Notes under the pieces: model-generated
What the model saw: the letters and a program-made list of their open reading frames with translations, nothing else
What the model was told of the DNA's origin: nothing
Databases searched by the model: none
Origin: a candidate division WWE3 bacterium UBA1401
Lineage (GTDB): Bacteria > Patescibacteriota > WWE3 > UBA101185 > UBA10185
DNA: 64,000 bases
Assembly: GCA_002305115.1 (NCBI GenBank)
Contig: DBQF01000001.1
Location: 224,916-288,915, forward strand
Direction of reading: 5' to 3'
Position numbers and translations under genes: made by a program
Part shown: positions 1 through 64,000 of the stretch, in pieces
How positions within the stretch are numbered: position 1 is the stretch's first letter
How the letters are laid out: every line of letters begins with the position of its first letter

Positions 1-131
1 TGAGTAGGTCTATGGTTAGGGCTATGATTAAAGTGGGTATGAGTATGTGCATACGCTTAGTAAGTGGCTCAATTGTACTATCTTTTGAAAAAAAATTGAC
101 AGGGCTAGAGAGTAATAATATACATACTAGT

Positions 132-347
132 ATGAAAGATGAAAAAATATCTAATACAAACACTAAAGGACAGTTGGTTATTCCTCCCGTCAAAGCCGTT
201 ATTCCTGATATTCCTAATAATAATGTTTATAGGCAAGTGCTTGAAAGTACTGTCGGCTCTTGGAGAAATGATACCTACGAAGAGACTATTAAAAAAAGGC
301 AGAAATTAGAGCTGGAAGCATCCCGCAAAAGGAAAAAAGAGTGGTAG
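132..347 (+). CDS. putative AbrB/SpoVT-type antitoxin (VapB-like) paired with a decayed PIN gene
   Basis: ORF 12-347 with a probable ATG at 132. 'TKGQLVIPP' motif and basic C-terminus. Its stop overlaps the PIN ORF start (341) by 7 nt. Confidence 0.4.
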   Translation: MKDEKISNTNTKGQLVIPPVKAVIPDIPNNNVYRQVLESTVGSWRNDTYEETIKKRQKLELEASRKRKKEW

Positions 348-660
348 TTTTGGATACTAGCATTATTATTGACCATCTACGTCAAAGAGCTGGTACCCAG
401 ACTCGTTTATTGAAACTTAATGAGACAGAAAGTATGCAAAACTTATGTATCTCCGTTATAACCTTGCAGGAATTATACGAGGGCCAAAGTACGAAAAATG
501 AACAGCGTTTAAATCAGATGCTTTCTATCTTAGCCCCATGGAATTTGCCGATGCCGCTATAGCTGCAACTTGCATTTATAATGATTTTGAACTTGCTACC
601 TTAAATAGTAAACACTTTTTAAGTATTGCTGAACTTAGGTTATATGATAGAGATTTTTGA
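341..660 (+). pseudogene. PIN-domain (VapC-type) toxin, frameshifted and internally shortened
   Basis: PIN N-terminus 'MVVLDTSIIIDHL' is in the frame of 341-562. The PIN C-terminus 'EFADAAIAATCIYNDFELATLNSKHF' continues in a different frame at 541-660. The middle of the domain appears to be missing. Confidence 0.6.
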
Positions 661-740
661 GTTCTGCTAAGGCAGTTTTTCAATTATAATCTATAGTCAC
701 CTTTGGCCTGCACTCCTTTTGTAGGGCTGATGAGGTTTTA

Positions 741-827
741 AGTATTTATCTGTTTACTAATTCTTCGTAGTTTTCCATCATGAAATCATGGTAGAAGTCA
801 TTTTCCGATAAATACCTGTATACATTT
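741..827. repeat. 87-bp repeat, copy 1 (3' end of the 746-1184 gene)
   Basis: Aligns with 1842-1928. The core 775-827 vs 1876-1928 is 52/53 identical. On the minus strand it encodes '...NVYRYLSENDFYHDFMMENYEELVNR*'. Confidence 0.8.
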
Positions 828-1184
828 GCAGTTTTATCCGGAGATTCACTATTGAACTCTGCACACAGTTTATCTATTTGTGGCTCAGTTTCTTGCGATA
901 AGGTTATCTGTTGTATGTTGCCGTCCGGATGCTTGAAAACAAAGAAGATATTGTTTTTACCAATTATTTCATTCCAATAACCATTTGAAAGTTTACTTTT
1001 TAACTAAACTTATGTATTGATCTATGTTTTGGTCTGGGATTTTTAGCTTTCTGCTACCGGAAGGTGTTGTTTCGATGATTTCTGCATCTATGTCTGCAAG
1101 TTCAGTGTTGCTAATGTTTTCCGCACCTATGAGGTAGCTTAGGTAGTAGTTCATGTAATTAGTATACAATTTTTCCGTAATCAC
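746..1184 (-). pseudogene. hypothetical gene split by a +1 frame change at an A5 run
   Basis: The 63-aa ORF 993-1184 ends at TAA. An open frame at 746-1003 continues in +1 ('KLSNGYWNEIIGKNNIFFVFKHPDG...') without an ATG. The junction reads GTTAAAAAGTAAAC. Confidence 0.35.
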
Positions 1185-1206
1185 CCATATGATACGACGG
1201 TTTTTT

Positions 1207-1485
1207 TTATAATCTACAGCGGGCGGTTAAGACATCTTCAGCCCAACGCAGTCGCGCTTTTGGATCGGCAAAGTCTGTAAAAGTGCTGTTAAGAATTCTC
1301 AGTTTATTCCTAATTTCCTTTTCGTGGGTGCTTAACTCGATTTTGTCAAAATCCTTGTCTGCATGTTCCAAAAATTCTTTGACTGATTTTTGTGGAATTT
1401 CTTTAGTTAAATCTCCGGTGGCTGTTACAATCCTAAACAAATCCATTTTTATAGAATCAATGATAAATTTTTTGTCTCTTGTCAT
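1207..1485 (-). CDS. hypothetical protein (92 aa)
   Basis: ORF overlapping the upstream ORF 1482-1820 by 4 nt. No motif recognised. Confidence 0.5.
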   Translation of the reverse strand: MTRDKKFIIDSIKMDLFRIVTATGDLTKEIPQKSVKEFLEHADKDFDKIELSTHEKEIRNKLRILNSTFTDFADPKARLRWAEDVLTARCRL

Positions 1486-1820
1486 ATTTCCAAAAACTCC
1501 TTGGTAAGACTAAAAAGTTTATCTCTTATCTCTTTGTCCATTATTTCATAAGTTGTTTTGTTAAGTGCTGGTTTATAGTTACTCATTGCCATATATTCTA
1601 CTTCTTTTGTACTTATTCGATATCCACCGCCATAAAGATTTTCCAATCTTGAGCCTTTGTTTATGAGTACCTCTTCACAATCTATGTGATATTCTCCTCC
1701 AACTGCCAGAATGTTTTTTTCAATATCAATAACGGTTTTTATGTAGTCTTGATAAGCTTCACGTGCTTGTTCGAATTCTTCGGGGATTATTTTCCTGTTT
1801 AGGACGATGATCATGGTCAA
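1482..1820 (-). CDS. hypothetical protein (112 aa)
   Basis: ORF with start/stop overlap to 1207-1485. No motif recognised. Confidence 0.5.
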   Translation of the reverse strand: MTMIIVLNRKIIPEEFEQAREAYQDYIKTVIDIEKNILAVGGEYHIDCEEVLINKGSRLENLYGGGYRISTKEVEYMAMSNYKPALNKTTYEIMDKEIRDKLFSLTKEFLEI

Positions 1821-1841
1821 ATTCTATCACGGTTGTTTCTA

Positions 1842-1928
1842 AGTACTTATCTGTTAACAAGTTCGGCGTAATGATCCATCATGAAATCATGGTAGAAATC
1901 ATTTTCCGATAAATACCTGTATACATTT
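1842..1928. repeat. 87-bp repeat, copy 2 (orphan gene-end fragment)
   Basis: On the minus strand it encodes '...NVYRYLSENDFYHDFMMDHYAELVNR*'. Only about 40 codons are open upstream and there is no start codon, so this is a remnant of a paralogue of 746-1184. Confidence 0.7.
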
Positions 1929-1981
1929 CTTCTTCGAGTTGGTACGTGTTCGACACTATAACTCTTTGTGGTGTAGAACGT

Positions 1982-2134
1982 CTATTGAGTTTTCATCTCT
2001 TTCATCTGATTTGCGCGCTCTATGGCTTCTCCAGGTCTAGCTGTAGATAGTATACCTATTGTAATTGGCACAATTATAAGCACTAAAAAGATGAATGCCA
2101 AAATTATCAGTATTATCTTTAACCATTTAGGCAT
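1982..2134 (-). CDS. small membrane protein (50 aa)
   Basis: Not in the ORF track because it is under 60 aa. ATG at 2134 is preceded by AAGGAG. 'MPKWLKIILIILAFIFLVLIIVPITIGIL' forms one TM helix. Confidence 0.4.
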   Translation of the reverse strand: MPKWLKIILIILAFIFLVLIIVPITIGILSTARPGEAIERANQMKEMKTQ

Positions 2135-2211
2135 AAAAAAACTCCTTGCTTATAGTTTACACTTAAGTTTATTCGTGAGCAAGACCTCCTATTGGTTTTT
2201 TGTTTTTCGAG

Positions 2212-2400
2212 TGGTTGGGGTGATCCTCCTACGTCCTTCGGACTTCGGCGGGCAGGGACTCGGTTACTTGTCAGCAAATGTGGCCGTGCCATCCAAAGCG
2301 TTAACAGTAGTCGATAGAATTATTTCTAAATTGGTATTGTCTAGCTATTCTATAAAGGAAATCTGTCTGCGACGGATGGTCGGGGAAACAGGATTAGAAC
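2212..2400. repeat. left copy of a ~190-bp direct repeat carrying tRNA-Pro 3'-end-like termini
   Basis: Aligns with 9759-9951. The 124-bp core 2262-2385 is identical to 9813-9936. Termini are TGGTTGGGGTGAT (2212-2224) and TGGTCGGGGAAACAGGATTAGAAC (2377-2400, 20/24 identical to the tRNA-Pro 3' end). Confidence 0.85.
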
Positions 2401-2430
2401 TGCTCAATATACTAAAAGGTATTACCATCT

Positions 2431-3084
2431 TTGCTGTATAATTGCACTATGGACCCAAAAGGTAAAAAGCTGATGACAGTATTTGCCCATCCTGACGATG
2501 CTGAAATATGGGCAGGTGGAACAATAGCCAAATGGGATAAACGTGGTGGTAAATCCCTGGTTGTTTGCTTTACAACAGATGGCACGAGAAAAGATGAGGC
2601 GAGACGGGGCGCAAGTATTTTAGGGTCCGAACTCTCAATAGTTGAAGATAACCCTGAATTCAGTAAGCCCAACATCGAGCTAGTATCAAAGGAGATAGAA
2701 GAATTTAGTCCGGAAATTCTTATAACACATACATCGCAAGACTCTCATCCGGAGCATCGCGCTGTCTTTGAAATAGTGTCGAATTCGATAATTAACTCAA
2801 GAATCAGGCAAGGAAAACCCAAGTTGTTGTTATGTGCGGATACATATAATGAAATTTGTTTAGATGGAGTTTTCAATCCAAACATCTACGTTGATGTGTC
2901 TGATTATTTTGATCTTAAAATGGCGGCGATAGAAATTTACAAATCACAACCGTTCGACATGTGGAAGAAAGTGGCCACAGATCAAAATGAATTGCTTGGC
3001 TCTAGACTGTCGGAAGTCAAATATGCGGAAGGTTTCATCCAGGTACCCATTTTAGGGAAGTTAGCCAATCTTTCCCTCTTTTGA
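2431..3084 (+). CDS. PIG-L/LmbE family N-acetylglucosaminyl deacetylase
   Basis: 'VFAHPDDAEIWAGGT' signature and 'HPEH' motif. Start may be a later Met. Confidence 0.85.
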   Translation: MLYNCTMDPKGKKLMTVFAHPDDAEIWAGGTIAKWDKRGGKSLVVCFTTDGTRKDEARRGASILGSELSIVEDNPEFSKPNIELVSKEIEEFSPEILITHTSQDSHPEHRAVFEIVSNSIINSRIRQGKPKLLLCADTYNEICLDGVFNPNIYVDVSDYFDLKMAAIEIYKSQPFDMWKKVATDQNELLGSRLSEVKYAEGFIQVPILGKLANLSLF

Positions 3085-4211
3085 TGAGAATAGCATTTAC
3101 ATTTCTGACATATGGTACAAATATTTTTGGGGGTATTGAGAATGCACTTTTCAATTTAACTAAAGGCTTGAAGGATATTGGGCATGAGGTCTCTGTTTTT
3201 ACTAGTTCAACATATCTAAGTACTAATGGGAATCTTCCCGCTAACGTATATCAGTCGAAACATCTACCTACAAAATATGATGGGAATGTAAACAGACTCA
3301 TTTCCTATTTGCAAGATCATAGCAAACTTATTAACAGTGACCTTGATTCCTTCCTCGAGAAATGTAAGCCAGACCACGTTGTTGTTGTGGATCCTATTTG
3401 GGGAATCCTAGAAGCGACCGCTTACATTAACAGGAGAAACATCCCCATATCTATGTCTTATCATATAGCCAATGATTGGCCAGAAACAAGACCGATAATG
3501 GAACGTTCCCTACTTAACCAATACGCTAACTTTTTTGTTGTAAGCAGGTTTTTGGAAACAGAAATAAAAGGTAAATTTAATGTGGCTAGGGATGTAAAAA
3601 TGAAAATTTTACCAAACTCTATCGATACTTCCTTATATAGTGATCCTTCTAGCATTCCAGAGGAATATATCTTCTGTAATTCAAGGATAGCGGAAGGAAA
3701 AAATGTTGACGTCTTAGTCAATGCCTTCAGCACAATTAAGGACGATGGTTTGGAATTAGTACTTTGTACAGGAAAATTTCCTTTTGGGGATTCCGCTAAC
3801 GTAGTTAATAAAATGGAAAGACTTGTCAAAGAACTACGGATAGAGAATCAAGTTAAATTTTTACCCAACATAAATTGGGTGGATGTCCCAGCGATGGTTA
3901 AGAAATCCTATGCTGTTGTATTACCCTCAACTTATGAGACGTTTGGAATCGCAGCACTAGAAGCCTCCGTTGCTGGTGTTCCTCTGATAGTTGCGGATGC
4001 CACGAATTTTAAGAATCTTGTAAAACGGAATGCACTTTTTTTTACACCGAATGCTATAGAAGATCTAAGCAAAAAAATACGGACGCTACGTAGAAATTAC
4101 AAATACTATAGAGACAAATCTAGTAAAGACAAAGTGCATTTTATAAATAACTTCGATAATATAGTTGTTGCAGAAAGGCTTGTGAATGAAATACATTCTA
4201 ACAACGTGTAG
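3081..4211 (+). CDS. glycosyltransferase family 4 (GT-B)
   Basis: 'GGIENALFNL' N-terminal motif and 'YETFGIAALEASVAGVPLIV' C-terminal motif. TGATG overlap with the upstream gene. Confidence 0.85.
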   Translation: MMRIAFTFLTYGTNIFGGIENALFNLTKGLKDIGHEVSVFTSSTYLSTNGNLPANVYQSKHLPTKYDGNVNRLISYLQDHSKLINSDLDSFLEKCKPDHVVVVDPIWGILEATAYINRRNIPISMSYHIANDWPETRPIMERSLLNQYANFFVVSRFLETEIKGKFNVARDVKMKILPNSIDTSLYSDPSSIPEEYIFCNSRIAEGKNVDVLVNAFSTIKDDGLELVLCTGKFPFGDSANVVNKMERLVKELRIENQVKFLPNINWVDVPAMVKKSYAVVLPSTYETFGIAALEASVAGVPLIVADATNFKNLVKRNALFFTPNAIEDLSKKIRTLRRNYKYYRDKSSKDKVHFINNFDNIVVAERLVNEIHSNNV

Positions 4212-4593
4212 TAAAGACAAAGATGAGAGCAAGGTCCTTCTTCCAGCTATTCAGAGATATACGGACAACCGTGTTGCATATGTATACAGAATAAGCAAGA
4301 AATTGTCGTTACCCATGATCATATTTTCTGGTAAATACGGGATCTTGAAAACCAATGATCCGATTCCATTTTATGACCTTAGATTGGAGAAAGAACATGT
4401 TGATGCAATGGTTGAAAAGGTTGCGGGTCAGTTCCACCAGTTAAGTGTTTCCAAAATAGATTTCTATGGTTTAGATGAACAAACTCATACTGATTGGGTA
4501 CCCTACTATGATGTTATTAGAGAGGTTTGTGTACAAGTTGGTACAGAACTGAATATTATCCATTTAAAAGAGAGTGAATATGCCACAAAATAA
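4186..4593 (+). CDS. hypothetical protein (135 aa)
   Basis: ORF overlapping both neighbours within the GT operon. No firm motif. Confidence 0.5.
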   Translation: MKYILTTCSKDKDESKVLLPAIQRYTDNRVAYVYRISKKLSLPMIIFSGKYGILKTNDPIPFYDLRLEKEHVDAMVEKVAGQFHQLSVSKIDFYGLDEQTHTDWVPYYDVIREVCVQVGTELNIIHLKESEYATK

Positions 4594-5809
4594 ACCTTTT
4601 TTACCGCACTGGTTTAAGTATATTGACTTGGAAAGCAAGAGACAGTTCAATGCTGAACTGTTCAAGGATGGTTCATTTCGTATTTATGAGCGTGAAACTA
4701 TCAGAGGTCAGGATCAAAACATTGCAATTTTTCTCGATGGTGTATTCCACCCCACTACAACAGGAGCTGCCTATTACTTTATGAATCTTTTGGTAGGCCT
4801 TGCAGGAAGTCCGCTAAATGTTTTTTTGTTTAGATGTTATAGAGGGTGGGAAGATCCATATATTTATGAAAAATTACCATTTAGTACTGTATGTATAGAT
4901 CCAGAAGTATTTTATGATGATCTTACGTCACAAATAGACGTATTACGAAAATACTCTATTCGTACTCTGATTTTTGACACATCTGAAGTTATTTTACGAC
5001 AAGGGGTTTACTTTAAGGAGACTTTGAAATCAAAAATAATCCACGATATACAAAATGTAGACCATGTTTTATCGAAAATGGGAGGTTTGTCCCCTGATGT
5101 AGTGGAAAAACAAAAACAAGAACTTCTCGCTGCAGATAAATACGTGGATTTATATTGGGCAAAGACGGAAATGGATAAAGTACAACTACAGAATGTAGGG
5201 ATAGACCCGCATAAAATCAGAGTAAGGCATCCTATTATTGATACTAAGAGAATACGTTACTCCTTAAGGAAGAAACTAGGAAATCCTGTTAAAGCACTCT
5301 TCCTTGGAAACATGTCTTATCCCCCCAATATAGAGGGTTTAGAAGTCCTGGAGAACACCTACAAAGATTGTGTGACGAATGGCATTAGGCTTGAAATTGA
5401 CGTTGTAGGAGAAGGTGATTTGGCAACGCTTGCAGAGAAGTTCCCCCACCTCAATTTAAAAGGTAAAGTGGATAGCATAAATGACCTCTTCTTGGATTAT
5501 CATTTAGCATTCGCTTGTCCCTCGTATGGATCAGGTATTAGCCTTAAGGTTTTGGATTATATGGCAGCTGGATTGCCTGTTATAGCAAATGACATAGGAG
5601 TTAGAGGACATTCCCAACTGATCAGTAATTATGTCCTGATCGATAACAGAGAGTCACTTTATCCCGCTGTTCAGAGGTTATTCGAGAACCCCGAGTTTTA
5701 TACTCGTTTGAGTTCGTCAAGCCGAGTATATATAGACAAATATTTTAATCCGGAAAAAGATATACGTACCTTTGAGGATGATATAAGGGAAATTAATCTC
5801 TGTCCTTGA
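4574..5809 (+). CDS. glycosyltransferase (GT-B, GT4-like C-terminal domain)
   Basis: C-terminal 'GSGISLKVLDYMAAGLPVIAND' resembles the Glycos_transf_1 motif. Confidence 0.7.
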   Translation: MNMPQNKPFLPHWFKYIDLESKRQFNAELFKDGSFRIYERETIRGQDQNIAIFLDGVFHPTTTGAAYYFMNLLVGLAGSPLNVFLFRCYRGWEDPYIYEKLPFSTVCIDPEVFYDDLTSQIDVLRKYSIRTLIFDTSEVILRQGVYFKETLKSKIIHDIQNVDHVLSKMGGLSPDVVEKQKQELLAADKYVDLYWAKTEMDKVQLQNVGIDPHKIRVRHPIIDTKRIRYSLRKKLGNPVKALFLGNMSYPPNIEGLEVLENTYKDCVTNGIRLEIDVVGEGDLATLAEKFPHLNLKGKVDSINDLFLDYHLAFACPSYGSGISLKVLDYMAAGLPVIANDIGVRGHSQLISNYVLIDNRESLYPAVQRLFENPEFYTRLSSSSRVYIDKYFNPEKDIRTFEDDIREINLCP

Positions 5810-6443
5810 CCAGGTAAATGCCAGGTAAGCTTACCCCAGTTACGATAGCCTTCCATACTATTTGACCTAGTGTTAGTCCTAGAGCTGTAGATATGCCCAA
5901 GGATTCCCCACCAAAAATCAGAGGTAAGGTAGTGAAGGCCAAAACAGCAAATATCAGTGAGTCTACTGGCAAACTTACAGCATTACTGACCAAAACCCTT
6001 GACCACTGGGGAAATTTGGCAAAGCGACTTTTCCACAGCTGGTATATTTCAGTATCTAACAATTCGCTAACAACTTCAGCTATTATAGAAGCAATAGTAA
6101 TTGAAGGCACTAAACCAAAAATTGAATTCCATGCCCCCTCTAATGCGAAGAACTTTGGGGAAGGAAGAAACGTCATTAGTTGTAAGTAAAAAGCCATTAT
6201 CAAATTCAGGCCTCCCGCTGTTAGAATTGTTGCTCTTGCCCACTCTTTTCCTAGCCTCTTATGTAACATATCTCTCAATGTAAAAGTTAAGGTGAAAATG
6301 AATGTACCCGCAGGTATAGCAAAACCATAAATCCGCACAATCTTTGTTGCTCCTATATCAGCTAACGCTTGAAATACGAGGTATGATCCCACAAGCAGAA
6401 CTATTGTCCATATTTCTTTTTTGTTAAGATTACTCAGACTCAT
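5793..6443 (-). CDS. yhhQ: queuosine-precursor (preQ0/preQ1) transporter, YhhQ/DUF165 family
   Basis: Multi-TM protein with 'ADIGATKIV...AGTFIFTLTFTLRDMLHKRLGKEWA', typical of YhhQ. Confidence 0.75.
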   Translation of the reverse strand: MSLSNLNKKEIWTIVLLVGSYLVFQALADIGATKIVRIYGFAIPAGTFIFTLTFTLRDMLHKRLGKEWARATILTAGGLNLIMAFYLQLMTFLPSPKFFALEGAWNSIFGLVPSITIASIIAEVVSELLDTEIYQLWKSRFAKFPQWSRVLVSNAVSLPVDSLIFAVLAFTTLPLIFGGESLGISTALGLTLGQIVWKAIVTGVSLPGIYLVKDRD

Positions 6444-6879
6444 TTTTTATTGTAGTCAAAATTTTTACAAGTTCTTCTTCTGTTTCAGCCATATTCTGTC
6501 CAATACTTTCTGTTATCATAATATTATCGTAACCCTGTTTATCCATGCTTCTTATATCTGTTTTAAAACCAACACATTTCTTTCCTAAAATATAAGCCAT
6601 TCCAAGTTCAGCACATGTTCCTTCGTCTGGTACCCTTCCATCCAGTAAACACAATATTATGTCACATTTTTTAACGCCCTCTAAATCATTATTAAAAATT
6701 GTTTTTCTTAATTTTGCGGTGTCACTTGTGTTTTTGCTTAAGTCACTAAACCTACCTGCTTTGTCTTGTGGCAAGTGGACTACAAAACCCAAATCCTCAA
6801 CGAGTTTTTTTATATGTAAATTTCTGTGCCACTCCATTTCATTAAATAGTGGCGCGGCGATATATATTAAAATTCCCAT
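6430..6879 (-). CDS. nucleoside 2-deoxyribosyltransferase family protein
   Basis: 'IYIAAPLFNEME' and 'PDEGTCAELGMAY' motifs. 14-nt overlap with yhhQ. Confidence 0.75.
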   Translation of the reverse strand: MGILIYIAAPLFNEMEWHRNLHIKKLVEDLGFVVHLPQDKAGRFSDLSKNTSDTAKLRKTIFNNDLEGVKKCDIILCLLDGRVPDEGTCAELGMAYILGKKCVGFKTDIRSMDKQGYDNIMITESIGQNMAETEEELVKILTTIKNESE

Positions 6880-6941
6880 ATGCTGAGAATAATATCATAT
6901 AAAATCCTCTAACAATAATGCATACCTGGTATACTAAACCT

Positions 6942-6977
6942 AGGCTGAGTTAGGGAGATACACGCCTAATTCAGCCT
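6942..6977 (+). promoter_or_regulatory. 5'-leader hairpin of the RT operon (13-bp stem, 10-nt loop)
   Basis: AGGCTGAGTTAGG (6942-6954) pairs with CCTAATTCAGCCT (6965-6977). The one non-WC pair is G-U on the + strand only. An extended -10 TGGTATACT at 6927-6935 puts the predicted TSS at about 6942. The ATG is at 6985 with no SD. Confidence 0.5.
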
Positions 6978-6984
6978 ATTTAAT

Positions 6985-7719
6985 ATGACAACAGACTTAC
7001 TCGATAAAGCCTTTAAACTTCTAAGAAGGAATTATGGTTGCCCCGGTCTAGATGGCGTTTCTTTAAGAGAGATAAAAAAAGATTATAACAAGCATAAAAA
7101 TGTGGTTTTGGGCAAATATACTGAGAATCAAGTAAACTCCTTGTCAATAAAGACAACTACTATAATTGATTATGGAGGTAAAGAAAGGGAAATATTTGTT
7201 TATTGCATCCATGAAAGATGGTTGCAAATGTACCTGAAATTACAAATTGAACATGACATTGAGAAGAACTTGAAAAGTTATGTTTTCGGTTATAGAAAAG
7301 GTGTGACAATGAAGGACTTGCATAGCTACTTACTTAATACCGGTCTCGAGCATATCCTTCATTTAGATATAGCCAAATATTTTGATCAAATTGATAGAGA
7401 ATCACTCTTTAATTTTCTAGAACACAATATTGGTGTAAGTAGAGACATCCTTGTTAAGATTCAAAAGAGTGTTTCTCATACAAATAAAGGATTGCCGCAA
7501 GGCAATGTTTTGTCCCCTATTCTATCAAATGTCTACCTTATACCCTTTGATAAGTGCTTTCCAGAAAATTATGCAAGATTTAGTGATGATCTCTATTTTG
7601 CACTAGGAACTCCCAGGAAAAAGGATGAAATGGTTAAGAAAATTAGCGAGCATCTACTTAAACATAAGCTTAAGATAAATTATAGTAAACTGGAAATTAA
7701 GAATGTTAACAAATTCTAA
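6985..7719 (+). CDS. reverse transcriptase (RNA-directed DNA polymerase), unusually short, no thumb region
   Basis: RT motifs: 'GCPGLDGVS', 'LDIAKYFDQID', 'GLPQGNVLSPILSNVYL', 'RFSDDLYF' (FSDD catalytic box) and 'KLKINYSKLEI'. The ORF ends about 8 aa after the last motif. Confidence 0.85.
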   Translation: MTTDLLDKAFKLLRRNYGCPGLDGVSLREIKKDYNKHKNVVLGKYTENQVNSLSIKTTTIIDYGGKEREIFVYCIHERWLQMYLKLQIEHDIEKNLKSYVFGYRKGVTMKDLHSYLLNTGLEHILHLDIAKYFDQIDRESLFNFLEHNIGVSRDILVKIQKSVSHTNKGLPQGNVLSPILSNVYLIPFDKCFPENYARFSDDLYFALGTPRKKDEMVKKISEHLLKHKLKINYSKLEIKNVNKF

Positions 7720-8569
7720 AGAAAAAAGAATACTGATAATGGATGGAAGTCACTACCTATATAGGGCATATTATGGAGTTCCAGATAGTGCAAAATTGCC
7801 AAGTGGTCTGCAAGTGAATGCTGTATATGGTTTTTTTGCATACCTAAGAAAAGTGGTGGATTCTGTAAACCCTTCTAACATTGTTGTTGTTTTTGACTCG
7901 GAAACCGGTATCTCTGAAAAGGTGGCTCAAAATACCTCCTATAAAGCAAACCGGAACTATTCAGATACGGGAATGTATGAGCAGTTGCCCATAATAAAGA
8001 AAATCTTAACCTTTTTATGCATTCCATATATTGAACCTGACAATCTTGAGGCCGATGATTATATAGGGGCATTAGCTGTGAGAAGCAAAGCTAGAAGTTA
8101 TACATTGATATTTTCGAATGACGCAGATTTTCTCCAACTGTTGGATGATTCCCTTAACGTAGTAAAGATGGGAAGAAAACAACCAGAGATCATGGATAAT
8201 GATAGTTTTTATGAGGTCTTCGGTTTTGAAAGTAAATACTATGTTGATTATTTAACGTTGAAAGGGGACCCAACGGATAATGTCAGGGGGGTACCGGGTA
8301 TCGGCAAAAAAACTGCCCAAAAGTTTATTTCCACCTATAACTCTATTGATAATATATACGCAAATCTTTCTGATCACCCGGAGAGAATGCGGCATTTACT
8401 ACTTGAGTATGAGTATGTTGTGAAAAGTACGTACGAACTACTGAAAATAGACACCTCTGTTGGGACCGAGGATATTGAAGAAATACTCAAAATCCCGTTT
8501 CAAAAGCATGATGAGTTGAAGAATAAAACTAACCACTTACTAACTTGCGTTGGAACTAACACTAGATGA
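7703..8569 (+). CDS. 5'-3' exonuclease / flap endonuclease (Pol I N-terminal domain family)
   Basis: 'MDGSHYLYRAYY', 'VVVFDSE', 'EADDYIGAL', 'SNDADFLQL' and H3TH 'GDPTDNVRGVPGIGKKTAQKF'. Start lies 17 nt inside the RT ORF. Confidence 0.85.
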   Translation: MLTNSKEKRILIMDGSHYLYRAYYGVPDSAKLPSGLQVNAVYGFFAYLRKVVDSVNPSNIVVVFDSETGISEKVAQNTSYKANRNYSDTGMYEQLPIIKKILTFLCIPYIEPDNLEADDYIGALAVRSKARSYTLIFSNDADFLQLLDDSLNVVKMGRKQPEIMDNDSFYEVFGFESKYYVDYLTLKGDPTDNVRGVPGIGKKTAQKFISTYNSIDNIYANLSDHPERMRHLLLEYEYVVKSTYELLKIDTSVGTEDIEEILKIPFQKHDELKNKTNHLLTCVGTNTR

Positions 8570-9636
8570 ACGTGGAAATTGTGAATGATGAAGAGTCGTT
8601 TAGAAAGATGGCAGCTGATTGGGAAAAATTATACAAAGTATTTGAGTATACTACACCCTACCAAAGCTGGAATTGGAATTACTTGTACTGGGAGTATTTT
8701 AAAGGGAAAAAGCAGCTAAAAGTATTTAGATATGATTTAGACGGTACTGTTAGCGCAATCTTTCCAATGTGGGTACGAGAACAACTAGGTCTTTCCGTAT
8801 TGGAACCAATAGGAACCAGAGGCACTGATTATATACATTTACTGCTAAAAACTGAGCAAGCAGAAGATGTAATTGATAACTTTCTCGAATGGTTTAGTCT
8901 CTCTAGATTAGACGTTTTAAATTTGGAAGATATACCGCATTCTGCGTTTTATATTAATATTTTGAGAACAAAATCAATTAAACATGGATTGTTTTATTAT
9001 CTAGATAGTAAATACTGCCCTTGTTTTGAAATAGATCTCCCTGATAAATGGGAGGACTATCTAAGAACGTTATCTAAAAGAGATAGGTCTGATATAGATT
9101 ACTACCGCAGATATGCTGCTAGAAACACACAAAATGTTACTTATATACAAGGTGGGTTTAGTGATTTGAAAGAGCACTTTCGTCTACATCAAAAGGTGCG
9201 TGAAAACAGAGGTGACAAAGGAGCCTACAAAATAACTCCTGTTAGAAACCTGGTAACAGAGTATATTTCGTCTTTGGAAAACGAAGGCGACTTGAAATTG
9301 GTTTTTTTGGAAATAGATAAAACGCTTTGTGCAACAATTCTGGGTATCGAGAAAGACTTGGTTAGATTCAATATGACAATAGGGCATGATCCTACATTCT
9401 CTAAGCTAAGACCAGGAACTTTGCTTTATGGATATGATATCGAGAATTGTATCAAGCAAGGTGTAAAGAAGTACGACCTTTCTAGAGGTCCCGACCCTTA
9501 TAAGAGTAAAATGGGAGCAAGGTTGAAGTTTAATACGCGAATGGTGCTAACCAAATCAAAGGAGCATGCTAGTCAGTATTTAGAAAATCAGAAAATATAT
9601 TGGAAGAACGAAGACTACGCACCAACTGAAAAGTAG
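8566..9636 (+). CDS. GNAT-fold acyltransferase, FemAB/CelD (BioF2-like) type
   Basis: N-terminal 'FRKMAADWEKLY...TPYQSWNW' pattern typical of CelD/BioF2-like acetyltransferases. ATGA overlap with the nuclease gene. Confidence 0.65.
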   Translation: MNVEIVNDEESFRKMAADWEKLYKVFEYTTPYQSWNWNYLYWEYFKGKKQLKVFRYDLDGTVSAIFPMWVREQLGLSVLEPIGTRGTDYIHLLLKTEQAEDVIDNFLEWFSLSRLDVLNLEDIPHSAFYINILRTKSIKHGLFYYLDSKYCPCFEIDLPDKWEDYLRTLSKRDRSDIDYYRRYAARNTQNVTYIQGGFSDLKEHFRLHQKVRENRGDKGAYKITPVRNLVTEYISSLENEGDLKLVFLEIDKTLCATILGIEKDLVRFNMTIGHDPTFSKLRPGTLLYGYDIENCIKQGVKKYDLSRGPDPYKSKMGARLKFNTRMVLTKSKEHASQYLENQKIYWKNEDYAPTEK

Positions 9637-9758
9637 CTAAATTAAAAAAATCAAGCCAAGTCAATCAAAACAGCGGTTCGGGAGTTTAAAAAACAACAAG
9701 GCTTTTTGCAAGCCGTTAAAAGAAAATTTAGGCATACTGGTCACTTTGATGCCCATTC

Positions 9759-9951
9759 TGGTCGGGGTGACCCTCCTACGTCCTTCGGACTTCGGCGGGC
9801 AGGCAGGGACTTGGTTACTTGTCAGCAAATGTGGCCGTGCCATCCAAAGCGTTAACAGTAGTCGATAGAATTATTTCTAAATTGGTATTGTCTAGCTATT
9901 CTATAAAGGAAATCTGTCTGCGACGGATGGTCGGGGTGACAGGACTCGAAC
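9759..9951. repeat. right copy of the ~190-bp direct repeat (includes the tRNA-Pro 3' end)
   Basis: See 2212-2400. TGGTCGGGGTGAC at 9759-9771 duplicates the first 13 nt of the tRNA-Pro 3' end found at 9928-9940. Confidence 0.85.
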
Positions 9952-10003
9952 CTGCGGCCTCACGCACCCCATGCGTACGCGCTTCCAACTGCGCTACACC
10001 CCG
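9928..10003 (-). tRNA. tRNA-Pro (anticodon GGG), CCA encoded
   Basis: Manual cloverleaf: CGGGGTG TA GCGC AGTTGGAA GCGC G TACGC ATGGGGT GCGTG AGGCC GCAGG TTCGAGT CCTGT CACCCCG A CCA. Confidence 0.85.
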
Positions 10004-10043
10004 ACGTGCCGCCATGCAAGACAAATGTTGTTGCGGCGGATAA

Positions 10044-10289
10044 TCATAACCTAGTTTTCAAGAATCTTCTCCCAAAACCTGTCTTCAAATACTTTTCTCG
10101 TTTTAAAGCATTTTCTTTACTTAGGCAGCCCTCAAAGTAAACGAGTTCCCAAGGACGCCCATATTTTGTTGCATCCACTTTACCTTTGTTGTGTAACAGA
10201 AGCTGTTTCCTTATTGATTCAGAATAACCTACGTACAATTTACCAGTTTTCTTGCTTTTTAGCACATAGACATAGGTATAGTAAAACAT
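10044..10289 (-). CDS. GIY-YIG nuclease family protein (81 aa)
   Basis: 'YVYVLKSKKTGKLYVGYSESIRKQLLLHN...' has the GIY/YIG motifs. 'ALKREKYLK' C-terminal motif. Confidence 0.85.
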   Translation of the reverse strand: MFYYTYVYVLKSKKTGKLYVGYSESIRKQLLLHNKGKVDATKYGRPWELVYFEGCLSKENALKREKYLKTGFGRRFLKTRL

Positions 10290-10292
10290 CTT

Positions 10293-10366
10293 ACGCTACC
10301 AACTCCCGCCTGCCATCGCAAGACTGAGCTTGCTCAGGCGTTGCGGGCAGGGCGCTACACTCCGCT
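10293..10366 (-). other. tRNA 5'-half-like fragment (acceptor + D-arm) interrupted by a 47-nt hairpin
   Basis: 10293-10304 matches the tRNA-Pro D-arm at 10/12, and 10352-10365 matches D-stem plus 5' acceptor at 12/14. The insert 10305-10351 folds as CCTGCC/CGCAA/CTGAG nested stems. The fragment ends 3 nt before the GIY-YIG ATG. Confidence 0.5.
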
Positions 10367-10455
10367 ATCCTGCTAATTCTCGCTATTTTACCACTTCTTC
10401 CATATACATATTCAAAAATATATGTAAAAATACACTCCAAAGGAGGTGAAGTTAA

Positions 10456-10980
10456 ATGGATGAAATTAATCAAGAAAATACGACTGCTGAAAATCCAACA
10501 GAAGTTCCTCAACCACCTCAACCCCCGGCGGAGCCTCAAGGCCCAATAGAAGCTGCGGCTTCAGTAGCTAGTGTTAACTATGCGACCTTTGGTGAAAGAT
10601 TTGTTGCTCTTATTATCGATGCTTTCTTAGTAGGGTTAGTAACAGGCATATTAGGCGGTATCTTTGGCGTGTCACGAGTACAGTCTGGCGAAGGCTCTGT
10701 GGTTTATTCCAACCCTTTTAGTTTATTAGGTCCTGTCTACTATGTGGTAATGACTGTTATATATGGTGCCACTCTTGGCAAAAAAGTAATGAATATTCGT
10801 GTTAAAAAAGACGGTCAAGAAAGAAACCTTAACTGGGGTGAAGGCATACTTAGAGAAATAATCGGTAAATTCCTGTCAGCTATAGTTCTTTTACTAGGGT
10901 ATCTTTGGATGTTGTGGGATCCAAAAAAGCAAACCTGGCACGACAAACTTGCAGGAAGTGTAGTTGTAAAGACAAAATAA
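10456..10980 (+). CDS. RDD family membrane protein
   Basis: 'ATFGERFVALIIDAFLVGLV' and C-terminal 'WHDKLAGSVVV' are typical of the RDD domain. SD AAAGGAGGTG upstream. Confidence 0.8.
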   Translation: MDEINQENTTAENPTEVPQPPQPPAEPQGPIEAAASVASVNYATFGERFVALIIDAFLVGLVTGILGGIFGVSRVQSGEGSVVYSNPFSLLGPVYYVVMTVIYGATLGKKVMNIRVKKDGQERNLNWGEGILREIIGKFLSAIVLLLGYLWMLWDPKKQTWHDKLAGSVVVKTK

Positions 10981-11016
10981 TGGTCTTATATTTGAGGGAG
11001 TGGTATAGCCATTCCC

Positions 11017-11685
11017 TCAAATTATCGAGTACTCCCGTTTCTCAAACACCAAATGAAAAATTGGCCGCTTTTGGCCAAATGCCAGTTTCTTACTCCAGGT
11101 AGTTTCAAGTTCCCTTAAAGCAGATTTATTCAGAATACTAAATTTTACTAACTCCAACCCGAGTTGCGTATAGGCTGGAACTAGTTTTTTCTCAATATAT
11201 TCGCCACTTATTTTAGCTAAGCCCAACCTCTCAAACTCCGAAGGTTCAAATTCTGGAGAATAGCCGAAAATGATATTTAATTTACCTTCTGGTTTCAGTA
11301 ACCCTATTATATCAATTAGTTTGGTGGTATCGGGTGCAGCTACATATTGTAGTAACGTTCCCCAAGGCAAAATAATAAACACCTCATCTGCGCTAGTAGT
11401 TAGTTCTTGCGGAATATTTTCAGCCGCAGCAGGTGCAAACAGTACATTAGGCAATTTCTTCCTGGCAGCCTTTCTGGCATAAATTTGCAGTTGCTTAGGT
11501 GCAGGGTCAATGCCGATAAATAAAGTATCCGGGTGTGTTAACGCGTTCTTATAAACAAACTTGCCGTCCCCAGTTCCAAGATCAATTACAAGTCTGGAGT
11601 ATTGTTTAATGAGCTCTGTTACATCAACTTCCTCTAGCTTATTTCCCTTAACTACCTTCATTACTATACATAATACACTACCCAT
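11017..11685 (-). CDS. 16S rRNA (adenine1408-N1)-methyltransferase-like protein (NpmA/KamB family)
   Basis: 'VIDLGTGDG', 'LFIGIDP', 'ILPWGTLLQYV' and 'WSKKLAFGQKRPIF' line up with my memory of NpmA ('HIDLGTGDG', 'FYIGIDP', 'ILFPWGTLLEYV', 'WAKRLAFGRKRSFF'). Size matches. Start may be the ATG at 11661. Confidence 0.65.
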   Translation of the reverse strand: MGSVLCIVMKVVKGNKLEEVDVTELIKQYSRLVIDLGTGDGKFVYKNALTHPDTLFIGIDPAPKQLQIYARKAARKKLPNVLFAPAAAENIPQELTTSADEVFIILPWGTLLQYVAAPDTTKLIDIIGLLKPEGKLNIIFGYSPEFEPSEFERLGLAKISGEYIEKKLVPAYTQLGLELVKFSILNKSALRELETTWSKKLAFGQKRPIFHLVFEKREYSII

Positions 11686-11690
11686 CTTTT

Positions 11691-12071
11691 GTGTTACACT
11701 ATAAACCTATGAACCAAGAATCAATTAACAAACGTCTGAAAATAATTGCAGATTTGCAGGTAGAACTTAAAAAATTAAGAGCTCTATATCAAGAATCTCT
11801 AGAAAATGACCCTCAGTACCAGGAAATTCAAGAACAGGCTCAAAAACACAGAGAAGAAACGAAAGTAAGAAAGGACCAGGTTTTATCCAACTCTTCCTAT
11901 CAAAATATTGCAGACAAAATTAAAGATGTTCAGACAGAGCTTAAAGAGCATAAAGAAATTTTGTCTCAAGATTTGGTAGATTTTTACAAAGAAAGCGGTA
12001 GCCCGGAAATAGAGGACGAAGAAGGTAATGTCAAGCGCATGAAGTTTTCTGTAAAACTTGTTAACGGTTAG
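11691..12071 (+). CDS. hypothetical coiled-coil protein
   Basis: ORF. A likely ATG at 11709 is more plausible than the GTG at 11691. Confidence 0.5.
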   Translation: MLHYKPMNQESINKRLKIIADLQVELKKLRALYQESLENDPQYQEIQEQAQKHREETKVRKDQVLSNSSYQNIADKIKDVQTELKEHKEILSQDLVDFYKESGSPEIEDEEGNVKRMKFSVKLVNG

Positions 12072-13480
12072 TTCTTCTTAACAAACAATTTATAATTGCC
12101 AAACTTAAGTTCTGAATCAGGCTGGTAAAATTCATCAGCCATCTTGCCTTCATCTGCGGCAATAAACACACTATATTTAGGATTACCTACTACAATTTGA
12201 TCCTCCGGCTCAATAAAAGGCCAGCCGCTAAAATCTTCATAGGGGTTTTGCGGGTCATATAACTTAACTTCCGCATCCTGCACATAATATTTGCCTACTA
12301 CAAATTCGATAGGAGAAGTAAATACAATTGCTTCATTTCGGCCGGAAAACCTTTTAGCCAAAAGTTTCATTCCTTCATAGTAACCAGGGGAAGAAATTCT
12401 AAGCAAAGTTACAATATATAGAACTACCATTATGCCCATTGTTTCAAATCTTACCAATTTGCCTAATACTACTGCTGTTACCATTAAGTAAAAGATTGCT
12501 GAAGGTAGTAAGTATCTTTCCACGTAAATGCTTTTATTAGTCACAATACCGTAAAAAATAACCACTAGCTGAGGAATTACAGTCATGGCAATTAAAAACA
12601 CCACTTTTTCTGTTTGTGCTGGGTTATCTTTAGTTTTATAAATTAGAATGGTGACACCTACCACTAGTGCAATAAAAATGATGGTGCCTAATGAGGTGGT
12701 GTCCAGAATAAAACTCAGGTCATTTAGCGCATCACTTCCTGCCAATCGGGCTTTCACTCCAAAAGAATAGGCAGTTATGCTTCTTTGAATATTTGTAAGT
12801 TCCGATGGACGCGCCCAGCCAATGTTTAGGTCATTATTGCTTTGGTTACCCCTCATAAAAAGCCCTGCTGCTATTGCTCCTATAAGTGCCAGTTTAGGTA
12901 ACTCTTTTAGTAATGTTTTCCTGTTACTAAAGGCATAGTACCCCATAAGCGGTGGTAGAAAAGCAAAGGTCATGTAGTGAGTTGCTAAGGCAGCAATGAC
13001 AGTAAATGTAAACAGCCAGTACTTTCTTGTTATTAGAAAGTACACAGCCAGTAGTATTACAAAGCCAAAAAATGTGTAAGATCTGGCTTCAATGGAATAG
13101 GTGATTAGAAAAGGGTTGATTGCTGCTAAAAATGCTGCAATAGCTCCTATTTCTTTGGTGAATAGTTTTTTAACTGTTATGTAAATTAAAAATACTGTAA
13201 AAACTCCAAAGACAAGCGGCAGTAATCTAAGGGTAAAGTCACTGACGCCGAAGAGTAAACTCCAGCCTTTGTTAATAAATGCGTAGAGTGGGGGGTGTAC
13301 ATCATTAGTTATTTCTTTTAGGAAAGAAGATTTATCCGCGCGCATTAGCAGGCCAATAAAGGCTTCATCAAACCATAGATCGTCTTTGGTTATGTTTTTT
13401 AGTCTGGTGACAATAGCAACTGTTAAGATAATTACTATATCTATGTAGTTGGAAGAAAGTAGTTTTTTTAAAGAGTTCAT
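12068..13480 (-). CDS. GT-C glycosyltransferase (ArnT/PMT, GT39/83-like) membrane protein
   Basis: Polytopic protein with the early-loop 'DLWFDEAF' acidic motif typical of ArnT/PMT-type enzymes. Confidence 0.7.
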   Translation of the reverse strand: MNSLKKLLSSNYIDIVIILTVAIVTRLKNITKDDLWFDEAFIGLLMRADKSSFLKEITNDVHPPLYAFINKGWSLLFGVSDFTLRLLPLVFGVFTVFLIYITVKKLFTKEIGAIAAFLAAINPFLITYSIEARSYTFFGFVILLAVYFLITRKYWLFTFTVIAALATHYMTFAFLPPLMGYYAFSNRKTLLKELPKLALIGAIAAGLFMRGNQSNNDLNIGWARPSELTNIQRSITAYSFGVKARLAGSDALNDLSFILDTTSLGTIIFIALVVGVTILIYKTKDNPAQTEKVVFLIAMTVIPQLVVIFYGIVTNKSIYVERYLLPSAIFYLMVTAVVLGKLVRFETMGIMVVLYIVTLLRISSPGYYEGMKLLAKRFSGRNEAIVFTSPIEFVVGKYYVQDAEVKLYDPQNPYEDFSGWPFIEPEDQIVVGNPKYSVFIAADEGKMADEFYQPDSELKFGNYKLFVKKN

Positions 13481-13630
13481 TGACTTCTATTTTATCATGC
13501 GCTATTTAAATAAATGTTTATTTCTGTTAGAATTCATGTGTTATGACAGTGAAAAAACACAAAAAGCACGCACAACCAAATAAAGACAAGAAAAGAATCC
13601 GCAAAAAAGCAAAAAGGGTTTGCTAGATAA

Positions 13631-13696
13631 CTTCTAACTGCTTACAGCTAACTACTAACTTTAAAAAAGTCAGAAGTTAGTAGTCAGTAGTTAGTC
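13631..13696. repeat. stop-codon-rich TTAG/TCAG repeat element in inverted-arm form
   Basis: CTTCTAACTGCTTACAGCTAACTACTAAC (13631-13659) faces GTCAGAAGTTAGTAGTCAGTAGTTAGTC (13669-13696). Same motif family as 16396-16473, 24025-24056, 24455-24494 and 40786-40819. Confidence 0.7.
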
Positions 13697-15001
13697 ATAA
13701 ACATACACCGGTATTCCAATTTTTGCCCATTCAAACAACTCCTTAGCCTCTTCGTATCTAAGCTGAATACAACCTCCAGTAGCTGGGCTGCCCATAGTGT
13801 TTTCATCCCTTGAATAAATATTTCCGGCAGCATCCATGTGATATGGAATAGCATGAAAGCCGAATTGGTAAGTATTAAAAATCTTTCCAATAGGCAAATA
13901 ATAAGGCATATACCAATTTCCAAAATACGAAATGGTCATTTTTTGCTTACCTAATACTTTATATGCGCCAGCCGGTGTGTCCCAAGTTAGCCCTGTTGAT
14001 ACAATATAAGTTTTTACTAACTTTCCGTGTTCAAACCTGTATAGCCGCTGCTGCGGCTTAACAACTTCAAGGTATGCGTCATGCAATTCTCCGTTGGTTC
14101 TGGGTAAACCCTCAATAGGCAAAATTACTGCCTGGTTAACCTGTTCATCTGCCGCCCGGTACAAAATTGCCCTTCTTACAGCGGTAACGGCATCTGTTAA
14201 TAGAAGTTTTACATCATCAGATTCATATTTCGGCATTAGTTCTTTAAGATAAGTTTCAATTCTAGAAGCCGAAATGAATCCATGCATCAGCCCGTTTATT
14301 TCCTGAGTATAAATAAAAGCTGCCATTTGTTCTTTGGGAACATATATGGGTGTACCTCCATATTTGATAAGTAGTGGCGTAGTTATTTTGTCTATCAAGG
14401 CTTGTGTCTCAGTGTGCTGCAAGTCAAAGTCATCTTCAGTTTCTACTGCTAAATCTATTTTTATACGCTCTTCATTAATGACTTTTGCAATAGCCGCCCG
14501 GTCAGCAAAAGGGGATCTGTCTATTTTAATTACTGCATCCGGGCTTAATGTCCTAAACGAGTAGTCATCAAAATTAATAATGTTGTTATTTTTTATATAG
14601 GCCAGCTCAGTTTCCAAACTGTCTAGATACGCATCTAGCTTGGCAAAATTTACGGCCAACAGCTCATCTGCAATGACTGGCTCATTAGATGTGTTTTTAC
14701 AAAAAAGCGGGGGAGTTATAACTCTGCACACTCGAGTGTATCTAAATAACCTATCTCTATTTAAGCTAATGCCAATTTCCGGAAAAGTCACTGCTCTGCT
14801 GGTGTTTTGGGTATTTAGATAAACAGGTTTAGTGAAGATGCCATTTATAAGGGCTGTGCCTTCAGGCCAGCTTTTACCACTTAGATCTATTGTTCCAAGT
14901 CTTACGTTGGGTTTAAAAATGGTGGTGGGTTTTTGGTCAAAATAACTAACAGCTAAAAAAGTTACTAAGGAGACAAAAAGTAACGCCAGTTTTACTTTCA
15001 T
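13691..15001 (-). CDS. L,D-transpeptidase (YkuD domain) with a large N-terminal domain
   Basis: C-terminal 'STGLTWDTPAGAYKV...HAIPYH...SPATGGCIQL' catalytic motif. N-terminal signal/TM segment. Confidence 0.8.
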   Translation of the reverse strand: MKVKLALLFVSLVTFLAVSYFDQKPTTIFKPNVRLGTIDLSGKSWPEGTALINGIFTKPVYLNTQNTSRAVTFPEIGISLNRDRLFRYTRVCRVITPPLFCKNTSNEPVIADELLAVNFAKLDAYLDSLETELAYIKNNNIINFDDYSFRTLSPDAVIKIDRSPFADRAAIAKVINEERIKIDLAVETEDDFDLQHTETQALIDKITTPLLIKYGGTPIYVPKEQMAAFIYTQEINGLMHGFISASRIETYLKELMPKYESDDVKLLLTDAVTAVRRAILYRAADEQVNQAVILPIEGLPRTNGELHDAYLEVVKPQQRLYRFEHGKLVKTYIVSTGLTWDTPAGAYKVLGKQKMTISYFGNWYMPYYLPIGKIFNTYQFGFHAIPYHMDAAGNIYSRDENTMGSPATGGCIQLRYEEAKELFEWAKIGIPVYVYD

Positions 15002-15004
15002 GTT

Positions 15005-15670
15005 TTATATTCTAGCACTCAGGAGTGTGGTTTTGTTCTTTAGATAAAAAGGTTCGAGTATGCCAATGTAGTTATCCCAGCCTTCCGGTTGCTTTAGAGT
15101 AGTTGTGGAACTTGCATAGTTAAATATTCTATATGGTCCCCTAAAGGGGTCGTGAATAACAAGGGCTTGTGCGGTGTCTCCGTTGTAGCCAAGCATACCC
15201 ACAATAACCAAGGCATGGCCGGTTATACCGTCATAGTTCTGGACATTTAGAATAACTGGGTTACCCCTAACTAAGGTCTCGTAAATAGCTGTAGGTGTGT
15301 TCTTTATTTTTTGAGTTTCTTTTGCGAAATAACTAGCACCTTCGTATAGATTATAGAATCTATCGCCCTTGACATATACACTAGTTGGTAATTTGCTAAT
15401 AACCTGTGACAAAGTGTAATCTTCTCCAAGATAATCCAAGATCATGGTTAATGCTGCCGGGCCGCATGCAGTGCCCCTAATATAAGATTTTTCAGTTTCC
15501 GGAAGGTCATTTATTTGGTGGGTAAATGGAACATTAAGCAATATGTCCTGGGTTGTTTGCACAATGATTTGGCTGTCAGAGGGCAAAAGAAGGTCTGCCT
15601 GTGGGGTTAAACCTGGTTTGGAAAGAGAAATTACCAGAAAGGCAATTAGGTTCAAAATATTTGAACTCAT
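15005..15670 (-). CDS. C39-like cysteine peptidase domain protein, secreted
   Basis: 'NVPFTHQ...GTACGPAALTMILDYLG' resembles Peptidase_C39_2. Has a signal peptide. Confidence 0.6.
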   Translation of the reverse strand: MSSNILNLIAFLVISLSKPGLTPQADLLLPSDSQIIVQTTQDILLNVPFTHQINDLPETEKSYIRGTACGPAALTMILDYLGEDYTLSQVISKLPTSVYVKGDRFYNLYEGASYFAKETQKIKNTPTAIYETLVRGNPVILNVQNYDGITGHALVIVGMLGYNGDTAQALVIHDPFRGPYRIFNYASSTTTLKQPEGWDNYIGILEPFYLKNKTTLLSARI

Positions 15671-15758
15671 AGTGTATGGGGGCAGCCATAGGGGTTATTG
15701 TATCTAGTTATAAAACTTTTAGCAATTTAGAGGAAAGTGTGTATAATCCATAGGTATT

Positions 15759-16397
15759 ATGATTAAACTTAACTTTATAAACAACCTGAAAAACTCCCTG
15801 TCTAAAGAATCCCTTGGTAACAATAAAAAGCTAATATCTCGAGTGCTTCTGTTGGTCTTTTCTGTGCTTGTTTTAGGTGGCGCCGCTTACTTGGTGAAGG
15901 AAAAAAAGGATCTTTTTGTTGTAGCTACAATAGATAACAGACCCATATTTAGATATCAACTTACTGGCAAGTTAGTTCAAAACTTTGGTGCAAGTGTACT
16001 GGAAGATCTTATTTCCCAGAATTTAGCAGAGGCTGAATTAGATAAGCAGAAAGTGGCCGTTACCGAAGATGAGCTTGCCGCAAAGCTTGATGAGATAAAA
16101 CAGAGCGTTGGTGGCGACTTGGAAGCGGCCCTTGCAAGCAGTAATATGACTATGAAAGATTTGGAATCGCAAGTGGTGTTGCAGCTACGAATGGAAAAGT
16201 ATTTTGCAGACGATGTGAAAGTAACTGATGAAGAAGTGGCGCAGCTATTGGAAGATTATGCGGATCAGATTGATGGTACTGAAGATGAGAAGAAGAAGCA
16301 AGCTGTGGATTATTTGAGGAATCAGAAGTTGCAAGGGAAGATTTATGAGTGGTTGGAAGGCCTAAAGCAGCAAGCAGATATTAGGAAGTTTATTTAA
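15759..16397 (+). CDS. SurA N-terminal-domain-like chaperone (PrsA/SurA family, no PPIase domain seen)
   Basis: TM anchor followed by an acidic helical region similar to SurA_N-type proteins. Confidence 0.5.
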   Translation: MIKLNFINNLKNSLSKESLGNNKKLISRVLLLVFSVLVLGGAAYLVKEKKDLFVVATIDNRPIFRYQLTGKLVQNFGASVLEDLISQNLAEAELDKQKVAVTEDELAAKLDEIKQSVGGDLEAALASSNMTMKDLESQVVLQLRMEKYFADDVKVTDEEVAQLLEDYADQIDGTEDEKKKQAVDYLRNQKLQGKIYEWLEGLKQQADIRKFI

Positions 16398-16473
16398 CTA
16401 CTGACTACTGACATGCTCTTTATAAGAATTCCCTGTTAGTTGTTAGAAGTCAGTAGTTAGTCGTTAATCGTTA
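16396..16473. repeat. stop-codon-rich TTAG/TCAG repeat element in inverted-arm form
   Basis: AACTACTGACTACTGAC (16396-16412) faces GTTAGTTGTTAGAAGTCAGTAGTTAGTCGTTAATCGTTA (16435-16473). Confidence 0.7.
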
Positions 16474-16483
16474 CATTTCCCTA

Positions 16484-16513
16484 TTGACATTTTCACACTA
16501 TATTTTGCATAAT
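16484..16513 (+). promoter_or_regulatory. sigma70-like promoter for structured RNA 1
   Basis: TTGACA (16484-16489), 18-nt spacer, CATAAT (16508-16513). Confidence 0.4.
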
Positions 16514-16519
16514 TGATTT

Positions 16520-16706
16520 TAGGAGGTGGGCTCCCGCTCGCTTCGACTGGTTCGAGTTGATTGTTAGTATCCGCAAGGTCTAACACGGGAGCCCACTCTT
16601 AGAGACTACTATCCGCCCGGAAGTGCTGTTGGAAGAAAGTGACTAGTGTTCTGTTCATGCTTTGGCTAGTTCACTTGTCTTCCACACTTCCGGGCCCTTC
16701 CTTTTT
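16520..16706 (+). ncRNA. unclassified structured RNA 1 (~187 nt): branched 5' domain plus a long terminator hairpin
   Basis: Perfect 11-bp stem 16526-16536/16586-16596 encloses two sub-hairpins. A long imperfect hairpin at about 16615-16695 (outer 11 bp perfect) is followed by CCTTCCTTTTTT. No ORF. Confidence 0.45.
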
Positions 16707-16715
16707 TAAAATCTC

Positions 16716-16745
16716 TTGACTTACAACACCAAAATTTGCTATATA
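16716..16745 (+). promoter_or_regulatory. sigma70-like promoter for structured RNA 2
   Basis: TTGACT (16716-16721), 17-18 nt spacer, TATATA (16740-16745). Predicted TSS is at the base of the 16752 stem. Confidence 0.4.
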
Positions 16746-16751
16746 GTAACA

Positions 16752-16933
16752 AAGCCCTATAGGAAGTTATAGATTGGAGAAGCGACTTCAAACAGGACAA
16801 ACCTCACCTGTTTTTGAGTAACCGGGTTGGCAGTACTGAGGAAGCTAGTCTTCTTCCGAAGGGTTACTCTCATCAGGTGGGACTCCTAATACACACGAAG
16901 AGTGTGCTTCTCTAATCTCTTCCTGTAGGGCTT
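16752..16933 (+). ncRNA. 182-nt rod-shaped RNA with a large central bubble; candidate 6S RNA
   Basis: Nested stems: 16752-16766/16919-16933 (15 bp, one G-U); about 12 bp at 16772-16783/16906-16917; about 8 bp at 16803-16810/16874-16881; 8 bp at 16816-16823/16861-16868; then an apical hairpin. An asymmetric internal loop of about 16 and 20 nt lies between stems 2 and 3. Confidence 0.4.
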
Positions 16934-16959
16934 CCTCAAGGAGAGATCAATTCTATGTA

Positions 16960-17219
16960 GGAGGGGGAGACTGAGGGTGTGCTGAAACATCACATAAAAG
17001 TAAGCCGCCATCAAAGCAGTCTCCTTCTCCCACTCTTGCACTAAACCTCATACAATGCTAAAACGTATATAGCCTCAGAAATCTGGAATTACAAATTGGC
17101 TCACCGTCTAAACCCCTCCAATTTGTGATATCCAATTTCTATTTTTCGTTCTCCTATTTCTGCCCCAGCTATGCGCAGAGGTTTGTGTACCATAGTATGC
17201 AGCCTCTGCTCCTCTTTTT
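16960..17219 (+). ncRNA. further structured RNA modules (three hairpins, last is terminator-like)
   Basis: 14-bp stem 16960-16973/17017-17030 with two G-U pairs valid only on +. Hairpin 17085-17099/17118-17133 followed by a T-rich run. Hairpin 17175-17181/17203-17209 followed by TCCTCTTTTT. Confidence 0.35.
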
Positions 17220-17270
17220 ACATTTGATAAAATATACACATCTTAAAAAATTCTTCGAAAGGAAAATAGA

Positions 17271-17660
17271 ATGAATCCCTATGTAGCAAACATCCAAGAA
17301 GAAACCCTTGCCAACGAAAATTTCCGAAAAGTCTTATTTACCGCTCCCAACAGTCAACTAGTTGTTATGACCCTTCAACCTAATGAAGACATTGGTATGG
17401 AAGTTCACGGCAACATAGATCAATTTATTAGAATAGAAGAAGGTGAAGGTGTAGTAATTTTAGATGGGCAGGAAACCAAAGTTGAGGATGATTTTGCCAT
17501 AGTCATTCCTGCAGGTACTCAGCACAACTTAATTAACACATCTGCAGACAAGCCTCTAAAGCTATACACCATCTACTCGCCTCCGGAGCACAAAGAAGGC
17601 ACAGTTCATAGCACCAAACAAGAAGCTATGGCTGATGAATATGATCACTATTCAGCTTAA
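17271..17660 (+). CDS. cupin domain protein
   Basis: 'GMEVHGNIDQFIRIEEGEG...IPAGTQHNLIN' is the two-motif cupin signature. Confidence 0.8.
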   Translation: MNPYVANIQEETLANENFRKVLFTAPNSQLVVMTLQPNEDIGMEVHGNIDQFIRIEEGEGVVILDGQETKVEDDFAIVIPAGTQHNLINTSADKPLKLYTIYSPPEHKEGTVHSTKQEAMADEYDHYSA

Positions 17661-18846
17661 GCTTGTTAGGTAACGTTACCGTAAAAGTAGTGCCATAATT
17701 TAGTTTACTTTTTACCGAAATGTGACCGTGAAACTCGGTTTCAATAATCTCTTTGGTAATGCTTAGCCCAATACCCATATTGGTACCAGCTTTTGACGAA
17801 TAAAAAGGTTGCCAGATTTTATCTAGTTGTTCTAAAGGTATACCTGCCCCAAAGTCTTGTACGGTTAAGACCAGATTGTTCTTAAGTTTTTCCAGTCTTA
17901 CCATTACATTACTTTCATCTTGTTTGCAGGCTTGCACCGCATTAGCCATTAAATTGCTAACCGCTTGTGCGAACTTTGCGGGGCTGCCAAAAAGCTGCTC
18001 TGATGTTTTACTAACTATTTTTACGTTTTCAAATAAACTTGCTGCTTCTTTTAGTTCTTCCGTGGGTGAAAATAAAACATTTGTCTTTTGGTTTTTAAGC
18101 TGTGCGCGCACTTCCTCAATGTAGCTCTCCATAATTCTGGCGCTTCTTACTGCTTTTACTAAACTTTCCGGTTCCGCCGTTTCTTGTAAGTATTCCAGAT
18201 TGATAGTTAAATTGGTTAAGGGTGTTGCCAAATCATGCACTAAAGATGCAGTGGCTTTGCCATAATCTGCTAACTTATAGATAAATCTAGTCCTTTCTTT
18301 TACTTTTTGTTCAAGCAGCTCTTTTTCTTGTTGAAGTGCCCGTTCACTTCTTTGGGCGAGTCTTAGTGTTTCCCGTAGTTTTCTATTAGTAAGCCATGTG
18401 ATTATGAGAATTATGCCTAGTAGAAAAATAAAAGGTATGAAGTTAACAAGTGATTCTAGTTGGGCATTTTGCCGCGCAGGCGTTGATTGGCTTAATCCTA
18501 GTAAAAATAAACTACAAAAATAAATAGTACCGGTTTTTGGACTGATAATAACTCCAGTTATGAGTGCCAACAGGGCGATAGATAGTATACCCAGGTAAAA
18601 ATTGCCTGAACTGGTGATTAGTGTGTATACCGATGGAATAGAACACAGGAGGATTAGGTTTAGGAAGGCCAGTTTATGAAAGCCCAGTTTGGACAGGAAG
18701 TATAGGATCAGGAGGATTATTAGAATAATTGTTGCAAGTGGGAAGCTTATTACAGGGCTTATGTAGTTGAGGGAAGTTAAACAAATGGCGAACAGAATAA
18801 GGGAATTGGTGATAAATTCTTTTCGCCTGGGTTCAATGTTATGCAC
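17626..18846 (-). CDS. sensor histidine kinase (membrane)
   Basis: Multiple TM helices. HisKA 'LVHDLATPL'. HATPase 'DFGAGIP...GIGLSITKEI'. Confidence 0.85.
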   Translation of the reverse strand: MHNIEPRRKEFITNSLILFAICLTSLNYISPVISFPLATIILIILLILYFLSKLGFHKLAFLNLILLCSIPSVYTLITSSGNFYLGILSIALLALITGVIISPKTGTIYFCSLFLLGLSQSTPARQNAQLESLVNFIPFIFLLGIILIITWLTNRKLRETLRLAQRSERALQQEKELLEQKVKERTRFIYKLADYGKATASLVHDLATPLTNLTINLEYLQETAEPESLVKAVRSARIMESYIEEVRAQLKNQKTNVLFSPTEELKEAASLFENVKIVSKTSEQLFGSPAKFAQAVSNLMANAVQACKQDESNVMVRLEKLKNNLVLTVQDFGAGIPLEQLDKIWQPFYSSKAGTNMGIGLSITKEIIETEFHGHISVKSKLNYGTTFTVTLPNKLKLNSDHIHQP

Positions 18847-18934
18847 CTTGACTATTTAGTATAGGGTATGGTGGACTACGGGGCAAGGAGGGGGTAACCC
18901 GCCTACGTTCCATTACGGCGGGTAAACTACTATT

Positions 18935-19360
18935 GTGCACCTTATTATGTATAATTTTTCTATGGACAAAAAAAGAAATTTAAAAAATGGAAGTTTTTGG
19001 AAAAGTTTTAAGTGTGCTCTTAGGGGTATTTTTTCTTGTGACAAAGAGCGAAATCTAAAGATTCATTTAATTTTCTTTATGTTGGTTTTGTTTTTTGGTG
19101 TCTTTTTTAGTATTAGTGTTTTTGAGTGGCTGATTATTTTTGCGGTTTCCGGGTTGGTGATGGCTTTGGAGTTGGTGAATACATCAATTGAGGAGGTGTG
19201 CGATAGGTTGAGGGATGATTTGGGAATGTCTTATGAGGCTACGGCGAAGGCGAGGGATGTGGCAGCAGGTGCTGTACTTATTGCGGCGTTTTTTGCCGCA
19301 TGTTGTGGGCTTGTGATTTTTGTTCCACGCGGGGTGGGGTTTTTGGTAAGTTGTTTTTAA
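18935..19360 (+). CDS. dgkA: diacylglycerol/undecaprenol kinase (DgkA family)
   Basis: 'ERNLKIHL...ELVNTSIEEVCDRL...ARDVAAGAVL'. Start may be the ATG at 18962. Confidence 0.8.
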   Translation: MHLIMYNFSMDKKRNLKNGSFWKSFKCALRGIFSCDKERNLKIHLIFFMLVLFFGVFFSISVFEWLIIFAVSGLVMALELVNTSIEEVCDRLRDDLGMSYEATAKARDVAAGAVLIAAFFAACCGLVIFVPRGVGFLVSCF

Positions 19361-19366
19361 AAATGC

Positions 19367-19440
19367 GAAAAGCCCTGCGTTCTGAGTGTTGAAGATGGTC
19401 ATAGACCATTTCTCATCAGAAGCACAGGGCTTTTGTTAAC
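19367..19440 (+). terminator. rho-independent-type terminator after dgkA
   Basis: GAAAAGCCCTGCGTTCTGA (19367-19385) pairs with TCAGAAGCACAGGGCTTTT (19416-19434), with an inner ATGGTC/GACCAT stem, then TTTTGTT. Confidence 0.55.
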
Positions 19441-19558
19441 GGGCTGTATCTACAAGCTTGATGACATTTCTGTCACTTTAGCGAGATGCAGCCCGATAGA
19501 AGTGTGATAGCGCTGGCAGCGCGTATTTGGCTATTTAGCCAGCGCTGAAGACTGGGTT

Positions 19559-20734
19559 CTACTTGCCGTAAGGCTCTGGTGTGAGACCTATGGCAGACAT
19601 CCGGGTGGTGTCGACCAGTTGCAGGTCAACGAGATTCACACCCGGATTGATCCAAACCTTTGCGACCCAGAAGCGACCAGTTATCCTGGGGTTGTGCTCG
19701 TTGAGCACGGTTTGCTCCAGGATGACATAGTCATTCGGGCCGCTCCCCGTCCACATAATGACTCCCCGAGGGTTGTTGTCCCCGAACGGGTTCACCTGTG
19801 GAACAGGAACATATATGTAAACCCACATCCCCTCCTGCATACGCAGGAAGAACTGGGATGCAGGGCATTCCCGGGCATCGGCCGTGAAGAACCCGCCTTC
19901 CATCCACATACCTCCCTCAACAGGGATGAGCAGAGGTCTCGCGGAGAGACCCTCACCACCTTGGAGAAGGAGATTCAGCCACGTGTCTGTCCCGCTTTCG
20001 GGGACAATGGTTGGAGTGGCCGAGGGCGCGGGTGTAACCGTGCTGGTTGGTGTCCACGTCGGCGTTTCCGTTTGCGTCGGCGTTGACGTGAGCGTGGGCT
20101 CCGGCGTATTCGTACCCGTCGGCGTGATCAGCGGTATAGTCTGCGTCGGCGACGGGGTGGACGAAGGCGTGGCGGACGGGGCGGGCGTGTTGGTCATTGT
20201 CGGCGGAGGTGTCTCCGTCGGCGTGGAGCAATCCACAGACGAATCTGGAATTGCCCCGTGTGCGAATCCCTCCACCATCAGGACCTCACTCTCCCGGCGT
20301 CCCCCCGTTGGGAACAGGTATTCCTGGGGGTCTGCCTGGAACTCTTTAGGTAGGCACCTGTCGATTTCCGCGACCGTTACCTCGCCTTTTGGGAGTTCCG
20401 TTCCAGGGTCCCACACGAAGTTGAATCCGTAGACGCTTCCCCCAGTTATAACTTCTTGGGGGGTTAGCCCTACGTGCAGAAATCCTCTCTGCCGTAGAGA
20501 GAATCCCTGCGGAACCCGAATCCTGGTGACTTCCCAAATGAACTTGGGATATTCCCAGGTCCAGTGGAGATCAATTTCCACAGGGCGGCCTTCGTACTGT
20601 CCCCTGATGAAGATGATCCCCTCACCCGTGTTGTTTGCTTCTTCACGGGCGAACGCGGGGTTGGTGGAGGCCAGGGAGCCTGCCACCAAAACGACGATAG
20701 CCAGAACGACGAGCCAAAACTTGTTGCGCGACAT
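19559..20734 (-). CDS. secreted protein with Pro/Thr-rich linker; compositionally foreign (GC-rich)
   Basis: Start reassigned to the ATG at 20734 (GGAGGA 5 nt upstream). Signal peptide 'MSRNKFWLVVLAIVVLVAGSLASTNPAFA'. About 90-aa P/T/S linker. A sampled line is about 63% GC, against about 30% in the flanks. Confidence 0.7.
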   Translation of the reverse strand: MSRNKFWLVVLAIVVLVAGSLASTNPAFAREEANNTGEGIIFIRGQYEGRPVEIDLHWTWEYPKFIWEVTRIRVPQGFSLRQRGFLHVGLTPQEVITGGSVYGFNFVWDPGTELPKGEVTVAEIDRCLPKEFQADPQEYLFPTGGRRESEVLMVEGFAHGAIPDSSVDCSTPTETPPPTMTNTPAPSATPSSTPSPTQTIPLITPTGTNTPEPTLTSTPTQTETPTWTPTSTVTPAPSATPTIVPESGTDTWLNLLLQGGEGLSARPLLIPVEGGMWMEGGFFTADARECPASQFFLRMQEGMWVYIYVPVPQVNPFGDNNPRGVIMWTGSGPNDYVILEQTVLNEHNPRITGRFWVAKVWINPGVNLVDLQLVDTTRMSAIGLTPEPYGK

Positions 20735-20975
20735 GTTTCCTCCAATGTTGTTTTGAATATGCGAAAAGACTATGCCAATACCGCCCGAGGGACAAAAAAA
20801 AGACCAACTGTAACCATTTACAAATTGGCCTACAGTCCCTCTCCAAGAACTACGTCCATCATTAAAATCTATCGTAAAAGCCTTTGTTGTCAAAGTGCTA
20901 TGATGTAATTATACTTTAATATACCCTATAGGTCAAGTGGGGAAAAATTCATTATTACAATAAAAATTGGCAAAA

Positions 20976-21050
20976 CCTCACCCCCTTAATCCCCCTCTCC
21001 ATCAACTGCTGATGGAGAGGGGGACAGGGGGAGGGGGTTAGGAGGTGAGG
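20976..21050 (-). terminator. very GC-rich hairpin terminator after the 21038-22141 gene
   Basis: Perfect 14-bp stem CCCCCTCTCCATCA (20991-21004) / TGATGGAGAGGGGG (21010-21023). Outer CCTCACC/GGTGAGG pairing. On the minus strand it is followed by TTTTGCCAATTTTT. Confidence 0.6.
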
Positions 21051-22141
21051 TGTCTTAGGAGGGCGACAACATCCGGATCGCCTTGCACATCGCCGTCTTT
21101 CAACTCCAAGACCTCTCCGCCCTTTCTAAGCAAATTAACCACAATAAAATTCACCAAACTCTTATTATTCCCGTCCTTCCTTTCTTTCCTCACAAACACA
21201 TGCTCTACATGCCCGTAACTTGCTTCTTTAGCAATCTTTTCCAAATCATCTACAATAACCCTACTACTTCCCATTGCGTCATTAAGTTCTTCTACCCTTT
21301 TCTGCCGTTTGTTTTCAACAAACCCTTGTGCTACTTCCCAAGCCTGTTTTGCCAGCTGTGCATTGCTCGCCGTATGTGCGTCTATTTTTACAGACTCATC
21401 TGCTACATTTACATGCGAACTAATATCTTTATAAATGGGGTAATATTCGTCCAAACACGCCAGTATTAAAGGTGTTTCTTCATCTGTTATCACTTCTGTT
21501 ACTTTTTCATTTACTTCTATAAAGAACTCTCTGATATCTTCTTCTTTTGCGTCTTTAAACTCACCCTGGCCGTGAAACCGCAGTGGCGATTTTTTTGACC
21601 CAGTGGTATGAAACTGTAGCTGTTCCGGTACATTTATGAAATCAAAAAGTTCATTAATATTATTGGGAATAACGTGCTTGCCCACTTGTCTGCATGCCTT
21701 GTTAACGCATTGCAGAAGCCTTACATTTTTGAGATCAAGTGCCAGAACATAATAATCTATGTGGTCAAACATGTAGTTAACAAGTTGTGTTAGGTCAAAG
21801 TATTTGCCTATGTAACTTCTTTCTTCAACTGGTGTAGGTAATTGTATTATTTCTAAACTTTGGGGTGATACATAAAGCATTAAACCTTCCAGTTGTTGCT
21901 GCCAAAAGCTTTCATCTGTTTCTAGCCCCTCAAGTTTGGATAGCAAATCATGCTGTAAAGCTGTACTGGCTTCAAGTTCGGTTTTTACTTCTTTTATTTG
22001 ATTAGTGAGCCTGATTTTTGTCTGTTCCGTATTATCCCATTGTCTTTCTGATGGTAAACTCACACTAACTTTTATGACACTAGTATCTTGAGCTAGTTCT
22101 TTAAGTTCTGCGAGTAGATTTTTTTTGGTTAATAATTCCAA
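21038..22141 (-). CDS. hypothetical protein, possibly baeRF (bacterial archaeo-eukaryotic release-factor-like) family
   Basis: The N-terminal pattern 'VSVSLPSER...TKIRLTNQIKEV' resembles what I remember of baeRF families. Unverified. Confidence 0.35.
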   Translation of the reverse strand: MELLTKKNLLAELKELAQDTSVIKVSVSLPSERQWDNTEQTKIRLTNQIKEVKTELEASTALQHDLLSKLEGLETDESFWQQQLEGLMLYVSPQSLEIIQLPTPVEERSYIGKYFDLTQLVNYMFDHIDYYVLALDLKNVRLLQCVNKACRQVGKHVIPNNINELFDFINVPEQLQFHTTGSKKSPLRFHGQGEFKDAKEEDIREFFIEVNEKVTEVITDEETPLILACLDEYYPIYKDISSHVNVADESVKIDAHTASNAQLAKQAWEVAQGFVENKRQKRVEELNDAMGSSRVIVDDLEKIAKEASYGHVEHVFVRKERKDGNNKSLVNFIVVNLLRKGGEVLELKDGDVQGDPDVVALLRHLTS

Positions 22142-22190
22142 GTGGCTTTTACGCCCCCACTTCTTAAGTGAAGTGGGGGATTAATTTCTG

Positions 22191-22676
22191 TTAATAATTA
22201 GTTATTACGTCTCTGCGCATTGCGCTTATTAACATATCTATGTTTGCAACCGCATCTGCCGCGCTTTGCCTGATTTGTACTTCAAGTAATTCCATACGGG
22301 CATCCAGGTGTTGCACTTGTTCTGCCATTTTTCCTGTAGCATTAAAGTATGCTTCCTGCAGATCTTTACGCATACTCTGAATGTCTACAATAAGTTTCTC
22401 AATCTCCTCAAGTGTCAATTGTTCATCTATCACTCTTGCCCTTAAGCTTAGTAGCCTTGCTTCAAGCCTGGTACGTAAGGCCACCTGTTTCAAGCTTTCG
22501 GTAGGTTCCTCCTGCTCAGCTACTGCGCTTTGCATTGATTCCTGTGCCAAAGGCTCAAGTGTTGTCTTTTTTCTTTGATTGTATGCCAGTAGCGAAACAC
22601 CTAGCGCTACAGTTGCTAATACAATTGCTGTCCACGTTGCAATCTGTCCCTTTTGTTTTTGCACGAGTCTATTCAT
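22191..22676 (-). CDS. membrane-anchored coiled-coil protein
   Basis: One TM helix, then heptad-rich sequence. Confidence 0.5.
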   Translation of the reverse strand: MNRLVQKQKGQIATWTAIVLATVALGVSLLAYNQRKKTTLEPLAQESMQSAVAEQEEPTESLKQVALRTRLEARLLSLRARVIDEQLTLEEIEKLIVDIQSMRKDLQEAYFNATGKMAEQVQHLDARMELLEVQIRQSAADAVANIDMLISAMRRDVITNY

Positions 22677-22698
22677 ATGCTATCTCCCATTAACAAAG

Positions 22699-23106
22699 TT
22701 ATTTGTTAGAACTTGTTCCTGTATGGGATTTTGTTCTATCCACAATATTTCTTGCTTCAGGTTCCAATGCTCTTCCAAAAGCAAGCCCTAAAGCTATAGC
22801 TATTGTGAAAGTTAAGCCGTTAGCGATGGCGGCAAGTACCTGCTCTCCAATACCTAAGTAGTCTAGAATGACTAAGACCAATAATACCTTTGCTATGGGT
22901 ACCATGACCCGGATAATGATGTCTCTTAGTTTATCGTCGATATTCCATTTCTTGATATCCAGTTTCTTCAAGCCTTTTACTGCAAGGTCAATCAACCAAT
23001 TACCCAACCACCAGATGACAATAGCTACAATAATTAAGGGAATAGCGCTTAAGATACTGGAAATGAACGAGCCAATGCCTGATCCAATTGCATCTATAAT
23101 GTTCAT
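22699..23106 (-). CDS. small membrane protein with TM-helix repeats (mechanosensitive-channel N-terminal-like)
   Basis: Start moved to the ATG at 23106 (AAGGAGGTG upstream). Three predicted TM helices. Confidence 0.55.
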   Translation of the reverse strand: MNIIDAIGSGIGSFISSILSAIPLIIVAIVIWWLGNWLIDLAVKGLKKLDIKKWNIDDKLRDIIIRVMVPIAKVLLVLVILDYLGIGEQVLAAIANGLTFTIAIALGLAFGRALEPEARNIVDRTKSHTGTSSNK

Positions 23107-23134
23107 TAAATTCACCTCCTTAGATAAACAATTT

Positions 23135-23659
23135 TTATGGTTTGCTAATAGCAATATCCGCTACGCTGTTGCCGTTTTCTTCTTCCATAATTTCTTTAAT
23201 TCTTTCTGTATCGTTTTCTTTAGCAAGTACTCCTAGTAATGTTTCACCGTTTCTAACGCTTTCTTCATATTCATTAGCAAGCCTCTCATCTACACCAATT
23301 TCTTTTAGTGCGCCTACTAAGCCTCCAGCTAAAGCTCCGGTTAGCGCCCCGGAAGCTGTTACACCAAGTACCCCTGTAATACCTAGTGCGGCAACGATTG
23401 GGCCGGCAATAAAAAGTGCTCCTAAGCCTGGTATTGCTAGTACTCCCAAGCCTGCCAGTAAGCCTACCAGGCCGCCCGCTAACGCGCCCACTTTGGCACC
23501 CTGGCCAATATTCTGGGAAGCATCTGTCTCAATCTCTATGTTTTCTTCTTTGGTTATTACCGATACTTCTTCTGCTGTGTAATTTTTATCTTTCAGCTTT
23601 TCTAAAACACTATCTACATTTTCTGTGTTTTCAAAAGTTCCAAGTACCGTTCTTCTCAT
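23135..23659 (-). CDS. general-stress-type protein with a Gly-zipper membrane segment
   Basis: 'GTFENTENVDSVLEKLK' N-terminal domain plus a GxxxG-rich core. Paralogue of 32265-32828. Confidence 0.55.
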   Translation of the reverse strand: MRRTVLGTFENTENVDSVLEKLKDKNYTAEEVSVITKEENIEIETDASQNIGQGAKVGALAGGLVGLLAGLGVLAIPGLGALFIAGPIVAALGITGVLGVTASGALTGALAGGLVGALKEIGVDERLANEYEESVRNGETLLGVLAKENDTERIKEIMEEENGNSVADIAISKP

Positions 23660-23672
23660 GATGTTTTGCTCC

Positions 23673-23921
23673 TTACCTAATAAGTCTTACAACTAAAATA
23701 ATTACTATAGCTCCTAAGATAGCTACCAGGATGCTGTAGATGTTAAACCCGGTGATGCCTTCAAACCCCAATAAGTTCATTATGATACCGCCTACAAATG
23801 CCCCAATTATGCCCAAGATGATGTTTGCGAGAATGCCTTGCTGGTCATCATTTGTGCCCATAATTAAAGATGCCAGCCAGCCCACTAGGGCACCAAACAA
23901 GATCCACAAGATTATGCCCAT
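23673..23921 (-). CDS. GlsB/YeaQ/YmgE family stress-response membrane protein
   Basis: 'ILWILFGALVGWLASLIMG...GIIGAFVGGIIMN' family signature. Confidence 0.8.
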   Translation of the reverse strand: MGIILWILFGALVGWLASLIMGTNDDQQGILANIILGIIGAFVGGIIMNLLGFEGITGFNIYSILVAILGAIVIILVVRLIR

Positions 23922-24024
23922 GTAAAATTCACCTCTTTCTAGCTCTGCTAGCCAACTTTGTTGATAGAGTATAGGGAGGATGGTTAAAAGTGCCTTGAGA
24001 AAGATGTAAAAAGGTTATAAGAAT

Positions 24025-24056
24025 AACGACTGACTGCTAACTGCTAACTTCTGACT
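24025..24056. repeat. left inverted arm flanking the four-helix-bundle gene (TTAG/TCAG family)
   Basis: The reverse complement AGTCAGAAGTTAGCAGTTAGCAGTCAGTCGTT matches 24455-24486 at about 28/32. Two of the mismatches are G-U in + strand RNA. Confidence 0.75.
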
Positions 24057-24073
24057 GGAAGGTACAGTGAATA

Positions 24074-24460
24074 TTGCTAGATCTGGTAGACAATGGTACA
24101 ATCCATGTTGTGGTATTTCGATACAGAAATTTCAGTGTTTATAAGGATGCTCAGGAATTTCATAAAGAAATCCTGCAATTTACCAGAAAATTTCCTTACT
24201 ACCTTCAAGATCAAATTTGTAGAGCTTCCCTAAGCATTATTCTTAACATTGCTGAAGGTTCAGGTAAATCCACAGATAAAGATTTGGGTAATTTTTTACA
24301 AATATCACTGGGTTCTGTATCTGAAGTTATGGCATGTTTAGAAGTCGCAGCATTAAATAATCTTATAGACCAACCTACCTTTAATAAACTCTCACAAGAC
24401 TGTGAAAAACTCTCCAAACAGCTTGGAGGTTTCAGAAAACACCTGAAAACCACAAGTTAG
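24074..24460 (+). CDS. four-helix-bundle protein (23S rRNA intervening-sequence protein / Avd-like family)
   Basis: 'YRNFSVYKDAQEFHKEI...LQDQICRASLSIILNIAEGSGKST' is characteristic of this family. Confidence 0.8.
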   Translation: MLDLVDNGTIHVVVFRYRNFSVYKDAQEFHKEILQFTRKFPYYLQDQICRASLSIILNIAEGSGKSTDKDLGNFLQISLGSVSEVMACLEVAALNNLIDQPTFNKLSQDCEKLSKQLGGFRKHLKTTS

Positions 24461-24494
24461 AAGTTAGTAGTTAGCTGTCAGTCGTCAGCCGTTA
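24455..24494. repeat. right inverted arm flanking the four-helix-bundle gene
   Basis: AGTTAGAAGTTAGTAGTTAGCTGTCAGTCGTCAGCCGTTA. Overlaps the ORF stop. Confidence 0.75.
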
Positions 24495-24498
24495 ATTC

Positions 24499-25179
24499 CT
24501 AGTCTTCGATTTTGTAGCCAAATCCAATCACTGTTTGAATAAGCGGGAATTCGAATGGGTAATCTACTTTTTCTCGTAAATAGCCGATATAAACGTCAAC
24601 AATTCTGTCGTTCACATAGGAAGTTTTCCAGACGTGATTTAGGATCATCTCTCTTGATAGCACCTTATTTTTGTTAACCACCAGATAATGCAGCAGTTTA
24701 AATTCAGTTGGAGTTAAGACAATGGCCATATTCTGGCGCTTAACTTCCAAAGTTTCTGTATTCATAGTCAGATCTTTGGCGCCAATTACAGTCGCACTTT
24801 TACCCTCCACTGTGTTTTCTTTAGGGGTCATTGCCACTTGGACTCTGGCTAAGAATTCTTCGGTAGATATTGGCTTTATCATGAAATCCACTTTGGGATT
24901 TTTTAAAACATCAGAAATCAATTGCACATCAGATTCATTGCCGATAAAAACTATGGGGATTTTGGGGAATTCTTTGTGAAATTGCTTAACGAAAGATTGT
25001 GCAGTTATAGTTTTGCAGCCATAACAAGTTATTACCAAATCCATGTCTATGTTATACATATCTTTTAAGAGTGCCACTTCGTCTTTGGCTGTTATTACTT
25101 TATATCCCGCCTCTATTAGGATTCTCTTTAGGAATTGCAGGTAGGCCTCATCATTTTGTATTAATGCAATTACCTTCAT
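24499..25179 (-). CDS. OmpR-family winged-helix regulator with an atypical (Asp-less) receiver domain
   Basis: C-terminal 'LTPTEFKLLHYL...VDVYIGYLREKV'. The receiver has 'DLVITCYG' where 'DLVLLD' is expected, so Cys sits at the phospho-Asp position. Confidence 0.75.
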   Translation of the reverse strand: MKVIALIQNDEAYLQFLKRILIEAGYKVITAKDEVALLKDMYNIDMDLVITCYGCKTITAQSFVKQFHKEFPKIPIVFIGNESDVQLISDVLKNPKVDFMIKPISTEEFLARVQVAMTPKENTVEGKSATVIGAKDLTMNTETLEVKRQNMAIVLTPTEFKLLHYLVVNKNKVLSREMILNHVWKTSYVNDRIVDVYIGYLREKVDYPFEFPLIQTVIGFGYKIED

Positions 25180-25309
25180 TGCTCTATTATATACTCCTAA
25201 CTGAAGTTAAAAAATACTCTTTTCTTCCTTCTTACCTTGTTCTTACGTAGCGTTTACTAAACTCTCTAAAGTTCTTTGCTACATTTAGTTTGTATTTTAC
25301 TAAATATAT

Positions 25310-27976
25310 ATGCAAAATGCTATCTGTGATATTTGCCATGTCAGACCTGCTACCACTGCAGTTTCGGTGTTCGATCACGGCGTTAGAAAAACAATAAACG
25401 TATGTGATTTTGATTATCAAAGACTTCAGACAACACAGGCAAGGCGCACTATGCTGGAGTCTTTGTTTGACATGGATCCGTTTCAACACTTTACTTATAC
25501 ACAAGAATCAGACCTTTTTACACCAGAAGACGATATTCAGCAAGCCGAAGCGTTAGCAAGAGACTACCTTGAGATTTCCAAGTTCTTTTCAGAGCAAACC
25601 ACAGACATTTTCAAAGAGGCGGGCAATGTTGCAGAAGGTTTTAACCGTAACGAAGTAGATACTGAGCATGTGCTTTATGCCGCTCTAGGCAATCCATTGG
25701 TAGTCAAACTTTTAGCTAAGCTTGGCACAAACGCTGATGATATTAAGGCATATATAGACACCAATGTGGCGCAAGGCACCTTGTCTGATGAAGCTTCGCT
25801 AGCTGCAGATTTAACTATTTCACCAAGAGTAAAAGATGTTTTAGAGAGAGCCTTTCAGGCTTCACGCGACCTTGGTTCCAGTTATATAGGCCCTGAGCAC
25901 ATACTAATAGGCCTAGCAGAAGAAGACGATGGCTTAGGCGGTATTACTCTGCGTAAGTTTGGAGTAGATCCAACTGCCCTTAGAGATGCCATTAACCTAC
26001 TCCAGAAAACTCCGGCTAAAGCTCCAAGAGTAATTTTAAATGTACCAACATTGGCAAAGTACACAAGAGATCTAACGGAGTTAGCTGAACAGGGCAAGCT
26101 CGACCCGGTAATTGGCAGAACAGATGAGATAAGTACGTTGATTGAAGTTTTGTCCAGAAGGACTAAAAATAATCCGGTCTTGATAGGTGAAGCAGGTGTA
26201 GGCAAGACAGCTATAGTTGAAGGTTTGGCTCAACGTATTGTGAACGGGGATGTTCCGGAGCACTTGTTAACTAAACGGGTATATGAAGTGAGTGTGAATT
26301 CTCTAGTTGCAGGAACAAAGTATCGGGGAGAATTTGAAGAGCGACTGGAAACTCTTATCAACGAGGTTATAGCAAACAAAGAGCATTTGATTTTGTTTGT
26401 TGATGAACTCCATATGATTGTAGGTGCCGGCGCCGGTGGTGAAGGTGAGACCGGTGATGTTTCCAACATTATTAAACCCTATCTAGCCCGAGGTGATATC
26501 AACCTAATTGGTGCAACTACACTAGGTGAATATACCAAGTACATTGAAAAAGACGCAGCACTAGAAAGGCGGTTTCAGCCAATTCTGGTTGCTGAGCCTA
26601 CAGTTGAGGAAACAATAGAAATTCTGCGAGGTTTAAGGGATAAATACGAAGCATTTCATAAAGTACGCATAACCGATAGAGCCATTGTGTCTGCGGCTGA
26701 ACTTTCAGATAGATATATAAAAAACCGGCTACTTCCGGATAAAGCCATAGATTTAGTAGATCAAGCATCCGCGCGCTCGCGTATTAGTTCGGGAGTATTT
26801 TCTGCCGAAATAAAAAGGCTTAACAGTGATATAGAACGGTTAGGTATGGAAGAGGATTTTGCAGCCACTTACGGCAATTATGACGAAGCGGAAAAGATCA
26901 GGGACAAGCTTGATAAATTGAGAGAAAGAAGGGATGAAATAAATGCCCAATGGGAAACTGAACGAGGTACTACTTCTGTAGATGTTACAGAAGAAGATAT
27001 AGCTACAGTGGTTTCTAAACTTACCGGTATTCCTGTTACTCAACTTACCCAAGAGGAACGGGCTAAACTGATGCAGCTTGAAACTGCTATTCAGCAAAAG
27101 ATAATTGGTCAGGAAAAAGCAGTTACTGCCGTAGCACGAGCAATTCGAAGGTCACGGGCAGGGTTGTTAGCAAGTACTCGGCCTATTGCAGTTTTTATGT
27201 TTCTTGGCCCAACAGGTGTAGGTAAAACCGAACTAGCCAAGGCTTTAGCCAGAGTGATGTTTGGTGATGACAAAGCTTTAATTAGAATAGATATGTCTGA
27301 ATATAAAGAGAGTCATACTATTTCCAAATTAATTGGGTCGCCACCGGGATATATTGGTTATGAAGAGAGTGGCTATTTAACAGAGAAAGTGCGAAGAAGT
27401 CCGTATAGTGTTATTTTGCTAGATGAGCTGGAAAAGGCGCATCCTGACGTGCATAATTTGCTGCTTCAGATTTTTGACGAAGGCAGGCTTACAGATAGCA
27501 AAGGTAGAACAGTAGATTTCACTAACACTATAATTATTGCCACCAGCAACTTGGGTTCTGAGTATATTCAGAAGTATGGCAAAGTAACCGAAGAGTTGCA
27601 GAAGCAAGTTAACGATTTTTTAGCTAATGTATTTAGACCTGAATTTTTGAACAGAATTGATGAAGTGATTATTTTCCATTCGTTAAGCAAGGAACAAATT
27701 AGACAAATTGTGGATTTGAGGCTTAGTGAAGTATGTGAAGTTTTGGAAGGCCAGGGATTAACAGTAGATTTTACAGACGAGTTAAAAGATTATCTGGCTG
27801 AGCAAGGTTATGACCCTAGGTTTGGAGCAAGGGAATTAAATAGGATTATTCAAGCGCAGGTGATGGATGTATTGGCGGAAACATTGTTAAGCGGCAAGGT
27901 TGACCCTCAGAAGGTGCAGAAGTTGCAAATAGATTATTCCGATGAGCAGGGTAAGGTAGTGGTGGAGGGTTTGTGA
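25310..27976 (+). CDS. clpC: ATP-dependent Clp chaperone ClpC-type (two AAA+ modules)
   Basis: Clp_N repeats. Walker A 'GEAGVGKT' and 'GPTGVGKT'. UVR-like '[11 protein letters not shown]' middle region. Extra Cys-rich N-terminal ~45 aa. Confidence 0.85.
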
Positions 27977-28027
27977 ATGCTCCCTTAACTAGAGGCTTAA
28001 GCCTCTGGTTAATAGTGTGCCTTATTT

Positions 28028-28555
28028 CTACGCAGTCTTTTTGCCGGGAACAAGCTCTACCGGCGGTAGCTTTACTGTTACATCCTTAGTATATCTATTT
28101 CCCTCTTTCTTTTTGTGCCTCCTAAACAAAGGCTCCCTAATAGTTACTTCAAGATGATATTGCCCCTCTTTGGGTATTTGCCAGTTCTCTCCATAATGAT
28201 ACAAGAACGGATGCCAGATGAATCTTTGCTTCTTTTCGCCAACTAGTCCATCTTGCCCATCAACTAACTTACAGTAAATTTCCAAATAAGGTACAAACTT
28301 TAAATTTTCCTTATCTTGTACCATAACTTCTATGTGTTGGTTCTGATTCAGATCCGGTGTAAGCCATACTAGTTCGCCTTCTACGTCTGGAGTATACATG
28401 CCTTCTGCTTCTTCGAATGCACCGGTAATGATATAGTCATCGGTCTCCTGCTGCACGGATGTATGTAACTCCATAAAAAAATCCAAGGTTTCTTTATAAG
28501 CTTCGCCTTGTTTCTGGCTTAAGCTTTTTAACCTTTCTTCCTGCTCTTTAGTCAT
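28028..28555 (-). CDS. conserved hypothetical protein (possibly P19/'iron transporter'-like beta-sandwich)
   Basis: The 'FIWHPFLYHYGENW' motif recalls proteins annotated as iron transporter. Weak evidence. Confidence 0.35.
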   Translation of the reverse strand: MTKEQEERLKSLSQKQGEAYKETLDFFMELHTSVQQETDDYIITGAFEEAEGMYTPDVEGELVWLTPDLNQNQHIEVMVQDKENLKFVPYLEIYCKLVDGQDGLVGEKKQRFIWHPFLYHYGENWQIPKEGQYHLEVTIREPLFRRHKKKEGNRYTKDVTVKLPPVELVPGKKTA

Positions 28556-28563
28556 AAAGCTCC

Positions 28564-29046
28564 TTAATAAATAATTACTTTAGTTCCGGGATCCGACGTA
28601 GATGGCAGGTCTATCCAGTTGTACAGATCCTTGGCGTCTTCCGTTCTTAAATTCACACAGCCATGGCTCATTGGATTTCCAAAGTTATTGTGCCAATATG
28701 TTCCATGAATTGCATAGCCTTCAGTCTCAGATATTTGGTTATTAGCAAAATAAACTACATAAGGCACATTGGGCAGATCATAATAGCTTTCTGTACCAGG
28801 TACTCCGCCTATCATACGGTCGTACCTTAGTTTTATCCATGGATAAAAGGTTCCTTGTGGCGTAGGCCAGGTTGGCAGCCCGGTAGAAACAGGTATGTCA
28901 TAAATAAGCTTATTGTTTTCAAAGGCATATAGCCTTTGGGTTTCAGTATTTATCATTATTTGTTTAGAAGTTTGGGCGTGTGCAGTACGTGGCACTACCA
29001 GCAGTGTTATTGTTATAATTAGAGCAGTAGCAAATTGTTTTAACAT
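28564..29046 (-). CDS. L,D-transpeptidase (YkuD domain), secreted
   Basis: 'AIHGTYWHNNFGNPMSHGCVNL' catalytic motif. Has a signal peptide. Confidence 0.85.
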   Translation of the reverse strand: MLKQFATALIITITLLVVPRTAHAQTSKQIMINTETQRLYAFENNKLIYDIPVSTGLPTWPTPQGTFYPWIKLRYDRMIGGVPGTESYYDLPNVPYVVYFANNQISETEGYAIHGTYWHNNFGNPMSHGCVNLRTEDAKDLYNWIDLPSTSDPGTKVIIY

Positions 29047-29120
29047 GGTTTGGTTACTATAGCCTGGGTTTTTTAAGTTGGCATAAGCCGTTTGTAAGAA
29101 AGTTATAGGAGGATTCTTAT

Positions 29121-29516
29121 ATGTTTAATAAAGTCAAAAAGTATGGCTTCTATGTTTTCTTAATATGTGGCGCCATGGCAGTAATAACTTTAGTTATTTC
29201 ATCAATTCAAATTGGTAATCATGTACAAGATCAGTGTGCTTATGCAGTTAGTTTGTATGGTAGCGATTGTGTTACGGCTTTAGGTAGTCTGGTGCAGGAT
29301 GCTAATAGAACTTATGGAGAAAGAAATAACGCGATATGGGCATTGGGGCAGTTGGGTGACGCGCGTGGTTTACCTATTTTGGAGAAGTACTATACAGGAG
29401 TTATCCTCGATAAGGAGCCTTGGAATGGCGTTTTGTCTCAATATGAATTAGGCAAGGCAATTAAGTTGTTGCGTGGTGGCTTTAATCTTACATCCCTATT
29501 TCGCAAAGATATCTAG
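29121..29516 (+). CDS. HEAT-repeat (PBS-lyase-like) membrane-anchored protein
   Basis: 'RNNAIWALGQLGDARGLPIL' HEAT-like repeat. Confidence 0.5.
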   Translation: MFNKVKKYGFYVFLICGAMAVITLVISSIQIGNHVQDQCAYAVSLYGSDCVTALGSLVQDANRTYGERNNAIWALGQLGDARGLPILEKYYTGVILDKEPWNGVLSQYELGKAIKLLRGGFNLTSLFRKDI

Positions 29517-29576
29517 CTCACAGTTTTCTTACTAGTAGTTAACACGTATCAAATCGATAATTGTTACACTAAGTTT

Positions 29577-30665
29577 ATGACCAGAATTATTTTGTTAGTT
29601 GTGATTGCTGTAGCTATACTATTTGGCCTTTACTTGATGTTTGGCACTGATGAGGCTATTTCTGAAATGCCTTCTCAAGCGCAGCCTCAAAGTTCTGAAA
29701 CTATTCAGATTATTGCAGAAAATTTGGAAGTTCCCTGGGCGCTAAAGTTTTTGCCCGACGATTCCATTATTTTTACAGAACGTGTGGGCAACTTAAAATA
29801 TATGGCTGCCAACTATAACTTAGCTTCCGCGCCTATTGCCCAACTTCCCGATGTAGTCACAATAGGTGAAGGGGGCTTATTAGGTTTGGAAATACATCCA
29901 GACTTTGAAACTAATAACTATATCTATATGTATTACACTTACACAAGTGGTGGTAATACACTAAACAAAGTTGTTAGGTATAAGCTTGAAAATATGGAGC
30001 TTACAGAAGATATGATTATTTTGGAAAATATACCCGGGTCAGCTAATCATAACGGCGGCAGGCTTGCATTTGGACCGGATGGCTATTTATACATAACTAC
30101 AGGTGATGCTGGCAATGCCTCTTTAGCTCAAGATACTTCTTCTTTAGCAGGAAAAATTTTACGGATGGCAGATGATGGGGGTATTCCGGAAGATAATCCG
30201 TTTAGTAATGCTGTCTACTCATATGGTCACAGAAACCCTCAAGGTTTAGCTTGGGACAGCCAGCGCAGATTGTGGGCAACTGAACACGGTTCTTCCGCGC
30301 ACGATGAGCTTAATTTAATTGAGCGTGGTGCCAATTATGGTTGGCCGGATATTACAGGTGATGAAACCAGGGAAGGTATGCAAGCGCCTGTAATACAAAG
30401 TGGTGATGCAACTTGGGCACCTACAGGGTTAGCACATCTTAATGGTAATTTATACTTTGCTGGGTTGCGAGGATCTGCTTTGTATAGATATGACATAGAA
30501 GATGCAAGGCTAGATCAATTTTTGGAGAATGCCTATGGTAGACTTCGAGCAGTGGAATTAGGCCCCAATAACTTGTTATATGTTTCAACCAGTAATCGTG
30601 ATGGCAGAGGCACACCTGTTTCAAGTGATGACAGAATTATCGTGATAGATCCTACTAAGTTTTAG
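29577..30665 (+). CDS. PQQ-dependent sugar dehydrogenase (soluble aldose dehydrogenase family)
   Basis: 'HNGGRLAFGPDGYLYITTGD', 'YGHRNPQGLAWD' and 'GANYGWP'. Confidence 0.8.
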   Translation: MTRIILLVVIAVAILFGLYLMFGTDEAISEMPSQAQPQSSETIQIIAENLEVPWALKFLPDDSIIFTERVGNLKYMAANYNLASAPIAQLPDVVTIGEGGLLGLEIHPDFETNNYIYMYYTYTSGGNTLNKVVRYKLENMELTEDMIILENIPGSANHNGGRLAFGPDGYLYITTGDAGNASLAQDTSSLAGKILRMADDGGIPEDNPFSNAVYSYGHRNPQGLAWDSQRRLWATEHGSSAHDELNLIERGANYGWPDITGDETREGMQAPVIQSGDATWAPTGLAHLNGNLYFAGLRGSALYRYDIEDARLDQFLENAYGRLRAVELGPNNLLYVSTSNRDGRGTPVSSDDRIIVIDPTKF

Positions 30666-32170
30666 TCTTTAGTCTTAGGCTCTACTCTATATATTTTAAC
30701 CACAGTTGCACCTTGGGCATTTTTTATTTCGTGAACTGTGTGTTTGCCATGTATCTGGGACATTTTGTAATCATACTGTAAAGACAGAGGACGTTTAATA
30801 CCAACAGCATAAAAAGGTTCACTAGTGTTTGCATCAACTGTCTTAACATCCATGTAAAAGCTGTCTATTCTGATTTCGTTCGTGTAGTAGCCTAATTCTT
30901 CGTTATTCAGTTTATTTTGTTCTGTGATAAATGCATTTATTTCTTTCCAGTATCTTTTATGGGGAAATCCTGTCCTATGCCGAATGTTATCGGAATGTTC
31001 TGCTTCTTTGGTTTTTAGCCCCAAAATATTCTCAGATTCCATTGGATATTCAACCGAGTGATCTACAAACAATAAATATGATTGGTAGTAGAAAAACGCT
31101 AGCACCAGCCCGGTAACGCCCAGAAGAATTGGTTTAAGTTTTGGTACCAGCCTAGTTATTTGGAAAATTCCCAGAGCGCAAATAATTACCCAGGGAATGA
31201 ACATATTATAAAAATGCAAGCCTGAATAATTTATGAAAAATCTAAAAATTAGGAATATAATCAGTCCCCAGAGTGCCACTAAGTAATTTTTCTTGAAAAA
31301 AATTGCGCCTATGGCCATTGTAGCTAAATAGAACCACAACGTGATAAACGGGTTATAAAGCAGAAATTGTACTAAGTCCGGCCGATCTATAAATCTACCT
31401 CCCATACCTACAATAGAGCTTAAATAGGCCTGGTTGCGCTCTGATTTCATGTAATAGTTAATGTAGGGAATCATGAAGGGGGCGAGTAGTACTAATGCCA
31501 ACCCCAAATTACTTAGAGTAAGTACTAGTTTGTATTTTGCTGCAAAATTTTTATTAAGTAAGAATTCTACGTACAAATAGCCAATGGGAATTAGAATATA
31601 AACTGCATCCCAATGCGATAAAAATGAAAGCGCGAACATAAAGGTTCCCAGCAGAGTTTTCCCCAAGTGTTTTGCTTCTGGTTCCCTCAAAGAAGTATAA
31701 AAATATAATGCAGCAAACGAAAACAATAAATTTAGGTTCTGATATTGTGCTATCCTGCCGTATGCTACTACTAAGCCGTTGGTGGATAGCAAAGTGGTGG
31801 ATACAAACGCAACAAATGTATTACCTGTAAGCTTTTTAACTACGAAATAAAACACTACCATGGCGGCACTTCCTGCCAGTGCAAAAGGCAGGCGCTGGGC
31901 GAGTTCATTTTCGTAGTTGCCAACAATGTAATATGGAATTAAGCCCACGAAAATCTGCATAGGACCTTTGCGTTGTTTTAACAGGAATTCCCATTTAGAT
32001 AGATGCCCGTCTGCGCCATAACCTCTGTAGTAGAAAGTTCCGGGTTCATCAGACATGTATTCCGAGTAACCTAAGTTAATTAGTCTTAATGATAAGGTTG
32101 CAATTATAAGTATCGTTAGAAGTACTCTTTCTTTATGTTTGACAATAAGTTTCACTCTAGCATTATACAT
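30662..32170 (-). CDS. GT-C glycosyltransferase (ArnT/PMT-like) membrane protein
   Basis: Polytopic 502 aa with an early 'YMSDEPGTFY' acidic loop. Confidence 0.65.
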   Translation of the reverse strand: MYNARVKLIVKHKERVLLTILIIATLSLRLINLGYSEYMSDEPGTFYYRGYGADGHLSKWEFLLKQRKGPMQIFVGLIPYYIVGNYENELAQRLPFALAGSAAMVVFYFVVKKLTGNTFVAFVSTTLLSTNGLVVAYGRIAQYQNLNLLFSFAALYFYTSLREPEAKHLGKTLLGTFMFALSFLSHWDAVYILIPIGYLYVEFLLNKNFAAKYKLVLTLSNLGLALVLLAPFMIPYINYYMKSERNQAYLSSIVGMGGRFIDRPDLVQFLLYNPFITLWFYLATMAIGAIFFKKNYLVALWGLIIFLIFRFFINYSGLHFYNMFIPWVIICALGIFQITRLVPKLKPILLGVTGLVLAFFYYQSYLLFVDHSVEYPMESENILGLKTKEAEHSDNIRHRTGFPHKRYWKEINAFITEQNKLNNEELGYYTNEIRIDSFYMDVKTVDANTSEPFYAVGIKRPLSLQYDYKMSQIHGKHTVHEIKNAQGATVVKIYRVEPKTKD

Positions 32171-32264
32171 ATTCTTATGTATTTCTTGAGAACTTTTTAC
32201 AGTTATTAAATAATCAATCCTTACAATCGTTATAATAAATAATTTTGTAGAAAGAGGTAATTAC

Positions 32265-32828
32265 ATGAATCAAAATGAAGTAATAATTGGAGTTTTTCCG
32301 GATCATAAAAAAGCGGATGATGCGATAAAAGATCTGGAAAAAAACGGTGTTGATGCCAGTAATGTTTCTATAATTATGAAAAGCCCCGGTGAGGGTAAGC
32401 CAGTTGCCGGAGATAAAAACATTAGTGTAGTTGGTGGTGTAGTTAAAAATTTGGCAGGAGGTGCCGGAACAGGTGGCATTATTGGTGGTCTGCTGGGGTT
32501 GTTAGTGGGAATTACGGCAATTACTATTCCTGGGCTAGGGGGTTTACTTATTGCGGGGCCTGTGGCTGAGGCGCTTGGGCTTACGGGTGCTGCTGCTACT
32601 ACTGTAACGGGTGCAGTGACAGGTGCTACGCTTGGTGGTTTGATAGGAATTTTTGAAGGAATTGGTGCTTCCAGGGAAGATGCTAAGATGTATGCTAAAT
32701 ATGTGCAGGATGGAGCTATTCTTGTGGCAGTTCCTGCCATGATGCAACAGGAGTTACAGGTGGAAGATATTATGAAAGAGCATGACGCTCAGCAGGTGGG
32801 TACTATTCCATTAAGAGGCCAGCAGTAA
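32265..32828 (+). CDS. general-stress-type protein with a Gly-zipper membrane segment
   Basis: Paralogue of 23135-23659 ('GVFPDHKKADDAIKDLEKNG', GxxxG core, 'DAKMYAKYVQDG'). Confidence 0.55.
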   Translation: MNQNEVIIGVFPDHKKADDAIKDLEKNGVDASNVSIIMKSPGEGKPVAGDKNISVVGGVVKNLAGGAGTGGIIGGLLGLLVGITAITIPGLGGLLIAGPVAEALGLTGAAATTVTGAVTGATLGGLIGIFEGIGASREDAKMYAKYVQDGAILVAVPAMMQQELQVEDIMKEHDAQQVGTIPLRGQQ

Positions 32829-32869
32829 ACTTTGTCTTTGACACACACTATAAAACCACCTAGACTAAA

Positions 32870-35722
32870 GTGGTAATGCCCAAAGACTTAACTGCCCTGT
32901 TCTGCCCTAAAACTCTTGCCATTGTTGGCGCTTCACGCTCTCCTGAAAAGGTTGGTGCCGTTGTCCTGAAAGGCATTCAAGAGGCGGGTTATGCAGGTAC
33001 AATATATCCTGTAAATCCTAAGGCCGTTGAGGTTGGTGGTCTTAAATGTTATCCAAGCGTGACCGATCTTCCTGAAACTCCCGATCTAGCTATTGTAGCT
33101 ATTCCGGCACCTTTAGTTTTGGAAGCATTAGCAGAAATTGGAGAAAAAGGTGTACCAAACGTAATTGTTATGTCTGCTGGTTTTAAGGAAACCGGTGACG
33201 AAGGTGCAAAGCTGGAAAAGCAGTTAGTTGAATTGGCAGACAAATATCAAATCAACATGCTTGGTCCCAATTGTATGGGTTATGTAAATACTTTGTGTTC
33301 ACTCAATGCTACTTTTGCTCATACTCCTACAGAAGTTGGTAACTTGCGGCTGGTTTCTCAGTCGGGGGCAGTAGCTGCAAGTATCTTTGATTGGTGTGAC
33401 TCTATTAATTTGGGTTTCAGTACTTTTATAACTTTGGGTAATAAGGCACAGATTACTGAAACTGATATTTTGGAATTTTACAAAAACCAGACCTTTGAGC
33501 TTGATAACAAAGGATTGTCACACGTGAGACCCATAGGTCTCTACTTAGAGTCGGTTGCTCACGGTACAGAATTTTTAAAGTTAGTAGAAGCTGTTTCCAA
33601 AACCGATCCAGTGCTAGTCATTAAGCCCGGCAAAACTTCTGCAGGCGAACACGCTATGGCATCACATACCGGTTCTATGGCTGGTGAGGATGTTGTTTTC
33701 GAAACTGCTCTTAGGCAGGCAGGTGGTATAAGGTGCAATACACTAGAGGATTTCTTTGATTTAACTAAAGCTTTTGCCTGGGAAGATGCCCCCAAGGGGC
33801 CTAAAGTTGCGGTGGTTACTAATTCTGGCGGGCCTGGTGTTATCAGTGCCGACGCGGTAGTAAGCTCTGGTTTAGAATTAACCCCTATTACAAATGAACT
33901 TAAGTCAAAATTACTAGAAGTCTTACCTCCGGCTTCTGGTTTAGCCAATCCCGTTGATGTGTTGGGTGATGCTTTGGCCGATAGATATTATCAGGCGGCA
34001 GAGATTTTATTTGAAAATGCGGAAGTTGATGTCATGCTGTTTTTGTTAACCCCTCTTTTAATGACAGAAATAGAGCAAACAGCTGAAGCTATAAATAAAC
34101 TTTCCAAAAAGTATCATAAGCCTATTTTCTGTTCATTTATTGGTGGTACAGAGGTGGTGGCAGGTAATAAAATTTTAGATACCTACAAGATTCCTGCATA
34201 TAACTTCCCTGAAAGGGCTATTTTTGCCATTTCTAAAATGTATGAATGGCAGAGAAACAAACAGCAACATGATGACATTGTTTCACTTGTCGATATGGCT
34301 GCAGATATTGATTTTGAGATTTCCAAACAGATTGTTTTTGGAGCTATCAGAAATCAGCAGGTAGCTTTAGATAATTTCCAAGTAAACGATATATTAACTT
34401 CTGTGGGAATTACAGTGCCTGCTACTAGGCCAGTAAGAACATTGGAAGAAGCACAGATTTTCTCAGCAGAAAATGGCTGGCCAGTGGTTTTGAAACTTTC
34501 TGCCTCCGGTTTGTTACATAAAAAAGACATTGGAGGTGTTATTACATCCATTGACTCATTTCAAGCCTTGGAAGAGTCGTGGGCAAGAATTAACGAGGCT
34601 CTTAACAAACTAGCTCCACAAATGCAAGAGCTGTCAGCTATCCAAATTCAGCAGCAAGTGCCTGACGGTGTTGAAGTAATTGTTGGAGTTAAAAAAGATG
34701 CTACTTTTGGTAATGTTTTGTTATTTGGTGCCGGCGGAACTTTAGCTGAGCTTATTCAAGATAGGAATTTGTATGTTTTACCTATGGAAGATAATGCAGT
34801 TGATAATTTTGTAGCCAGTTCGAAAATTTATAAAGTCCTCAAGGGTTATCGCGGCCACGAAGCTTATGCGCTAGATAAACTTTATGATTTGCTTATCAGG
34901 TTTGCTAAAACTGCTGAGGCACACACCCAAATAGCAGAAATGGAAATTAACCCGGTAATAGTTACACCAGATGCTGTTTGGGCGGTAGATGGTAAGGTAG
35001 TATTAACACAGCAAGCCTCCTCAGTACCTGCCGGGCCTAAGTTTTTAACGGCAAAAACCCTTGAGCATAAAGTGCTGGCTACAACTTATCACTATTTCGA
35101 ATTTGAGCCTGATGTACCGTTAAAATATCAGCCTGGCCAATATTTAAGCGTAAAAGTCTCCAGTGACCGTATTAACTGCTACTCTATTGCCGGCCAGAAA
35201 GGTAATAAATTTAACTTATTAGTAGATGTGCTCCCGGGCGGCCCCGGATCTAAATTTTTTGAAAGCCTTAAGGTAGGTGAAGATGTTAGTTATTTAGGAC
35301 CATTTGGCAATTTTGTGCTGCACGAAGATGATAATGCTAAGCATATTCTCCTGTTAGCTACTGGTTGTGGTTTTGCCCCACTAAAGAGCATTTTGGAGAC
35401 ACTTTTGGTTGATCGCAAGACTACTATTCCCATCAGCTTGTACTTTGGTTTTAGGAAACCCCAGGATGTCTTCTGGGAAGATTATTTTGCTAAATTAGCC
35501 TCAACATATCCGAACTTTAAGTATCACCTAACAGTGGATAAGGCAGAAGGTGATTGGTGTGGCAATATTGGCTATATAACCGAGCTTATTAATAAAGATT
35601 TTGAAGATCTGAAAGGTTTTTCTGCGTATCTTTGCGGTAGTAAACCTATGATTAATGCGGCAGTTGAACTGCTTACAAGTAAAGGCTGTTCGGAGGATAA
35701 TATTTATTATGAAAAGTTATAA
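32870..35722 (+). CDS. ADP-forming acetyl-CoA synthetase (fused alpha/beta) with a C-terminal FNR-like FAD/NAD(P)-binding module
   Basis: CoA-binding 'IAIVGASRSPEKVG'. Succinyl-CoA-ligase-like 'SQSGA' and 'HTGSMAG'. ATP-grasp region. The last ~230 aa carry 'CYSIAG', 'GPFGNF', 'LLATGCGFAPLKS' and 'YLCGSKPM'. Confidence 0.8.
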   Translation: MVMPKDLTALFCPKTLAIVGASRSPEKVGAVVLKGIQEAGYAGTIYPVNPKAVEVGGLKCYPSVTDLPETPDLAIVAIPAPLVLEALAEIGEKGVPNVIVMSAGFKETGDEGAKLEKQLVELADKYQINMLGPNCMGYVNTLCSLNATFAHTPTEVGNLRLVSQSGAVAASIFDWCDSINLGFSTFITLGNKAQITETDILEFYKNQTFELDNKGLSHVRPIGLYLESVAHGTEFLKLVEAVSKTDPVLVIKPGKTSAGEHAMASHTGSMAGEDVVFETALRQAGGIRCNTLEDFFDLTKAFAWEDAPKGPKVAVVTNSGGPGVISADAVVSSGLELTPITNELKSKLLEVLPPASGLANPVDVLGDALADRYYQAAEILFENAEVDVMLFLLTPLLMTEIEQTAEAINKLSKKYHKPIFCSFIGGTEVVAGNKILDTYKIPAYNFPERAIFAISKMYEWQRNKQQHDDIVSLVDMAADIDFEISKQIVFGAIRNQQVALDNFQVNDILTSVGITVPATRPVRTLEEAQIFSAENGWPVVLKLSASGLLHKKDIGGVITSIDSFQALEESWARINEALNKLAPQMQELSAIQIQQQVPDGVEVIVGVKKDATFGNVLLFGAGGTLAELIQDRNLYVLPMEDNAVDNFVASSKIYKVLKGYRGHEAYALDKLYDLLIRFAKTAEAHTQIAEMEINPVIVTPDAVWAVDGKVVLTQQASSVPAGPKFLTAKTLEHKVLATTYHYFEFEPDVPLKYQPGQYLSVKVSSDRINCYSIAGQKGNKFNLLVDVLPGGPGSKFFESLKVGEDVSYLGPFGNFVLHEDDNAKHILLLATGCGFAPLKSILETLLVDRKTTIPISLYFGFRKPQDVFWEDYFAKLASTYPNFKYHLTVDKAEGDWCGNIGYITELINKDFEDLKGFSAYLCGSKPMINAAVELLTSKGCSEDNIYYEKL

Positions 35723-37439
35723 CAACTTAAGATTTACTATAAAGATTGGTGGTGAAGCAGGTCAGGGTATTAAGTCTGCAGGTGTTATGCTTGCTAAAGT
35801 TGCTACACGAAGCGGTTATCACACATATTCGTATACAGAGTATCCCTCACTGATTCGTGGAGGCCATAACGTTACGCAAATAGAAATTGCAGAAGAGCCA
35901 GTTACCGGGCCTTCTGATAATACAGATTTCTTAATTGCTCTAAACCAGGAAACTTTAGATTTGCACGCTAATGAGCTAACTTCTGGCAGTGGCGTTTTAA
36001 TGGATACAGATAAGAAATTAACTTTACCGAAAAATTGTCCGTTTGAAGTAGTAAGCTTTCCGGTTCCCCTAAAAGAATTGGCCGGAAAAGATCTGCTTGT
36101 TAATACTGTAGCCTTAGGCGCAACGTTAGCTTTGTTAAAAGGTGATTTGGAAATCTTGAAAGATTTGCTGCAGGAAGCATTTGGCGCCAAAGGTGAAGAG
36201 GTTATTGCTATGAACGTAAAGGCCGCAGAGGCTGGTTATAACTATGTTGTAGACACTTACGCTAAAGGTAAGAATGTTATATACAAGAATTATCTGGAGA
36301 AAAAAGAAATAACTTCCGACCAAATTGTTATCAATGGGAATGAAGCCGTTGCGTTGGGAGCTATTGCGGCGGGGTTACAATTTGCTGCTATTTATCCCAT
36401 GTCTCCCATTTCCAATATTTTGCACGTACTGGCAGCTCACCAGGAAGAATATGGCTATGTTTATAAACAACCAGAAGACGAAATTTCTGCTATCAACATG
36501 GCTATTGGCGCCTCATTTGCCGGTGCCAGAAGTATGACTACTACTTCCGGTGGCGGTTTTTGTTTAATGACCGAAGGTTTAGGATTAGCTGGAATGACGG
36601 AAACGCCTTTAGTTATTGTAGATGGTATGCGTGGCGCTCCTGCTACGGGTTTGCCTACCTGGAGCGAGCAAAGTGACATGCAAATGGTTTTGCGCGCGCA
36701 TCAAGGTGATTTTCCTAGAATAGTTCTTGCTGCGGGTGACCCCGAAGAAGCGTTTTATTTAACTATGCAGGCATTTAATTTGGCCGATAAGTACCAAACA
36801 CCTGTTGTTTTGCTAATAGACAAAAATATCTGTGAAAATGACCAAAGTTTTAGTTTATTTGATACATCGGGTTACAAAGTAGATAGAGGTAAATTCACCA
36901 TGACAAGAGTGGAAGATTTCAAGCGCTTTGCGTTGGCAAAAGATGGTATTTCGGAAAGAAGTGTGCCGGGAAGTGGGAACTTTTTTATAGCGAATTCAGA
37001 TGAACACGATGAGTTTGGTTATTCCAATGAAGAAATTGCTAACAGAAATGAACAGATGCAGAAACGCATGGCGAAACTTGAGACCTGTGCTACAGAAGAC
37101 ATGGCTGCCCCCGTTTTGTATGGCCCGGAAGATGCTGAGGTCACTCTAGTTTCGTGGGGAAGTAACAAGGGCAGTATTTTGCAGGCGATGAAAGGTTTTA
37201 AAGAAAGAAAAGTTAATTTCATGCATATTACTTGGATAAATCCCTTCCCGGCAGAGGCTGTAGCGGCAGTTTTAACTAAAGCAAAGCATGTTGTAAATAT
37301 AGAATGTAATTACAGTGCGCATATGGGAAGTTTGATTCGGGAAAAAACCGGTATTGAGATTAAAGATAATTTACTAAAGTATGATGGAAGGCCGTTTTTT
37401 GTGGAAGCAATAGAGGCTAAGTTAAGGGAGGTATTATAG
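35709..37439 (+). CDS. 2-oxoacid:ferredoxin oxidoreductase, fused gamma/alpha subunit
   Basis: ATG at 35709 overlaps the upstream stop. Gamma motif 'IGGEAGQGIKSAG', then an alpha-subunit pyrimidine-binding region. Confidence 0.85.
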   Translation: MKSYNNLRFTIKIGGEAGQGIKSAGVMLAKVATRSGYHTYSYTEYPSLIRGGHNVTQIEIAEEPVTGPSDNTDFLIALNQETLDLHANELTSGSGVLMDTDKKLTLPKNCPFEVVSFPVPLKELAGKDLLVNTVALGATLALLKGDLEILKDLLQEAFGAKGEEVIAMNVKAAEAGYNYVVDTYAKGKNVIYKNYLEKKEITSDQIVINGNEAVALGAIAAGLQFAAIYPMSPISNILHVLAAHQEEYGYVYKQPEDEISAINMAIGASFAGARSMTTTSGGGFCLMTEGLGLAGMTETPLVIVDGMRGAPATGLPTWSEQSDMQMVLRAHQGDFPRIVLAAGDPEEAFYLTMQAFNLADKYQTPVVLLIDKNICENDQSFSLFDTSGYKVDRGKFTMTRVEDFKRFALAKDGISERSVPGSGNFFIANSDEHDEFGYSNEEIANRNEQMQKRMAKLETCATEDMAAPVLYGPEDAEVTLVSWGSNKGSILQAMKGFKERKVNFMHITWINPFPAEAVAAVLTKAKHVVNIECNYSAHMGSLIREKTGIEIKDNLLKYDGRPFFVEAIEAKLREVL

Positions 37440-37441
37440 AC

Positions 37442-38323
37442 ATGACTGATCAAATCGCTTCAATTACACCTGTAGCTACAGATTTAAACACACCGTGTTC
37501 CCCTACTTGGTGCCCCGGATGTGGTAATTTTGCGATTCTTAGTGCATTCAAAAAGGCTGCAACGCAAGAGGGGTGGAATAACACTAACACTTCAATGGTG
37601 GCTGGGATTGGGTGCCATGGGCACATAGTCAATTATGTAAAGCTAACTTCGGTAGAAGGTCTGCATGGCAGAGCCATTCCGGTGGGCACTGGCATTAAAA
37701 TGGCCAATCATGAGCTTAATGTGTTTGTGTTTACGGGTGATGGTGACTGTATGGGCGAAGGTGGTAATCATTTTATTCATGCCTGCCGCAGGAATCATGA
37801 TATTACAATAGTTCTGCATAACAATAATATTTACGGGTTAACTACTGGGCAGACGTCTCCCACTTCGCCGCATAACTTTAAGACCAAGTCGACGCCGGAT
37901 GGCAACCCGGATTACCCGTTGTTGCCAGTACCGTTAGCGATAGCTAGTGGGGCTACATTTGTTGCCAGGGAGTATGCAGGAAATGTGAAGGAGCTTACGG
38001 AGCTCTTGATTAGGGCGAATTCGCATAAGGGCATTTCGATTTTAGAAGTGGTGCTGCCGTGTGTTTCGTTTAATAAAGAGTTTGGGGCAGAATTTTTTAA
38101 GGAGAATACGTATCGTTTGCCTGAAGATTATGACGTTACAGATAAGGTTGCCGCGTTTGCGAAGGCGTTGGAATGGGGGTCTCATCAGGTGCCGCTGGGA
38201 GTGTTTTATGAAGAAGCTAAGCCTTCGTATGAGTCTGAAATTCCCCAATTACAGCACAATATTTTGTTGGAAAATACCTATATGGATCGAGATGTGACGG
38301 GGTTGTTAAGGAAGCAAGGATAG
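37442..38323 (+). CDS. 2-oxoacid:ferredoxin oxidoreductase beta subunit (TPP-binding)
   Basis: 'TWCPGCGNF', 'GIGCHG' and 'TGDGDCMGEGGNH'. Confidence 0.85.
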   Translation: MTDQIASITPVATDLNTPCSPTWCPGCGNFAILSAFKKAATQEGWNNTNTSMVAGIGCHGHIVNYVKLTSVEGLHGRAIPVGTGIKMANHELNVFVFTGDGDCMGEGGNHFIHACRRNHDITIVLHNNNIYGLTTGQTSPTSPHNFKTKSTPDGNPDYPLLPVPLAIASGATFVAREYAGNVKELTELLIRANSHKGISILEVVLPCVSFNKEFGAEFFKENTYRLPEDYDVTDKVAAFAKALEWGSHQVPLGVFYEEAKPSYESEIPQLQHNILLENTYMDRDVTGLLRKQG

Positions 38324-38332
38324 GTTTTGTTA

Positions 38333-38483
38333 GAGGACGAGCCTGGAGAGTATTTCCACAGAGGTTATGAGTAGAGAAAATGTGAGGTTCAAACTGGGGC
38401 TCGTCCCCAAAAATCAACCCGGGAAGTGCCCCTATTAACCCTTACAACAATGAAAGATACGTTTGGCATACCGGGACGAGCCC
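38333..38483 (+). promoter_or_regulatory. candidate leader with mutually exclusive pairings (three GGACGAGCC-type segments)
   Basis: GAGGACGAGCC (38333-38343), its complement GGGGCTCGTCCCC (38396-38408) and GGGACGAGCCC (38473-38483). The middle segment can pair with either flank. Lies upstream of 38538. Confidence 0.3.
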
Positions 38484-38537
38484 GCTTAATCCTGCAAGTT
38501 TGTGCCAAATACAATTGATTAGTGTTAGACTCTAGTC

Positions 38538-39509
38538 ATGCATCCTAACCAGAATCGAATAGACTACAAAGGTTATATTGTGCCAGTTCTTAAGGAAGTG
38601 TCAGATGCATATGGTTTTGGTAGTTACAAAGAGCATAAGGTTATTGAAACAGGGTACGAAGACTTCAACGTAATACTGACAACCAATCTTGGCAGATTTT
38701 TCCTTAAGTTTTTTGCCAAGTTTAGAGATGAGATTGAGTGTCAGCGGTATGTTGATATTATGGTAGCTGCCATATTGCAAGGTGTCAGCCACCCTAAGCA
38801 GTATGGCTCTCCCATGGGTTATATGTTTACCAAAGAAACTGAAGAAGGCATTGTAAGACTTGTCGCCCTTGAATACATAGAAGGTAAAACATTTTATGAT
38901 ATGAAAAGGAAACCTGACGATAGCGAAAGTGCTCTTGTAGTACAACAGGCTGCTCTGATAAATAAGATGCCCATAAAGCCCCAGTATTTCTATGATGATT
39001 GGGCAGTTGTAAATTTACTAGTAGAGTTCGAAAAACTTAAGAATCACCTGTCCAAAGAGGATATTGCCTTAATTGAGCCTGTTGTAGCTAAGTTCTCTGA
39101 TATTGATATTCCTAGCTTACCCAACTGTTTTGTGCACGGTGACATAATTGATACCAATGTTTTGCTTGCAGATGATGGAAAAGTTTATGTTTTAGATTTT
39201 TCAGTTGCAAATTGCTACCCTCGGGTGCAGGAACTGGCTGTTATGCTCTGTGACATATTATTTAATGCTAATGCCTCCACATTCCAGAGGAAAATGGATC
39301 AAGCTTTAGTGGTTTATCAGGAAATTGTTTCCTTGGAAGCGCGTGAGCTTGAAGTATTGCCGATATTTGTGCAAGCAGCTCACGCTATGCATATTATCGG
39401 GGCCTCGAAGTTTGCTAGTACTGGTGGTGCGTCTGCGGAGAATGATCATTGGTTGGAAGTAGGTAGAGCTGGCCTTAAAGCTTCTATCGAATTTTGGGGA
39501 GATATTTAA
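38538..39509 (+). CDS. phosphotransferase (APH/choline-kinase family)
   Basis: 'CFVHGDIIDTNVLLADDGKVYVLDFS' Brenner/APH catalytic motif. Confidence 0.7.
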   Translation: MHPNQNRIDYKGYIVPVLKEVSDAYGFGSYKEHKVIETGYEDFNVILTTNLGRFFLKFFAKFRDEIECQRYVDIMVAAILQGVSHPKQYGSPMGYMFTKETEEGIVRLVALEYIEGKTFYDMKRKPDDSESALVVQQAALINKMPIKPQYFYDDWAVVNLLVEFEKLKNHLSKEDIALIEPVVAKFSDIDIPSLPNCFVHGDIIDTNVLLADDGKVYVLDFSVANCYPRVQELAVMLCDILFNANASTFQRKMDQALVVYQEIVSLEARELEVLPIFVQAAHAMHIIGASKFASTGGASAENDHWLEVGRAGLKASIEFWGDI

Positions 39510-39550
39510 ACTTTCTTGAGCCAACCCCCTATAACTGCTAAACTTTTTGT

Positions 39551-39802
39551 ATGAATCAAGATCAAACATACCAAATAGGCAAATACAAAGTTACCGTTTT
39601 ACGTGATATGTGCATAGGTGCAGCCACATGCACTGCAGTTTCACCTTCCACTTTCCAGCTGGATGCCGAAAACAAAGCAGTAATTCAGGAAGCTAGCACC
39701 GATACCCCGGAAAATATAGTAATGGCAGCGCAGTCTTGCCCAACTAGAGCCATTGTTGTGGTAGATACCGAAACTGGTGAGCAAGTCTGGCCGGTGGAAT
39801 AA
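39551..39802 (+). CDS. small ferredoxin
   Basis: 'CIGAATCTAV...AAQSCPTRAI' single-cluster ferredoxin pattern. Confidence 0.75.
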   Translation: MNQDQTYQIGKYKVTVLRDMCIGAATCTAVSPSTFQLDAENKAVIQEASTDTPENIVMAAQSCPTRAIVVVDTETGEQVWPVE

Positions 39803-39805
39803 CTC

Positions 39806-40756
39806 ATGTCAGCTTCTGCCCGAAAAGGCGTTTATTTCGCCATAATCCCTGCTTTAATATCCGGAATTTCTATATTTGTTAACAAATTTGCTGTTGGTGC
39901 TATTACACCGCCTCTGCTTTTTACTACTGCAAAAAATGTAGGAGTTGCTTTGGTTTTGTTAGTGTTGCTGTTGGCCAGAAGTAACTGGTACAAAATAAGA
40001 GCTTTAAGCAAAAGTGATTTTCTAAAGCTGTGCCTGATAGGTCTGGTTGGTGGCTCGGTGCCCTTTTATTTGTTTTTTACTGGGCTGGCCCAAATTCCTG
40101 CCATCAGTTCAGCAATTATTCATAAAACATTGGTGATTTGGGTTGCTCTTTTGGCAGTACCTTTGCTTAAAGAAAAAGTTAATGTGATTCAGGGAATTGG
40201 TGTGTTGTTACTTTTTGCCAGTAACTTTGTAGTTGGTGGGTTTAAGGGGTTTGAGTTTTCGGTTGGGGAGGTTCTTACGCTTGCCGCAACGCTGTTATGG
40301 GCAGGGGAGACTATATTGGTTAAAAAATTGTTACCAAAAATCGATTCAGATCTAGTCGCGTTATTCCGAATGGGTGTTGGTGCTTTGGTCTTAATGATGG
40401 TCTCGGCACTGACTGTGCCCTCGGCTGCAGTACAGCTGACCGTTACGCAAACAATGTGGCTTGGAGTTACTATGGTTTGTTTAGCCGGGTATGTTTTGAG
40501 TTGGTATAAGGCCTTAAAGTACGCGCCCGCTGTTGTGGTGACTTCGGTTTTGGTGCTTTCCACGTTGGTCACGAATGTTTTGTCTGCTGTCTTTATCACG
40601 CATAGTTGGAGTTTTTCCGGCACGTTGCATGGTGGATTAATAGTGTTAGGGTTAGTAGGTGTGTGCTCGGCAAGTGGGTTTCCGGTGCTCGCGGAGCTAC
40701 GCACGCTGCGCTCCGTAGAACCCCCATTGCCTCGCAATCCTGTAAGCAGTCAGTAG
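39806..40756 (+). CDS. DMT-superfamily (EamA) transporter
   Basis: Ten predicted TM helices in a duplicated EamA-like architecture. Confidence 0.75.
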   Translation: MSASARKGVYFAIIPALISGISIFVNKFAVGAITPPLLFTTAKNVGVALVLLVLLLARSNWYKIRALSKSDFLKLCLIGLVGGSVPFYLFFTGLAQIPAISSAIIHKTLVIWVALLAVPLLKEKVNVIQGIGVLLLFASNFVVGGFKGFEFSVGEVLTLAATLLWAGETILVKKLLPKIDSDLVALFRMGVGALVLMMVSALTVPSAAVQLTVTQTMWLGVTMVCLAGYVLSWYKALKYAPAVVVTSVLVLSTLVTNVLSAVFITHSWSFSGTLHGGLIVLGLVGVCSASGFPVLAELRTLRSVEPPLPRNPVSSQ

Positions 40757-40785
40757 CCTGCCCCCCGTAGCCTTGGCGAAGGCGG

Positions 40786-40819
40786 GTTAGTTGTCAGAAG
40801 TTAGAAGTTAGTAGTCAAC
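40786..40819. repeat. stop-codon-rich TTAG/TCAG repeat element (single arm)
   Basis: GTTAGTTGTCAGAAGTTAGAAGTTAGTAGTCAAC lies between convergent genes. Confidence 0.65.
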
Positions 40820-41559
40820 ACCCGCTCTGTCCAAAACCTCAACTTATGCGCTTCGTCTTGCGTTAACACTTTTACTACCACACCCCAATGCACCGCTACT
40901 ACTTTTTTTGGCGTAACTTCCTCTATCAGTCTCTTATCTACAGTCAATTCTTCAGGTATCACCGTCAGCTCATGTTTTCCTTCCGTGCTTTGCATCAGCG
41001 AATTCAAGTCGGTCTTAATAATATTATCCTGTACTTCTGTAACCTTGCCCCACCTGATCATACAATTATTAATCGACTCTATGTTGAATGTCACCGCGCC
41101 ACTGCTCCTGCCTACCCCCACATGCAGCACCTGAAACAGATGGTTTGGAATAAATGCTTTTGGTTGTTTATGTGCCAGTTCTTCCAACAAATTTTCGGGT
41201 ACCCCTTGGGCTTTAAAGTTTTCCAGCAACAAACTGTAATCTTCGAGCTTTGCTCTTTCCAATAAATCATTTCCCAACCAATAAGCCTCTATAACTTCAT
41301 AGTCAAACATAATTTTGTTTGAAATCTGTGCCAAAGTTTTTAAATAAGGATGCAAAACAATAAAGTGCGGTATTTCTGCAGTAACTTGTTCACAGTTGCC
41401 GGTTGCAATACACCCTAAAAACTTTGCTGGCGCACTATCTTTTCCACAGTAACCCAACGCATTTGGAGACAGCGAAAATCTACTTAATAGTTGAAGAGCC
41501 TTTGTGTTCATAACGGGTTTAATAATACCTACACTTGTGGGTAAAATACAGCTATGCAA
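40801..41559 (-). CDS. conserved hypothetical protein adjacent to hydrogenase genes
   Basis: ORF with a TTG start at 41559; alternative ATG at 41511. 'LSPNALGYCG' motif. Function unknown. Confidence 0.5.
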   Translation of the reverse strand: MHSCILPTSVGIIKPVMNTKALQLLSRFSLSPNALGYCGKDSAPAKFLGCIATGNCEQVTAEIPHFIVLHPYLKTLAQISNKIMFDYEVIEAYWLGNDLLERAKLEDYSLLLENFKAQGVPENLLEELAHKQPKAFIPNHLFQVLHVGVGRSSGAVTFNIESINNCMIRWGKVTEVQDNIIKTDLNSLMQSTEGKHELTVIPEELTVDKRLIEEVTPKKVVAVHWGVVVKVLTQDEAHKLRFWTERVLTTNF

Positions 41560-41955
41560 GTTTATGTTTTTGGCAATGAAGATGTTTCACATGACAATGC
41601 CGCTATCAAGGTCGCCAAGGTTCTTTCAGGAACAATTCCAAACGTAGCATTTGTTTTTGTTAAACCCAACGAAGACTTACCATTTGCCGGAAACCAAAAC
41701 GTTGTATTAATGGATACTGTTCTGGGAGTTGACGAAGTAAGGTTACTGGAAAATGCAGATCTAGACACGCTTATATTAAATTCCCGTACTTCTGTACATG
41801 ATTTTGATTTGGGTTTTCAATTAAGATACTTAAAAAAGCTTGGGCTGTTGGAAAAAGTTACGTTAATTGCGTTACCCATGCAGGGTGACGTTGACTATAC
41901 TCTTATCCAATCTATCTTAAGGAAATTAGTGGCACAAGACATACACGGGTCATAA
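41554..41955 (+). CDS. putative hydrogenase maturation endopeptidase (HycI/HoxW-like)
   Basis: 'VFGNEDVSHDNAAIKVA' resembles the GNxxxxDDxxG start of these proteases. Context: next to the NiFe large subunit. Confidence 0.55.
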   Translation: MQVYVFGNEDVSHDNAAIKVAKVLSGTIPNVAFVFVKPNEDLPFAGNQNVVLMDTVLGVDEVRLLENADLDTLILNSRTSVHDFDLGFQLRYLKKLGLLEKVTLIALPMQGDVDYTLIQSILRKLVAQDIHGS

Positions 41956-43196
41956 GCTCTGATAATTTTTTCTGCATTCAGCTTAAGTTCCTTTTCCGGT
42001 TTATCCAGATTTTCGTTGAAATAATGCTTTAGATCTCGTTCAATATTGATTTGGTTTTGGGAAGTTGGAACAATCACGTCGTAATCTTCAATTTTGCCTG
42101 AAGCATCAATTTTTGCCATGTGATATAAAACGCCGCGTGGTGCTTCCACTACGCCTACTCCTGTTCCTGCCCTAACTGGCGCTGTTACAGGTTTCTCCTC
42201 TGTAATTTTAATGGTTTTTAAGATATCAATAGCATCATCTACACACTGCAAAATTTCGATAGCTTGGGCAAGGTTGTTGTGATAAACATTATCCGAAGGA
42301 AATACGCCAAGATATTTTTTAGTGTCTTTAACGGTTCTTTTGTGCAGCAAGTCTTTATTAAAGTTAATACGAGCCAAAGCGCCTACTAAATAGTCTTCTT
42401 TGGTTTTCGAAATAAGATAGCCCTTAGACTCAGAATATGGGATTACTACAGTTTTCAAAAAGTTCATGAACTCTGCTTCGGGAATAGCAGGCCCGCCGGA
42501 AATAACGATGTTGCCTTCCAGGAAATCAAACTGCTTGTCATTTCTTAAGTAAATATAATCAGAATCTCTGACCAAGCTTTCCTGCCAGTCGTAAAAAGTT
42601 TGAATGCCCCGTAATACTTGCGGTCGAACTGCTTCTAACCGGTCTATTAGTTCCGGGAATTTCTGTGGATCCGGGTTTCTTAGCATGCCCCCGATAGTAG
42701 GCAGTGGTGCGTGAATGGCTGCCCCAATGGTAGCTTCCGACAAGTCTGTTCCCAGTTTTTTAATATCAAACGAATCATGCAGCAAAATATGCCCCAAATC
42801 ATCACCGTCATCTGGAATATCTAAAATAGAGTCCAGACCCAAAATATCCGGTAAGACGAAGAAGTATAAGTGCAAGGCGTGGTCTCTGATCATTAATGCA
42901 TTGTAAGCTAGCCTTCTAATCAGCTTAGTTTGCTCAGTGATAGTTATACCCTGTGCTTTTTCAATAGTTTCCAGTGACGCAAATAAGTGTGCTACCGAGC
43001 AAGTGCCACAAATTCTGGATAAAAAGGCAGGTACGGCAGTTATAGGTGTACCCTTAACTGTTTGGGAATAAAACCTGCGGTAGTCGTTAATGTAAAACTT
43101 TAGGTCTGTAACTTTGTTGTTTTCGATTACAACCTTAATGCCCGCACTACCTTCTATTTTTGAAATGCTTTCTATGGTTATATCACCTGAGTGCAC
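41895..43196 (-). CDS. [NiFe]-hydrogenase large subunit (group 3-like, 433 aa)
   Basis: N-terminal 'RICGTCSVAH' (RxCGxCxxxH). C-terminal 'DPCMSCATN' (DPCxxCxxH-type motif with Asn). Confidence 0.85.
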   Translation of the reverse strand: MHSGDITIESISKIEGSAGIKVVIENNKVTDLKFYINDYRRFYSQTVKGTPITAVPAFLSRICGTCSVAHLFASLETIEKAQGITITEQTKLIRRLAYNALMIRDHALHLYFFVLPDILGLDSILDIPDDGDDLGHILLHDSFDIKKLGTDLSEATIGAAIHAPLPTIGGMLRNPDPQKFPELIDRLEAVRPQVLRGIQTFYDWQESLVRDSDYIYLRNDKQFDFLEGNIVISGGPAIPEAEFMNFLKTVVIPYSESKGYLISKTKEDYLVGALARINFNKDLLHKRTVKDTKKYLGVFPSDNVYHNNLAQAIEILQCVDDAIDILKTIKITEEKPVTAPVRAGTGVGVVEAPRGVLYHMAKIDASGKIEDYDVIVPTSQNQINIERDLKHYFNENLDKPEKELKLNAEKIIRAYDPCMSCATNFLKIDWIRV

Positions 43197-43197
43197 A

Positions 43198-43725
43198 TTA
43201 ATTCTCCTTTTCTACTACACCAAACAGCTGTAGGTATTTAAACAATGTTTCCAGGAATTTTACTTTATTCATAGGGCAGCCATGAACCATGTCATCTACT
43301 TTAATTACATCTGCCAGTTTTTTAACTTTGTCATTGTAATTAAACTTTTTCATGTACCAGCCGATTTCTTCGGTAATGTCTTGGGCTACAAATTTATTTC
43401 TGCTTGCCGATGGCATGCCGGTACAGGCACATGCGCCAATGGCTACAACATACTTAGCGTTTTCTCTGATGGTACGGGCACGTTTGGCTTGGGATTCTGA
43501 GGAAATTGCCCCTTCGATAAAGGCCACATCAAGGTCTCTTAATTCATTTTTGGATTTTAAAGCTTTGAAGTATCTGAACTCTACAAGTTGTTTAAGGTCA
43601 TCGTGCATGTCGTTTAAAATTTCGGTAAGCAAGATAGTACTGTCTTCCGAACAGGTAAAAGAAAACCAGCCAACGATAAGTTTTTTAGGTGTGTTTGTGG
43701 TGTTTGTTTTTGTAGTCATGGGCAA
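43198..43725 (-). CDS. [NiFe]-hydrogenase small (delta/NuoB-like) subunit
   Basis: 'GWFSFTCSEDS', 'GACACTGMP' and 'HGCPM' cluster ligands. Confidence 0.8.
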   Translation of the reverse strand: MPMTTKTNTTNTPKKLIVGWFSFTCSEDSTILLTEILNDMHDDLKQLVEFRYFKALKSKNELRDLDVAFIEGAISSESQAKRARTIRENAKYVVAIGACACTGMPSASRNKFVAQDITEEIGWYMKKFNYNDKVKKLADVIKVDDMVHGCPMNKVKFLETLFKYLQLFGVVEKEN

Positions 43726-43756
43726 GTTTTATAACGCTGTTCTATAATAGCATAGC

Positions 43757-43957
43757 ATGTGTTTAGCAATTCCGGGGAAAGTTATTAATACAAAAGGTCA
43801 GAAGGTTACTGTGCAGTATCCGCAAGAGCGAAGGGAAGTTTTTGCCGGCGGTATGTCTGTTGTGGTGGGGGATTGGGTGTTGGTGCAGATGGGTATTGTG
43901 GTGAAGGTGTTGTCTGAGGAGGAGGCTTTGGAATCCCAAAAGGCTTGGGATTATTAG
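43757..43957 (+). CDS. hypC: hydrogenase assembly chaperone HypC/HupF
   Basis: Canonical 'MCLAIPGKVI' N-terminus, 66 aa. Confidence 0.85.
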   Translation: MCLAIPGKVINTKGQKVTVQYPQERREVFAGGMSVVVGDWVLVQMGIVVKVLSEEEALESQKAWDY

Positions 43958-44730
43958 TTTGAGAATTTAATGCTCTCAAGTACTTTGTTGAAGTAATCTT
44001 TGTTTTCTTGTCCTACACCATCAAAATAGATTATTTCATAGATGGTGTTACTGGTTTTAACTAGTATGTATGTTTGCCAAAATTGTCCATCATAAGGATC
44101 TTCTTTATATATACTCCAAAACCCCGTTTTGCCTTCCAGCATGTCCCCCTCTATACCATCTACTACGATTGTGCTAATCTTTTTATTTTCGTGGCTCCAC
44201 TTTGAAGCGCGCTCTCTTAAGGAATTATAATAATTTTCTTTTTCACTGAGGTTCTCAAATGGGCCGTATGGTTGAATGATAAATGTTTTGTAAGGGTAAG
44301 TTGCATGCTCCATGTGTATCTCTACTCTTGCTCCCATACTGTTGTCTCCCCCCATAAACACGTAATTTTCCGGATACATAAATGAGTAATTATGCTTTGT
44401 GCTTGTAAATGTTATCCAGTTAGTTGGCTTAATATTTTCCGGAATTACTTCATTGTCAGTTAATGTTTTCTCAGTAGATTCTTGTAGCTGCGGTACAGGC
44501 TGTACGTTTGACTTAGTTGCTGTTGTTAGTTCTGCTGCTTGCCTAAGCTGCTTTTGTTTGTACTGTTTATGTATCTCTAATCCAATTAGGCTTATTCCTA
44601 TTGCTATGAATGCGGTAATAGTAATTAGTATTAATCTTGTATGGTTATGGAAAAATGAGTTGAACTGCTGTTTGGGGTTAGCATTGGAGTTTAGGTTAGT
44701 TACAGTTTTATCAGAAGTTTGTTCATCCAT
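43954..44730 (-). CDS. membrane-anchored hypothetical protein
   Basis: ORF with one TM helix. Confidence 0.5.
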   Translation of the reverse strand: MDEQTSDKTVTNLNSNANPKQQFNSFFHNHTRLILITITAFIAIGISLIGLEIHKQYKQKQLRQAAELTTATKSNVQPVPQLQESTEKTLTDNEVIPENIKPTNWITFTSTKHNYSFMYPENYVFMGGDNSMGARVEIHMEHATYPYKTFIIQPYGPFENLSEKENYYNSLRERASKWSHENKKISTIVVDGIEGDMLEGKTGFWSIYKEDPYDGQFWQTYILVKTSNTIYEIIYFDGVGQENKDYFNKVLESIKFSN

Positions 44731-44866
44731 CTTTTGTTTCCGCTATAAGTGTAATGTTTAATCGGGTTGTTGTAAATATTCTTTCAAACCCCGCGCAGGG
44801 TCCGACCTTAACTATTACTCATAACAACAGACCTGGTTTTTGTAATCTATCCAGTTTAGAACTTGT

Positions 44867-45505
44867 TTAACCTTGTCCAACTTCCGATTGTGCAAGAACC
44901 TCTCTAATAGCTTTAACGACTTCTGCAATGTTTTCTGGAACGGCCTGATTTTCAATATCACCTTTATCTGCATAAAGTTTTAACTTATCAAATTCCCCTA
45001 ACAATTTTTCTGCTGCTTTTTCCATTCCATACCTGTTTACAAATTCTTCGAATGGTTCGTTCCCTGGTTGGTTTACTATTTTAACAGCATAAGGGAACTG
45101 TTTTTTAAATGTGGCTTGTACTCTCCTTTGATGAAATGGTCTTGACACCAGGATGACTTTTTTAAATTTTAAGCCTGCTTGTTCCAAGATGGGTCTGGCG
45201 TGTGTAATGTCTTCCAGGGTGTTAGTTGAGGTATCTTGCACAAGGATATTATTATCAGGTACTCCCCCTTTGATAAGGTAGTCTTTGAATGTTTCAGCAA
45301 TAGTTTTTTCTTCTTTCCAAGTAGCTCCTTTTTTTCCCGTCACTAATATTTTTGGGGCATATCCTTGGTTATAGAGTTCTAGGCCTTTTTGAGGGGCTAT
45401 GTTAAATAACCCGCCGAATAAAAAAATCAGATCTGCTTTTTCTGGTTTATCTTTAACTGCCAGCCAGTTTAGAAGGCTTTTAGTATTTTTCTCTAATGTA
45501 GTCAT
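44867..45505 (-). CDS. YdcF/DUF218 family protein
   Basis: 'ADLIFLFGG...ILVTG...VSRPFHQRR' pattern. Confidence 0.7.
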   Translation of the reverse strand: MTTLEKNTKSLLNWLAVKDKPEKADLIFLFGGLFNIAPQKGLELYNQGYAPKILVTGKKGATWKEEKTIAETFKDYLIKGGVPDNNILVQDTSTNTLEDITHARPILEQAGLKFKKVILVSRPFHQRRVQATFKKQFPYAVKIVNQPGNEPFEEFVNRYGMEKAAEKLLGEFDKLKLYADKGDIENQAVPENIAEVVKAIREVLAQSEVGQG

Positions 45506-46137
45506 CAGGTTAATTTCACGCCTAACTCAATCAAATCTCTTTTCAATTGAGCTGCGCTTACAAACTGAATGCCATTAATACCCAGGTCTCTTGCGGCTTT
45601 GGCAAATTCTGCCCTGTCATCAATAAAAACAGTTTCTTCAGGCGTTGTCTCTAGCCTTTGTAACGCTAATCTGAAAATTTTTTCTTCAGGTTTTCTGCAA
45701 CCTACTTCACAGGAGAACACTGTTGCATTGAAATATCTGAAGAAATCTTTGTTTCTAAGAAAGTTCACATGTGCCTGATTTGTATCTGAGATAATCCCCA
45801 TCTTATAGAATTTTTTTAACTTCCTAACTAGTTCCATAACATCTGGGAATGGTTTAAAGTTTTTGGCTAATTCTCTTAACAATAGTGAGTTTTCAGGTAA
45901 TTTTTTTGTGCATTTAGTTAAGCTTTTGAACTTATTCCAGAAGTTTTCTTCTGTGATGATCCCCTTTTCAATTTGAGGTAAAAGTACTTCAATGGTTTTT
46001 TCTACAATGTTTAAGTTAAGGTCTAGTGTTATACTTATATCGTGCTTAATTTCACTCATCGGATTAGTAATAAGCACACCGCCAATGTCAAAGATTACGG
46101 TAGTTATTTCCATAGTTGATTTTATACCATGTGGCAT
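45505..46137 (-). CDS. HAD-superfamily hydrolase (subfamily IA)
   Basis: 'VIFDIGGVL' motif I, 'ISDTN' and 'VFIDDR'. Confidence 0.8.
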   Translation of the reverse strand: MPHGIKSTMEITTVIFDIGGVLITNPMSEIKHDISITLDLNLNIVEKTIEVLLPQIEKGIITEENFWNKFKSLTKCTKKLPENSLLLRELAKNFKPFPDVMELVRKLKKFYKMGIISDTNQAHVNFLRNKDFFRYFNATVFSCEVGCRKPEEKIFRLALQRLETTPEETVFIDDRAEFAKAARDLGINGIQFVSAAQLKRDLIELGVKLT

Positions 46138-46146
46138 GTTACTTGG

Positions 46147-46692
46147 CTAATTAATCAATCTTTTTAGCATCTCGTAATTCAACATTGCGCCATTCAAAGC
46201 TCTATGCTCCTCAGGCTCTGGTGTCAAGTTCAGAAATTCTGCCACTCTTGCTAGTTTCAATGATGATAAATTGGAGTTTCTGTATTTTTGCCACACGATG
46301 GATGGAATATCTATGCAATGGTGATCAAGTACATTTTGGATTCCAGTTCTTAGGCAACTTTCTTTAATGAAACTTAAATCAAAGGTTACGTTATAAGCGC
46401 AAAATACTGCGCCTGAAGTTTTGGCAAAGTATTGCTGCAGGCTTTCTTTAAGGCTGATGGCATCTTGCCACTGTTCCTTGTTGTAGCCGTTTAGTTTTAG
46501 TGCTTCAGGTGTAGCTGTTTCTATGTGTTCCGGAATTACTTTAAATTCTAGAGTATCAATTATTTTCAGGCTAGGCTATCTAACCAGCACAAGTCCAATC
46601 TCAATTATTTCGTGTGTAGAAGAATCTAGACCAGTAGTTTCAAGGTCTGTAATGGCAATGTTTCTGGTTTTAAAATTTTGAGTTTTTTCCAC
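46147..46692 (-). pseudogene. DEDDh (DnaQ-like) 3'-5' exonuclease interrupted by one in-frame TAG
   Basis: My translation: 'VEKTQNFKTRNIAITDLETTGLDSSTHEIIEIGLVLVR*PSLKIIDTLEF...YNVTFDLSF...HRALNGA...'. The TAG is at 46576-46578 in the same frame. TATAAT lies just upstream of the GTG at 46692. Confidence 0.6.
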
Positions 46693-46753
46693 AAAGCTAT
46701 TATAACAACATTAATACTTCTTTTAGGGTGGTTCCTTTCCACCCGTCACAAAC

Positions 46754-47053
46754 CTAGAACCCTTTAATCAAAAACGCTGTCGAAGCAATATCCCAGCCTA
46801 CCAAGTCATTGCCAAACTTTCTTTTGAGCTGATCAGAAGTTTTGTCGAAATACTCATCATGGGCTTCTTTAGAACCATCCCCAGCGTAAGCAAAACCAAT
46901 TCCAAACTGATCCTTACTTGTTTTTCTAACGTACAAATTCACATATTTCTCATCTTTAGCCCATTCATTGGCTACTTCGGTCAATTTATCCACACCAACT
47001 CTTTCATGAAACTTCCACAGACCCATTATCAAGCTCTGTTTTTTATCATCCAT
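46754..47053 (-). CDS. hypothetical protein (99 aa)
   Basis: Start moved to the ATG at 47053 (AAGGAGGTG upstream). Confidence 0.55.
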   Translation of the reverse strand: MDDKKQSLIMGLWKFHERVGVDKLTEVANEWAKDEKYVNLYVRKTSKDQFGIGFAYAGDGSKEAHDEYFDKTSDQLKRKFGNDLVGWDIASTAFLIKGF

Positions 47054-47216
47054 GTAAATCACCTCCTTAAAACAAAAAAAGTCCGTGCTTTCCACGGATT
47101 TCTTTTACTACTACTAAACTAAGAAACGAAAAGAAAAGGAATGGAAAGGAACCGCTATTATTATAGTACTTTTTGGTGCCAGAGTTAAAAGCTATAGGGC
47201 AGAGGATCCAGGCTTT

Positions 47217-47942
47217 TTATCCTGTATGAGCTACTTTTTTACCCGTTTCAATCTTTCTCAAAGTTTCTCTTACGGCAATTGCAGGAAGTTTTTCTTTATT
47301 TTCCTTAACATATTTGTATACATCTGATTTATGTAGTTTTGTCATTTCCCGTAGCAACCAGGAAATTGCTTTCGAAATAAGTTTATTTTTTTCGCTTTTT
47401 AATCTGTCAATGTTTGTAAATGCTAATTCTTTTAACCTTGCGTCTGTACTATCTCTTACTGGTTTAGTAAGTAGCACTAACGAAGCTCTTCTTTTACTAA
47501 TGTGTAAAGACTTGTTGAATCCCACTAAAGTTTTTTTCCAGATATCCCAGTTGTTAAGCATTTCTTCTGCTCCAAAATTTGACTGGCAAAGAGAATCAAT
47601 TTGTGCCCAACCTGTTAAGTTTTCCAGCCATCTGTCCAACCTTTTGGGATCTAGTTGCTTTCTATATTCTGGAAATAACTTGAGAATACCTCCGCCTAAA
47701 TATTTCTCTGTTGCCGACTCGCTCTGGACGTAAATAGAATCTAGTAAATTTTGGAAGTCGTTAAAACCAATGTCCTTGTGCTGAGTATGCCAATTATTAA
47801 GTAAAGTTTTTAACTGTGGATTTGTAAGTGAATATGTTTTATCAGAGTGTCCAGCGTATTTTGGTCCTTGCGTGGTGCTGAAGGGGTTTGTAGCGCTAAG
47901 TTCTTGGATTGATTGGAGTAGTTGCTTATGTAATGAGTGCAT
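47217..47942 (-). CDS. DNA alkylation repair protein (AlkD-like HEAT-repeat family)
   Basis: Length and the helical-repeat pattern 'AISWLLREMTK...' are consistent with the DNA_alkylation family. Confidence 0.65.
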   Translation of the reverse strand: MHSLHKQLLQSIQELSATNPFSTTQGPKYAGHSDKTYSLTNPQLKTLLNNWHTQHKDIGFNDFQNLLDSIYVQSESATEKYLGGGILKLFPEYRKQLDPKRLDRWLENLTGWAQIDSLCQSNFGAEEMLNNWDIWKKTLVGFNKSLHISKRRASLVLLTKPVRDSTDARLKELAFTNIDRLKSEKNKLISKAISWLLREMTKLHKSDVYKYVKENKEKLPAIAVRETLRKIETGKKVAHTG

Positions 47943-48169
47943 AGTGTTATTCTATCAAGATTTCTGTGCTATCATGCCCTACTATTTTATTGGGCTGATT
48001 AATGGTTATTTTGGTTTATTTTTTGCAAGGTTGCTCTCTTCCAAGTAAAACTCCAATTTTCGTGGTACAATACGCTCCGCTGTTGTGCTTAATAGATTAG
48101 AGTTTTAACTATCTAACCCTTTAGATTTGTTCTCCAGTCCATTTTGGACACTAGCCCTAGAAAGAAAAC

Positions 48170-49381
48170 ATGTATAAACAAAAAAATACTAAAAATTGGC
48201 GTTCTAGCAGAACGTCACATAAAAAATGGTCTGGTAAGAACAGAAAACTCAGGCGAGAAAACATAGCAGCTTCTATGTACATTTCCAAACCCGAAAATAC
48301 CCAAGCTAGCGCTTATATTCCGGAAAACACTTTCTACGATTTTAAGCTTCACGGAACTTTGGCAAAAAACATTGCTGATAGAGATTACGTAAACCCTACC
48401 AAAATTCAAGATCAGGCAATTCCTGAAATTTTAAAAGGTAAAGATGTTTTAGGCATAGCTAGCACAGGCTCCGGCAAAACTGGCGCATTCCTTATACCAA
48501 TGATCGATAAAGCTTTAAAAACCCCCGCAACCAGAGTATTAATTGTAAGCCCCACACGTGAGCTGACAAGCCAGATATATGCTGAATTTAAAAAATTTGC
48601 ACAAAATACCAGGCTTAACATTGTTTTGGTAATAGGTGGTGCAAGTATTCGTGATCAGATCCGCTTGCTTAAGAGTAATCCTCAGTTTGTGGTAGCAACC
48701 CCCGGCAGGCTTATTGACCTTGAGAAAAGACATTGCATCAACTTAAGCACTTTCAATAACGTTGTATTAGACGAAGTAGATCAGATGCTTGATATGGGTT
48801 TTGTGGAAGATATTAAAAGGCTTATTGCTAAGCTTTCGCCGCAAAGACAAAGTTTGTTCTTCTCTGCTACGTTGGCTCAAAAAGAGGAAATCATTGCTAA
48901 CACTTTATTGGTTGATCCTGTAAGAGTGCAGGCCGATAAACAATCACCCTTGAAAAACATTCATCAGGGCATAGTACAAGTAAAAACTCGTGCCCAGAAA
49001 CTGCAAGTGCTTCAAGAACTTTTGCAAAAACAGGAATTTAACAAGGTTTTAGTTTTTGCAGGTACCAAAGCAGGTGTTGACTTCATTACCCAAGAGATGC
49101 AAAAGCAAGGTATAAGAGCTGGAGCGCTGCATGGAGACAAATCACAGCGTGATCGTTCTAAAGTGTTAACCAGCTTTAGACAAAATAAAATAGATGTCTT
49201 GATTGCTACTGATGTAGCTTCCCGCGGCATAGATATTCCAAATATTTCACACGTAATAAACTATGATGAACCCGGTAACTATAATGACTATATACACCGT
49301 ATAGGTAGAACTGGCAGACTTGGTAAAAAAGGCACTGCTATAACATTTGTACTAAGCAAATACCATAAATCTTATAGATAG
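48170..49381 (+). CDS. DEAD-box ATP-dependent RNA helicase
   Basis: Q-motif 'PTKIQDQAIP', 'TGSGKTGAF', 'DEVD', 'SAT' and 'HRIGRTGR'. Confidence 0.85.
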   Translation: MYKQKNTKNWRSSRTSHKKWSGKNRKLRRENIAASMYISKPENTQASAYIPENTFYDFKLHGTLAKNIADRDYVNPTKIQDQAIPEILKGKDVLGIASTGSGKTGAFLIPMIDKALKTPATRVLIVSPTRELTSQIYAEFKKFAQNTRLNIVLVIGGASIRDQIRLLKSNPQFVVATPGRLIDLEKRHCINLSTFNNVVLDEVDQMLDMGFVEDIKRLIAKLSPQRQSLFFSATLAQKEEIIANTLLVDPVRVQADKQSPLKNIHQGIVQVKTRAQKLQVLQELLQKQEFNKVLVFAGTKAGVDFITQEMQKQGIRAGALHGDKSQRDRSKVLTSFRQNKIDVLIATDVASRGIDIPNISHVINYDEPGNYNDYIHRIGRTGRLGKKGTAITFVLSKYHKSYR

Positions 49382-49388
49382 TAACTAT

Positions 49389-51200
49389 ATGAAGTTAAGA
49401 AACATAGCCATAATTGCACATGTTGATCATGGAAAAACCACAATTGTTGATGGTTTGCTAAAGCAATCTAAAAATTTCAGGGAAAATGAAGCTTTGATGT
49501 CTCAGGAGTTAATAATGGATTCTAACGATCAGGAAAGGGAGCGTGGCATTACTATTTTGGCGAAAAACACTTCGGTTATTTATCAAGATACCAAGATTAA
49601 TATTATAGACACTCCAGGGCATGCAGATTTTGGTGGTGAAGTTGAGCGAACATTAAATATGGCCGATGGAGTACTTTTGGTGGTAGATGCGCAAGAAGGC
49701 CCTATGCCGCAAACCAAGTTTGTATTACGTAAAGCTCTGGATCTGAATTTAAAGATTATTGTGATTGTAAATAAAATAGATAAAAAGAACGCACGTATTC
49801 CCGAAACATTATCAAAAATCTATGATCTTTTTTTGGAATTAGCTACAACCGAAGCTCAGCTTGATTTTCCTGTGCTTTATGCCACAGGCAAAGCAGGCAA
49901 GGCTTGGAAGCAAATGCCTGCAGACCCGGAAGAAGCTGCAGATTTTTCTGATATTTTTGATGCAATTCTGGAAAACGTGCCTGAACCTATGGTGGAAGAT
50001 GATACTAACTTCCAAATGTTAGTTTCCGCACTAGATTGGGATAATTATAAGGGCAGATATGCTATTGGTAGAGTAAAGAGAGGTGTTGTGAAATCCGGTC
50101 AGCATGTTTCAGTCATAAAGTCTGATGGCACTGTTTTGAATGGTGTAGTAGACAAAATTTTCACAAATCAAGGACTAAAACGTGTAGAAACTACAGAAGT
50201 ATATCCGGGAGATATTATTGCGCTTACAGGTCTGAATGATGCAGAAATTGGTGATACTATTACCTGCACTGCTAAGCCAGAAGCTTTACCTACTATTAAG
50301 ATTGGTGAACCTACGCTAAGTCTAACAATTGGGCCAAACACTTCTCCGCTAATGGGTAAAGAAGGCAAGTTTTTAACTAGCAGACAAATATTGGAAAGAA
50401 TACAACGGGAACTGCAAACAAATGTTGCTATGAAGTTTAGGATTAATGAAGAAGGAAACTATGTGTTATCAGGGCGTGGTGAATTGCATTTGTCGGTTTT
50501 TTTGGAAACTCTTAGACGTGAAGGTTTTGAACTTGAAGTAAGTAAGCCCACGGTTATAACAAAGGTTGTTGATGGTGTGGAAATGGAACCGGTAGAAGAG
50601 CTTACTGTTGATGTAGATAAAGCTTATGTAGGTTCTGTTAAGGGTGAAGTTGGCAAAAGGAAAGGTGTTCTTATAAATCAGGAAGAGCTCTCAAGTGAAA
50701 CCGACAGATTGGTTTTCGAAATTACTACCCGTGGTATCTTAGGGCTACGCAGTACCCTGTTAACTTTATCTAAAGGTACTGCTGTAACAAGTTCTGTTTT
50801 TATACGCAACGAGCCTGTAAGTTCTCAGTTGCAAAAGTTACGCAAGGGGGTTGTTGTTTCTTCTCATTTGGGTAAAGCTGTTCCTTATGGTCTGGTTTCT
50901 GCTCATGAAAAGGGTGCGGTTTTTATTGGTCCCCAAACGCCTGTTTATGCGGGCATGATTGTGGGTGCTAATGGTAGAGACGAGGATATTGAGGTAAATG
51001 TTTGTAGAGAGAAGCAGTTGACTAATAACAGGTCTGTGGGAGAAGAGGGAATTATTTTGCCCCCACCAATAGAGTTGAGTTTGGAACAGCAGCTGGGCTT
51101 TTTGGAAGATGATGAACTGTTGGAGATTACTCCGCATAGCCTGCGCCTAAGAAAAAAGATTTTAGATGCCACTATGCGTCGCCGCGCCGATAGACGCTAA
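49389..51200 (+). CDS. typA: translational GTPase TypA/BipA
   Basis: 'IAIIAHVDHGKTT', 'DTPGHADFGGEV' and 'NKID'. 603 aa. Confidence 0.9.
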   Translation: MKLRNIAIIAHVDHGKTTIVDGLLKQSKNFRENEALMSQELIMDSNDQERERGITILAKNTSVIYQDTKINIIDTPGHADFGGEVERTLNMADGVLLVVDAQEGPMPQTKFVLRKALDLNLKIIVIVNKIDKKNARIPETLSKIYDLFLELATTEAQLDFPVLYATGKAGKAWKQMPADPEEAADFSDIFDAILENVPEPMVEDDTNFQMLVSALDWDNYKGRYAIGRVKRGVVKSGQHVSVIKSDGTVLNGVVDKIFTNQGLKRVETTEVYPGDIIALTGLNDAEIGDTITCTAKPEALPTIKIGEPTLSLTIGPNTSPLMGKEGKFLTSRQILERIQRELQTNVAMKFRINEEGNYVLSGRGELHLSVFLETLRREGFELEVSKPTVITKVVDGVEMEPVEELTVDVDKAYVGSVKGEVGKRKGVLINQEELSSETDRLVFEITTRGILGLRSTLLTLSKGTAVTSSVFIRNEPVSSQLQKLRKGVVVSSHLGKAVPYGLVSAHEKGAVFIGPQTPVYAGMIVGANGRDEDIEVNVCREKQLTNNRSVGEEGIILPPPIELSLEQQLGFLEDDELLEITPHSLRLRKKILDATMRRRADRR

Positions 51201-51248
51201 CTGCAACGCGTTGTTTAAGATATATCTGCAACATAGTATAATCATTTT

Positions 51249-51821
51249 ATGAATAAAAAATTTTTAATTTCCGCTATCCTGTTAGTTGTACTTGTTTCTG
51301 TTTTCATTGTTTCTAAACAAGCAGCTGCACCAGAAGCTCCCGCTGAGCCAATTGATATGACTGATGCAGACACCGCTTCGTTACCTAATCCGGCTTCAGC
51401 ATACTGTGAAGAACAAGGCAGCACTTTGGAAATTGTTACTTCGTCTGACGGCAGCCAGTTTGGCATGTGCAATTTAGGTGATTATCTTTGTGAAGAATGG
51501 GCTTATTATGGAGGAGAATGTGCTGTTGCTGAAGATGAAACTGCTATTTTGCAAGCGCTTAAGGCAAAAGGCCTTGATTTGACAGATATGAAAGTGGTAA
51601 TCAAAAAGCATTTAGGTGAGTATATCGAAGGCGCTGTGGTACCTGTTTCCGCTCCTGCCGGTGGCGGTTACGTATATGCTGCAAAAACGGATGAAGGTAT
51701 GAAGGTGGTAGCTGATGGTAATGGCGTAATTATGTGTTCCGCCTTTGCGGATTATCCCGATTATCCCACTTATCTTATACCTGAGTGTGTGGATGATGAG
51801 GGTGTTGTGATTGAACGTTAG
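51249..51821 (+). CDS. DUF333-domain secreted protein
   Basis: 'NPASAYCEEQGSTLEI...GMCNL...CEEWAYY' pattern. Has a signal peptide. Confidence 0.6.
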   Translation: MNKKFLISAILLVVLVSVFIVSKQAAAPEAPAEPIDMTDADTASLPNPASAYCEEQGSTLEIVTSSDGSQFGMCNLGDYLCEEWAYYGGECAVAEDETAILQALKAKGLDLTDMKVVIKKHLGEYIEGAVVPVSAPAGGGYVYAAKTDEGMKVVADGNGVIMCSAFADYPDYPTYLIPECVDDEGVVIER

Positions 51822-51863
51822 AAGTTACTTTAAGTGTCACGAAAACTCGATTAAGTAACAAAC

Positions 51864-52319
51864 TTATTTCAGTTGTTTTTCCATAGAAACCATATCTATT
51901 CCATCGTAGGTTATATTTTCTACTCTTCTAAATCCTAAGTTTCTATAAAAAGGTACCGCATTTAATGTGGCGTTAAGTGATATCTTATCTTTATCACTTT
52001 TAATAAAGTCATCTTCAATATATTTATATAGCTCCCTGCCGTATTCCCTCCTTTGATAATCTGGATCCACCTGTATTTGATATAAATCCATATCTTCTAA
52101 ATCATATTGAGCAAAACCTATTGTATTATTATCTTCTTTAATAACTATCCATGTGGTATTTTCAAATTGAGCTAGTACACTTTCCTCATTTATTAAATCT
52201 AACCAACTATCAATGACACTGTTACTATAAACCTTAGAGTTAGTTCCTTTGATACACTTTTTGTGTATTTCCACTATGGTTGGTATATCTTGTTCTGTGG
52301 CTGATTGAATGTTGAACAT
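51864..52319 (-). CDS. GNAT family N-acetyltransferase
   Basis: 'IQVDPDYQRREYGRELY' acetyl-CoA-binding motif. Confidence 0.8.
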   Translation of the reverse strand: MFNIQSATEQDIPTIVEIHKKCIKGTNSKVYSNSVIDSWLDLINEESVLAQFENTTWIVIKEDNNTIGFAQYDLEDMDLYQIQVDPDYQRREYGRELYKYIEDDFIKSDKDKISLNATLNAVPFYRNLGFRRVENITYDGIDMVSMEKQLK

Positions 52320-52684
52320 GTTTTTATTGTAGAACGAAAAAAGGAGATTCGGTAACCTGTTTTTATCTGTAACTCACTCACTTCGTTCGTTAACATCTGA
52401 AAGCCCGCTACACTCGCTTCTTCGCTACTCTGGGTCCGCATTATACTCATCCTTTGTCCAATAATGAAAAATTCCCGCCAACCTCTCGCTTTGCTCAAGG
52501 CTTACGGGAATTTTCATGGCTGAGCATGTCGATCAGGAACCTTATTAATCCTGCACAATATCAATCCTGCTTGATACAGCAAAACCTACCATTCCTCCCC
52601 ATTGAGTGGCTGTTTCTGGAGGCGTGTTATCTAAAGCTACAAATAACACCAAATAAAAAGCAGGTTTAGAGATGAATTCAGTGT

Positions 52685-53125
52685 CTACACTGGGGGAAGT
52701 TCAAAACTCACGTTTGTTGAATCGATGGGTATAGTAGATATAGCAAGGGGATAATTTTCTCCGGAAAGACTGTAATAGCAAGGACCCTTGTCTTTTTTAA
52801 TTGCATCGATTATTTGATTCTTATAGTCTAGTGCTACCAAACAAACAGATATTTCATCCGCATAGTAGTTCAGAAGATAATCTTTGTTTATTCCTAATAA
52901 AAATTGGAGCTTATTACCGTCTTTTAAGCTATCGGTGTACTTAAGTATTTTAATATTATAGTTATCACGCCTGTCTTCAAAATTGAATACTCCTGTTGCT
53001 TCAACGATCGTTGAGTCATTTAAAGTACTTTCTGGTAATTTAGATGGGTTTTGCTCAAGGAAATAGTACCCAAACACTCCGACAACTATTAATAAGGGTA
53101 AGAGGATAAAGAGGACTTTTCTCAT
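52685..53125 (-). CDS. secreted/membrane-anchored hypothetical protein
   Basis: ORF with an N-terminal TM or signal segment. Confidence 0.5.
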   Translation of the reverse strand: MRKVLFILLPLLIVVGVFGYYFLEQNPSKLPESTLNDSTIVEATGVFNFEDRRDNYNIKILKYTDSLKDGNKLQFLLGINKDYLLNYYADEISVCLVALDYKNQIIDAIKKDKGPCYYSLSGENYPLAISTIPIDSTNVSFELPPV

Positions 53126-53263
53126 ATCTAATGTATATATATCTTCCCTGAAGTATCAACACTTTGGTTTGAATCTAGGTTATGCATGCATATATTTGCT
53201 AGCCATAAAAGGCTGTCTGAGGCCTCTTGGTCACTTATGTGCCTATTCTGTTGAGAGTCTATG

Positions 53264-53536
53264 TTAACTCGCTAACTCTCGTTCAAAATAACCCTTCAGC
53301 ATTGTAATCAAGGTAGTTCTGCCTCTATTTGTTTTAAGATATTTTTCTCTTCTCAAAGCATCTTGTTTGGAATTGTAACCCTCAAAATGGATTAACTCTA
53401 ATGGTGTGAACTTCTTTGTAGAAGTTACTTCCTTGTTATTGTGTTTGTTGATCCTGTTCTTTAAATTTTCGGTGTATCCAATGTAGATAAAGCTCTTTTG
53501 AGCATTACGCAACACGTAAACAAAATAAAAGGACAT
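53264..53536 (-). CDS. GIY-YIG nuclease family protein (90 aa)
   Basis: 'YFVYVLRNAQKSFIYIGYTENLKNRINKHN' and 'ALRREKYLK'. Paralogue of 10044-10289. Confidence 0.85.
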   Translation of the reverse strand: MSFYFVYVLRNAQKSFIYIGYTENLKNRINKHNNKEVTSTKKFTPLELIHFEGYNSKQDALRREKYLKTNRGRTTLITMLKGYFERELAS

Positions 53537-53655
53537 GGGTTCAACTTAACAGAAAAGTATTAAAAAATAATTAAAAAAAGGTTTATTGTCAGGCACCATT
53601 AGTTTTTTGTTTTGAAAAAGAATGTGAGATTTTGGTATACGCAAATTACTGTTAT

Positions 53656-53684
53656 TGGCCTGCCAGGTGCCGAATGGTACCTGG
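53656..53684. repeat. 29-nt hairpin element, copy 1
   Basis: TGGCCTGCCAGGTGCCGAATGGTACCTGG is 25/29 identical to 57928-57956. Stem CCAGGTGCC/GGTACCTGG. Confidence 0.6.
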
Positions 53685-53755
53685 CTGCAAACTGTTGACG
53701 AAGTTCGAAACTATTTTATGAAGGATGCAGACTATAAATTCAATATCTTTGCTGC

Positions 53756-54553
53756 TTAGAATTCGTGTGTGTCAGCGGCCATTTTGCCACCATCAACAGT
53801 AATTGTTTGTCCATTGATATAAGAGGAATCTTTGCCAGCTAAGAAAGATACAACACTAGCGACCTCACTCACCTCACAAACTCTTCTCATTGGATATTGC
53901 TTTGAAATATCTGAGTACCATTTTTCTAGCTCTTCTGGCGATCTGTTATTTTCGGAATTGGCTATTTTGACAAATCCTGGACAAATAGCATTTGCTCTAA
54001 TGTCAGGAGCAAAATCTACTGCAATGGTTCGTGTTAGGGCATTAATTGCAGCCTTTGATACAGAATATACACTGAAATTTGGGAGTGCATTAAAAGCAGC
54101 TAAGGAGGATATATTAATAATTGTTCCTCCTCCTGATTCCAGTATCAAAGGTATTGAGTATTTTGCCATTTTGAAATATCCATTTAAATTTACATTTAAT
54201 GTTTCATTCCACTCTTCCTCAGTAATATCTACAATGTTTTTAGACATTCCAGATCCATATCTTGCAACACAATTAACTAGGCAATTTAATCCATGGAAAG
54301 TTTCTTTTGTCGTTTTGATAATTCTTTCAACGTCTTCTGTAATTGTCACATCGGCTTGTATAAAAATGGCATCTCCACCCGCATCCTTAATATGCTCTAC
54401 AGTTTTGTTTCCCATATCACCCAGATCGACTACAACGACACAGAAGCCATCTTTTGCCAAACGTATAGAAGTTGCGCCACCAATAGAAGCACCTCCAGAT
54501 TTATAACCCATCGCTCCCCCAGTAACTATGGCTACTTTTTTAGTATTGTTCAT
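53756..54553 (-). CDS. SDR-family oxidoreductase (FabG-like)
   Basis: 'VAIVTGGAMG' cofactor motif and 'YSVSKAA' catalytic YxxxK. Confidence 0.85.
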   Translation of the reverse strand: MNNTKKVAIVTGGAMGYKSGGASIGGATSIRLAKDGFCVVVVDLGDMGNKTVEHIKDAGGDAIFIQADVTITEDVERIIKTTKETFHGLNCLVNCVARYGSGMSKNIVDITEEEWNETLNVNLNGYFKMAKYSIPLILESGGGTIINISSLAAFNALPNFSVYSVSKAAINALTRTIAVDFAPDIRANAICPGFVKIANSENNRSPEELEKWYSDISKQYPMRRVCEVSEVASVVSFLAGKDSSYINGQTITVDGGKMAADTHEF

Positions 54554-54762
54554 ATAAATATTGTATCAAAACTTAACATACATAGATGTCTGGTTCGAAC
54601 CTAAAAAATTCGGCTCGATTTTATTGTCATAACAATATTTAGTTATATGGTATATGCGCGTATTGTCCCGATTTGGTTATGTGAAAATTGATATAGTTCG
54701 AACGCTAAGAAAAGCTTGAAATGGTTAGGTTAGAACTTTGTCCCTAATGGTTTATCTCTTAC

Positions 54763-54836
54763 TGGCTGGGGAACAGGGATTCGAACCCCAATTCCTGCAT
54801 CCAGAGTGCAGTGTCCTACCATTAGACGATTCCCCA
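54763..54836 (-). tRNA. tRNA-Gln (anticodon CTG), CCA encoded
   Basis: Manual cloverleaf: TGGGGAA TC GTCT AATGGTA GGAC A CTGCA CTCTGGA TGCAG GAAT TGGGG TTCGAAT CCCTG TTCCCCA G CCA. Confidence 0.8.
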
Positions 54837-54916
54837 ATAACAACACTGTGGGATTTTACCATAGAAATTCTATTTCAAATCCCACAGATAATAAGGCCAT
54901 TAAGACAAAAACTTAT

Positions 54917-55060
54917 TTACATACCCAACATTTTCTTGAGTTTGGCTAAAAATCCACCCTCTTGCTGAGGTTCTACTGGTGATGCCTGTTGAGTTTGTGC
55001 TGTCGAATCAACTTGTGGTTCTTGCGGTTGCATTGGTTGCGTGTTATTTTCTTGGTCCAC
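54917..55060 (-). CDS. small Gln/Pro-rich protein with an amphipathic C-terminus (47 aa)
   Basis: Not in the ORF track. GTG at 55060 is preceded by AAAGGAGGTG with an 8-nt spacer. '...QQEGGFLAKLKKMLGM*'. Confidence 0.4.
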   Translation of the reverse strand: MDQENNTQPMQPQEPQVDSTAQTQQASPVEPQQEGGFLAKLKKMLGM

Positions 55061-55139
55061 TTACAAACACCTCCTTTATAACTTAGCAAAATTATTATAT
55101 CCTTGGTCTAATAATAATATTTTCGGAAAGGATAAACAA

Positions 55140-55697
55140 ATGTCTTCAACAAAACATCCAGAACAGCGTGTGGGTATCTTCGTAGATGTACAGAACATGT
55201 ATTATTCCGCCAAAAACCTTTACTCTGCCAAAGTAAACTTTAAACGAGTTTTAGATGAAGGAGTTTCCCAAAGGAAACTTATCAGAGCTTTTGCTTACGT
55301 AATCAAGGCTGACGTAGGTGCTGAGCAGGATTTTTTTGATGCTTTAGCCAAGATAGGTTTTGAAGTTAGAGAAAAAGAGCTTCAGATTTTTTATGGTGGC
55401 GCTAAAAAAGGGGATTGGGATGTAGGTTTATGTATGGACGTTGTGCGTATGATTCCTAAAATTGATGCTATGGTCTTAGTTTCAGGCGATGGTGACTATA
55501 CAGACTTACTGGATTATGCCCGCAGTCAAGGTGTGCGTACCGAGGTTATTGCCTTTGGCAAAACGGCTTCTGGTAAATTAGTAGAACGAGCAGATGAATT
55601 TACTGATCTGGGAGCAGCCCCAAGTAAATATTTAATTAGAAATACCAGGTCAGAACGAACAATCAAGCCCGCGGATGCTGACAAACAAACTCAGTAA
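55140..55697 (+). CDS. NYN-domain (LabA/DUF88) protein
   Basis: 'RVGIFVDVQNMYYSA' and 'VLVSGDGDYTDLL'. Start moved to the ATG at 55140. Confidence 0.8.
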   Translation: MSSTKHPEQRVGIFVDVQNMYYSAKNLYSAKVNFKRVLDEGVSQRKLIRAFAYVIKADVGAEQDFFDALAKIGFEVREKELQIFYGGAKKGDWDVGLCMDVVRMIPKIDAMVLVSGDGDYTDLLDYARSQGVRTEVIAFGKTASGKLVERADEFTDLGAAPSKYLIRNTRSERTIKPADADKQTQ

Positions 55698-57438
55698 AAC
55701 CTTATTATGGCTATTTGAGCGTAAGTACACCAAGTGTTGTCTTGGTGCTGTTGGTGTTGTACTCCTGCTTTTTTCTGCCTATCATCTGTATTTTGCGCAC
55801 AGAATTATTCCTGGAGTTTACGTGGGTGCTGAAGACCTAGGCGGGTTGACTTCCAATCGAGCTCACCGTGTTTTGGAAGAGGCTGGCGCAGAAAATAACA
55901 AAATACTTACACTTACGACCGGTGACTATACTTTTAACGTAACCGCGGCGGATATTGAATTAGAGTACGATTGGAGAAATACCATAGCCAGAGCTTTTGA
56001 AGTTGGTAGAACAGGCAATATTGTTGTGGATACCAAAGATAAGCTAAAGGGGCTTATAAAGCCGGTGCCTCTTAATGCTTTTTATACCTTTAATGAAGAT
56101 TTACTTAGCCAGAAGATAGCCCAGATACAAGCAGAAGTTGCGCAGCCGTCCGAAAGTGCCTCTTTTATTTTGACAAATGGTAGGTTGGAAATAAAGCCTT
56201 CTAGATTTGGTACCGCGGTTTATTCTTCTGAACTCTATAAGATGTTGATAGCTGCCTTTGATAAAGTAGCATTTGGTGTCAAAGAATTACCTATAGAACA
56301 GGATATTCCTGAAATACTGGAAACCGAGCTGCTAACTGTTCAGGAGGAGGTTGCTTCAATTATTGCTCAGGACTTAGCAGTAATTTATGAAGACACGGTC
56401 TGGACTTTGCCTCCAGAGCAACAGTTGGAGTTCTTAAGATTTAAAAAAGATGCAAATGCTAAGTTGGAAATTAGGCTTAATGAAGATAAGTTTGAGGCTT
56501 ATCTAGATGAGTTAAAGCTGGCCATAAACACAACCCCCAAGGGGGAGGTTATGCAGTTGGATGGGGATAAGGTGCTTGATTTCCGAATTATCGAAACCGG
56601 TGTAGCTATAGATGAGAAAGCCTTTACAGAAGCCTTTAAAACTGCCTTGTTTGATAAACAACCTGAGGTGGCTGTTAGTGTGGTTGCCACAGGAGGTTCT
56701 GCTGATGCCTCGGATTATGGTATTTATGCTGTTTTAGGCGAAGGCATGTCACATTATTATGGATCTGCAGCAGGTAGAGTACATAACCTGAATTTGGCTG
56801 CAGAAAGAACTAATGGTGTACTAGTACCGCCAGACGCTGTATATTCGTTTAATGAAGCCGTAGGTGCCATAAGCGCCGCTACCGGTTATGATACTGCATA
56901 TATTATTTCTAATGGTCGCACAATTTTAGGTGAAGGAGGGGGTGTATGCCAGACTTCCACTACTCTTTTCAGAGCTATTCTAGACGCGGGGCTGCCCATT
57001 GTTTCCAGACACCCGCATGCCTACAGGGTTTCTTACTACGAATATGACAAACCAGTAGGGTTTGATGCCTCAATTTTTCAACCTTCCTTAGATCTTAAGT
57101 TCAAAAATGACACTCCTAACTATGTGTTGATCCAAGCTTATTCGGATAGAAGTCAGAGTATGTTGGCATTTAAAATTTTTGGTACCCCGGATGGTAGAAC
57201 TGTGGAAATTTCTGATCCGGTGATTACTAATGTGACTCCCCCACCTGAACCTTTATATAAAGACGATCCCACTTTGCCCGAAGGAACAGTTAAACAAATT
57301 GACTTTGCTGCTTGGGGGGCTAATGTTAGTTTTACCAGAGTAGTTAAGCGCAGTGGTGAAGTTCTGTACGAAGATGTGTTCAGCAGCAGGTATCAGCCGT
57401 GGCAGGCTGTATACCTTAAGGGCACAAAGAAAAACTAG
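55675..57438 (+). CDS. VanW family protein
   Basis: 'GGGVCQTSTTLFRAILDAGLPIVSRHPH' VanW core. N-terminal TM helix. Confidence 0.8.
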   Translation: MLTNKLSKTLLWLFERKYTKCCLGAVGVVLLLFSAYHLYFAHRIIPGVYVGAEDLGGLTSNRAHRVLEEAGAENNKILTLTTGDYTFNVTAADIELEYDWRNTIARAFEVGRTGNIVVDTKDKLKGLIKPVPLNAFYTFNEDLLSQKIAQIQAEVAQPSESASFILTNGRLEIKPSRFGTAVYSSELYKMLIAAFDKVAFGVKELPIEQDIPEILETELLTVQEEVASIIAQDLAVIYEDTVWTLPPEQQLEFLRFKKDANAKLEIRLNEDKFEAYLDELKLAINTTPKGEVMQLDGDKVLDFRIIETGVAIDEKAFTEAFKTALFDKQPEVAVSVVATGGSADASDYGIYAVLGEGMSHYYGSAAGRVHNLNLAAERTNGVLVPPDAVYSFNEAVGAISAATGYDTAYIISNGRTILGEGGGVCQTSTTLFRAILDAGLPIVSRHPHAYRVSYYEYDKPVGFDASIFQPSLDLKFKNDTPNYVLIQAYSDRSQSMLAFKIFGTPDGRTVEISDPVITNVTPPPEPLYKDDPTLPEGTVKQIDFAAWGANVSFTRVVKRSGEVLYEDVFSSRYQPWQAVYLKGTKKN

Positions 57439-57869
57439 TCAGCCCAATAGATATCTATAATTGCTAGTGTTTTGCCCGATTTTTCTTGTCTGGCTGAAGT
57501 GATTTTTACTCGTTCATTTCCGTTTTTGTATTCGGTGCTGTAGAACTCTTCAAGTTGGGTTTCCCGCTCTTTTTGCCAGCCCTGCTCAATTAAAGCTGTC
57601 TGATAGAAGGTCTGTAGCTCAAGTGCGGTTTTGCTGGTATGGAAGACAAGCTGTCTGCCAATAGTTGTTTGTGAGTTGCTTAGTAATGTGTAGTCGGTTG
57701 GGAAAGGTAAACTGCAATCTGTCATGTCTTGTGAGCCTTTTACCTCCTGTCTTTCTTTGTTGATGTCTGGTTTGTAGGTCATAAATTGTGCATAGGAATA
57801 GACAGGAATGCCTAAAACGGCTAGTGTCCCAAGTGCGAAGGTTATGTATTTTTGGGAGTAAATTTGCAT
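57435..57869 (-). CDS. secreted hypothetical protein
   Basis: ORF with a signal peptide. Confidence 0.5.
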   Translation of the reverse strand: MQIYSQKYITFALGTLAVLGIPVYSYAQFMTYKPDINKERQEVKGSQDMTDCSLPFPTDYTLLSNSQTTIGRQLVFHTSKTALELQTFYQTALIEQGWQKERETQLEEFYSTEYKNGNERVKITSARQEKSGKTLAIIDIYWAD

Positions 57870-57927
57870 TGTGTTGATTATAGTAGGGAGGTTGGGGCTG
57901 TGGCAAGTTAGACGTTAGTGTTTTTGC

Positions 57928-57956
57928 TGGCCTGCCAGGTACCATATGGTATCTGG
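57928..57956. repeat. 29-nt hairpin element, copy 2 (abuts the tRNA-Glu fragment)
   Basis: TGGCCTGCCAGGTACCATATGGTATCTGG. See 53656-53684. Confidence 0.6.
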
Positions 57957-57981
57957 TGACCCACGGGGAGTCGAACCCCGT
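57954..57981 (-). repeat. orphan copy of the tRNA-Glu 3' end (T-arm + acceptor + CCA)
   Basis: TGGTGACCCACGGGGAGTCGAACCCCGT vs 59607-59634 TGGTGACCCCACGGGGAGTCGAACCCCG (one 1-nt indel). No matching 5' half nearby. Confidence 0.75.
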
Positions 57982-58032
57982 TGATAGAATGATTGAGTTT
58001 ATTAATAGCTGCATTTGATTTCAGTGTAAGTA

Positions 58033-58596
58033 CTAATTGCTTATATATTCATTTTTATAGCCCGTGAACACTTTACTTATATCATCAATAGATCTGATCC
58101 CGAGATCCCAAGAGTCTAAAGCTTCGGCAAAAATTATATAATGCCCATAATCTTTTACAGCGTGTAAAGTACTCATCTCAGGATTCACTTGGTGCCATTT
58201 ATCGTTAATATAAACTTCGGCAAAAACATGCCCTCTAAAAGGTCCTTCATAGTCTGGATCAAGATACTTCTTATCTATGGCTTCAATATATTTTGTGGGG
58301 ATACCCTTAGCACGGGTTAACGTAACAAAAACAAGAGCAACATCTGTACATCCTGTAAAAAAGCCATCTTCTAGTATTTTGTCTGCAGATCTATTTCTAA
58401 ATATATCTCTCCAATTATGATGTTTCCTTTCCATTTTCAAATCTTTATTTATTCTCACAAGGGTATTAACTACAAAGTCAAATTTGTCACCTGTGATTCC
58501 TTTAATATAATCCTTAATCTTTTTAGTTATTTCAGTTTGTGGCCCTTCTTGGAGCCAATAATTGAGATCTTTCATATTACTGATTATACATTTCAA
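58033..58596 (-). CDS. transglutaminase-like cysteine peptidase domain protein
   Basis: 'FTGCTDVALVF' (Cys), 'GHVFAEVY' (His) and 'WHQVNP'. Confidence 0.65.
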   Translation of the reverse strand: MKCIISNMKDLNYWLQEGPQTEITKKIKDYIKGITGDKFDFVVNTLVRINKDLKMERKHHNWRDIFRNRSADKILEDGFFTGCTDVALVFVTLTRAKGIPTKYIEAIDKKYLDPDYEGPFRGHVFAEVYINDKWHQVNPEMSTLHAVKDYGHYIIFAEALDSWDLGIRSIDDISKVFTGYKNEYISN

Positions 58597-58660
58597 ACGA
58601 GTTGGGAGTGCAAACTAGTGTGTAAAACCATAGTTTGCACTCCTGCGCCCGTCTCTTTCC

Positions 58661-59524
58661 TTATTCAGCAAGTGCCCGTTGGGTTTCTTGCACACGTGTC
58701 TGAATGTGTACCATGATTTTCCTAATAGCTTCACAAGCTGGGGTTTTCTCAGCGAGCATACCCTCTCCCAAATACTTGTGAAAGGAGCATCCATTGTGAC
58801 AAGCACATAGCCAGGGGCATTCCTGACACTCGTCGGATAAACGTAAGGCTTTTGATAGGTACTCTTGCCTTCTGCTGCCAGTGAGGATCTGATCCAAAGG
58901 AGTGGATCTTAAGTTTCCGAGATCAACACCGGAATATCCGGACATCCGTCCACATGGGTACACAGTTCCGTCAGCGTCTATTTCAAGAAAACGCCAACAT
59001 CCATTAGACATAGAACACAAGTAAGGTTGTTTCCCTATTGCTGCCTCAACATAAGAATACAAAGTTCGTACTCTCACGGAGGGGTTATCCTCTTTCCACC
59101 AAAGGTTGAATACACTGCAGAAGAAATCTGCGTACTGCTCAGGTTGGATAGGGAATAGCAGGTCACCATTCACTCCGATAGGAGAAAAACAGGGTGTAAA
59201 GCTAAACGATCTGAAGTGTTGTCTAAAGAATCGATAGAATCTTTCCGGCTGTGTTACATTCACAGAATTTATGACAGCACTTACGCCCACTTGTACACCC
59301 ATCTCCTTAAGGAGGACATAAGCAGCAAAAGACCTACCGAATGTACCAACACCTCCTTTGTCCTTTCGAAATGTGTTATGCATATCAGCAGGACCATCAA
59401 TGCTCATACCAACCTTCCATCCATTCTGGAGCAAAAAATTCCCCCATTCACGGGTAATCAGAGACCCATTAGTCTGCAGCCACTTTGCCCACCTCCTTTC
59501 CCTATAGATTTCCCATATTATACA
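58661..59524 (-). pseudogene. radical-SAM/SPASM maturase (anaerobic sulfatase-maturase-like), 5'-truncated
   Basis: The ORF has the 'GMSIDGP' region and SPASM Cys clusters ('CSMSNGCW', 'YPCG', 'CQECPWLCACHNGC'). The frame is open only to 59524, and the N-terminal CxxxCxxC radical-SAM motif is absent. Confidence 0.6.
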
Positions 59525-59606
59525 TTATTGATATACAAAGAAGCACGATTTGTTTACTTTAAAGAGAGATTATTTGTTGCTATGATGGATAGGAGATGAT
59601 TGGTTA

Positions 59607-59681
59607 TGGTGACCCCACGGGGAGTCGAACCCCGGTTACCAGGATGAGAACCTGACGTCCTAACCACTAGACGATGGGGCC
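59607..59681 (-). tRNA. tRNA-Glu (anticodon CTC), CCA encoded
   Basis: Manual cloverleaf: GGCCCCA TC GTCT AGTGGTTA GGAC G TCAGG TTCTCAT CCTGG TAAC CGGGG TTCGACT CCCCG TGGGGTC A CCA. Confidence 0.85.
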
Positions 59682-59741
59682 ACATCTGCTCTTACCAGCG
59701 CTATTATAGCAGAGATTTTGAACAGCAGCCCCTTTAGTTAA

Positions 59742-60158
59742 TCAGAATTTTTCCAGCTTTATTTCCTCGTATATCTTAAAATCACTTACGTTATTAGTTG
59801 CTATATGCGTTACAGCATTTGTTAAAGCTGTTGCTACCAGATAAGTATCATAAATATCATTTGATGTAATCTTATATTTTCTGACTAATTCATAAAACGT
59901 ATCTCTTGTTTCTATGTTAGGTGTTATATGTGTGCACTCATCCGAAATTCTCCGGACTGCTTGTAATGCTGTTCTTGTATTAACAGCTTTTTTGTACTTT
60001 GTATGGGTAAGAATACGTATAGCTTCGTTAACGCTTTGATCCGCTATTGCCAGCTTTGGTAAATTACTGTTTATATATTCTCGAGCCCTTTCGCAATCCG
60101 TGTCAGACTCGTTAATTGCATACACGATAATATTTGTATCTAGAAGAATCTCATGCAT
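59742..60158 (-). CDS. PIN-domain toxin (VapC-type)
   Basis: 'ILLDTNIIVYAI' N-terminus and later acidic residues 'DTYLVATAL...ATNNVSDF'. Confidence 0.8.
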   Translation of the reverse strand: MHEILLDTNIIVYAINESDTDCERAREYINSNLPKLAIADQSVNEAIRILTHTKYKKAVNTRTALQAVRRISDECTHITPNIETRDTFYELVRKYKITSNDIYDTYLVATALTNAVTHIATNNVSDFKIYEEIKLEKF

Positions 60159-60161
60159 ACT

Positions 60162-60395
60162 TTAGTCTTCGTAATAATCTTTTCTACTTAGGTTATGTGG
60201 TATATCTAGGTCTAGTCCTATGAAATCTATTTTCTTCTTTTTGCTAGGCATTTGCTTTTGCAATTCGGAGAATAAGGCTCTGTTGAAAATTTCTTGCAAT
60301 GTTACGTTTTCGCGAATAGCTTGAATTTCAGCCAATTTTTTTAGCTGCTTGTTTATATATAAGGTTGTTCTGACCTTCTGTGGTTGTGCATTCAT
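60162..60395 (-). CDS. putative antitoxin of the PIN toxin
   Basis: 77-aa ORF 3 nt upstream of the PIN gene. N-terminal beta-strand/helix pattern 'VRTTLYINKQLKKLAEIQA'. Confidence 0.55.
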   Translation of the reverse strand: MNAQPQKVRTTLYINKQLKKLAEIQAIRENVTLQEIFNRALFSELQKQMPSKKKKIDFIGLDLDIPHNLSRKDYYED

Positions 60396-60480
60396 ATTCG
60401 CATGCTAGCATAAAAGCATATATATGTCTATCATTGTTGTATAGATTGCATATATTTAAGATATAATTACCGAACAAAAC

Positions 60481-61125
60481 ATGAACATCACAAGTCTCCT
60501 CAACACTCCCATAGACCAGCTAGACTTCTCCGTAGTAGACGTAGAAACTACCGGTATGAACGCAGAATATGGCAGGGTGATTGATATTGGCATTGTGAAA
60601 ATGAGAGGTTCCAAAGTTATTGAAAAATGGGAAACACTAATAGACCCTAAGCAGGAAGTGCCCTACTGGATAACTCACTATACTCACTTATCAAATAAAG
60701 ACGTTGATGGTCAACCTACGTTTGATTATGTTATGGAAAAGATTAGTGGCTTGCTGCAAAACTCTGTTTTTGTTGCACACAACGTGATGTTTGATTATAG
60801 TTTTTTGTTTCATGAGTATAAACGTAACGACGCCTCCTTTGAACTGCCTAAGCTTTGTACTGTGCAGCTTGGTAGGCGATTAGTGCCTGAGCTCCCTAGA
60901 TTTAATCTAGATACTTTGTCTTTTTATTTTGGTATAAAAATTGTTAATAGGCACAGAGCCATGCCAGATGCAGAGGCAACGGCGGTTATTTTTGGGAATT
61001 TTTTATCACTTGCCCAAGAGGAGTATAGAGTTAGGAACTTTCTGGATTTGGAAAGACTTCAGAGGTTTGGTTTTAAAAAACCAGAAGACACAAAGACACT
61101 GAGTTTATTTGAAAACTACCCCTAA
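60481..61125 (+). CDS. DnaQ-like 3'-5' exonuclease (DEDDh)
   Basis: 'FSVVDVETTGM', 'FVAHNVMFDYSFL' and 'HRAMPDAEA'. Confidence 0.8.
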   Translation: MNITSLLNTPIDQLDFSVVDVETTGMNAEYGRVIDIGIVKMRGSKVIEKWETLIDPKQEVPYWITHYTHLSNKDVDGQPTFDYVMEKISGLLQNSVFVAHNVMFDYSFLFHEYKRNDASFELPKLCTVQLGRRLVPELPRFNLDTLSFYFGIKIVNRHRAMPDAEATAVIFGNFLSLAQEEYRVRNFLDLERLQRFGFKKPEDTKTLSLFENYP

Positions 61126-61232
61126 ACGTCTATTGCTTTTGCCAGAAGCCAATAAGAAAACGCCTTATACAAATGTTTTCACATTGCATAAGGCGTCTCT
61201 CCTTTCACAAATCACAAAACATCTGTTTCTGT

Positions 61233-62033
61233 TTAATATTCTTGCGAATATTCCGGATGACAACTGTAACAAGGCTGATTGTGCTCTTGGGTAGGACAAG
61301 GTACGTAATCGGGTTTGTATTCCTCTCTTGTTGGACACGGAACATATTCTCTTGTTGGATAAGGTTCATATTCTTTGGTTGGGCATGGCACATAATGAGG
61401 TTTTTCCGTGGGATAGGGTTCACACGTTGGGCATGGAGAGCATGTGGGGCAAGGTGAACTTGTAGGATAAGGTGTATACGTTGGTGCCGGCGTTACTGTG
61501 GGTAACTCGCCGCCACCTGCCTCCGGCAGTAGCTCCGCTGGCGGCATGGTCAGTGCCCTTGGTGCCACAATCCCCACTTCCCGTACCGTATCGCTTTCAT
61601 TAATCCTGGCCGTGACGCGCAGCAACAACGCGCATGCCTGTATATCTTGCGCTACGGTTATTCTGCCTGTTGGATTTACCATCGAGTCCCATACTAATTC
61701 ATCTTCACCAACCAACTCTTCATCTATCGGCATGTAAAGCTGTGCCCTGATTGTTGTGCGTTCTCCTTCAGGGGCAGGTGTGACTATTATGCCCCAGACA
61801 AGATCATCTTCTTCCCAAAGGTACCATACTCGAAGGACAAAACCTCCTTCTCTTATAGCAAAGCTTTGGCTATTTTCTGGAAGACTGTCCTCCAGAAGAT
61901 TTTCCAGTGGTTCTTCCTGTGGCGTCATTTGAAGCTGGAGTTCATCTCTTTGGTTGAATGCCCCCAAAAAAAGCCCTAGCGCAAGTAGAATAAACACTAC
62001 CGCTATAATCCCTATTATTATCCACTTTACCAT
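61233..62033 (-). CDS. membrane-anchored protein with a Cys/Pro/Tyr-rich repeat tail; GC-richer than its neighbours
   Basis: N-terminal TM 'WIIIGIIAVVFILLALGLFLGAF'. C-terminal '...SPCPTCSPCPTCEPYPTEKPHYVPCPTKEYEPYPTREYVPCPTREEYKPDYVPCPTQEHNQPCYSCHPEYSQEY'. Confidence 0.65.
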   Translation of the reverse strand: MVKWIIIGIIAVVFILLALGLFLGAFNQRDELQLQMTPQEEPLENLLEDSLPENSQSFAIREGGFVLRVWYLWEEDDLVWGIIVTPAPEGERTTIRAQLYMPIDEELVGEDELVWDSMVNPTGRITVAQDIQACALLLRVTARINESDTVREVGIVAPRALTMPPAELLPEAGGGELPTVTPAPTYTPYPTSSPCPTCSPCPTCEPYPTEKPHYVPCPTKEYEPYPTREYVPCPTREEYKPDYVPCPTQEHNQPCYSCHPEYSQEY

Positions 62034-62159
62034 CTTGGCTACTCCTTACTATATATTCTTAAGGTGCTTTTAGACCATAATCTTTCCTTGTTTGTTAACA
62101 CGGTATCAGTTTGGTGTATTACTGTTGTAAGAGCTTGTTAAGAAGCAAGTTAGTTTTTG

Positions 62160-62570
62160 TTAAGTGTGAATATGCAGTTCCTGGGCTAATTTGAGTATTG
62201 TGAGTATTACTGTCACTAAGACTAAAGTAACCGAATTAATAGTTGGTTCTTTACTTAGGAAATAACGTAGGCCTGCATAAAATACAAAATAAAATTCAAA
62301 AACATTTGGAAAAATAACAAGGTATATACCATTGCTTGTGTATAAAAATAAAGTAGTGCCTATTACCCTTAGTAAAAATGTTATTGTAGCGATTAATTTG
62401 GCATTTACTTGCTGCCACTTACGTGTTGTTATAAAAGCAAGGAATAAAAAATATATATCGAGCAGCTTATCTATAGCCTGGTACTGGGAATTCTCAAGCT
62501 GATTCAAAATCTCCCAGTCTACAAAGTCCGCCAGCATCGCTACTATGATTCCTGGAAATGGTTGTATCAA
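62160..62570 (-). CDS. small integral membrane protein
   Basis: ORF with 3-4 TM helices. Confidence 0.5.
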   Translation of the reverse strand: MIQPFPGIIVAMLADFVDWEILNQLENSQYQAIDKLLDIYFLFLAFITTRKWQQVNAKLIATITFLLRVIGTTLFLYTSNGIYLVIFPNVFEFYFVFYAGLRYFLSKEPTINSVTLVLVTVILTILKLAQELHIHT

Positions 62571-62671
62571 TATAGCTAGTGGTAATATTAGTCTGGCTAG
62601 AATTATATAAAGTATGCCTGTATTTTAGCCTGTTTACAGAAAATTGTTATTCTACTAAGATAAATACGTAC

Positions 62672-64000
62672 ATGCCGTTTTTTACCAGACAGCTCAAACA
62701 AAGTTCAGCGCTGCTATTTTTGGCTTTTTTTTCTGTCCTACTGTCTAGAAAAGCTGTAGCTCAAGATTTGCAGGTAATTGGTGCATCTGCTTCTTCTTAT
62801 GCAGCTGCTGTAGAACGATGCGAGAGCTTTGATAACCCCAATAGGTATATACCTCCCCAGCAAGGTGTATTTCAGTGCCACTCGATGAATGCCGGTTATT
62901 TTGCTAAAGACTTTGTATATGGAGGAGACCTTATTTTGGAATGGGCCGCTTTCGAACCTTCTCCCGGAAACTACGATTACTCACAAATAGATAGATTTTT
63001 AGACACCCTGAAATCTGCAGGTAGAAGGGGCTATATTCTTTTCCAAACGTATGATTATGATCTTGACACTGCCTCTGGCACACGCAGCAAGGGGTTGCCT
63101 ACCTGGTTAGAAACTGATCCTTACAACGTGCCTACAGTAGCTTTTGGTTCCAGAAATATGGCACTTCCTGTTCCCTGGAACAATGATTATATGAATAGGC
63201 ATGGTGAAGCAATAGCAGCTTTAGGCAGTTATTTAAGGGCTCATGATCCTTGTAAGTTAATTCAAGCAGTGCAAATGTCTGCTGGTGGTTTATGGGGGGG
63301 AGCTTCTATTTATTCTCCTACTATAGATAATCCTCAAAAACGAAACTTTATTGCAGCCTATAATCGTAGTTATGATCCAGAGTCTGGGCCTCCATCAGAT
63401 GAATTAAGACGTAACTTTGCCCGTAACTATTCCGATACTCTTAAAGAAACTATAAACAGGTATATGCATGGGATAACTGATCGCCCTGTTGTACTAATAA
63501 ATGCGAAAGCCCCAGGGTTTTCCTATGAGGCACCTGATCTTTTACCCGGTTATTCCAGCAGTACTCTTACTGAATATTCACATTATGCTGTTAGCACTTA
63601 TGGCGGCAGAATGTTTATGAAGGAGGCTGGTGTAGGGGGCCACGATGACAGTTGCGGCATTCGGCCTTATATGTATAATTTTTGTTCCGAGGCTTCCGGT
63701 AGTGGTTTGGGCAGATGCGTTTTTGGTAACTGCCCTGCAACCAGGTGTTTGAGTGAACCTTATCTTAGGTTTGAGGATTTTGTTGAAAGCGGCTGTAATT
63801 ATGGTTATTTGTATGCACACGAGGCTATGAACATGGACACAAAACAGCCATCTGGTGAAGAAATGCGTGGAGAAACCGTACTGTCTATTAGGTCTTCTGC
63901 TTCTTGTATATATTCCGGTCCCTTGCAAGATTCTGCTCTCGATTGGGTACATGAGAAATTGTCAGGTTATTCGGGTTTTCATATAGATATCAATGCTGTT
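62672..64000 (+). CDS. secreted protein, possibly a TIM-barrel glycoside hydrolase; 3' end lies outside the window
   Basis: Not in the ORF track because no stop lies within the window. I read an uninterrupted frame from the ATG at 62672 to 64000 (443 codons). Signal peptide 'LLFLAFFSVLLSRKAVAQ'. 'LEWAAFEPSPGNYDYSQIDRFLDTLKSAG' resembles GH42/GH35-type motifs. Confidence 0.55.
   Translation, partial: MPFFTRQLKQSSALLFLAFFSVLLSRKAVAQDLQVIGASASSYAAAVERCESFDNPNRYIPPQQGVFQCHSMNAGYFAKDFVYGGDLILEWAAFEPSPGNYDYSQIDRFLDTLKSAGRRGYILFQTYDYDLDTASGTRSKGLPTWLETDPYNVPTVAFGSRNMALPVPWNNDYMNRHGEAIAALGSYLRAHDPCKLIQAVQMSAGGLWGGASIYSPTIDNPQKRNFIAAYNRSYDPESGPPSDELRRNFARNYSDTLKETINRYMHGITDRPVVLINAKAPGFSYEAPDLLPGYSSSTLTEYSHYAVSTYGGRMFMKEAGVGGHDDSCGIRPYMYNFCSEASGSGLGRCVFGNCPATRCLSEPYLRFEDFVESGCNYGYLYAHEAMNMDTKQPSGEEMRGETVLSIRSSASCIYSGPLQDSALDWVHEKLSGYSGFHIDINAV

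What the first reader, a model, noticed from the sequence alone, without database searches (positions are those of the whole stretch)
2212..10003. 7.36-kb segment bracketed by ~190-bp direct repeats that begin and end with copies of the tRNA-Pro 3' end; no integrase present
Seen in sequence: 2212-2400 and 9759-9951 are direct repeats with a 124-bp perfectly identical core (2262-2385 = 9813-9936). Each repeat is bounded by tRNA-Pro 3'-end sequence (+ strand TGGTCGGGGTGAC...). These are the intact tRNA at 9928-10003, a 13-nt copy at 9759-9771, a 24-nt copy at 2377-2400 (20/24 identical) and a 13-nt copy at 2212-2224 with two C>T changes. Between the repeats lie PIG-L deacetylase, two GT4 glycosyltransferases, yhhQ-NDT and the RT-FEN-GNAT operon. 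I found no integrase, excisionase or transposase ORF anywhere in the 64 kb. Established knowledge: duplicated tRNA 3' ends are attL/attR scars of integrative islands. What is unusual here is that the repeat extends about 155 nt beyond the tRNA, is doubly bounded by tRNA ends, and the only polymerase/recombination-type gene inside is an RT. Speculation: on + strand RNA these motifs are complementary to the tRNA-Pro 3' end, starting with TGG like a retroviral primer-binding site. The two C>T changes in the outermost copy would keep that pairing as G-U.
Basis: partly seen in the sequence, partly recalled or inferred. Interest (0 to 1): 0.7.

Follow-up and report, generated by a model that had tools for sequence, protein, structure and literature searches.

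The report
Integrase-less island in tRNA-Pro trailer repeats
A 7.4-kb gene cassette (reverse transcriptase, flap nuclease, sugar-modifying enzymes) sits behind a proline tRNA gene between two copies of that tRNA's short trailer element; relatives show the cassette comes and goes at copies of the tRNA's 3' end without an integrase of its own, and nothing supports the idea that the tRNA primes the reverse transcriptase.

Summary
Repeats 2212-2400 and 9759-9951 share an exact 124-nt block. Four tRNA-Pro 3'-end copies bound them (0.37 expected by chance). No integrase family matched any of the 37 ORFs tested.

The "155 nt beyond the tRNA" is a trailer unit (S). It starts right after the tRNA's CCA and ends with a 13-nt copy of the tRNA 3' end, like E. 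coli tRNA-linked repeats. About 20 metagenome loci of relatives carry analogous units behind tRNA-Pro. One family has a covarying structure and no Rfam match.

The segment between the repeats is a conserved cassette, the G2L reverse-transcriptase multigene system already noted in the literature. In a sister lineage a 6,267-nt cassette is 99.95-100% identical in six contigs, yet it has three left and four right partners, always joined at TGGTCGGGG. Two related genomes share both flanks but lack the cassette.

Best reading: an integrase-less (CIME-like) island that recombines at tRNA-3'-end cores. In this window it carries a duplicated trailer unit, as expected from Campbell-type insertion of a 7,551-bp circle. 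The enzyme is unknown.

The primer-binding-site idea is not supported. The inner left copy lies upstream of the inferred operon promoter. Distant RT cassettes lack the motif. The same architecture occurs with RT-free cargo.

The parts
2212..2224 (-). Outermost 13-nt copy of the tRNA-Pro 3' end (TGGTTGGGGTGAT on the + strand, two C>T changes). It is the 3' terminus of trailer-unit copy A when read on the tRNA strand.
2225..2376 (-). Trailer unit S, copy A (152 nt). It is a tRNA-linked-repeat-like element and lacks the 4-nt CAGG present in copy B.
   Evidence: The strand is assigned by analogy with the units behind tRNA-Pro in relatives.
2377..2400 (-). Pseudo tRNA-Pro 3' end 'a3' (TGGTCGGGGAAACAGGATTAGAAC, 20 of 24 identical to the tRNA). 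This is the left boundary of the island. It is 24/24 identical in lineage B, where the cassettes are only 71-73% identical.
2437..2451 (+). Conserved TATAAT box (2437-2442) 6 nt before the probable PIG-L start ATG 2449. This is the likely promoter of a leaderless operon mRNA (inferred).
   Evidence: the Logan gene call places the start at window 2449; conserved in L003-L011
2449..5809 (+). PIG-L deacetylase (to 3084), GT4 glycosyltransferase (3081-4211), DUF6884/YaaA-like protein (4186-4593) and a second glycosyltransferase (4574-5809).
5793..6879 (-). Vut_1/YhhQ-family transporter (5793-6443) and nucleoside 2-deoxyribosyltransferase (6430-6879). This pair is optional: present in the window and L009/L010, absent in L003-L008.
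6985..9636 (+). Group-II-intron-like reverse transcriptase of 244 aa (6985-7719), 5'-3' exonuclease/FEN (7703-8569) and Acetyltransf_6 GNAT (8566-9636).
9637..9758 (-). Conserved spacer between the GNAT stop and the first tRNA-end copy. It carries terminator-like hairpins on the tRNA strand (for example 9714-9700) and ends in the invariant CATTC junction.
9759..9771 (-). 13-nt exact copy of the tRNA-Pro 3' end. This is the right boundary of the cassette; L003/L006 have the intact tRNA at this position.
9772..9927 (-). Trailer unit S, copy B (156 nt), directly behind the CCA end of tRNA-Pro. It ends in the hairpin CCCGCC...GGAGGG followed by the tail UCACCCCGACCA.
9928..10003 (-). Intact tRNA-Pro(GGG) gene with encoded CCA.

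Best explanation
The 7.4-kb segment is an integrase-less genomic island of the 'cis-mobilizable element' type. It sits in the trailer of the tRNA-Pro(GGG) gene.

**Cargo.** The cargo is a conserved operon: PIG-L deacetylase, two glycosyltransferases, a DUF6884/YaaA-like protein, a group-II-intron-like RT, a flap nuclease and a GNAT. In this window it also includes a YhhQ-type transporter and a deoxyribosyltransferase. This matches the 'G2L RT cluster 4' multigene system already described as a putative defence cassette.

**Ends.** The island's ends are copies of the tRNA-Pro 3' end:
- on the tRNA side, CATTC|TGGTCGGGGTGAC;
- on the far side, the conserved pseudo-copy TGGTCGGGGAAACAGGATTAGAAC.

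**Origin of the ~190-bp repeats.** In this genome tRNA-Pro carries a ~155-nt trailer unit (S). S begins right after the CCA and itself ends in a 13-nt copy of the tRNA 3' end, the same architecture as E. coli tRNA-linked repeats. One copy of this unit now lies on each side of the island.

That is the expected product of Campbell-type recombination between a 7,551-bp circle (cassette + 13-mer + S + pseudo-copy) and a chromosomal site of the form flank-13-mer-S-tRNA. It is equally the product of an exchange between two isomers in which the cassette occupied the two alternative cores.

**Status of each step.**
- Shown: the anatomy; presence/absence of the cassette in a sister lineage; near-identical to identical cassettes with different partners joined exactly at the cores; recurrence of the architecture with another cargo.
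- Inferred: the circular intermediate; the recombination is catalysed in trans, either by an unidentified site-specific recombinase acting on the TGGTCGGGG cores or by host homologous recombination across the 124-190 bp of identity; the trailer units are co-transcribed with the tRNA.
For: 1. **Anatomy and statistics of the repeats:**

2. **The cassette is one unit.** Homology of L009 to the window runs exactly from 2435 to 9772, and L003-L011 share the order PIG-L...GNAT.

3. **The right end is fixed.** GNAT stop, then a ~114-nt conserved spacer, then CATTC|TGGTCGGGGTG in every lineage with a tRNA-Pro junction. L003/L006 have the intact tRNA exactly there.

4. **The left pseudo-copy is unusually conserved.** It is 24/24 identical between the window and lineage B, while the cassettes are 71-73% identical. 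By my own estimate that is about 0.72^24 = 4e-4 if neutral.

5. **Recent exchange at the cores.** In lineage B the 6,267-nt cassette is 100.000% identical in L003, L005, L006 and L007, with 1 mismatch in L004 and 3 in L008. Yet it has three left partners (FAD-dependent-enzyme flank, another flank, S4 unit) and four right partners (tRNA directly; 22-nt copy + S2 subtype 1 + tRNA; 22-nt copy + S2 subtype 3; 18-nt copy + S4). All joins are at TGG.

6. **Empty sites.** L042 and L035 share with L003 the left flank (84-86% nt over 1.9-2.1 kb), the tRNA-Pro (99% in L042) and the right-flank genes (69-72%). Between them they hold only trailer units.

7. **Trailer units are a general feature.** 20 of 22 metagenome loci have a tRNA-end copy, about 140 nt, then a second core, mostly directly behind tRNA-Pro(GGG/UGG). 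The S2 family has a conserved fold: 97% of cells paired versus 28-36% when partners are slid, and 6 compensatory pairs. Rfam has no match. The TLR definition is taken from PMC8144298.

8. **Independent second case, L038:** tRNA-Pro, S2, a 2.1-kb cargo without integrase, a diverged tRNA-like end, a second S2 (102 nt, 89%), then the flank.

9. **No recombinase** in the cassette or among the 37 ORFs tested in the window.

10. **Cargo already noted** as a G2L-RT multicomponent putative defence cassette (PMC8632793). In L020 a related module lies in an ICE-like region with a serine recombinase.
Against: - No recombinase that recognises the cores was found in any locus, so the catalyst is unknown.
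- No empty site, circle junction or sibling strain is available for the window's own species. Its proteins occur in one sample only.
- The window's S unit has no homologue in any fetched locus and is not a member of the S2 model. Its classification as a trailer unit therefore rests on architecture alone.
- Lineages with 41-50% RT identity have the cassette among housekeeping genes, without tRNA-Pro or flanking repeats. The cassette is therefore not always an island.
- L009 and L015 share a gene upstream of PIG-L, which fits vertical inheritance there.
- GC content differs only slightly: cassette 36.7% versus window 39.6%.
- The conservation of the pseudo-copy could reflect a regulatory site upstream of the promoter rather than a recombination site.
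Confidence: 0.62

Rival explanations
1. Retro-mobility or tRNA priming. The cassette's RT uses tRNA-Pro, or tRNA-like CCA ends, to start cDNA synthesis. Copies of the cassette are then inserted behind the tRNA gene through a tRNA-cDNA hybrid, as the Mauriceville retroplasmid does in Neurospora mitochondria or like an LTR element with a primer-binding site.
For: - The only polymerase-type gene in the cassette is an RT, paired with a flap nuclease that could remove RNA.
- Both borders fall exactly at the CCA-complement TGG.
- No integrase was found.
- The RT is nearest to group II intron RTs. From my own knowledge, not tested here, those RTs can switch templates end to end.
- No + strand terminator follows the GNAT gene, so the mRNA may read into the 13-mer at 9759.
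Against: - The pseudo-copy at 2377-2400 lies upstream of the inferred operon promoter and so is outside that mRNA.
- Two terminator-like hairpins on the tRNA strand separate the tRNA from the cassette. This argues against a long tRNA-strand template.
- No acceptor-stem partner for the pseudo-copy exists nearby (sequence).
- Distant RT cassettes have no tRNA-Pro-complementary motif and no tRNA-Pro neighbour.
- The same repeat architecture brackets an RT-free cargo in L038.
- Trailer units are widespread without the cassette nearby.
- The RT is a 244-aa fingers-palm protein with no thumb, RNase H or integrase domain.
Confidence: 0.06
2. Static chromosomal locus. The cassette is an old resident next to tRNA-Pro. 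The two S copies arose by a local duplication or gene conversion of the tRNA trailer (slippage or unequal crossing-over between short tRNA-end copies), and the cassette never moves.
For: - The cassette lies beside tRNA-Pro in the same orientation in four lineages with 68-90% RT identity.
- The spacer between GNAT and the tRNA is conserved and looks like the tRNA's native terminator region.
- Deletions between 18-26-nt direct repeats would explain L007 and L003 from a single ancestor.
- There is no integrase.
Against: - Cassettes that are 99.95-100% identical have three different left partners, two of them without any trailer homology.
- L042 and L035 keep both flanks but lack the cassette.
- L008 has the S4 unit on both sides of the cassette, with contig ends that overlap by 23 nt.
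- L038 shows the same architecture with another cargo.
Confidence: 0.17
3. The linear arrangement in the window is an assembly path. In the sample the cassette plus one S unit is a free or tandemly amplified 7,551-bp circle, and the chromosome carries flank-S-tRNA.
For: - An independent k-mer assembly of the same run yields the cassette as a separate 7,446-bp contig that begins and ends inside the repeat.
- Cassette contigs of 6.4-7.7 kb recur in other assemblies.
- The ends of L008 overlap by 23 nt.
- With a 124-nt identical core, both configurations have the same 31-mers.
Against: - The submitted record joins both copies inside a 544-kb contig.
- L003 (a MAG contig) and L006 show the cassette joined on its tRNA side to chromosomal tRNA-Pro DNA. 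In L003 it is also joined to the chromosomal left-flank genes, across a run of N. The gap-free join of that left flank to the cassette is seen in L004.
- No replication gene is evident in the cassette.
- No similar plasmid or phage record exists.
Confidence: 0.12

Closest known systems
Cis-mobilizable elements (CIMEs) and tandem accretion at att sites (definition from ICEberg 2.0, PMC6323972)
   Same: The island is bounded by direct repeats derived from the attachment site. It has no integration or transfer genes of its own. Several modules (trailer units, cassette) lie in tandem, each bounded by a copy of the same core. The modules are found in different orders in near-identical strains.
   Different: No cognate ICE or integrase is known for these cores. 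The host is a Patescibacteria/Saccharibacteria-type genome. The repeat includes a whole ~155-nt trailer unit, and the identity shared between cores can be as short as 9 nt.
Classical tRNA-gene genomic islands and prophages with attL/attR copies of a tRNA 3' end
   Same: The target is the 3' end of a tRNA gene. The tRNA stays intact. The distal repeat shows partial, decaying similarity to the T-arm, as expected of an attP-derived arm. Presence/absence is seen among relatives.
   Different: No tyrosine or serine integrase lies next to the tRNA-proximal end or elsewhere among the ORFs tested in the 64 kb. The repeat is doubly bounded by tRNA ends.
E. coli tRNA-linked repeats (TLRs; Egan and Landy 1978, as summarised in PMC8144298)
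   Same: The units lie immediately downstream of a tRNA gene. The 3' end of each unit is identical to the 3' end of that tRNA (18-19 bp in E. coli; here 13 nt for S, 18 for S4, 21-26 for S2). There are one to several units in tandem, of about 140-200 nt.
   Different: There is no sequence similarity to the E. coli units, including no RtT hit in Rfam. The phylum is different. Here the units also flank gene cargo. Expression and processing have not been tested.
G2L (group-II-like) RT 'cluster 4' multicomponent system (Gonzalez-Delgado et al. 2021, PMC8632793)
   Same: The cargo has a G2L-type RT with a 5'-3' exonuclease/flap endonuclease, PIG-L/LmbE, two glycosyltransferases and a YaaA-like protein. 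It is located on mobile or defence-island DNA.
   Different: The queuosine-synthesis genes (queC/D/E) are absent. In the window and L009/L010 a YhhQ-family transporter and a nucleoside deoxyribosyltransferase take that place. A GNAT of the Acetyltransf_6 type is present.
LTR-retroelement primer-binding sites and the Mauriceville retroplasmid (my own knowledge, not checked in papers here)
   Same: An RT gene lies between direct repeats that contain tRNA 3'-end sequence. Retroplasmid variants integrate at tRNA genes through tRNA-cDNA hybrids.
   Different: The tRNA-like CCA ends are on the strand opposite to the RT mRNA. The left motif lies outside the inferred transcript. There is no RNase H or integrase domain. 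The architecture also occurs without an RT.

Membership tests
tRNA-targeting genomic island (integrase type) | Direct repeats of the tRNA 3' end at both borders, with the tRNA gene intact | tested here: met
   the same holds in L003/L006
tRNA-targeting genomic island (integrase type) | A tyrosine or serine integrase gene inside the island, usually next to one att site | tested here: not met
   All nine cassette genes belong to other families. No recombinase family was found in the 37 window ORFs scanned.
tRNA-targeting genomic island (integrase type) | Presence/absence polymorphism with conserved flanks | tested here: met
   Met for the sister lineage: L003 is occupied, L042/L035 are empty. 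It could not be tested for the window's own species.
Cis-mobilizable element (CIME) | attL and attR are retained, with no integration or transfer genes | tested here: met
Cis-mobilizable element (CIME) | A cognate integrase-bearing element uses the same att site and mobilises it | tested here: inconclusive
   None was found in 46 loci, in the viral contigs or in plasmid and phage records.
tRNA-linked repeat (TLR) | The unit lies immediately downstream of a tRNA gene and its 3' end is identical to the tRNA 3' end (18-19 bp in E. coli) | tested here: met
   S is identical over 13 nt. The S2 and S4 units of relatives are identical over 18-26 nt. The definition comes from PMC8144298.
tRNA-linked repeat (TLR) | Transcribed with the tRNA and processed to a discrete RNA | not testable with these tools
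   Indirect only. There is no terminator between the tRNA and S in the window, and terminators follow the 13-mer. The S2 fold covaries on the tRNA strand.
tRNA-linked repeat (TLR) | Sequence homology to the E. coli TLR/RtT family | tested here: not met
   No Rfam family other than tRNA matched
S2-type trailer element (model R1 built here) | Matches the covariance model over its three helices | tested here: not met
   For window S only the terminal hairpin plus tail aligns (12.7 bits). There was no hit with default filters.
LTR retroelement / primer-binding site | The PBS lies inside the element's own transcript, next to the 5' repeat, and is conserved wherever the RT occurs | tested here: not met
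   The copy at 2377-2400 is upstream of the inferred promoter. There is no such motif in L014-L020.
LTR retroelement / primer-binding site | RT with RNase H and an integrase | tested here: not met
   The RT has 244 aa and only an RVT_1 domain
Diversity-generating retroelement / retron | A template/variable repeat pair that differs at adenines and lies in a target gene, or an msr-msd RNA upstream of the RT | tested here: not met
   The repeat differences are C/T changes and an indel. The indel shifts the frame of the only shared ORF. The best RT matches are generic or group-II-like. No Rfam retron RNA was found.
G2L RT cluster-4 multicomponent system (cargo) | A group-II-like RT together with 5'-3' exonuclease, PIG-L/LmbE, two glycosyltransferases and a YaaA-like protein | tested here: met
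   The YaaA/DUF6884 match is weak (E = 1.7e-4, below the Pfam cut-off).
G2L RT cluster-4 multicomponent system (cargo) | Linked queuosine-pathway genes (queC/D/E) | tested here: not met
   These genes are absent. A Vut_1/YhhQ transporter and an NDT are present instead.

The most novel reading that the evidence does not exclude
The tRNA-Pro 3'-end cores and their structured trailer units form a cassette-exchange system of a new kind in Patescibacteria. Gene modules and small RNA-like units would be shuffled at tRNA-derived cores without any integrase. The exchange could go through an RNA or cDNA intermediate that uses tRNA-like CCA ends (with the G2L RT and flap nuclease taking part when present), or through folded single strands of the trailer units acting as recombination sites.
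Probability: 0.08. Interest if true: 0.85.

Novelty: new variant of a known kind. Interest (0 to 1): 0.45.

Why it matters
If the reading holds, it gives a clear case of recent gene-cassette mobility in ultra-small Patescibacteria. Mobile elements are poorly known in this group, and the island here carries no recombinase.

It shows how a putative RT-based defence or nucleic-acid-modification module spreads. In a sister lineage a 6.3-kb cassette that is 99.95-100% identical sits in several junction contexts.

It shows that tRNA-linked repeats, unexplained in E. coli since 1978, have structural counterparts in a distant phylum. There they mark the joints at which cargo is exchanged. That offers a testable hint about what such repeats are for, or how they arise.

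It also yields a candidate new structured RNA family (S2) behind tRNA-Pro.

The unusual repeat has an ordinary recombinational explanation, and the RT is cargo, not engine, on present evidence.

Tried and rejected
- **Rfam scans.** I scanned the region and 19 related loci. Only tRNA was found.
- **Single-sequence folds of the repeat.** Neither strand folds better than shuffled sequence (z = -0.3 and -0.5).
- **Is window S an S2 member?** I built covariance model R1 from the S2 units to test this. It is not a member.
- **Sibling strains of the window organism.** Exact-protein look-up found one sample only.
- **Genome-contig scan with an RT profile.** It returned three loci, two already known.
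- **Viral-contig scans.** The junction and the pseudo-copy gave nothing. The tRNA-Pro 21-mer hit only phage tRNA arrays.
- **Plasmid and phage BLAST of the cassette.** No match.
- **Integrase hunt.** I looked in the window and in the flanks of L022, L023 and L038. None was found.
- **DGR and retron readings.** Rejected: the differences are not at adenines, and there is no msr/msd.
- **IMEX/dif reading.** Considered and dropped, because the repeat is a tRNA end with no resemblance to dif. This rests on my own knowledge.
- **Protein-coding reading of S.** Rejected, because the 4-nt indel shifts the frame of the only shared ORF.
- **Group II intron reading of the GC-rich insert in L021/L022/L034.** Not supported by Rfam.
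- **The gene upstream of PIG-L in L009/L015.** Pfam gave nothing.

Full report
**1. The observation**

The repeat finder gives 2247-2400 / 9798-9951 (154 nt, 96%) and 2212-2256 / 9759-9803 (45 nt, 96%). The two registers differ by a 4-nt CAGG indel. The longest exact block is 124 nt, 2262-2385 = 9813-9936.

tRNA-Pro(GGG) lies at 9928-10003 on the minus strand. The 13-mer TGGTCGGGGTGAC, allowing up to 2 mismatches, occurs four times, at 2212, 2377, 9759 and 9928, all in the same orientation. Chance expectation is 0.37, and 0 of 100 shuffles reached 4.

The nine genes between the repeats are:
- PIG-L
- GT4
- a DUF6884-like protein
- a second glycosyltransferase
- Vut_1/YhhQ
- nucleoside deoxyribosyltransferase
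- a 244-aa RT
- a 5'-3' exonuclease (FEN)
- an Acetyltransf_6 GNAT

No recombinase family was found there. None was found in 28 further ORFs of the window either.

**2. The cassette is a conserved unit**

The RT has only 19 homologue clusters. All are about 245 aa and come from Patescibacteria/Saccharibacteria-type bins. Their contigs show the same operon, PIG-L-GT4-DUF6884-GT-RT-FEN-GNAT. The YhhQ/NDT pair is optional.

Homology of L009 to the window runs from 2435 to 9772, that is, from the promoter to the end of the 13-mer. L011 is the window's cassette with 2873-7045 deleted.

A review had already noted this association. [quoted passage not shown] The nearest solved RTs are group II intron RT domains.

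**3. The borders**

In every lineage that has a tRNA junction, the GNAT stop is followed by a conserved ~114-nt spacer. The spacer carries terminator-like hairpins on the tRNA strand. It is followed by CATTC|TGGTCGGGGTG. In L003 and L006 the intact tRNA-Pro sits exactly there and there is no S. The window's 13-mer at 9759 is therefore the position of the original tRNA end, and S lies between it and the present tRNA.

Upstream of PIG-L, the window and lineage B share TGGTCGGGGAAACAGGATTAGAAC, identical at 24 of 24 positions, although their cassettes are 71-73% identical. A conserved TATAAT lies 6 nt before the PIG-L ATG. It is downstream of this pseudo-copy.

**4. Evidence for mobility**

In lineage B the 6,267-nt cassette is 100.000% identical in L003, L005, L006 and L007. 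L004 has 1 mismatch and L008 has 3. Its partners nevertheless differ.

| Side | Partner | Loci |
|---|---|---|
| Left | FAD-dependent-enzyme flank | L003, L004, L006 |
| Left | an unrelated flank | L005 |
| Left | an S4 unit | L008 |
| Right | the tRNA directly | L003, L006 |
| Right | 22-nt copy + S2 subtype 1 + tRNA | L007 |
| Right | 22-nt copy + S2 subtype 3 | L005 |
| Right | 18-nt copy + S4 | L008 |

Every join is at the T of TGG. The ends of L008 overlap by 23 nt, so in that sample the cassette and S4 alternate, either as a circle or as a tandem array.

L042 and L035 keep the left flank of L003 (84-86% nt), the tRNA-Pro (99% in L042) and the right-flank genes (69-72%). Between them they hold only trailer units and no cassette.

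**5. What the extra 155 nt is**

I scanned metagenomes for the junction GGGGTGRCMGGACTCGGTCAC. This gave 22 loci, 20 of them real. In these loci a copy of the tRNA-Pro end is followed by about 140 nt and then a second core. In 13 of them an intact tRNA-Pro(GGG or UGG) stands at that second core. Some loci have two or three units in tandem.

Read on the tRNA strand, a unit has this layout:
- It starts right after the CCA with a terminator-like hairpin.
- It continues with a conserved region.
- It ends with 18-26 nt identical to the tRNA 3' end.

That is the defining architecture of E. coli tRNA-linked repeats (PMC8144298).

The S2 family folds into three helices with compensatory changes. In the alignment, 97% of cells are paired versus 28-36% when partners are slid. 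Six pairs have compensatory changes. 41 cells changed on both sides versus 13.8 in shuffles (0 of 500 shuffles reached the observed value). These counts lean toward the structure, because the alignment was fitted to the model. Rfam has no match.

The window's S is a different sequence. It has no homologue in the fetched loci and is not a member of model R1. It does have the same position and the same kind of end: a hairpin followed by UCACCCCGACCA. It also contains a decayed inner copy (GTAACCAAGTCCCTG versus GTGACCGAGTCCTG). I therefore class S as a trailer unit by architecture, not by homology.

**6. How the 190-bp repeat arose (inference)**

One copy of the unit lies on each side of the cassette. 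A single crossover between two partners gives exactly the window's order:
- a 7,551-bp circle consisting of cassette, 13-mer, S and pseudo-copy;
- a chromosomal site of the form flank, 13-mer, S, tRNA.

The crossover could fall anywhere in the shared ~190 bp or at a core. An exchange inside the cassette between two isomers (cassette at the tRNA core, and cassette at the 13-mer) gives the same product. Its reciprocal product is the S-free arrangement seen in L003.

The same architecture recurs independently in L038. There the order is tRNA-Pro, S2, a 2.1-kb cargo (an HTH_3 protein and small membrane proteins, no integrase), a GC-rich piece ending in a diverged tRNA-like end, a second S2 copy (102 nt, 89%), and then the flank.

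Joins in lineage B that lack any trailer homology, such as L003 and L005 on the left, argue for recombination at the short cores themselves. That points to a site-specific enzyme supplied in trans. None was found.

**7. The primer-binding-site idea**

- The left inner copy is outside the mRNA made from the inferred promoter.
- Terminator-like hairpins separate the tRNA from the cassette on the tRNA strand.
- RT cassettes with 41-50% identity lie among housekeeping genes, with no tRNA-Pro and no complementary + strand motif at their borders.
- RT-free cargo shows the same repeats (L038).
- Trailer units are common without the cassette.

Complementarity at 9759-9771 follows simply from adjacency to a convergent tRNA gene. 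I keep a small probability for an RT-linked mechanism, because no recombinase is known and both borders fall exactly at the CCA complement.

**8. Limits**

- There are no read data, so integrated form, circle and tandem array cannot be separated for the window.
- There is no empty site for the window's own species.
- The catalyst is unknown.
- Expression of S is untested.
- The conservation of the pseudo-copy could be regulatory.
- L014 (48% RT identity) has a different 37-nt direct repeat at both cassette borders. This hints that flanking repeats recur, but I did not resolve what they are.

**Verdict**

The segment is an integrase-less, CIME-like island in a tRNA-Pro trailer array. The long repeat is a duplicated tRNA-linked-repeat-like unit. 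The RT is cargo. Novelty is moderate: a new variant of known kinds, with a candidate new RNA family and unresolved enzymology.

Noticed in passing
L021-L042 (for example L036 4088-4207 +, L035 2170-2291 -, L007 6271-6371 -): S2-type element: a ~100-125-nt structured unit directly behind tRNA-Pro(GGG/UGG). It has three helices with compensatory changes, and its last 21-26 nt equal the tRNA 3' end. It has no Rfam match and is a candidate new RNA family with tRNA-linked-repeat architecture.
   Followed up: partly
L008 1-153; L042 (oriented) 2358-2560; L033; L036; L021: S4-type unit: a second, unrelated trailer-unit family that follows the S2 unit in several genomes. It ends in an 18-nt tRNA-Pro end copy. 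In L042 it carries an internal ~60-nt duplication.
   Followed up: partly
window 52331-52455 (-): Weak full-length match to the S2 model (28.3 bits, E about 4e-4 over 300 kb) in an intergenic gap, not next to a tRNA. Many pairs are non-canonical. It is either a decayed relic or chance.
   Followed up: partly
window 5793-6879 (-), also L009/L010: A YhhQ/Vut_1 transporter and a nucleoside 2-deoxyribosyltransferase sit inside the RT cassette, where published G2L cluster-4 systems carry queuosine-synthesis genes. The DUF6884 protein gives weak DpdC hits in PADLOC. This hints at a salvage-based link to 7-deazapurine or modified nucleosides.
   Followed up: no
L038 834-3117; also L021, L022, L034 next to their S2 units: A GC-rich ~190-nt piece ending in GGTTCGAGCTTCGTCCAGTAATTGCGACCA (a diverged tRNA-like end) stands where tRNA-Pro would be, in front of an S2 unit. 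In L038 it closes a 2.1-kb integrase-less cargo. It has no Rfam match.
   Followed up: partly
L014 1-40, 325-361, 7194-7230: In a lineage with 48% RT identity the cassette is bracketed by a 37-nt direct repeat (81%, TTAAACCCCCAACCA...), with a third partial copy at the contig start. The repeat is not the tRNA-Pro end and has the opposite polarity. Cassette contigs of 6.4-7.7 kb recur across assemblies.
   Followed up: partly
L011 467-1600: The closest relative of the window's cassette (89% nt) has an internal deletion equivalent to window 2873-7045. It fuses PIG-L to the RT in one ORF of 377 aa.
   Followed up: yes
L020 900-19334: A related RT with PIG-L, DUF6884, GT4 and FEN genes lies scattered in an ICE-like region. 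That region holds a large serine recombinase, a transposase, a TraG/VirD4-like ATPase, FtsK and RadC, and lies next to tRNA-Glu.
   Followed up: no
L009 2-274 and L015 1-251: A conserved gene of unknown family lies directly upstream of PIG-L in two lineages (about 50% aa identity over the C-terminal 85 residues). It may be a further component of the module. It is absent in the window.
   Followed up: partly
window 736-827 and 1837-1928: A 92-nt direct repeat (88%) lies in the left flank, near a DUF5674 gene (1482-1820) and a truncated PIN gene (341-562). The left flank looks like accessory, decaying DNA.
   Followed up: no
window 2437-2451: TATAAT lies only 6 nt before the PIG-L ATG and is conserved in all lineages. 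The operon mRNA is probably leaderless.
   Followed up: no
window 10044-10289 (-): A stand-alone 81-aa GIY-YIG protein gene starts 40 nt from the 5' end of tRNA-Pro. A GIY-YIG gene also lies next to a tRNA-Gln in L015.
   Followed up: no
window 21038-22141 (-): A 367-aa protein with bacterial archaeo-eukaryotic release-factor (baeRF) domains, a family usually discussed in conflict systems.
   Followed up: no

What the first reader, a model, noticed from the sequence alone, without database searches (positions are those of the whole stretch)
10044..10366. GIY-YIG mini-gene sits between a hairpin-interrupted tRNA 5'-half copy and the intact tRNA-Pro
Seen in sequence: immediately upstream (minus-strand sense) of the GIY-YIG ATG (10289) is a sequence matching the tRNA-Pro 5' acceptor strand plus D-arm. 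10352-10365 matches at 12/14 and 10293-10304 at 10/12. The match is split exactly in the D-loop by a 47-nt insert (10305-10351) that folds into a nested hairpin of about 16 bp (CCTGCC / CGCAA / CTGAG with a CTTG tetraloop). The tRNA-like segment ends 3 nt before the ORF start. The real tRNA-Pro follows 41 nt after the ORF stop. So the nuclease gene is flanked by direct copies of the tRNA 5' region. Established knowledge: GIY-YIG domains are typical homing-endonuclease modules. Inference: this is the footprint of a nuclease cassette that inserted into, or duplicated, the 5' part of a tRNA gene. Alternatively it is a tRNA-like leader used for processing of the nuclease mRNA. A second GIY-YIG paralogue (53264-53536) also has a hairpin element upstream (53656-53684).
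Basis: partly seen in the sequence, partly recalled or inferred. Interest (0 to 1): 0.6.

Follow-up and report, generated by a model that had tools for sequence, protein, structure and literature searches.

The report
Selfish nuclease cassette nested in tRNA gene
A tiny nuclease gene and a GC-rich DNA palindrome have inserted into the front end of a proline tRNA gene while leaving a working copy of that tRNA just downstream, and the same compact, apparently undescribed mobile cassette recurs at many tRNA genes across ultra-small (Patescibacteria/CPR) bacteria.

Summary
Upstream of the 81-aa GIY-YIG ORF (10289-10044, minus strand) lies a copy of tRNA-Pro positions 1-13 and 14-24. It is split by a 47-nt GC-rich palindrome ("H"). 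The intact tRNA-Pro starts 40 nt after the stop codon.

It is not a one-off. Among short-form homologues in reference genomes, 32 of 39 sit 0-120 nt upstream of a same-strand tRNA, covering 9 tRNA identities. Most have the same layout: cognate tRNA 5' fragment, H, next tRNA bases, ORF, intact tRNA.

H occurs in both orientations and nests inside itself. It also occurs without the ORF. The same layout is found at the 5' end of a protein gene. This argues for a DNA-level insertion, not an RNA leader.

A syntenic relative carries a plain tRNA-Pro at this site, i.e. an empty site. In related populations the ORF is 99-100% identical while the adjacent gene is only 83-92% identical. dN/dS is 0.06-0.22. 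The protein folds like the Slx1/UPF0213 nuclease domain.

Best reading: a homing-type selfish cassette that regenerates its target and rides the tRNA promoter. The cleavage step is inferred, not shown. I found no published description, and I rate it a new variant of a known kind.

The parts
10385..10393 (-). Extended -10-like box TGGTAAAAT, 20 nt upstream of the 5' fragment. Presumed native promoter of the resident tRNA-Pro gene.
   Evidence: Read directly from the sequence. The two uninterrupted tRNAs in the window have TGGTAAAAT or TGCTATAAT at similar spacing. The empty-site relative has TGATAAAAT. The motif class is enriched upstream of 5' fragments, 15/34 against 17% background. The tool's -35/-10 scan found no site, so function is inferred.
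10352..10364 (-). Copy A, part 1: tRNA-Pro positions 1-13 (12/13 identical).
10305..10351 (.). H: 47-nt GC-rich imperfect palindrome inserted cleanly between tRNA positions 13 and 14 of the copy.
   Evidence: Fold. It is 43/47 identical to H in L007, L023 and L025. Its 34-nt core pattern (two Ns, one R) matches 82 stretches of metagenome DNA. It occurs in both orientations and nested inside itself.
10294..10304 (-). Copy A, part 2: tRNA-Pro positions 14-24 (10/11 identical).
10044..10289 (-). GIY-YIG mini-gene, 81 aa, catalytic domain only, Slx1/UPF0213-like.
   Evidence: Pfam E 1.3e-13. Family-invariant residues are retained. AlphaFold2 model pLDDT 94.5. Best fold matches are the Slx1 nuclease domain, TM 0.70-0.74. 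dN/dS in the family is 0.06-0.22.
10009..10039 (.). H': short member of the same palindrome family (CCGCCGCAAC...CTTGCATGGCGG), in the leader 5 nt before the intact tRNA.
   Evidence: Fold z -2.5. It resembles the H of L006. H sits in the same position, abutting tRNA +1, in L011, L012, L019 and L046.
9928..10003 (-). Intact tRNA-Pro(GGG), copy B.
   Evidence: ARAGORN. Rfam 59.3 bits. 93% identical to the tRNA-Pro of the empty-site relative over positions 1-63.
9772..9927 (-). X: 156-nt non-coding repeat inserted at the tRNA 3' end. It ends in a decayed H-like arm.
   Evidence: It is absent from the empty-site relatives. A second copy, 96.8% identical, lies at 2225-2376. No GIY-YIG remnant was detected in it. 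Independent assemblies of the same sample break inside it.
9759..9771 (-). Copy C: exact 13-nt duplicate of the tRNA-Pro 3' end (GTCACCCCGACCA). This is the original 3' end of the resident gene.
   Evidence: It is contiguous with the native trailer, as in relatives L165, L166 and L167.
9700..9758 (-). Native tRNA-Pro trailer with a small hairpin and a terminator-like stem followed by a T-run (9714-9700).
   Evidence: Aligns to the trailer of the empty-site tRNA-Pro. Terminator-like site.
53264..53536 (-). Second GIY-YIG paralogue (90 aa, long-form clade). It does not share the palindrome / 5'-fragment layout.
   Evidence: Pfam. Tree. No H and no gene-end repeats nearby.
53190..53263 (-). Diverged copy of the tRNA-Pro 3' end plus trailer module, directly after the second paralogue.
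   Evidence: 23-nt shared motif, with none expected by chance. About 70-nt alignment.
2210..2400 (-). Second copy of the X module, itself flanked by tRNA-Pro-like 3' pieces (GTTCTAATCCTGTTTCCCCGACCA ... ATCACCCCAACCA).

Best explanation
This locus is a resident tRNA-Pro gene colonised by a compact selfish DNA cassette.

The cassette has two parts:
- a GC-rich palindrome (H);
- a bare 81-aa GIY-YIG nuclease gene of the Slx1/UPF0213 type.

It sits in a partial duplication of the 5' end of the tRNA gene. The order is: native promoter, tRNA 1-13, H, tRNA 14-24, ORF, short leader containing a second H, then the intact tRNA.

Because an intact copy is regenerated right behind the ORF, the essential tRNA is not lost. 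There is no room for a separate promoter in most relatives (0-20 nt between stop codon and tRNA +1). The intact tRNA must therefore be transcribed through the ORF from the original tRNA promoter. RNase P cleavage at tRNA +1 would then release the mRNA 3' end. This transcription and processing step is inferred.

Proposed spread (inferred, homing-like):
1. The nuclease breaks an uninterrupted target in the hairpin-forming D-arm DNA.
2. The left end (tRNA 1..N) invades the interrupted copy of a donor.
3. Repair synthesis copies H, the ORF, the leader and tRNA 1..N.
4. The new strand re-anneals to the right end of the break.

In this model H, sitting at the break site, inactivates that site in the upstream copy and splits the direct repeat.

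The model accounts for several observations:
- the overall layout;
- the upstream fragment matching its own tRNA's acceptor strand;
- the synonymous-site differences between the two copies when the target is a protein gene;
- tandem arrays;
- ORF-less derivatives.

A second, independent insertion sits at the 3' end of the same tRNA: the repeat X plus a 13-nt duplication.
For: SHOWN

1. Layout in the window.

2. Recurrence in reference genomes.
- 32/39 evaluable short-form ORFs have a same-strand tRNA starting within 120 nt of the stop, and 27/42 within 20 nt. The figure is 3/43 for long-form ORFs.
- Nine tRNA identities are involved.
- An H arm is present next to 38/42 short ORFs, against 1.6% of background windows.

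3. Cognate 5' fragments split by H are found in about 28 of 36 tRNA-adjacent loci, with exact matches of up to 21 nt against about 10 in shuffles. The fragment's acceptor strand equals that of its own tRNA in 25/28. That is 0.14 mismatches, against 2.4 to same-isotype tRNAs of other genomes.

4. Empty site. Syntenic relatives L167-L169 have promoter, tRNA-Pro and trailer with nothing inserted. The window's copy C plus trailer aligns to their 3' end.

5. DNA-level behaviour of H.
- It occurs in both orientations.
- It is found nested inside itself (L001, L015, L055, L017).
- It inserts cleanly at D-arm positions 9|10, 12-14, 18-22.
- ORF-less units exist, including tandem ones (L087).

6. The same layout occurs at the N-terminus of NAD-epimerase genes (L024, L156). 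There the two copies differ mainly at synonymous sites.

7. Tandem cassette arrays in L020 and L059.

8. The cassette is less diverged than its flanks.
- L121/L122/L139: ORF 99-100% identical against 83-92% for the upstream flank.
- L056/L071: cassette 96.8% against 85-89% for the flanks.

9. Purifying selection: dN/dS 0.06-0.22.

10. Fold closest to the Slx1 structure-specific nuclease domain.

PRECEDENTS FROM PAPERS
- T4 SegB is a free-standing GIY-YIG enzyme in a tRNA cluster that recognises a conserved tRNA-gene motif (PMC2330249).
- Free-standing homing-endonuclease ORFs lie next to partial C-terminal gene duplications in fungal mitochondria (PMC6279837).
Against: - No nuclease activity, cleavage site or transcript has been observed. 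The break at the D-arm and the repair pathway are inferences.
- The protein is only a catalytic domain with no DNA-binding module, so sequence-specific homing in the style of I-TevI or SegB is not expected.
- The intact downstream tRNA carries the same D-arm as the presumed target, so it should itself be cleavable. Tandem arrays fit this, but it is not explained why it is tolerated.
- How a cassette first acquires the 5' segment of a new tRNA type is not explained by the simple model.
- L114 does not fit. There a whole tRNA-Val with a different acceptor stem sits inside the two halves of another one.
- One pair (L121/L145) shows similar divergence in ORF and flank, which is compatible with vertical descent.
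- UPF0213/YhbQ-type proteins are also ordinary single-copy genes in many bacteria.
Confidence: 0.7

Rival explanations
1. The palindrome H is the only mobile agent. On this view it is a MITE-like element with a preference for tRNA D-arm DNA, and its insertion or repair creates the partial duplications. The GIY-YIG gene would be a passenger or a host gene that merely tends to sit upstream of tRNAs and does not catalyse anything in this process.
For: - H with partial tRNA duplications occurs without any ORF in about 15 metagenome loci, and as a simple insertion in a full-length tRNA-His (L144).
- H is far more conserved than the ORF DNA: 43/47 nt between genomes whose ORFs are about 60% identical at protein level.
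- UPF0213 proteins are common host genes (own knowledge).
Against: - H is essentially confined to the neighbourhood of these ORFs: 38/42 short ORFs against 1.6% of background windows. In the 64-kb window it occurs only at this locus.
- 32 of 70 distinct contexts of one H subtype have the ORF within 90 nt.
- In L036 the ORF lies between the two arms of an H.
- ORF-less units look like deletion derivatives.
- No other candidate enzyme is linked to H.
Confidence: 0.13
2. The cassette integrates and excises as a circle by host homologous recombination through the tRNA 5' segment it carries (Campbell-type). No nuclease-made break in the target would be needed, and the nuclease would serve another role, for example resolving the palindrome.
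For: - A single crossover of a circle carrying a 5' gene fragment gives exactly this product: truncated copy, insert, intact copy.
- The direct repeats allow the reverse reaction. Tandem arrays show that the repeats do recombine.
- The two copies differ at synonymous sites when the target is a protein gene, as expected if the fragment is carried in.
Against: - The homology is only about 10-40 bp and is interrupted by H.
- No circular form or junction has been seen.
- It does not explain why the fragment's acceptor strand matches the local tRNA in 25/28 cases, unless transfers are restricted to near-identical tRNAs. The homing model shares that requirement.
Confidence: 0.1
3. The tRNA-like segment plus hairpin is a functional RNA leader of the nuclease mRNA, acting as a processing, stability or regulatory signal that mimics a tRNA 5' half.
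For: - The fragment is almost certainly transcribed with the ORF from the tRNA promoter (inference).
- A stable 5' hairpin can stabilise an mRNA (own knowledge).
- The fragment stays identical to the local tRNA.
Against: - H occurs in both orientations relative to the ORF, and at varying positions (N = 8-21).
- The same layout exists with a protein gene's 5' end instead of a tRNA, and without any ORF.
- In some loci H lies after the ORF.
- There is no Rfam or ARAGORN hit to the fragment.
- The predicted transcript fold shows no pairing between fragment and tRNA, and z is -0.6.
Confidence: 0.04

Closest known systems
Phage T4 SegB, a free-standing GIY-YIG homing endonuclease in the tRNA gene cluster (PMC2330249)
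   Same: - It is a GIY-YIG nuclease gene lying among or next to tRNA genes, not inside an intron.
- It targets DNA of tRNA genes through a motif conserved across many tRNAs.
- It can cut several tRNA genes, including those of its own genome.
- It spreads by repair of the break.
   Different: - SegB has a C-terminal DNA-binding region (NUMOD3) and a 27-bp recognition site in the T-arm / 3' end.
- It is a phage gene.
- No partial tRNA duplication and no palindrome accompany it.
- Here the protein is 78-82 aa, catalytic domain only, of the Slx1/UPF0213 branch. The insertions are in the D-arm, and the hosts are cellular Patescibacteria.
Free-standing GIY-YIG/LAGLIDADG ORFs next to partial gene duplications in fungal mitochondria (e.g. 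atp6 and cob C-terminal duplications, PMC6279837)
   Same: A nuclease ORF is inserted at the end of an essential gene. A duplicated gene end accompanies it, so that one intact copy persists. The displaced fragment remains as debris.
   Different: - Those cases are at the 3' (C-terminal) ends of protein genes in organelles.
- Here the insertion is mostly at the 5' end of tRNA genes in bacteria, with a dedicated palindrome splitting the displaced fragment.
- Mirror-image 3' versions also exist here (L072, L132, and the window's X).
Slx1 / UPF0213 (YhbQ, BH0048) branch of the GIY-YIG superfamily
   Same: - Best structural matches: Slx1 nuclease domain, TM 0.70-0.74, 26-35% identity.
- Best PDB sequence match: 1zg2, E 1.5e-3.
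- The small single-domain size matches UPF0213 proteins.
   Different: - Slx1 carries an extra RING/PHD domain and works with Slx4 as a structure-specific repair nuclease.
- UPF0213 proteins are regarded as ordinary host genes of unknown role.
- Neither is known as part of a mobile cassette or as linked to tRNA genes (own knowledge; no paper found).
REP elements with their RAYT nuclease, and GC clusters of yeast mitochondria (own knowledge)
   Same: These are short GC-rich palindromes that multiply in an AT-rich genome. In REP/RAYT the palindromes are tied to one cognate nuclease gene that they flank.
   Different: - RAYTs are HUH/Y1 enzymes.
- REPs are spread through intergenic regions in hundreds of copies.
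- Here the palindrome stays next to the nuclease gene and inside tRNA-derived sequence.
Genomic islands that integrate into tRNA genes and regenerate the gene end (own knowledge)
   Same: tRNA genes are the target. A duplicated gene end means an intact tRNA survives and a fragment marks the other boundary.
   Different: - Islands use a tyrosine or serine integrase and a short core site, usually at the tRNA 3' end.
- Here no integrase is present and the insert is about 0.3 kb.
- The 5' end is duplicated, and the displaced fragment is split by a palindrome.

Membership tests
GIY-YIG nuclease superfamily (PF01541) | Significant match to the domain profile, with the conserved Tyr...Tyr-x-Gly, Arg, His/Asn and Glu positions retained | tested here: met
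   E 1.3e-13, 51 bits against a cut-off of 22.6. Y8, Y19, H33, E53, R64 and E65 are invariant across 29 homologues. The model has the beta-beta-alpha-beta-alpha-alpha core at pLDDT 94.5.
Slx1 / UPF0213 branch of GIY-YIG | Closer in sequence and fold to Slx1/UPF0213 than to the I-TevI or UvrC catalytic domains | tested here: met
   Foldseek: Slx1 chains E 3e-4 to 2e-3, TM 0.70-0.74; 1zg2 E 3.5e-4. I-TevI scores E 0.3 and UvrC E 0.6. By phmmer, 1zg2 scores E 1.5e-3 and SLX1 0.14.
Homing endonuclease gene (functional class) | Presence/absence polymorphism at a conserved target, with an intact 'empty' allele in relatives | tested here: met
   Syntenic relatives L167-L169 carry an uninterrupted tRNA-Pro.
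Homing endonuclease gene (functional class) | Evidence of horizontal spread: element less diverged than flanking host genes | tested here: inconclusive
   Met for L121/L122/L139 and L056/L071. Not met for L121/L145 (ORF dS 0.28 against flank 0.39). Few pairs were available.
Homing endonuclease gene (functional class) | The enzyme cleaves the empty allele at or near the insertion site | not testable with these tools
   Needs biochemistry.
I-TevI/SegB-type GIY-YIG homing endonucleases | Catalytic domain joined to a DNA-binding domain that reads a long asymmetric site | tested here: not met
   The protein is 81 aa and the single Pfam domain covers residues 5-72. Clade members are 78-82 aa.
tRNA / tRNA-like RNA (for the upstream fragment) | Cloverleaf recognised by a covariance model or ARAGORN | tested here: not met
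   Only the intact gene is found. Nothing is found at 10290-10366 even at E up to 10. The fragment covers positions 1-24 only.
Group I intron in a tRNA gene carrying a nuclease ORF | Ribozyme core flanking the ORF, with insertion in the anticodon loop | tested here: not met
   No Rfam intron match. The ORF lies outside the intact tRNA. The insertion points are in the D-arm.
MITE-like non-autonomous element (for H) | Terminal inverted repeats, many copies, and an autonomous partner with the same ends | tested here: inconclusive
   Terminal arms CCCGCC(C/T)GC...GC(G/A)GGCGGG are conserved. One core pattern has 82 metagenome matches. One locus has the ORF between two H arms (L036). Against this, there is no consistent target-site duplication, and there are only 2-3 copies in this 64-kb window.
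Integrase-mediated tRNA-targeting island | Tyrosine or serine recombinase gene within the insert | tested here: not met
   The insert holds only the 81-aa ORF. The neighbouring ORFs are the RDD protein, a methyltransferase and an acetyltransferase.

The most novel reading that the evidence does not exclude
These cassettes may be a previously unrecognised class of bacterial mobile element. A roughly 78-aa Slx1-like, structure-selective nuclease with no DNA-binding domain would find its targets through hairpin-forming DNA: the tRNA D-arm and T-arm, and the loop of its own palindrome. It would mobilise both itself and a 35-85-nt palindrome. That palindrome would act as a site-blocker or immunity insert. 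The element would always rebuild its essential target by duplicating the gene end, and so would be permanently wired into tRNA transcription units of genome-reduced Patescibacteria.
Probability: 0.3. Interest if true: 0.85.

Novelty: new variant of a known kind. Interest (0 to 1): 0.66.

Why it matters
If correct, this is among the smallest self-contained selfish DNA units known: about 0.3 kb, made of one catalytic domain and one palindrome.

- **A distinctive survival strategy.** It invades single-copy essential tRNA genes, rebuilds them by partial duplication, and places itself between the tRNA and its promoter. Under this model, silencing it would also silence the downstream tRNA.
- **Annotation.** It would explain why "GIY-YIG family protein" genes, tRNA fragments and GC-rich hairpins cluster in CPR genomes, and why assemblies break there. 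It should improve annotation of pseudo-tRNA fragments and missed small ORFs; this exact protein sequence is absent from the large protein collection.
- **A testable function.** It gives the widespread UPF0213/YhbQ family, whose role is unknown, a concrete hypothesis: structure-selective cleavage of hairpin-forming DNA.
- **Population markers.** It offers a natural marker of gene flow among Patescibacteria populations.

Tried and rejected
- **Rfam.** I scanned the whole window at gathering thresholds and 9600-10500 at E up to 10. Only the three tRNAs were found, plus two chance-level snoRNA hits. There was nothing for the fragment or for H.
- **Promoter scan.** The built-in -35/-10 scan found no promoter in 9600-10600. 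I therefore relied on an extended -10 motif count of my own, which is suggestive only.
- **Viral contigs.** The H core has no match in IMG/VR, so there is no sign of a phage origin.
- **Second paralogue.** I looked for flanking gene-end repeats, H arms and tRNA 5' fragments around 53264-53536 and found none. Its upstream hairpin is unrelated to H.
- **Shared 23-nt motif.** I searched for it in the fetched loci (163 loci held at the time). One search used a mistyped pattern and one the corrected pattern. There were no matches. It later turned out to be the native tRNA-Pro trailer.
- **Repeat X.** I looked for a decayed GIY-YIG gene inside the 156-nt X and found only noise-level tblastn hits.
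- **"Third palindrome" at 9815-9772.** It does not fold better than shuffles (z -0.1), so I call it only an H-like arm.
- **Long-range RNA pairing.** The idea that the 5' fragment pairs with the 3' strand of the downstream tRNA is not seen in the predicted fold.
- **Integron attC-like site.** I rejected this on sequence inspection and because no integrase is present.
- **Literature.** Searches on GIY-YIG with CPR, Patescibacteria, tRNA, palindromic, COG2827 and YhbQ found no description of this arrangement.
Full report
**1. What is in the window**

All features are on the minus strand, read 5' to 3':
- an extended -10-like box TGGTAAAAT (10393-10385);
- CGGAGTGTAGCGC (10364-10352), equal to tRNA-Pro positions 1-13 with one mismatch;
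- a 47-nt GC-rich palindrome, H (10351-10305);
- AGTTGGTAGCG (10304-10294), equal to tRNA-Pro positions 14-24 with one mismatch;
- four bases, then the 81-aa GIY-YIG ORF (10289-10044);
- a 40-nt spacer holding a second, shorter palindrome of the same family (10039-10009);
- the intact tRNA-Pro(GGG) (10003-9928).

Taken alone, the two-block similarity is moderately significant. Two of 1000 shuffles reach its score, and it is the best non-self hit among 1020 tiles of the window.

**2. The arrangement is general**

The ORF's relatives are overwhelmingly from Patescibacteria/CPR, with some from Bacteroidota and other phyla. I fetched 80 reference-genome loci and scanned them for tRNAs.

The short-form proteins (78-83 aa) form one clade.
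- In 32 of 39 evaluable cases a tRNA gene on the same strand starts within 120 nt of the stop codon.
- In 27 of 42 it starts within 20 nt, and the two sometimes overlap.
- Nine tRNA identities are involved.
- Long-form proteins, including the window's second paralogue, show this in only 3 of 43. Two of those three (L025, L077) have start codons I mis-called inside H, and in the third (L044) the called ORF runs 10 nt into the tRNA.

In about 28 of the 36 tRNA-adjacent loci the region upstream of the ATG holds a copy of the cognate tRNA's 5' end. The copy is split by a GC-rich palindrome with termini CCCGCC(C/T)GC...GC(G/A)GGCGGG. After the palindrome come the next 6-22 tRNA bases and then the ORF.

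The fragment's acceptor strand is identical to that of its own downstream tRNA in 25 of 28 loci. That is 0.14 mismatches on average, against 2.4 to tRNAs of the same isotype in other genomes. This comparison has some ascertainment bias, because a fragment must resemble the tRNA to be detected at all.

An H arm lies next to 38 of 42 short ORFs, against 1.6% of background windows.

**3. DNA-level insertion, not an RNA device**

- H occurs in both orientations relative to the ORF and tRNA.
- H is found nested in the loop of another H (L001, L015, L055, L017).
- H is inserted cleanly, with the tRNA sequence continuing across it. The positions cluster on the D-arm: 9|10, 12-14, 18-22. They are occasionally in the T-arm.

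One H subtype, searched as a 34-nt core pattern (two Ns, one R), has 82 matches in metagenome contigs, representing 70 distinct contexts.
- 32 contexts have the ORF within 90 nt.
- About 15 show the same partial tRNA duplication without an ORF. These include tandem units in L087.
- One is a full-length tRNA-His interrupted by H.
- A few lie at ends of protein genes.

Two independent loci (L024, L156) have the whole layout at the N-terminus of an NAD-epimerase gene. The order there is 5' codons, H, next codons, ORF, intact gene. The two copies encode the same amino acids but differ mostly at synonymous sites.

Mirror-image versions exist at 3' ends. L072 has tRNA-Gly, an ORF, then a 13-nt 3' copy. 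L132 has a protein-gene 3' end, H, then a 27-nt copy. In L036 the ORF lies between the two arms of an H.

Neither Rfam nor ARAGORN sees anything tRNA-like in the fragment. The predicted transcript folds H and the downstream cloverleaf separately, with no unusual stability.

**4. Empty site and boundaries for this very locus**

The flanking acetyltransferase gene has orthologues at 84%, 66% and 64% amino-acid identity in syntenic contexts (RT gene, 5'-3' exonuclease, acetyltransferase, then the tRNA region). The NpmA-like methyltransferase beyond the tRNA is seen only on the L167/L168 contigs; the 84% and 66% contigs end shortly after the acetyltransferase gene.

In L167-L169 the same position holds a plain tRNA-Pro(GGG). 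It has a TGATAAAAT box, 14 nt of leader, and a tRNA 93% identical to the window's over positions 1-63. It is followed directly by a trailer that aligns to the window's 9758-9700. No ORF, H or fragment is present.

The window therefore carries two insertions around one resident gene:
- the GIY-YIG/H cassette with a duplicated 5' segment;
- at the 3' end, a 156-nt non-coding element X (9927-9772) with a 13-nt duplication.

X is itself a repeat. A second copy lies at 2376-2225 (96.8% identical) and is again flanked by tRNA-Pro-like 3' pieces. Two independent contigs from the same sample end inside X.

The other two tRNAs in the window are uninterrupted and have similar -10 boxes at similar spacing.

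**5. Signs of activity and mobility**

- The ORFs are under purifying selection, with dN/dS 0.06-0.22.
- The family's invariant residues are kept.
- The AlphaFold2 model (pLDDT 94.5) matches the nuclease domain of Slx1 best (TM 0.70-0.74), then the UPF0213 protein BH0048. It matches I-TevI and UvrC much less well.
- In four related populations sharing a tRNA-Lys locus, the ORF is 99-100% identical in three. The end of the adjacent upstream gene is only 83-92% identical.
- In another pair the cassette is 96.8% identical against 85-89% for the flanks, which include recA.
- One pair shows no such contrast.
- Tandem arrays of the unit, identical in L059 and diverged in L020, show that the repeats recombine or are re-invaded.

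**6. Mechanism**

Shown:
- the layout;
- its recurrence;
- the empty site;
- the DNA-level behaviour of H;
- selection on the ORF.

Inferred:
- (a) Transcription. The stop codon lies 0-20 nt from tRNA +1 in most loci. The upstream fragment keeps a tRNA-type -10 box (15 of 34 loci against 17% background). The intact tRNA must therefore be read through the ORF, and RNase P would cut the mRNA free.
- (b) Spread. The nuclease breaks an uninterrupted target in the D-arm. The left end invades the interrupted copy of a donor. Synthesis copies H, ORF, leader and tRNA 1..N, and the strand anneals to the right end.

The spread model gives the observed layout. It forces the donor's 5' strand to match the recipient's acceptor stem. 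It allows synonymous differences when the target is a protein gene. It predicts tandem arrays when the downstream copy is cut again. It also allows ORF-less derivatives to be mobilised in trans.

- (c) Role of H. H destroys the site in the upstream copy and interrupts the direct repeat that would otherwise delete the cassette.

The Slx1-like fold and the absence of a DNA-binding domain suggest recognition of hairpin or cruciform DNA rather than a long sequence.

Open problems:
- why the intact copy is spared;
- how a new tRNA type is first captured;
- L114, where a whole tRNA-Val with a different acceptor stem sits between the two halves of another.

**7. Comparison with known systems**

The closest precedents are two.
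- T4 SegB is a free-standing GIY-YIG enzyme in a tRNA cluster. It recognises the conserved T-loop motif of tRNA genes (PMC2330249).
- Free-standing homing-endonuclease ORFs are associated with partial C-terminal duplications of atp6 and cob in fungal mitochondria (PMC6279837).

This system differs in several ways:
- the protein is a bare Slx1/UPF0213-type domain;
- a dedicated palindrome accompanies it;
- the duplication is at the 5' end of tRNA genes;
- the hosts are Patescibacteria.

It is not an I-TevI/SegB-type enzyme (no binding domain), not an intron (no ribozyme) and not an integrase island (no recombinase). Seven literature searches found no description of it. One paper only lists a GIY-YIG protein among genes transferred from Patescibacteria (PMC12455944).

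**8. Verdict**

The RNA-leader alternative is not supported. The finding generalises to a widespread cassette that appears to be undescribed. I rate it a new variant of a known kind (free-standing homing-type nuclease genes), with interest of about 0.66. The cleavage step and the repair pathway remain to be shown.

Noticed in passing
window 9772-9927 and 2225-2376 (module 2210-2400): A 156-nt non-coding repeat (X) is present twice at 96.8% identity. Each copy is flanked by pieces of the tRNA-Pro 3' end. One copy is inserted at the 3' end of the intact tRNA-Pro with a 13-nt duplication. Contigs of an independent assembly of the same sample end inside it.
   Followed up: partly
window 53190-53263 versus 9700-9771: The roughly 70 nt after the second GIY-YIG gene are a diverged copy of the tRNA-Pro 3' end plus its native trailer hairpin. 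This hints that this long-form gene once sat at a tRNA 3' end (mirror-image layout, as in L072), although no tRNA is adjacent now.
   Followed up: partly
window 6985-7719 (+): A 244-aa reverse transcriptase gene (RVT_1, E 3e-21) lies directly upstream of, and slightly overlaps, a 5'-3' exonuclease gene. This gene pair is conserved in relatives L165-L169. In L165 the RT is fused to a PIG-L domain. Its type (retron, DGR, other) was not examined.
   Followed up: no
L114 (metagenome contig Ga0213870_1008948), around the H site: The two halves of one tRNA-Val (acceptor GGGCGTT/AACGCCC, with H in its D-loop) enclose a complete second tRNA-Val. The second has a different, internally compensated acceptor stem and complementary leader and trailer. 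A whole tRNA gene appears to be inserted in the anticodon loop of its homologue.
   Followed up: partly
L144 (JGI24025J20009_10002982), contig end: A full-length tRNA-His is interrupted only by H between positions 18 and 19, with no intact copy on the part of the contig seen. It could be a dead duplicate. Less likely, it is a tRNA that tolerates or removes the insert.
   Followed up: no
L024 and L156: The cassette hits NAD-dependent epimerase genes at the same codon of the GGAGFIGS (Rossmann) motif in two different genomes. The DNA there (GGAGCTGGATTYATYGG) loosely resembles a tRNA D-arm, which may explain the off-target.
   Followed up: partly
L071 3313-5112 versus L056: A 1.8-kb insertion encoding a 317-aa hypothetical protein lies directly after the tRNA-Pro 3' end in one of two closely related genomes. 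It begins with a T-arm-like fragment carrying a mini-palindrome.
   Followed up: no
window 10044-10289: The exact 81-aa protein sequence is not in the 15-billion-protein collection, although the flanking protein from the same genome is. The ORF was probably not called, or was called with another start, in the public annotation.
   Followed up: no

What the first reader, a model, noticed from the sequence alone, without database searches (positions are those of the whole stretch)
11017..11685. NpmA/KamB-like 16S rRNA m1A1408 methyltransferase (aminoglycoside-resistance family) as an apparently chromosomal gene
Seen in sequence: the 214-222-aa protein has 'VIDLGTGDG', 'LFIGIDP', 'ILPWGTLLQYV' and 'WSKKLAFGQKRPIF'. 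These appear in the same order and spacing as the blocks I recall from NpmA (HIDLGTGDG, FYIGIDP, ILFPWGTLLEYV, WAKRLAFGRKRSFF), including the two Trp residues that stack on A1408. Established knowledge: this family confers pan-aminoglycoside resistance by methylating N1 of A1408. It is known mainly from actinomycete antibiotic producers and one clinical plasmid. Inference: this is either an intrinsic resistance determinant or a housekeeping rRNA modification in this lineage. An APH-family kinase (38538-39509) and a VanW protein (55675-57438) are also present in the window.
Basis: partly seen in the sequence, partly recalled or inferred. Interest (0 to 1): 0.6.

Follow-up and report, generated by a model that had tools for sequence, protein, structure and literature searches.

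The report
NpmA-family rRNA methyltransferase in WWE3 chromosome
This is an intact gene of the enzyme family that methylates ribosomal RNA at A1408 and blocks aminoglycoside antibiotics; it is an old, inherited chromosomal gene of an uncultured ultra-small bacterial lineage (WWE3/Patescibacteria), and it is a new but ordinary member of a known family.

Summary
A 222-aa ORF lies at 11017-11685 on the minus strand, and its real start is probably the ATG at 11661 (214 aa). It contains all four quoted motifs. It scores 187.7 bits on Pfam NpmA (cutoff 60), and an AlphaFold model superposes on NpmA with TM 0.92. Every residue known to be critical in NpmA is kept: motif I, D55, E88, W107, W197, E146 and R207. 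The gene is not mobile. Its GC matches the surrounding chromosome, no relative occurs on any plasmid or phage searched, and the arrangement PMT_2 / 120-aa ORF / (truB) / methyltransferase / (RDD) / tRNA-Pro(GGG) recurs in WWE3-type genomes. The WWE3-type proteins form one clade (183/200 bootstraps) under purifying selection (dN/dS about 0.1). Loci collected through the neighbouring gene carry the methyltransferase in 27 of 32 cases, and the empty sites form a single nested clade, which points to one loss. A member of this clade already has a crystal structure (PDB 7JLZ, "UncKam"). The family also occurs in at least 258 species genomes. The APH and VanW genes are generic and irrelevant. Activity and resistance remain untested for this protein; one weak preprint reports no MIC change for a WWE3 homolog. 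Verdict: new member of a known kind, low to moderate interest.

The parts
11017..11685 (-). Longest ORF of the NpmA-family methyltransferase (222 aa, first ATG)
   Evidence: Pfam NpmA 187.7 bits
11017..11661 (-). Probable true coding sequence (214 aa, starts MKVVKGNK)
   Evidence: Homologs are 208-215 aa and start at the aligned Met; 7JLZ residue 1 aligns to residue 9 of the long ORF. Neither ATG has a clear Shine-Dalgarno sequence, so the choice of start is an inference.
11563..11583 (-). SAM-binding motif I, D35-L-G-T-G-D-G41 in 222-aa numbering (= NpmA D30-G36)
   Evidence: Invariant in 19/19 and 48/48 sequences; the role of G32/T33/G34 in SAM binding is from PMC12340973
11506..11508 (-). 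D60 (= NpmA D55), the acidic residue that binds the SAM ribose
   Evidence: D or E in all 19 sequences; role from PMC12340973
11362..11364 (-). W108 codon TGG (= NpmA W107), one wall of the A1408 channel
   Evidence: Invariant; codon read; role from PMC12340973
11095..11097 (-). W197 codon TGG (= NpmA W197), which positions the flipped A1408
   Evidence: Invariant; codon read; role from PMC4705659
11065..11067 (-). R207 codon CGG (= NpmA R207), which contacts the A1408 phosphate and stabilises the flipped base; its supporting Glu (E147 = NpmA E146) is also kept
   Evidence: R in 18/19 and E in 17/19 sequences; roles from PMC4705659
11709..12071 (+). Conserved 120-aa ORF of unknown function ('cc120'), transcribed divergently from the methyltransferase; the syntenic anchor
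   Evidence: No Pfam or NCBIfam hit; next to the methyltransferase in 11 WWE3-type genome loci and 38 metagenome loci; alignment A3
12068..13480 (-). PMT_2 family glycosyltransferase, part of the conserved block
   Evidence: Pfam PF13231 57 bits; same relative position in L002, L006, L010, L011, L024 and in several metagenome loci
10456..10980 (+). RDD-family membrane protein, convergent with the methyltransferase; a frequent but not constant neighbour
   Evidence: Pfam PF06271 92.9 bits; present downstream in 7 genome loci
9928..10003 (-). tRNA-Pro(GGG), same strand, 1.0 kb downstream; the other boundary of the conserved slot
   Evidence: ARAGORN and Rfam. A same-strand tRNA-Pro(GGG) lies 0-2.5 kb downstream in 18 of 21 WWE3-type loci, and the other three contigs end too early to tell

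Best explanation
The gene encodes a functional SAM-dependent 16S rRNA (adenine1408-N1) methyltransferase of the Kam/NpmA family. By analogy with NpmA, it docks on the assembled 30S subunit through its basic beta2/3 linker. It flips A1408 out of helix 44, holds the base between W108 and W197 with R207 (braced by E147) on the phosphate, and transfers a methyl group from SAM to N1. The resulting m1A1408 would make the organism's own ribosomes insensitive to kanamycin/apramycin-type aminoglycosides. The gene is a long-resident, vertically inherited chromosomal gene of a WWE3 (Katanobacteria)-type Patescibacteria lineage, lost in one sub-lineage, and is not a recently acquired mobile resistance gene. 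Shown here: family membership, fold, conservation of the critical residues, purifying selection, conserved chromosomal position, and absence from plasmids and phages. Inferred: the methylation itself, its target in this organism, and the resistance phenotype.
For: Pfam NpmA scores 187.7 bits against a cutoff of 60, over the full length. PDB sequence hits are to family members only down to 4e-19, and the next hits have E>0.01. The AF2 model has pLDDT 93.5 and pTM 0.91. Foldseek ranks 1-19 are all A1408 methyltransferases (NpmA TM 0.92, KamB 0.88), followed by a drop to E about 1e-11 and TM below 0.66. The equivalents of NpmA D30, G32, T33, G34, D55, P56, E88, W107, T109, E146, W197, K199 and R207 are all kept; their roles come from PMC4705659 and PMC12340973. 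dN/dS is 0.09-0.13 in four informative pairs of the clade. GC is 0.37-0.38, the same as the background. No transposase or integrase lies next to the gene; the neighbours are RDD, PMT_2, YkuD and tRNA-Pro. The window carries ClpB, PFOR, BipA and a DEAD-box helicase. The gene order is conserved in WWE3-titled MAGs. The WWE3-type clade is supported in 183/200 bootstraps and includes PDB 7JLZ, which groups with WWE3 MAG L011 in 200/200 at 76% identity. With an independent anchor, 27 of 32 informative loci carry the gene, and the 7 dereplicated empty sites form one nested clade. There is no match in 72,556 plasmids or 50,697 phages. NpmB1, only 40% identical to NpmA, still confers pan-aminoglycoside resistance (PMC9311965), so 37-44% identity is compatible with the same function.
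Against: No activity data exist for this protein. A 2026 preprint that expressed a WWE3 npmA-like gene in E. coli BL21 saw no aminoglycoside MIC change. That text reports no check of protein expression and no methylation assay, and its gene labels look swapped, so the result carries little weight. NpmA R153 and R205, which contact rRNA or lie in the beta6/7 linker, are Leu and Gln here. F105 is Leu and N38 is Phe. The beta2/3 linker is 4 residues shorter. The host 16S rRNA could not be retrieved, so A1408 was not verified in this organism. Divergence of the methyltransferase does not correlate significantly with that of its neighbours (Mantel p 0.08-0.28), so vertical co-inheritance rests on position and monophyly, not on co-phylogeny. 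The gene is absent from one clade, so it is dispensable.
Confidence: 0.75

Rival explanations
1. Same chemistry, different purpose. m1A1408 is a constitutive, housekeeping-type ribosome modification in this lineage, kept for decoding or ribosome-assembly reasons rather than for protection against aminoglycosides.
For: The gene is ancestral and sits at a fixed position in the lineage, and in many relatives it is divergently adjacent to truB and close to tRNA-Pro, both translation genes. It is under purifying selection. These organisms have tiny genomes and no sign of aminoglycoside biosynthesis in the window. KamB changes translational accuracy in E. coli (PMC12406665). The preprint argues that fermentative CPR bacteria take up aminoglycosides poorly anyway.
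Against: One whole clade has a clean empty site, so the modification is dispensable. The window itself lacks truB, so that linkage is not constant. Nobody has shown a physiological role for m1A1408 apart from drug resistance. The two purposes are not mutually exclusive.
Confidence: 0.2
2. An NpmA-fold enzyme with a shifted substrate: it methylates a different rRNA or tRNA nucleotide in this lineage.
For: Several NpmA rRNA-contact positions differ (R153L, R205Q, shorter beta2/3 linker). The single published expression test of a WWE3 homolog gave no resistance. The gene has RNA-modification neighbours (truB, tRNA-Pro) in relatives.
Against: The whole base-flipping and stacking apparatus (W107, W197, R207, E146 equivalents) is conserved across the clade. 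The depositors of 7JLZ, a clade member, call it a 30S A1408 methyltransferase. R153 and R205 are not conserved across the family as a whole, so they are specific to NpmA and do not define the family. TrmB-type models score only about 29 bits against cutoffs of 112-132.
Confidence: 0.07
3. A recently acquired, mobile resistance gene that inserted next to a tRNA gene.
For: The gene lies in a slot of variable content beside tRNA-Pro(GGG), with a small GIY-YIG gene nearby. tRNA genes are common integration sites (established knowledge).
Against: There is no compositional deviation and no integrase, transposase or flanking repeat was found next to it. The same position is occupied by orthologs 39-54% identical in many genomes, and these form one clade. 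The gene is absent from plasmid and phage collections. The nearest relative anywhere is only 54% identical.
Confidence: 0.03
4. An inactive relic that keeps the fold but has lost catalysis.
For: There is only the negative MIC result for a homolog.
Against: The ORF is intact, all catalytic and SAM-binding residues are kept, and dN/dS is about 0.1.
Confidence: 0.03

Closest known systems
UncKam, PDB 7JLZ ('30S ribosomal A1408 methyltransferase from an uncultured bacterium')
   Same: Same WWE3-type clade (183/200 bootstraps; 7JLZ groups with WWE3 MAG L011 in 200/200 at 76% identity). Same length class (214 aa), same short beta2/3 linker, and the same conserved W/W/R/E set. It is the best PDB sequence hit, at 1.2e-55.
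   Different: It is only 44% identical to the window protein. 7JLZ has E at the D55 position and E at the K71 position. From my own memory, unverified because the paper is not held: Witek and Conn 2014 reported that the four new enzymes they cloned gave the m1A1408 resistance spectrum in E. coli, and I believe UncKam was one of the four.
NpmA (E. coli pARS3; C. difficile/E. faecium Tn7734/ICE Tn7740)
   Same: Same Pfam family and fold (TM 0.92, rmsd 1.9 A to 3MTE). Same SAM-binding residues, the W107/W197 stacking pair, and R207/E146.
   Different: 37% identity. NpmA is carried on mobile elements (PMC12271512), whereas this gene is chromosomal and syntenic. NpmA has a 4-residue PSKG insertion in the beta2/3 linker, plus R153, R205, F105 and N38, all of which differ here. 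The protein scores 126 bits against the 470-bit NCBIfam NpmA cutoff. A sister relationship between NpmA and the WWE3 clade is not supported (35/200).
NpmB1 (PDB 7EHF)
   Same: Same family and fold (TM 0.83). It gives the best NCBIfam score, 134.9 bits.
   Different: 42% identity. NpmB1 groups with an Acidobacteria MAG (L065, 84%, 200/200), in line with its proposed origin in a soil bacterium (PMC9311965). It keeps the longer beta2/3 linker.
KamB / Kmr / CacKam (actinomycete Kam enzymes)
   Same: Same fold (TM 0.80-0.88), same conserved Trp pair and SAM motifs, and chromosomal genes.
   Different: 27-30% identity. Those enzymes come from aminoglycoside producers or actinomycetes and serve self-protection, and they couple SAM binding, 30S binding and the beta6/7 linker in different ways (PMC4705659). 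The host here has a reduced genome and no producer context.

Membership tests
Kam/NpmA family, 16S rRNA (adenine1408-N1)-methyltransferase (Pfam PF24675) | Full-length match to the family profile above the curated threshold, and better than to any other methyltransferase family | tested here: met
   187.7 bits against a gathering score of 60, profile positions 3-210 of 214; the next family scores 35.6 bits
Kam/NpmA family | Class I SAM-methyltransferase fold with the family's extended beta2/3, beta5/6 and beta6/7 linkers | tested here: met
   AF2 model pLDDT 93.5. The top 19 Foldseek PDB hits are all family members (TM 0.76-0.92), and the best non-family hits have TM below 0.66. This is a predicted structure, not an experimental one.
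Kam/NpmA family | SAM-binding residues: motif I DxGxGxG, an acidic residue at the end of beta2 (NpmA D55), and E88 | tested here: met
   D35-G41, D60 and E89 are present; motif I is invariant in 48/48 sequences; roles from PMC12340973
Kam/NpmA family | Two universally conserved Trp residues lining the A1408 channel (NpmA W107/W197) | tested here: met
   W108 and W197 are invariant in 19/19 and 48/48 sequences; described as 'universally conserved among the m1A1408 methyltransferases' in PMC12340973
Kam/NpmA family | A beta6/7-linker Arg that stabilises the flipped A1408 (NpmA R207), with its supporting Glu (E146) | tested here: met
   R207 and E147 are present, in 18/19 and 17/19 sequences; roles from PMC4705659
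Kam/NpmA family | A positively charged beta2/3 linker for docking on 16S rRNA | tested here: met
   R71, K72, R75, K76 and K77 align with NpmA K66/K67/K70/K71, but the linker is 4 residues shorter, as in the whole WWE3-type clade. This was tested at sequence level only.
Kam/NpmA family | Catalyses N1 methylation of A1408 on the assembled 30S subunit | not testable with these tools
   This needs an in vitro methylation assay, or primer extension or mass spectrometry
Kam/NpmA family | Confers kanamycin/apramycin-type aminoglycoside resistance when expressed | not testable with these tools
   The only published test of a WWE3 homolog found here is a preprint reporting no MIC change, without expression or methylation controls. 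The paper that characterised UncKam is not held.
Kam/NpmA family | The target nucleotide A1408 is present in the host's 16S rRNA | not testable with these tools
   There is no rRNA gene in the window or in any of 141 fetched loci. A1408 is conserved in bacteria (established knowledge).
Named resistance alleles NpmA, NpmB, KamB, WarA (NCBIfam NF000030, NF040634, NF000363, NF051863) | Score at or above the curated allele or equivalog cutoff | tested here: not met
   126/470, 135/460, 94/350 and 103/305 bits. It is a family member but none of the named enzymes.
Acquired (mobile) 16S-RMTase | Located on a plasmid, transposon or ICE, or compositionally foreign, with near-identical copies in unrelated hosts | tested here: not met
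   GC equals the background. The chromosomal context is conserved. There are no plasmid or phage matches. The nearest relative is 54% identical.
TrmB-type tRNA (m7G46) methyltransferase (Pfam Methyltransf_4), considered as an alternative | Score above the family or equivalog cutoff over the full domain | tested here: not met
   The Pfam hit is partial (28.7 bits, profile positions 4-77 of 173). NCBIfam TrmB models score 28-29 bits against cutoffs of 112-132. Foldseek TM to TrmB is about 0.65.

The most novel reading that the evidence does not exclude
m1A1408 methylation may be an ancestral, near-universal and constitutive feature of the ribosomes of a whole class of ultra-small bacteria (WWE3/Katanobacteria). 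It would be encoded at a fixed locus beside truB and tRNA-Pro and kept for translation-related reasons as much as for antibiotic defence. Under this reading, uncultured environmental lineages (WWE3, Pyrinomonadaceae), and not aminoglycoside producers, would be the main natural home of the Kam/NpmA family.
Probability: 0.25. Interest if true: 0.5.

Novelty: new member of a known kind. Interest (0 to 1): 0.25.

Why it matters
If the enzyme is active, these uncultured bacteria carry ribosomes that are intrinsically insensitive to kanamycin/apramycin-class aminoglycosides. The WWE3 lineage would then be a deep, vertically inherited reservoir of the only mechanism that defeats nearly all clinical aminoglycosides. 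That bears on where npmA-type genes come from, which is still undetermined (PMC12271512), although this clade is not shown to be the source. The presence/absence contrast at a fixed locus also gives a natural comparison for asking what m1A1408 does for a cell that makes no antibiotic. In itself the gene is one more divergent member of a well-studied family whose clade already has a crystal structure.

Tried and rejected
(1) NpmA as sister of the WWE3-type clade: this appeared in a first NJ tree but has only 35/200 bootstrap support and is absent from the Kimura-distance tree, so it is not claimed. (2) Co-divergence of the methyltransferase with its neighbours (Mantel test) was not significant: 120-aa ORF r=0.10, p=0.24; RDD r=0.16, p=0.28; PMT_2 r=0.55, p=0.08 with n=6. 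(3) Promoter and terminator scan: promoter-like sites occur at chance frequency (5 found against 5.0 expected). One site would place a transcription start just before the ATG at 11661, but I give it no weight. (4) Search for a 16S rRNA gene to read position 1408: none in the window or in 141 loci. (5) The papers that would settle UncKam and NpmB function and origin (PMC4122235, PMC8448102) are not held, and searches for '7JLZ' and 'UncKam' returned nothing. (6) The preprint's supplements, which might give npmA prevalence in WWE3, are not held. (7) The first bootstrap run timed out and was redone with vectorised distances. (8) My own error: the 59-63% identities are to the best of ten family queries, not to the window protein. 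Direct comparison gives 46-48%. (9) The window SDR (53756-54553) matched 18 Acidobacteriota loci, but it is a generic short-chain dehydrogenase at 24-32% identity, with no link to the window's methyltransferase. (10) APH and VanW as a 'resistance neighbourhood' was rejected; they lie 27 and 44 kb away.

Full report
OBSERVATION. The window has an ORF at 11017-11685 on the minus strand: 222 aa from the first ATG, or 214 aa from a second ATG at 11661. The 214-aa form is probably the real product. Homologs are 208-215 aa and begin MK.V.GNK at the aligned methionine, and residue 1 of the closest solved structure aligns with residue 9 of the long ORF. Neither ATG has a clear Shine-Dalgarno sequence. 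The only promoter-like match occurs at chance frequency.

WHAT IT IS. Pfam places the protein in PF24675 (NpmA, 16S rRNA adenine1408-N1-methyltransferase) at 187.7 bits, E=2.3e-55, against a gathering score of 60 and over nearly the whole profile. Generic methyltransferase domains score 36 bits or less. NCBIfam gives 135, 126, 103 and 94 bits for NpmB, NpmA, WarA and KamB, all far below those allele-level cutoffs (305-470), so it belongs to the family but is none of the named enzymes. Against PDB sequences the ten best hits are all A1408 methyltransferases: 7JLZ 1.2e-55, NpmB1 7EHF 8.7e-39, NpmA about 1e-37, Kmr, CacKam, and KamB 4e-19. After those, E-values jump above 0.01. An AlphaFold2 model built on 48 homologs is confident (pLDDT 93.5, pTM 0.91). 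Its first 19 Foldseek matches in the PDB are family members (NpmA TM 0.92, rmsd 1.9 A; KamB TM 0.88). The best hits outside the family have TM below 0.66.

FUNCTIONAL RESIDUES. I mapped the residues with published roles in NpmA onto an alignment. Their roles come from PMC4705659 and PMC12340973. Kept, in 222-aa numbering:
- Motif I D35-G41 (NpmA D30-G36)
- D60 (D55, SAM ribose), P61, E89 (E88, adenine), T110
- W108 and W197 (W107/W197, the universally conserved pair that sandwiches the flipped A1408)
- R207 (R207, holds the A1408 phosphate) and E147 (E146, braces R207)
- K199
Motif I and both Trp residues are invariant in 48 of 48 homologs.
Different from NpmA:
- F105 to Leu, N38 to Phe, S195 to Thr
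- R153 to Leu, R200 to Lys, R205 to Gln
- a beta2/3 linker 4 residues shorter, which still carries five basic residues
The differing positions also vary across the family, so they are peculiarities of NpmA and not family requirements. Overall identity is 37% to NpmA, 42% to NpmB1 and 44% to 7JLZ. NpmB1 is only 40% identical to NpmA and still confers pan-aminoglycoside resistance (PMC9311965), so this level of divergence does not argue against the same activity.

WHOSE GENE, AND IS IT MOBILE. The exact protein occurs once in the 5.8-billion-cluster collection, on a 544 kb NCBI contig, and the next relative is only 54% identical. Named relatives come from candidate division WWE3 and Patescibacteria. 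The window is ordinary chromosome: three tRNA genes, ClpB, pyruvate:ferredoxin oxidoreductase, BipA/TypA, a DEAD-box helicase and glycosyltransferases. GC at the gene (0.37-0.38) equals the background. The immediate neighbours are an RDD-family protein, a 120-aa ORF with no family, a PMT_2 glycosyltransferase and a YkuD transpeptidase. No integrase or transposase is adjacent. No relative was found on 72,556 plasmids or in 50,697 phage genomes.

CONSERVED LOCUS. The best matches are WWE3/Patescibacteria MAGs (39-52% identity), followed by many Pyrinomonadaceae/Acidobacteriota, then Chloroflexota, Actinomycetota, Planctomycetota, Bacillota, Cyanobacteria and one gammaproteobacterial single-cell genome. 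In the 21 WWE3-type loci the window's gene order recurs: PMT_2, then the 120-aa ORF on the opposite strand, then the methyltransferase, sometimes RDD, then a same-strand tRNA-Pro(GGG). That tRNA lies 0-2.5 kb downstream in 18 of 21 loci, and the other three contigs end too early to tell. In many relatives a truB gene (Pfam TruB_N, 99 bits) sits between the methyltransferase and the 120-aa ORF. The window has no truB anywhere.

PHYLOGENY AND SELECTION. In neighbour-joining analysis the WWE3-type proteins form one clade, supported in 183 of 200 bootstraps. The clade includes the window protein and PDB 7JLZ. 7JLZ groups with WWE3 MAG L011 in 200/200 replicates at 76% identity. The PDB title of 7JLZ is '30S ribosomal A1408 methyltransferase from an uncultured bacterium (UncKam)'. 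NpmB1 groups with an Acidobacteria MAG (84% identity, 200/200). The position of NpmA is unresolved. Within the WWE3-type clade, dN/dS is 0.09-0.13 in four informative pairs, which indicates purifying selection. Pairwise divergence of the methyltransferase does not correlate significantly with that of its neighbours, so that extra line of support for vertical inheritance failed.

CORE OR ACCESSORY. The genome loci were selected for having the gene, so they cannot show how often it is absent. To remove that bias I used the 120-aa ORF as an independent anchor and fetched 60 metagenome loci.
- Of 32 loci with at least 2.5 kb upstream of the anchor, 27 carry the methyltransferase in the expected divergent position.
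- Counting shorter but decidable loci, 38 carry it and 9 do not.
- In eight of the nine without it, tRNA-Pro(GGG) lies about 75-180 bp from the 120-aa ORF, a clean empty site. The ninth (L131) has RDD and the tRNA but no methyltransferase.
- After dereplication, 28 metagenome loci plus the window carry the gene and 7 do not. All 7 fall in a single clade nested among positive lineages in the tree of the 120-aa protein.
The simplest reading is that the gene was present in the ancestor and was lost once. The gene is therefore old and usually retained, but dispensable.

MECHANISM. By analogy with the NpmA-30S structure as described in PMC4705659 and PMC12340973, the enzyme should act in these steps:
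1. Bind the mature 30S subunit through its basic beta2/3 linker.
2. Flip A1408 out of helix 44.
3. Stack the base between W108 and W197, with R207 braced by E147 on the phosphate.
4. Methylate N1 using SAM bound by motif I, D60 and E89.
Shown here: the fold, the residues, the selection and the genomic history. Inferred: the reaction, the target in this organism and the phenotype. The host's 16S gene could not be reached.

EXPERIMENTAL LITERATURE. A July 2026 preprint (10.64898/2026.07.13.738296) expressed a codon-optimised npmA-like gene from a WWE3 genome in E. coli BL21 and found aminoglycoside MICs unchanged. Its text reports no check that the protein was made and no methylation assay, and the annotations quoted for the two tested genes appear interchanged. 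I therefore treat it as weak negative evidence. The paper that should hold the functional data for UncKam (Witek and Conn 2014, cited) is not in the library. From memory only, it reported a typical m1A1408 resistance spectrum for the four enzymes it introduced.

SIDE CLAIMS. The 'APH-family kinase' (38538-39509) is a generic PF01636 protein whose best NCBIfam matches are homoserine-kinase models far below threshold. The 'VanW protein' (55675-57438) is a PG_binding_4 + VanW + G5 wall protein at 78 bits against a vanW cutoff of 365. They lie 27 and 44 kb away and say nothing about the methyltransferase. The statement that the family is known mainly from producers and one plasmid is out of date.

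VERDICT. The observation and its main interpretation are correct. The gene is a new, rather divergent member (at most 54% identity to anything known) of the known Kam/NpmA family, within a WWE3-type clade that already has a solved structure and has been noted in surveys of CPR resistance-like genes. What this analysis adds is the genomic history: a fixed chromosomal locus, a monophyletic clade under purifying selection, and one lineage-specific loss. Whether the modification serves antibiotic defence or translation cannot be decided without experiments.

Noticed in passing
window 11709-12071 (+); L002-L024 and L082-L141: A 120-aa, Lys/Glu-rich protein with no Pfam or NCBIfam family is conserved across WWE3-type genomes (12 invariant columns, ending in ...KF.V.L). 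In many relatives it lies directly downstream of truB on the same strand, which suggests a translation- or RNA-related role.
   Followed up: partly
window 10004-11708; L082-L141: The interval between the 120-aa ORF and tRNA-Pro(GGG) is a slot of variable content, holding from none to three or more genes (methyltransferase, RDD, truB, GIY-YIG, others) depending on the genome. One clade has the tRNA about 75-180 bp from the ORF with nothing between them.
   Followed up: partly
window 2449-9636 vs L016 7075-9726 and beyond: A block of seven genes (glycosyltransferases and a GNAT/FemAB-like acetyltransferase) is 61-83% identical to locus L016. The methyltransferase of that same locus is only 43% identical, and L016 lacks the 120-aa ORF, PMT_2 and RDD. 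The two sides of tRNA-Pro may therefore have different histories.
   Followed up: no
window 10044-10289 (-): An 81-aa stand-alone GIY-YIG domain protein lies immediately upstream of tRNA-Pro(GGG). It was not found in this position in the related loci.
   Followed up: no
window 19559-20734 (-): The GC spike (0.49-0.54 against a background of about 0.38) coincides with a 391-aa secreted protein that has a long Pro/Thr/Ser-rich linker and no Pfam family. The composition reflects the linker, not foreign DNA.
   Followed up: partly
L002, L003, L009, L010, L012-L017, L024 (genome contigs): Many third-party MAG assemblies titled 'uncultured Candidatus Saccharibacteria bacterium' share the methyltransferase clade and the gene order with MAGs titled candidate division WWE3. 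Their record titles are probably imprecise.
   Followed up: no
L025-L080 (Pyrinomonadaceae/Acidobacteriota loci): A large, separate clade of NpmA-family genes occurs in Pyrinomonadaceae, often with a short-chain dehydrogenase gene about 100 bp upstream. NpmB1 (PDB 7EHF) is 84% identical to the copy in Acidobacteria MAG L065, in line with the published suggestion that npmB came from a soil bacterium.
   Followed up: partly
window 55041-55697 (+) and 60481-61125 (+): A NYN-domain nuclease and an RNase T-type exonuclease lie in the window near tRNA-Gln and tRNA-Glu. They are ordinary RNA-processing genes and have no link to the finding.
   Followed up: no
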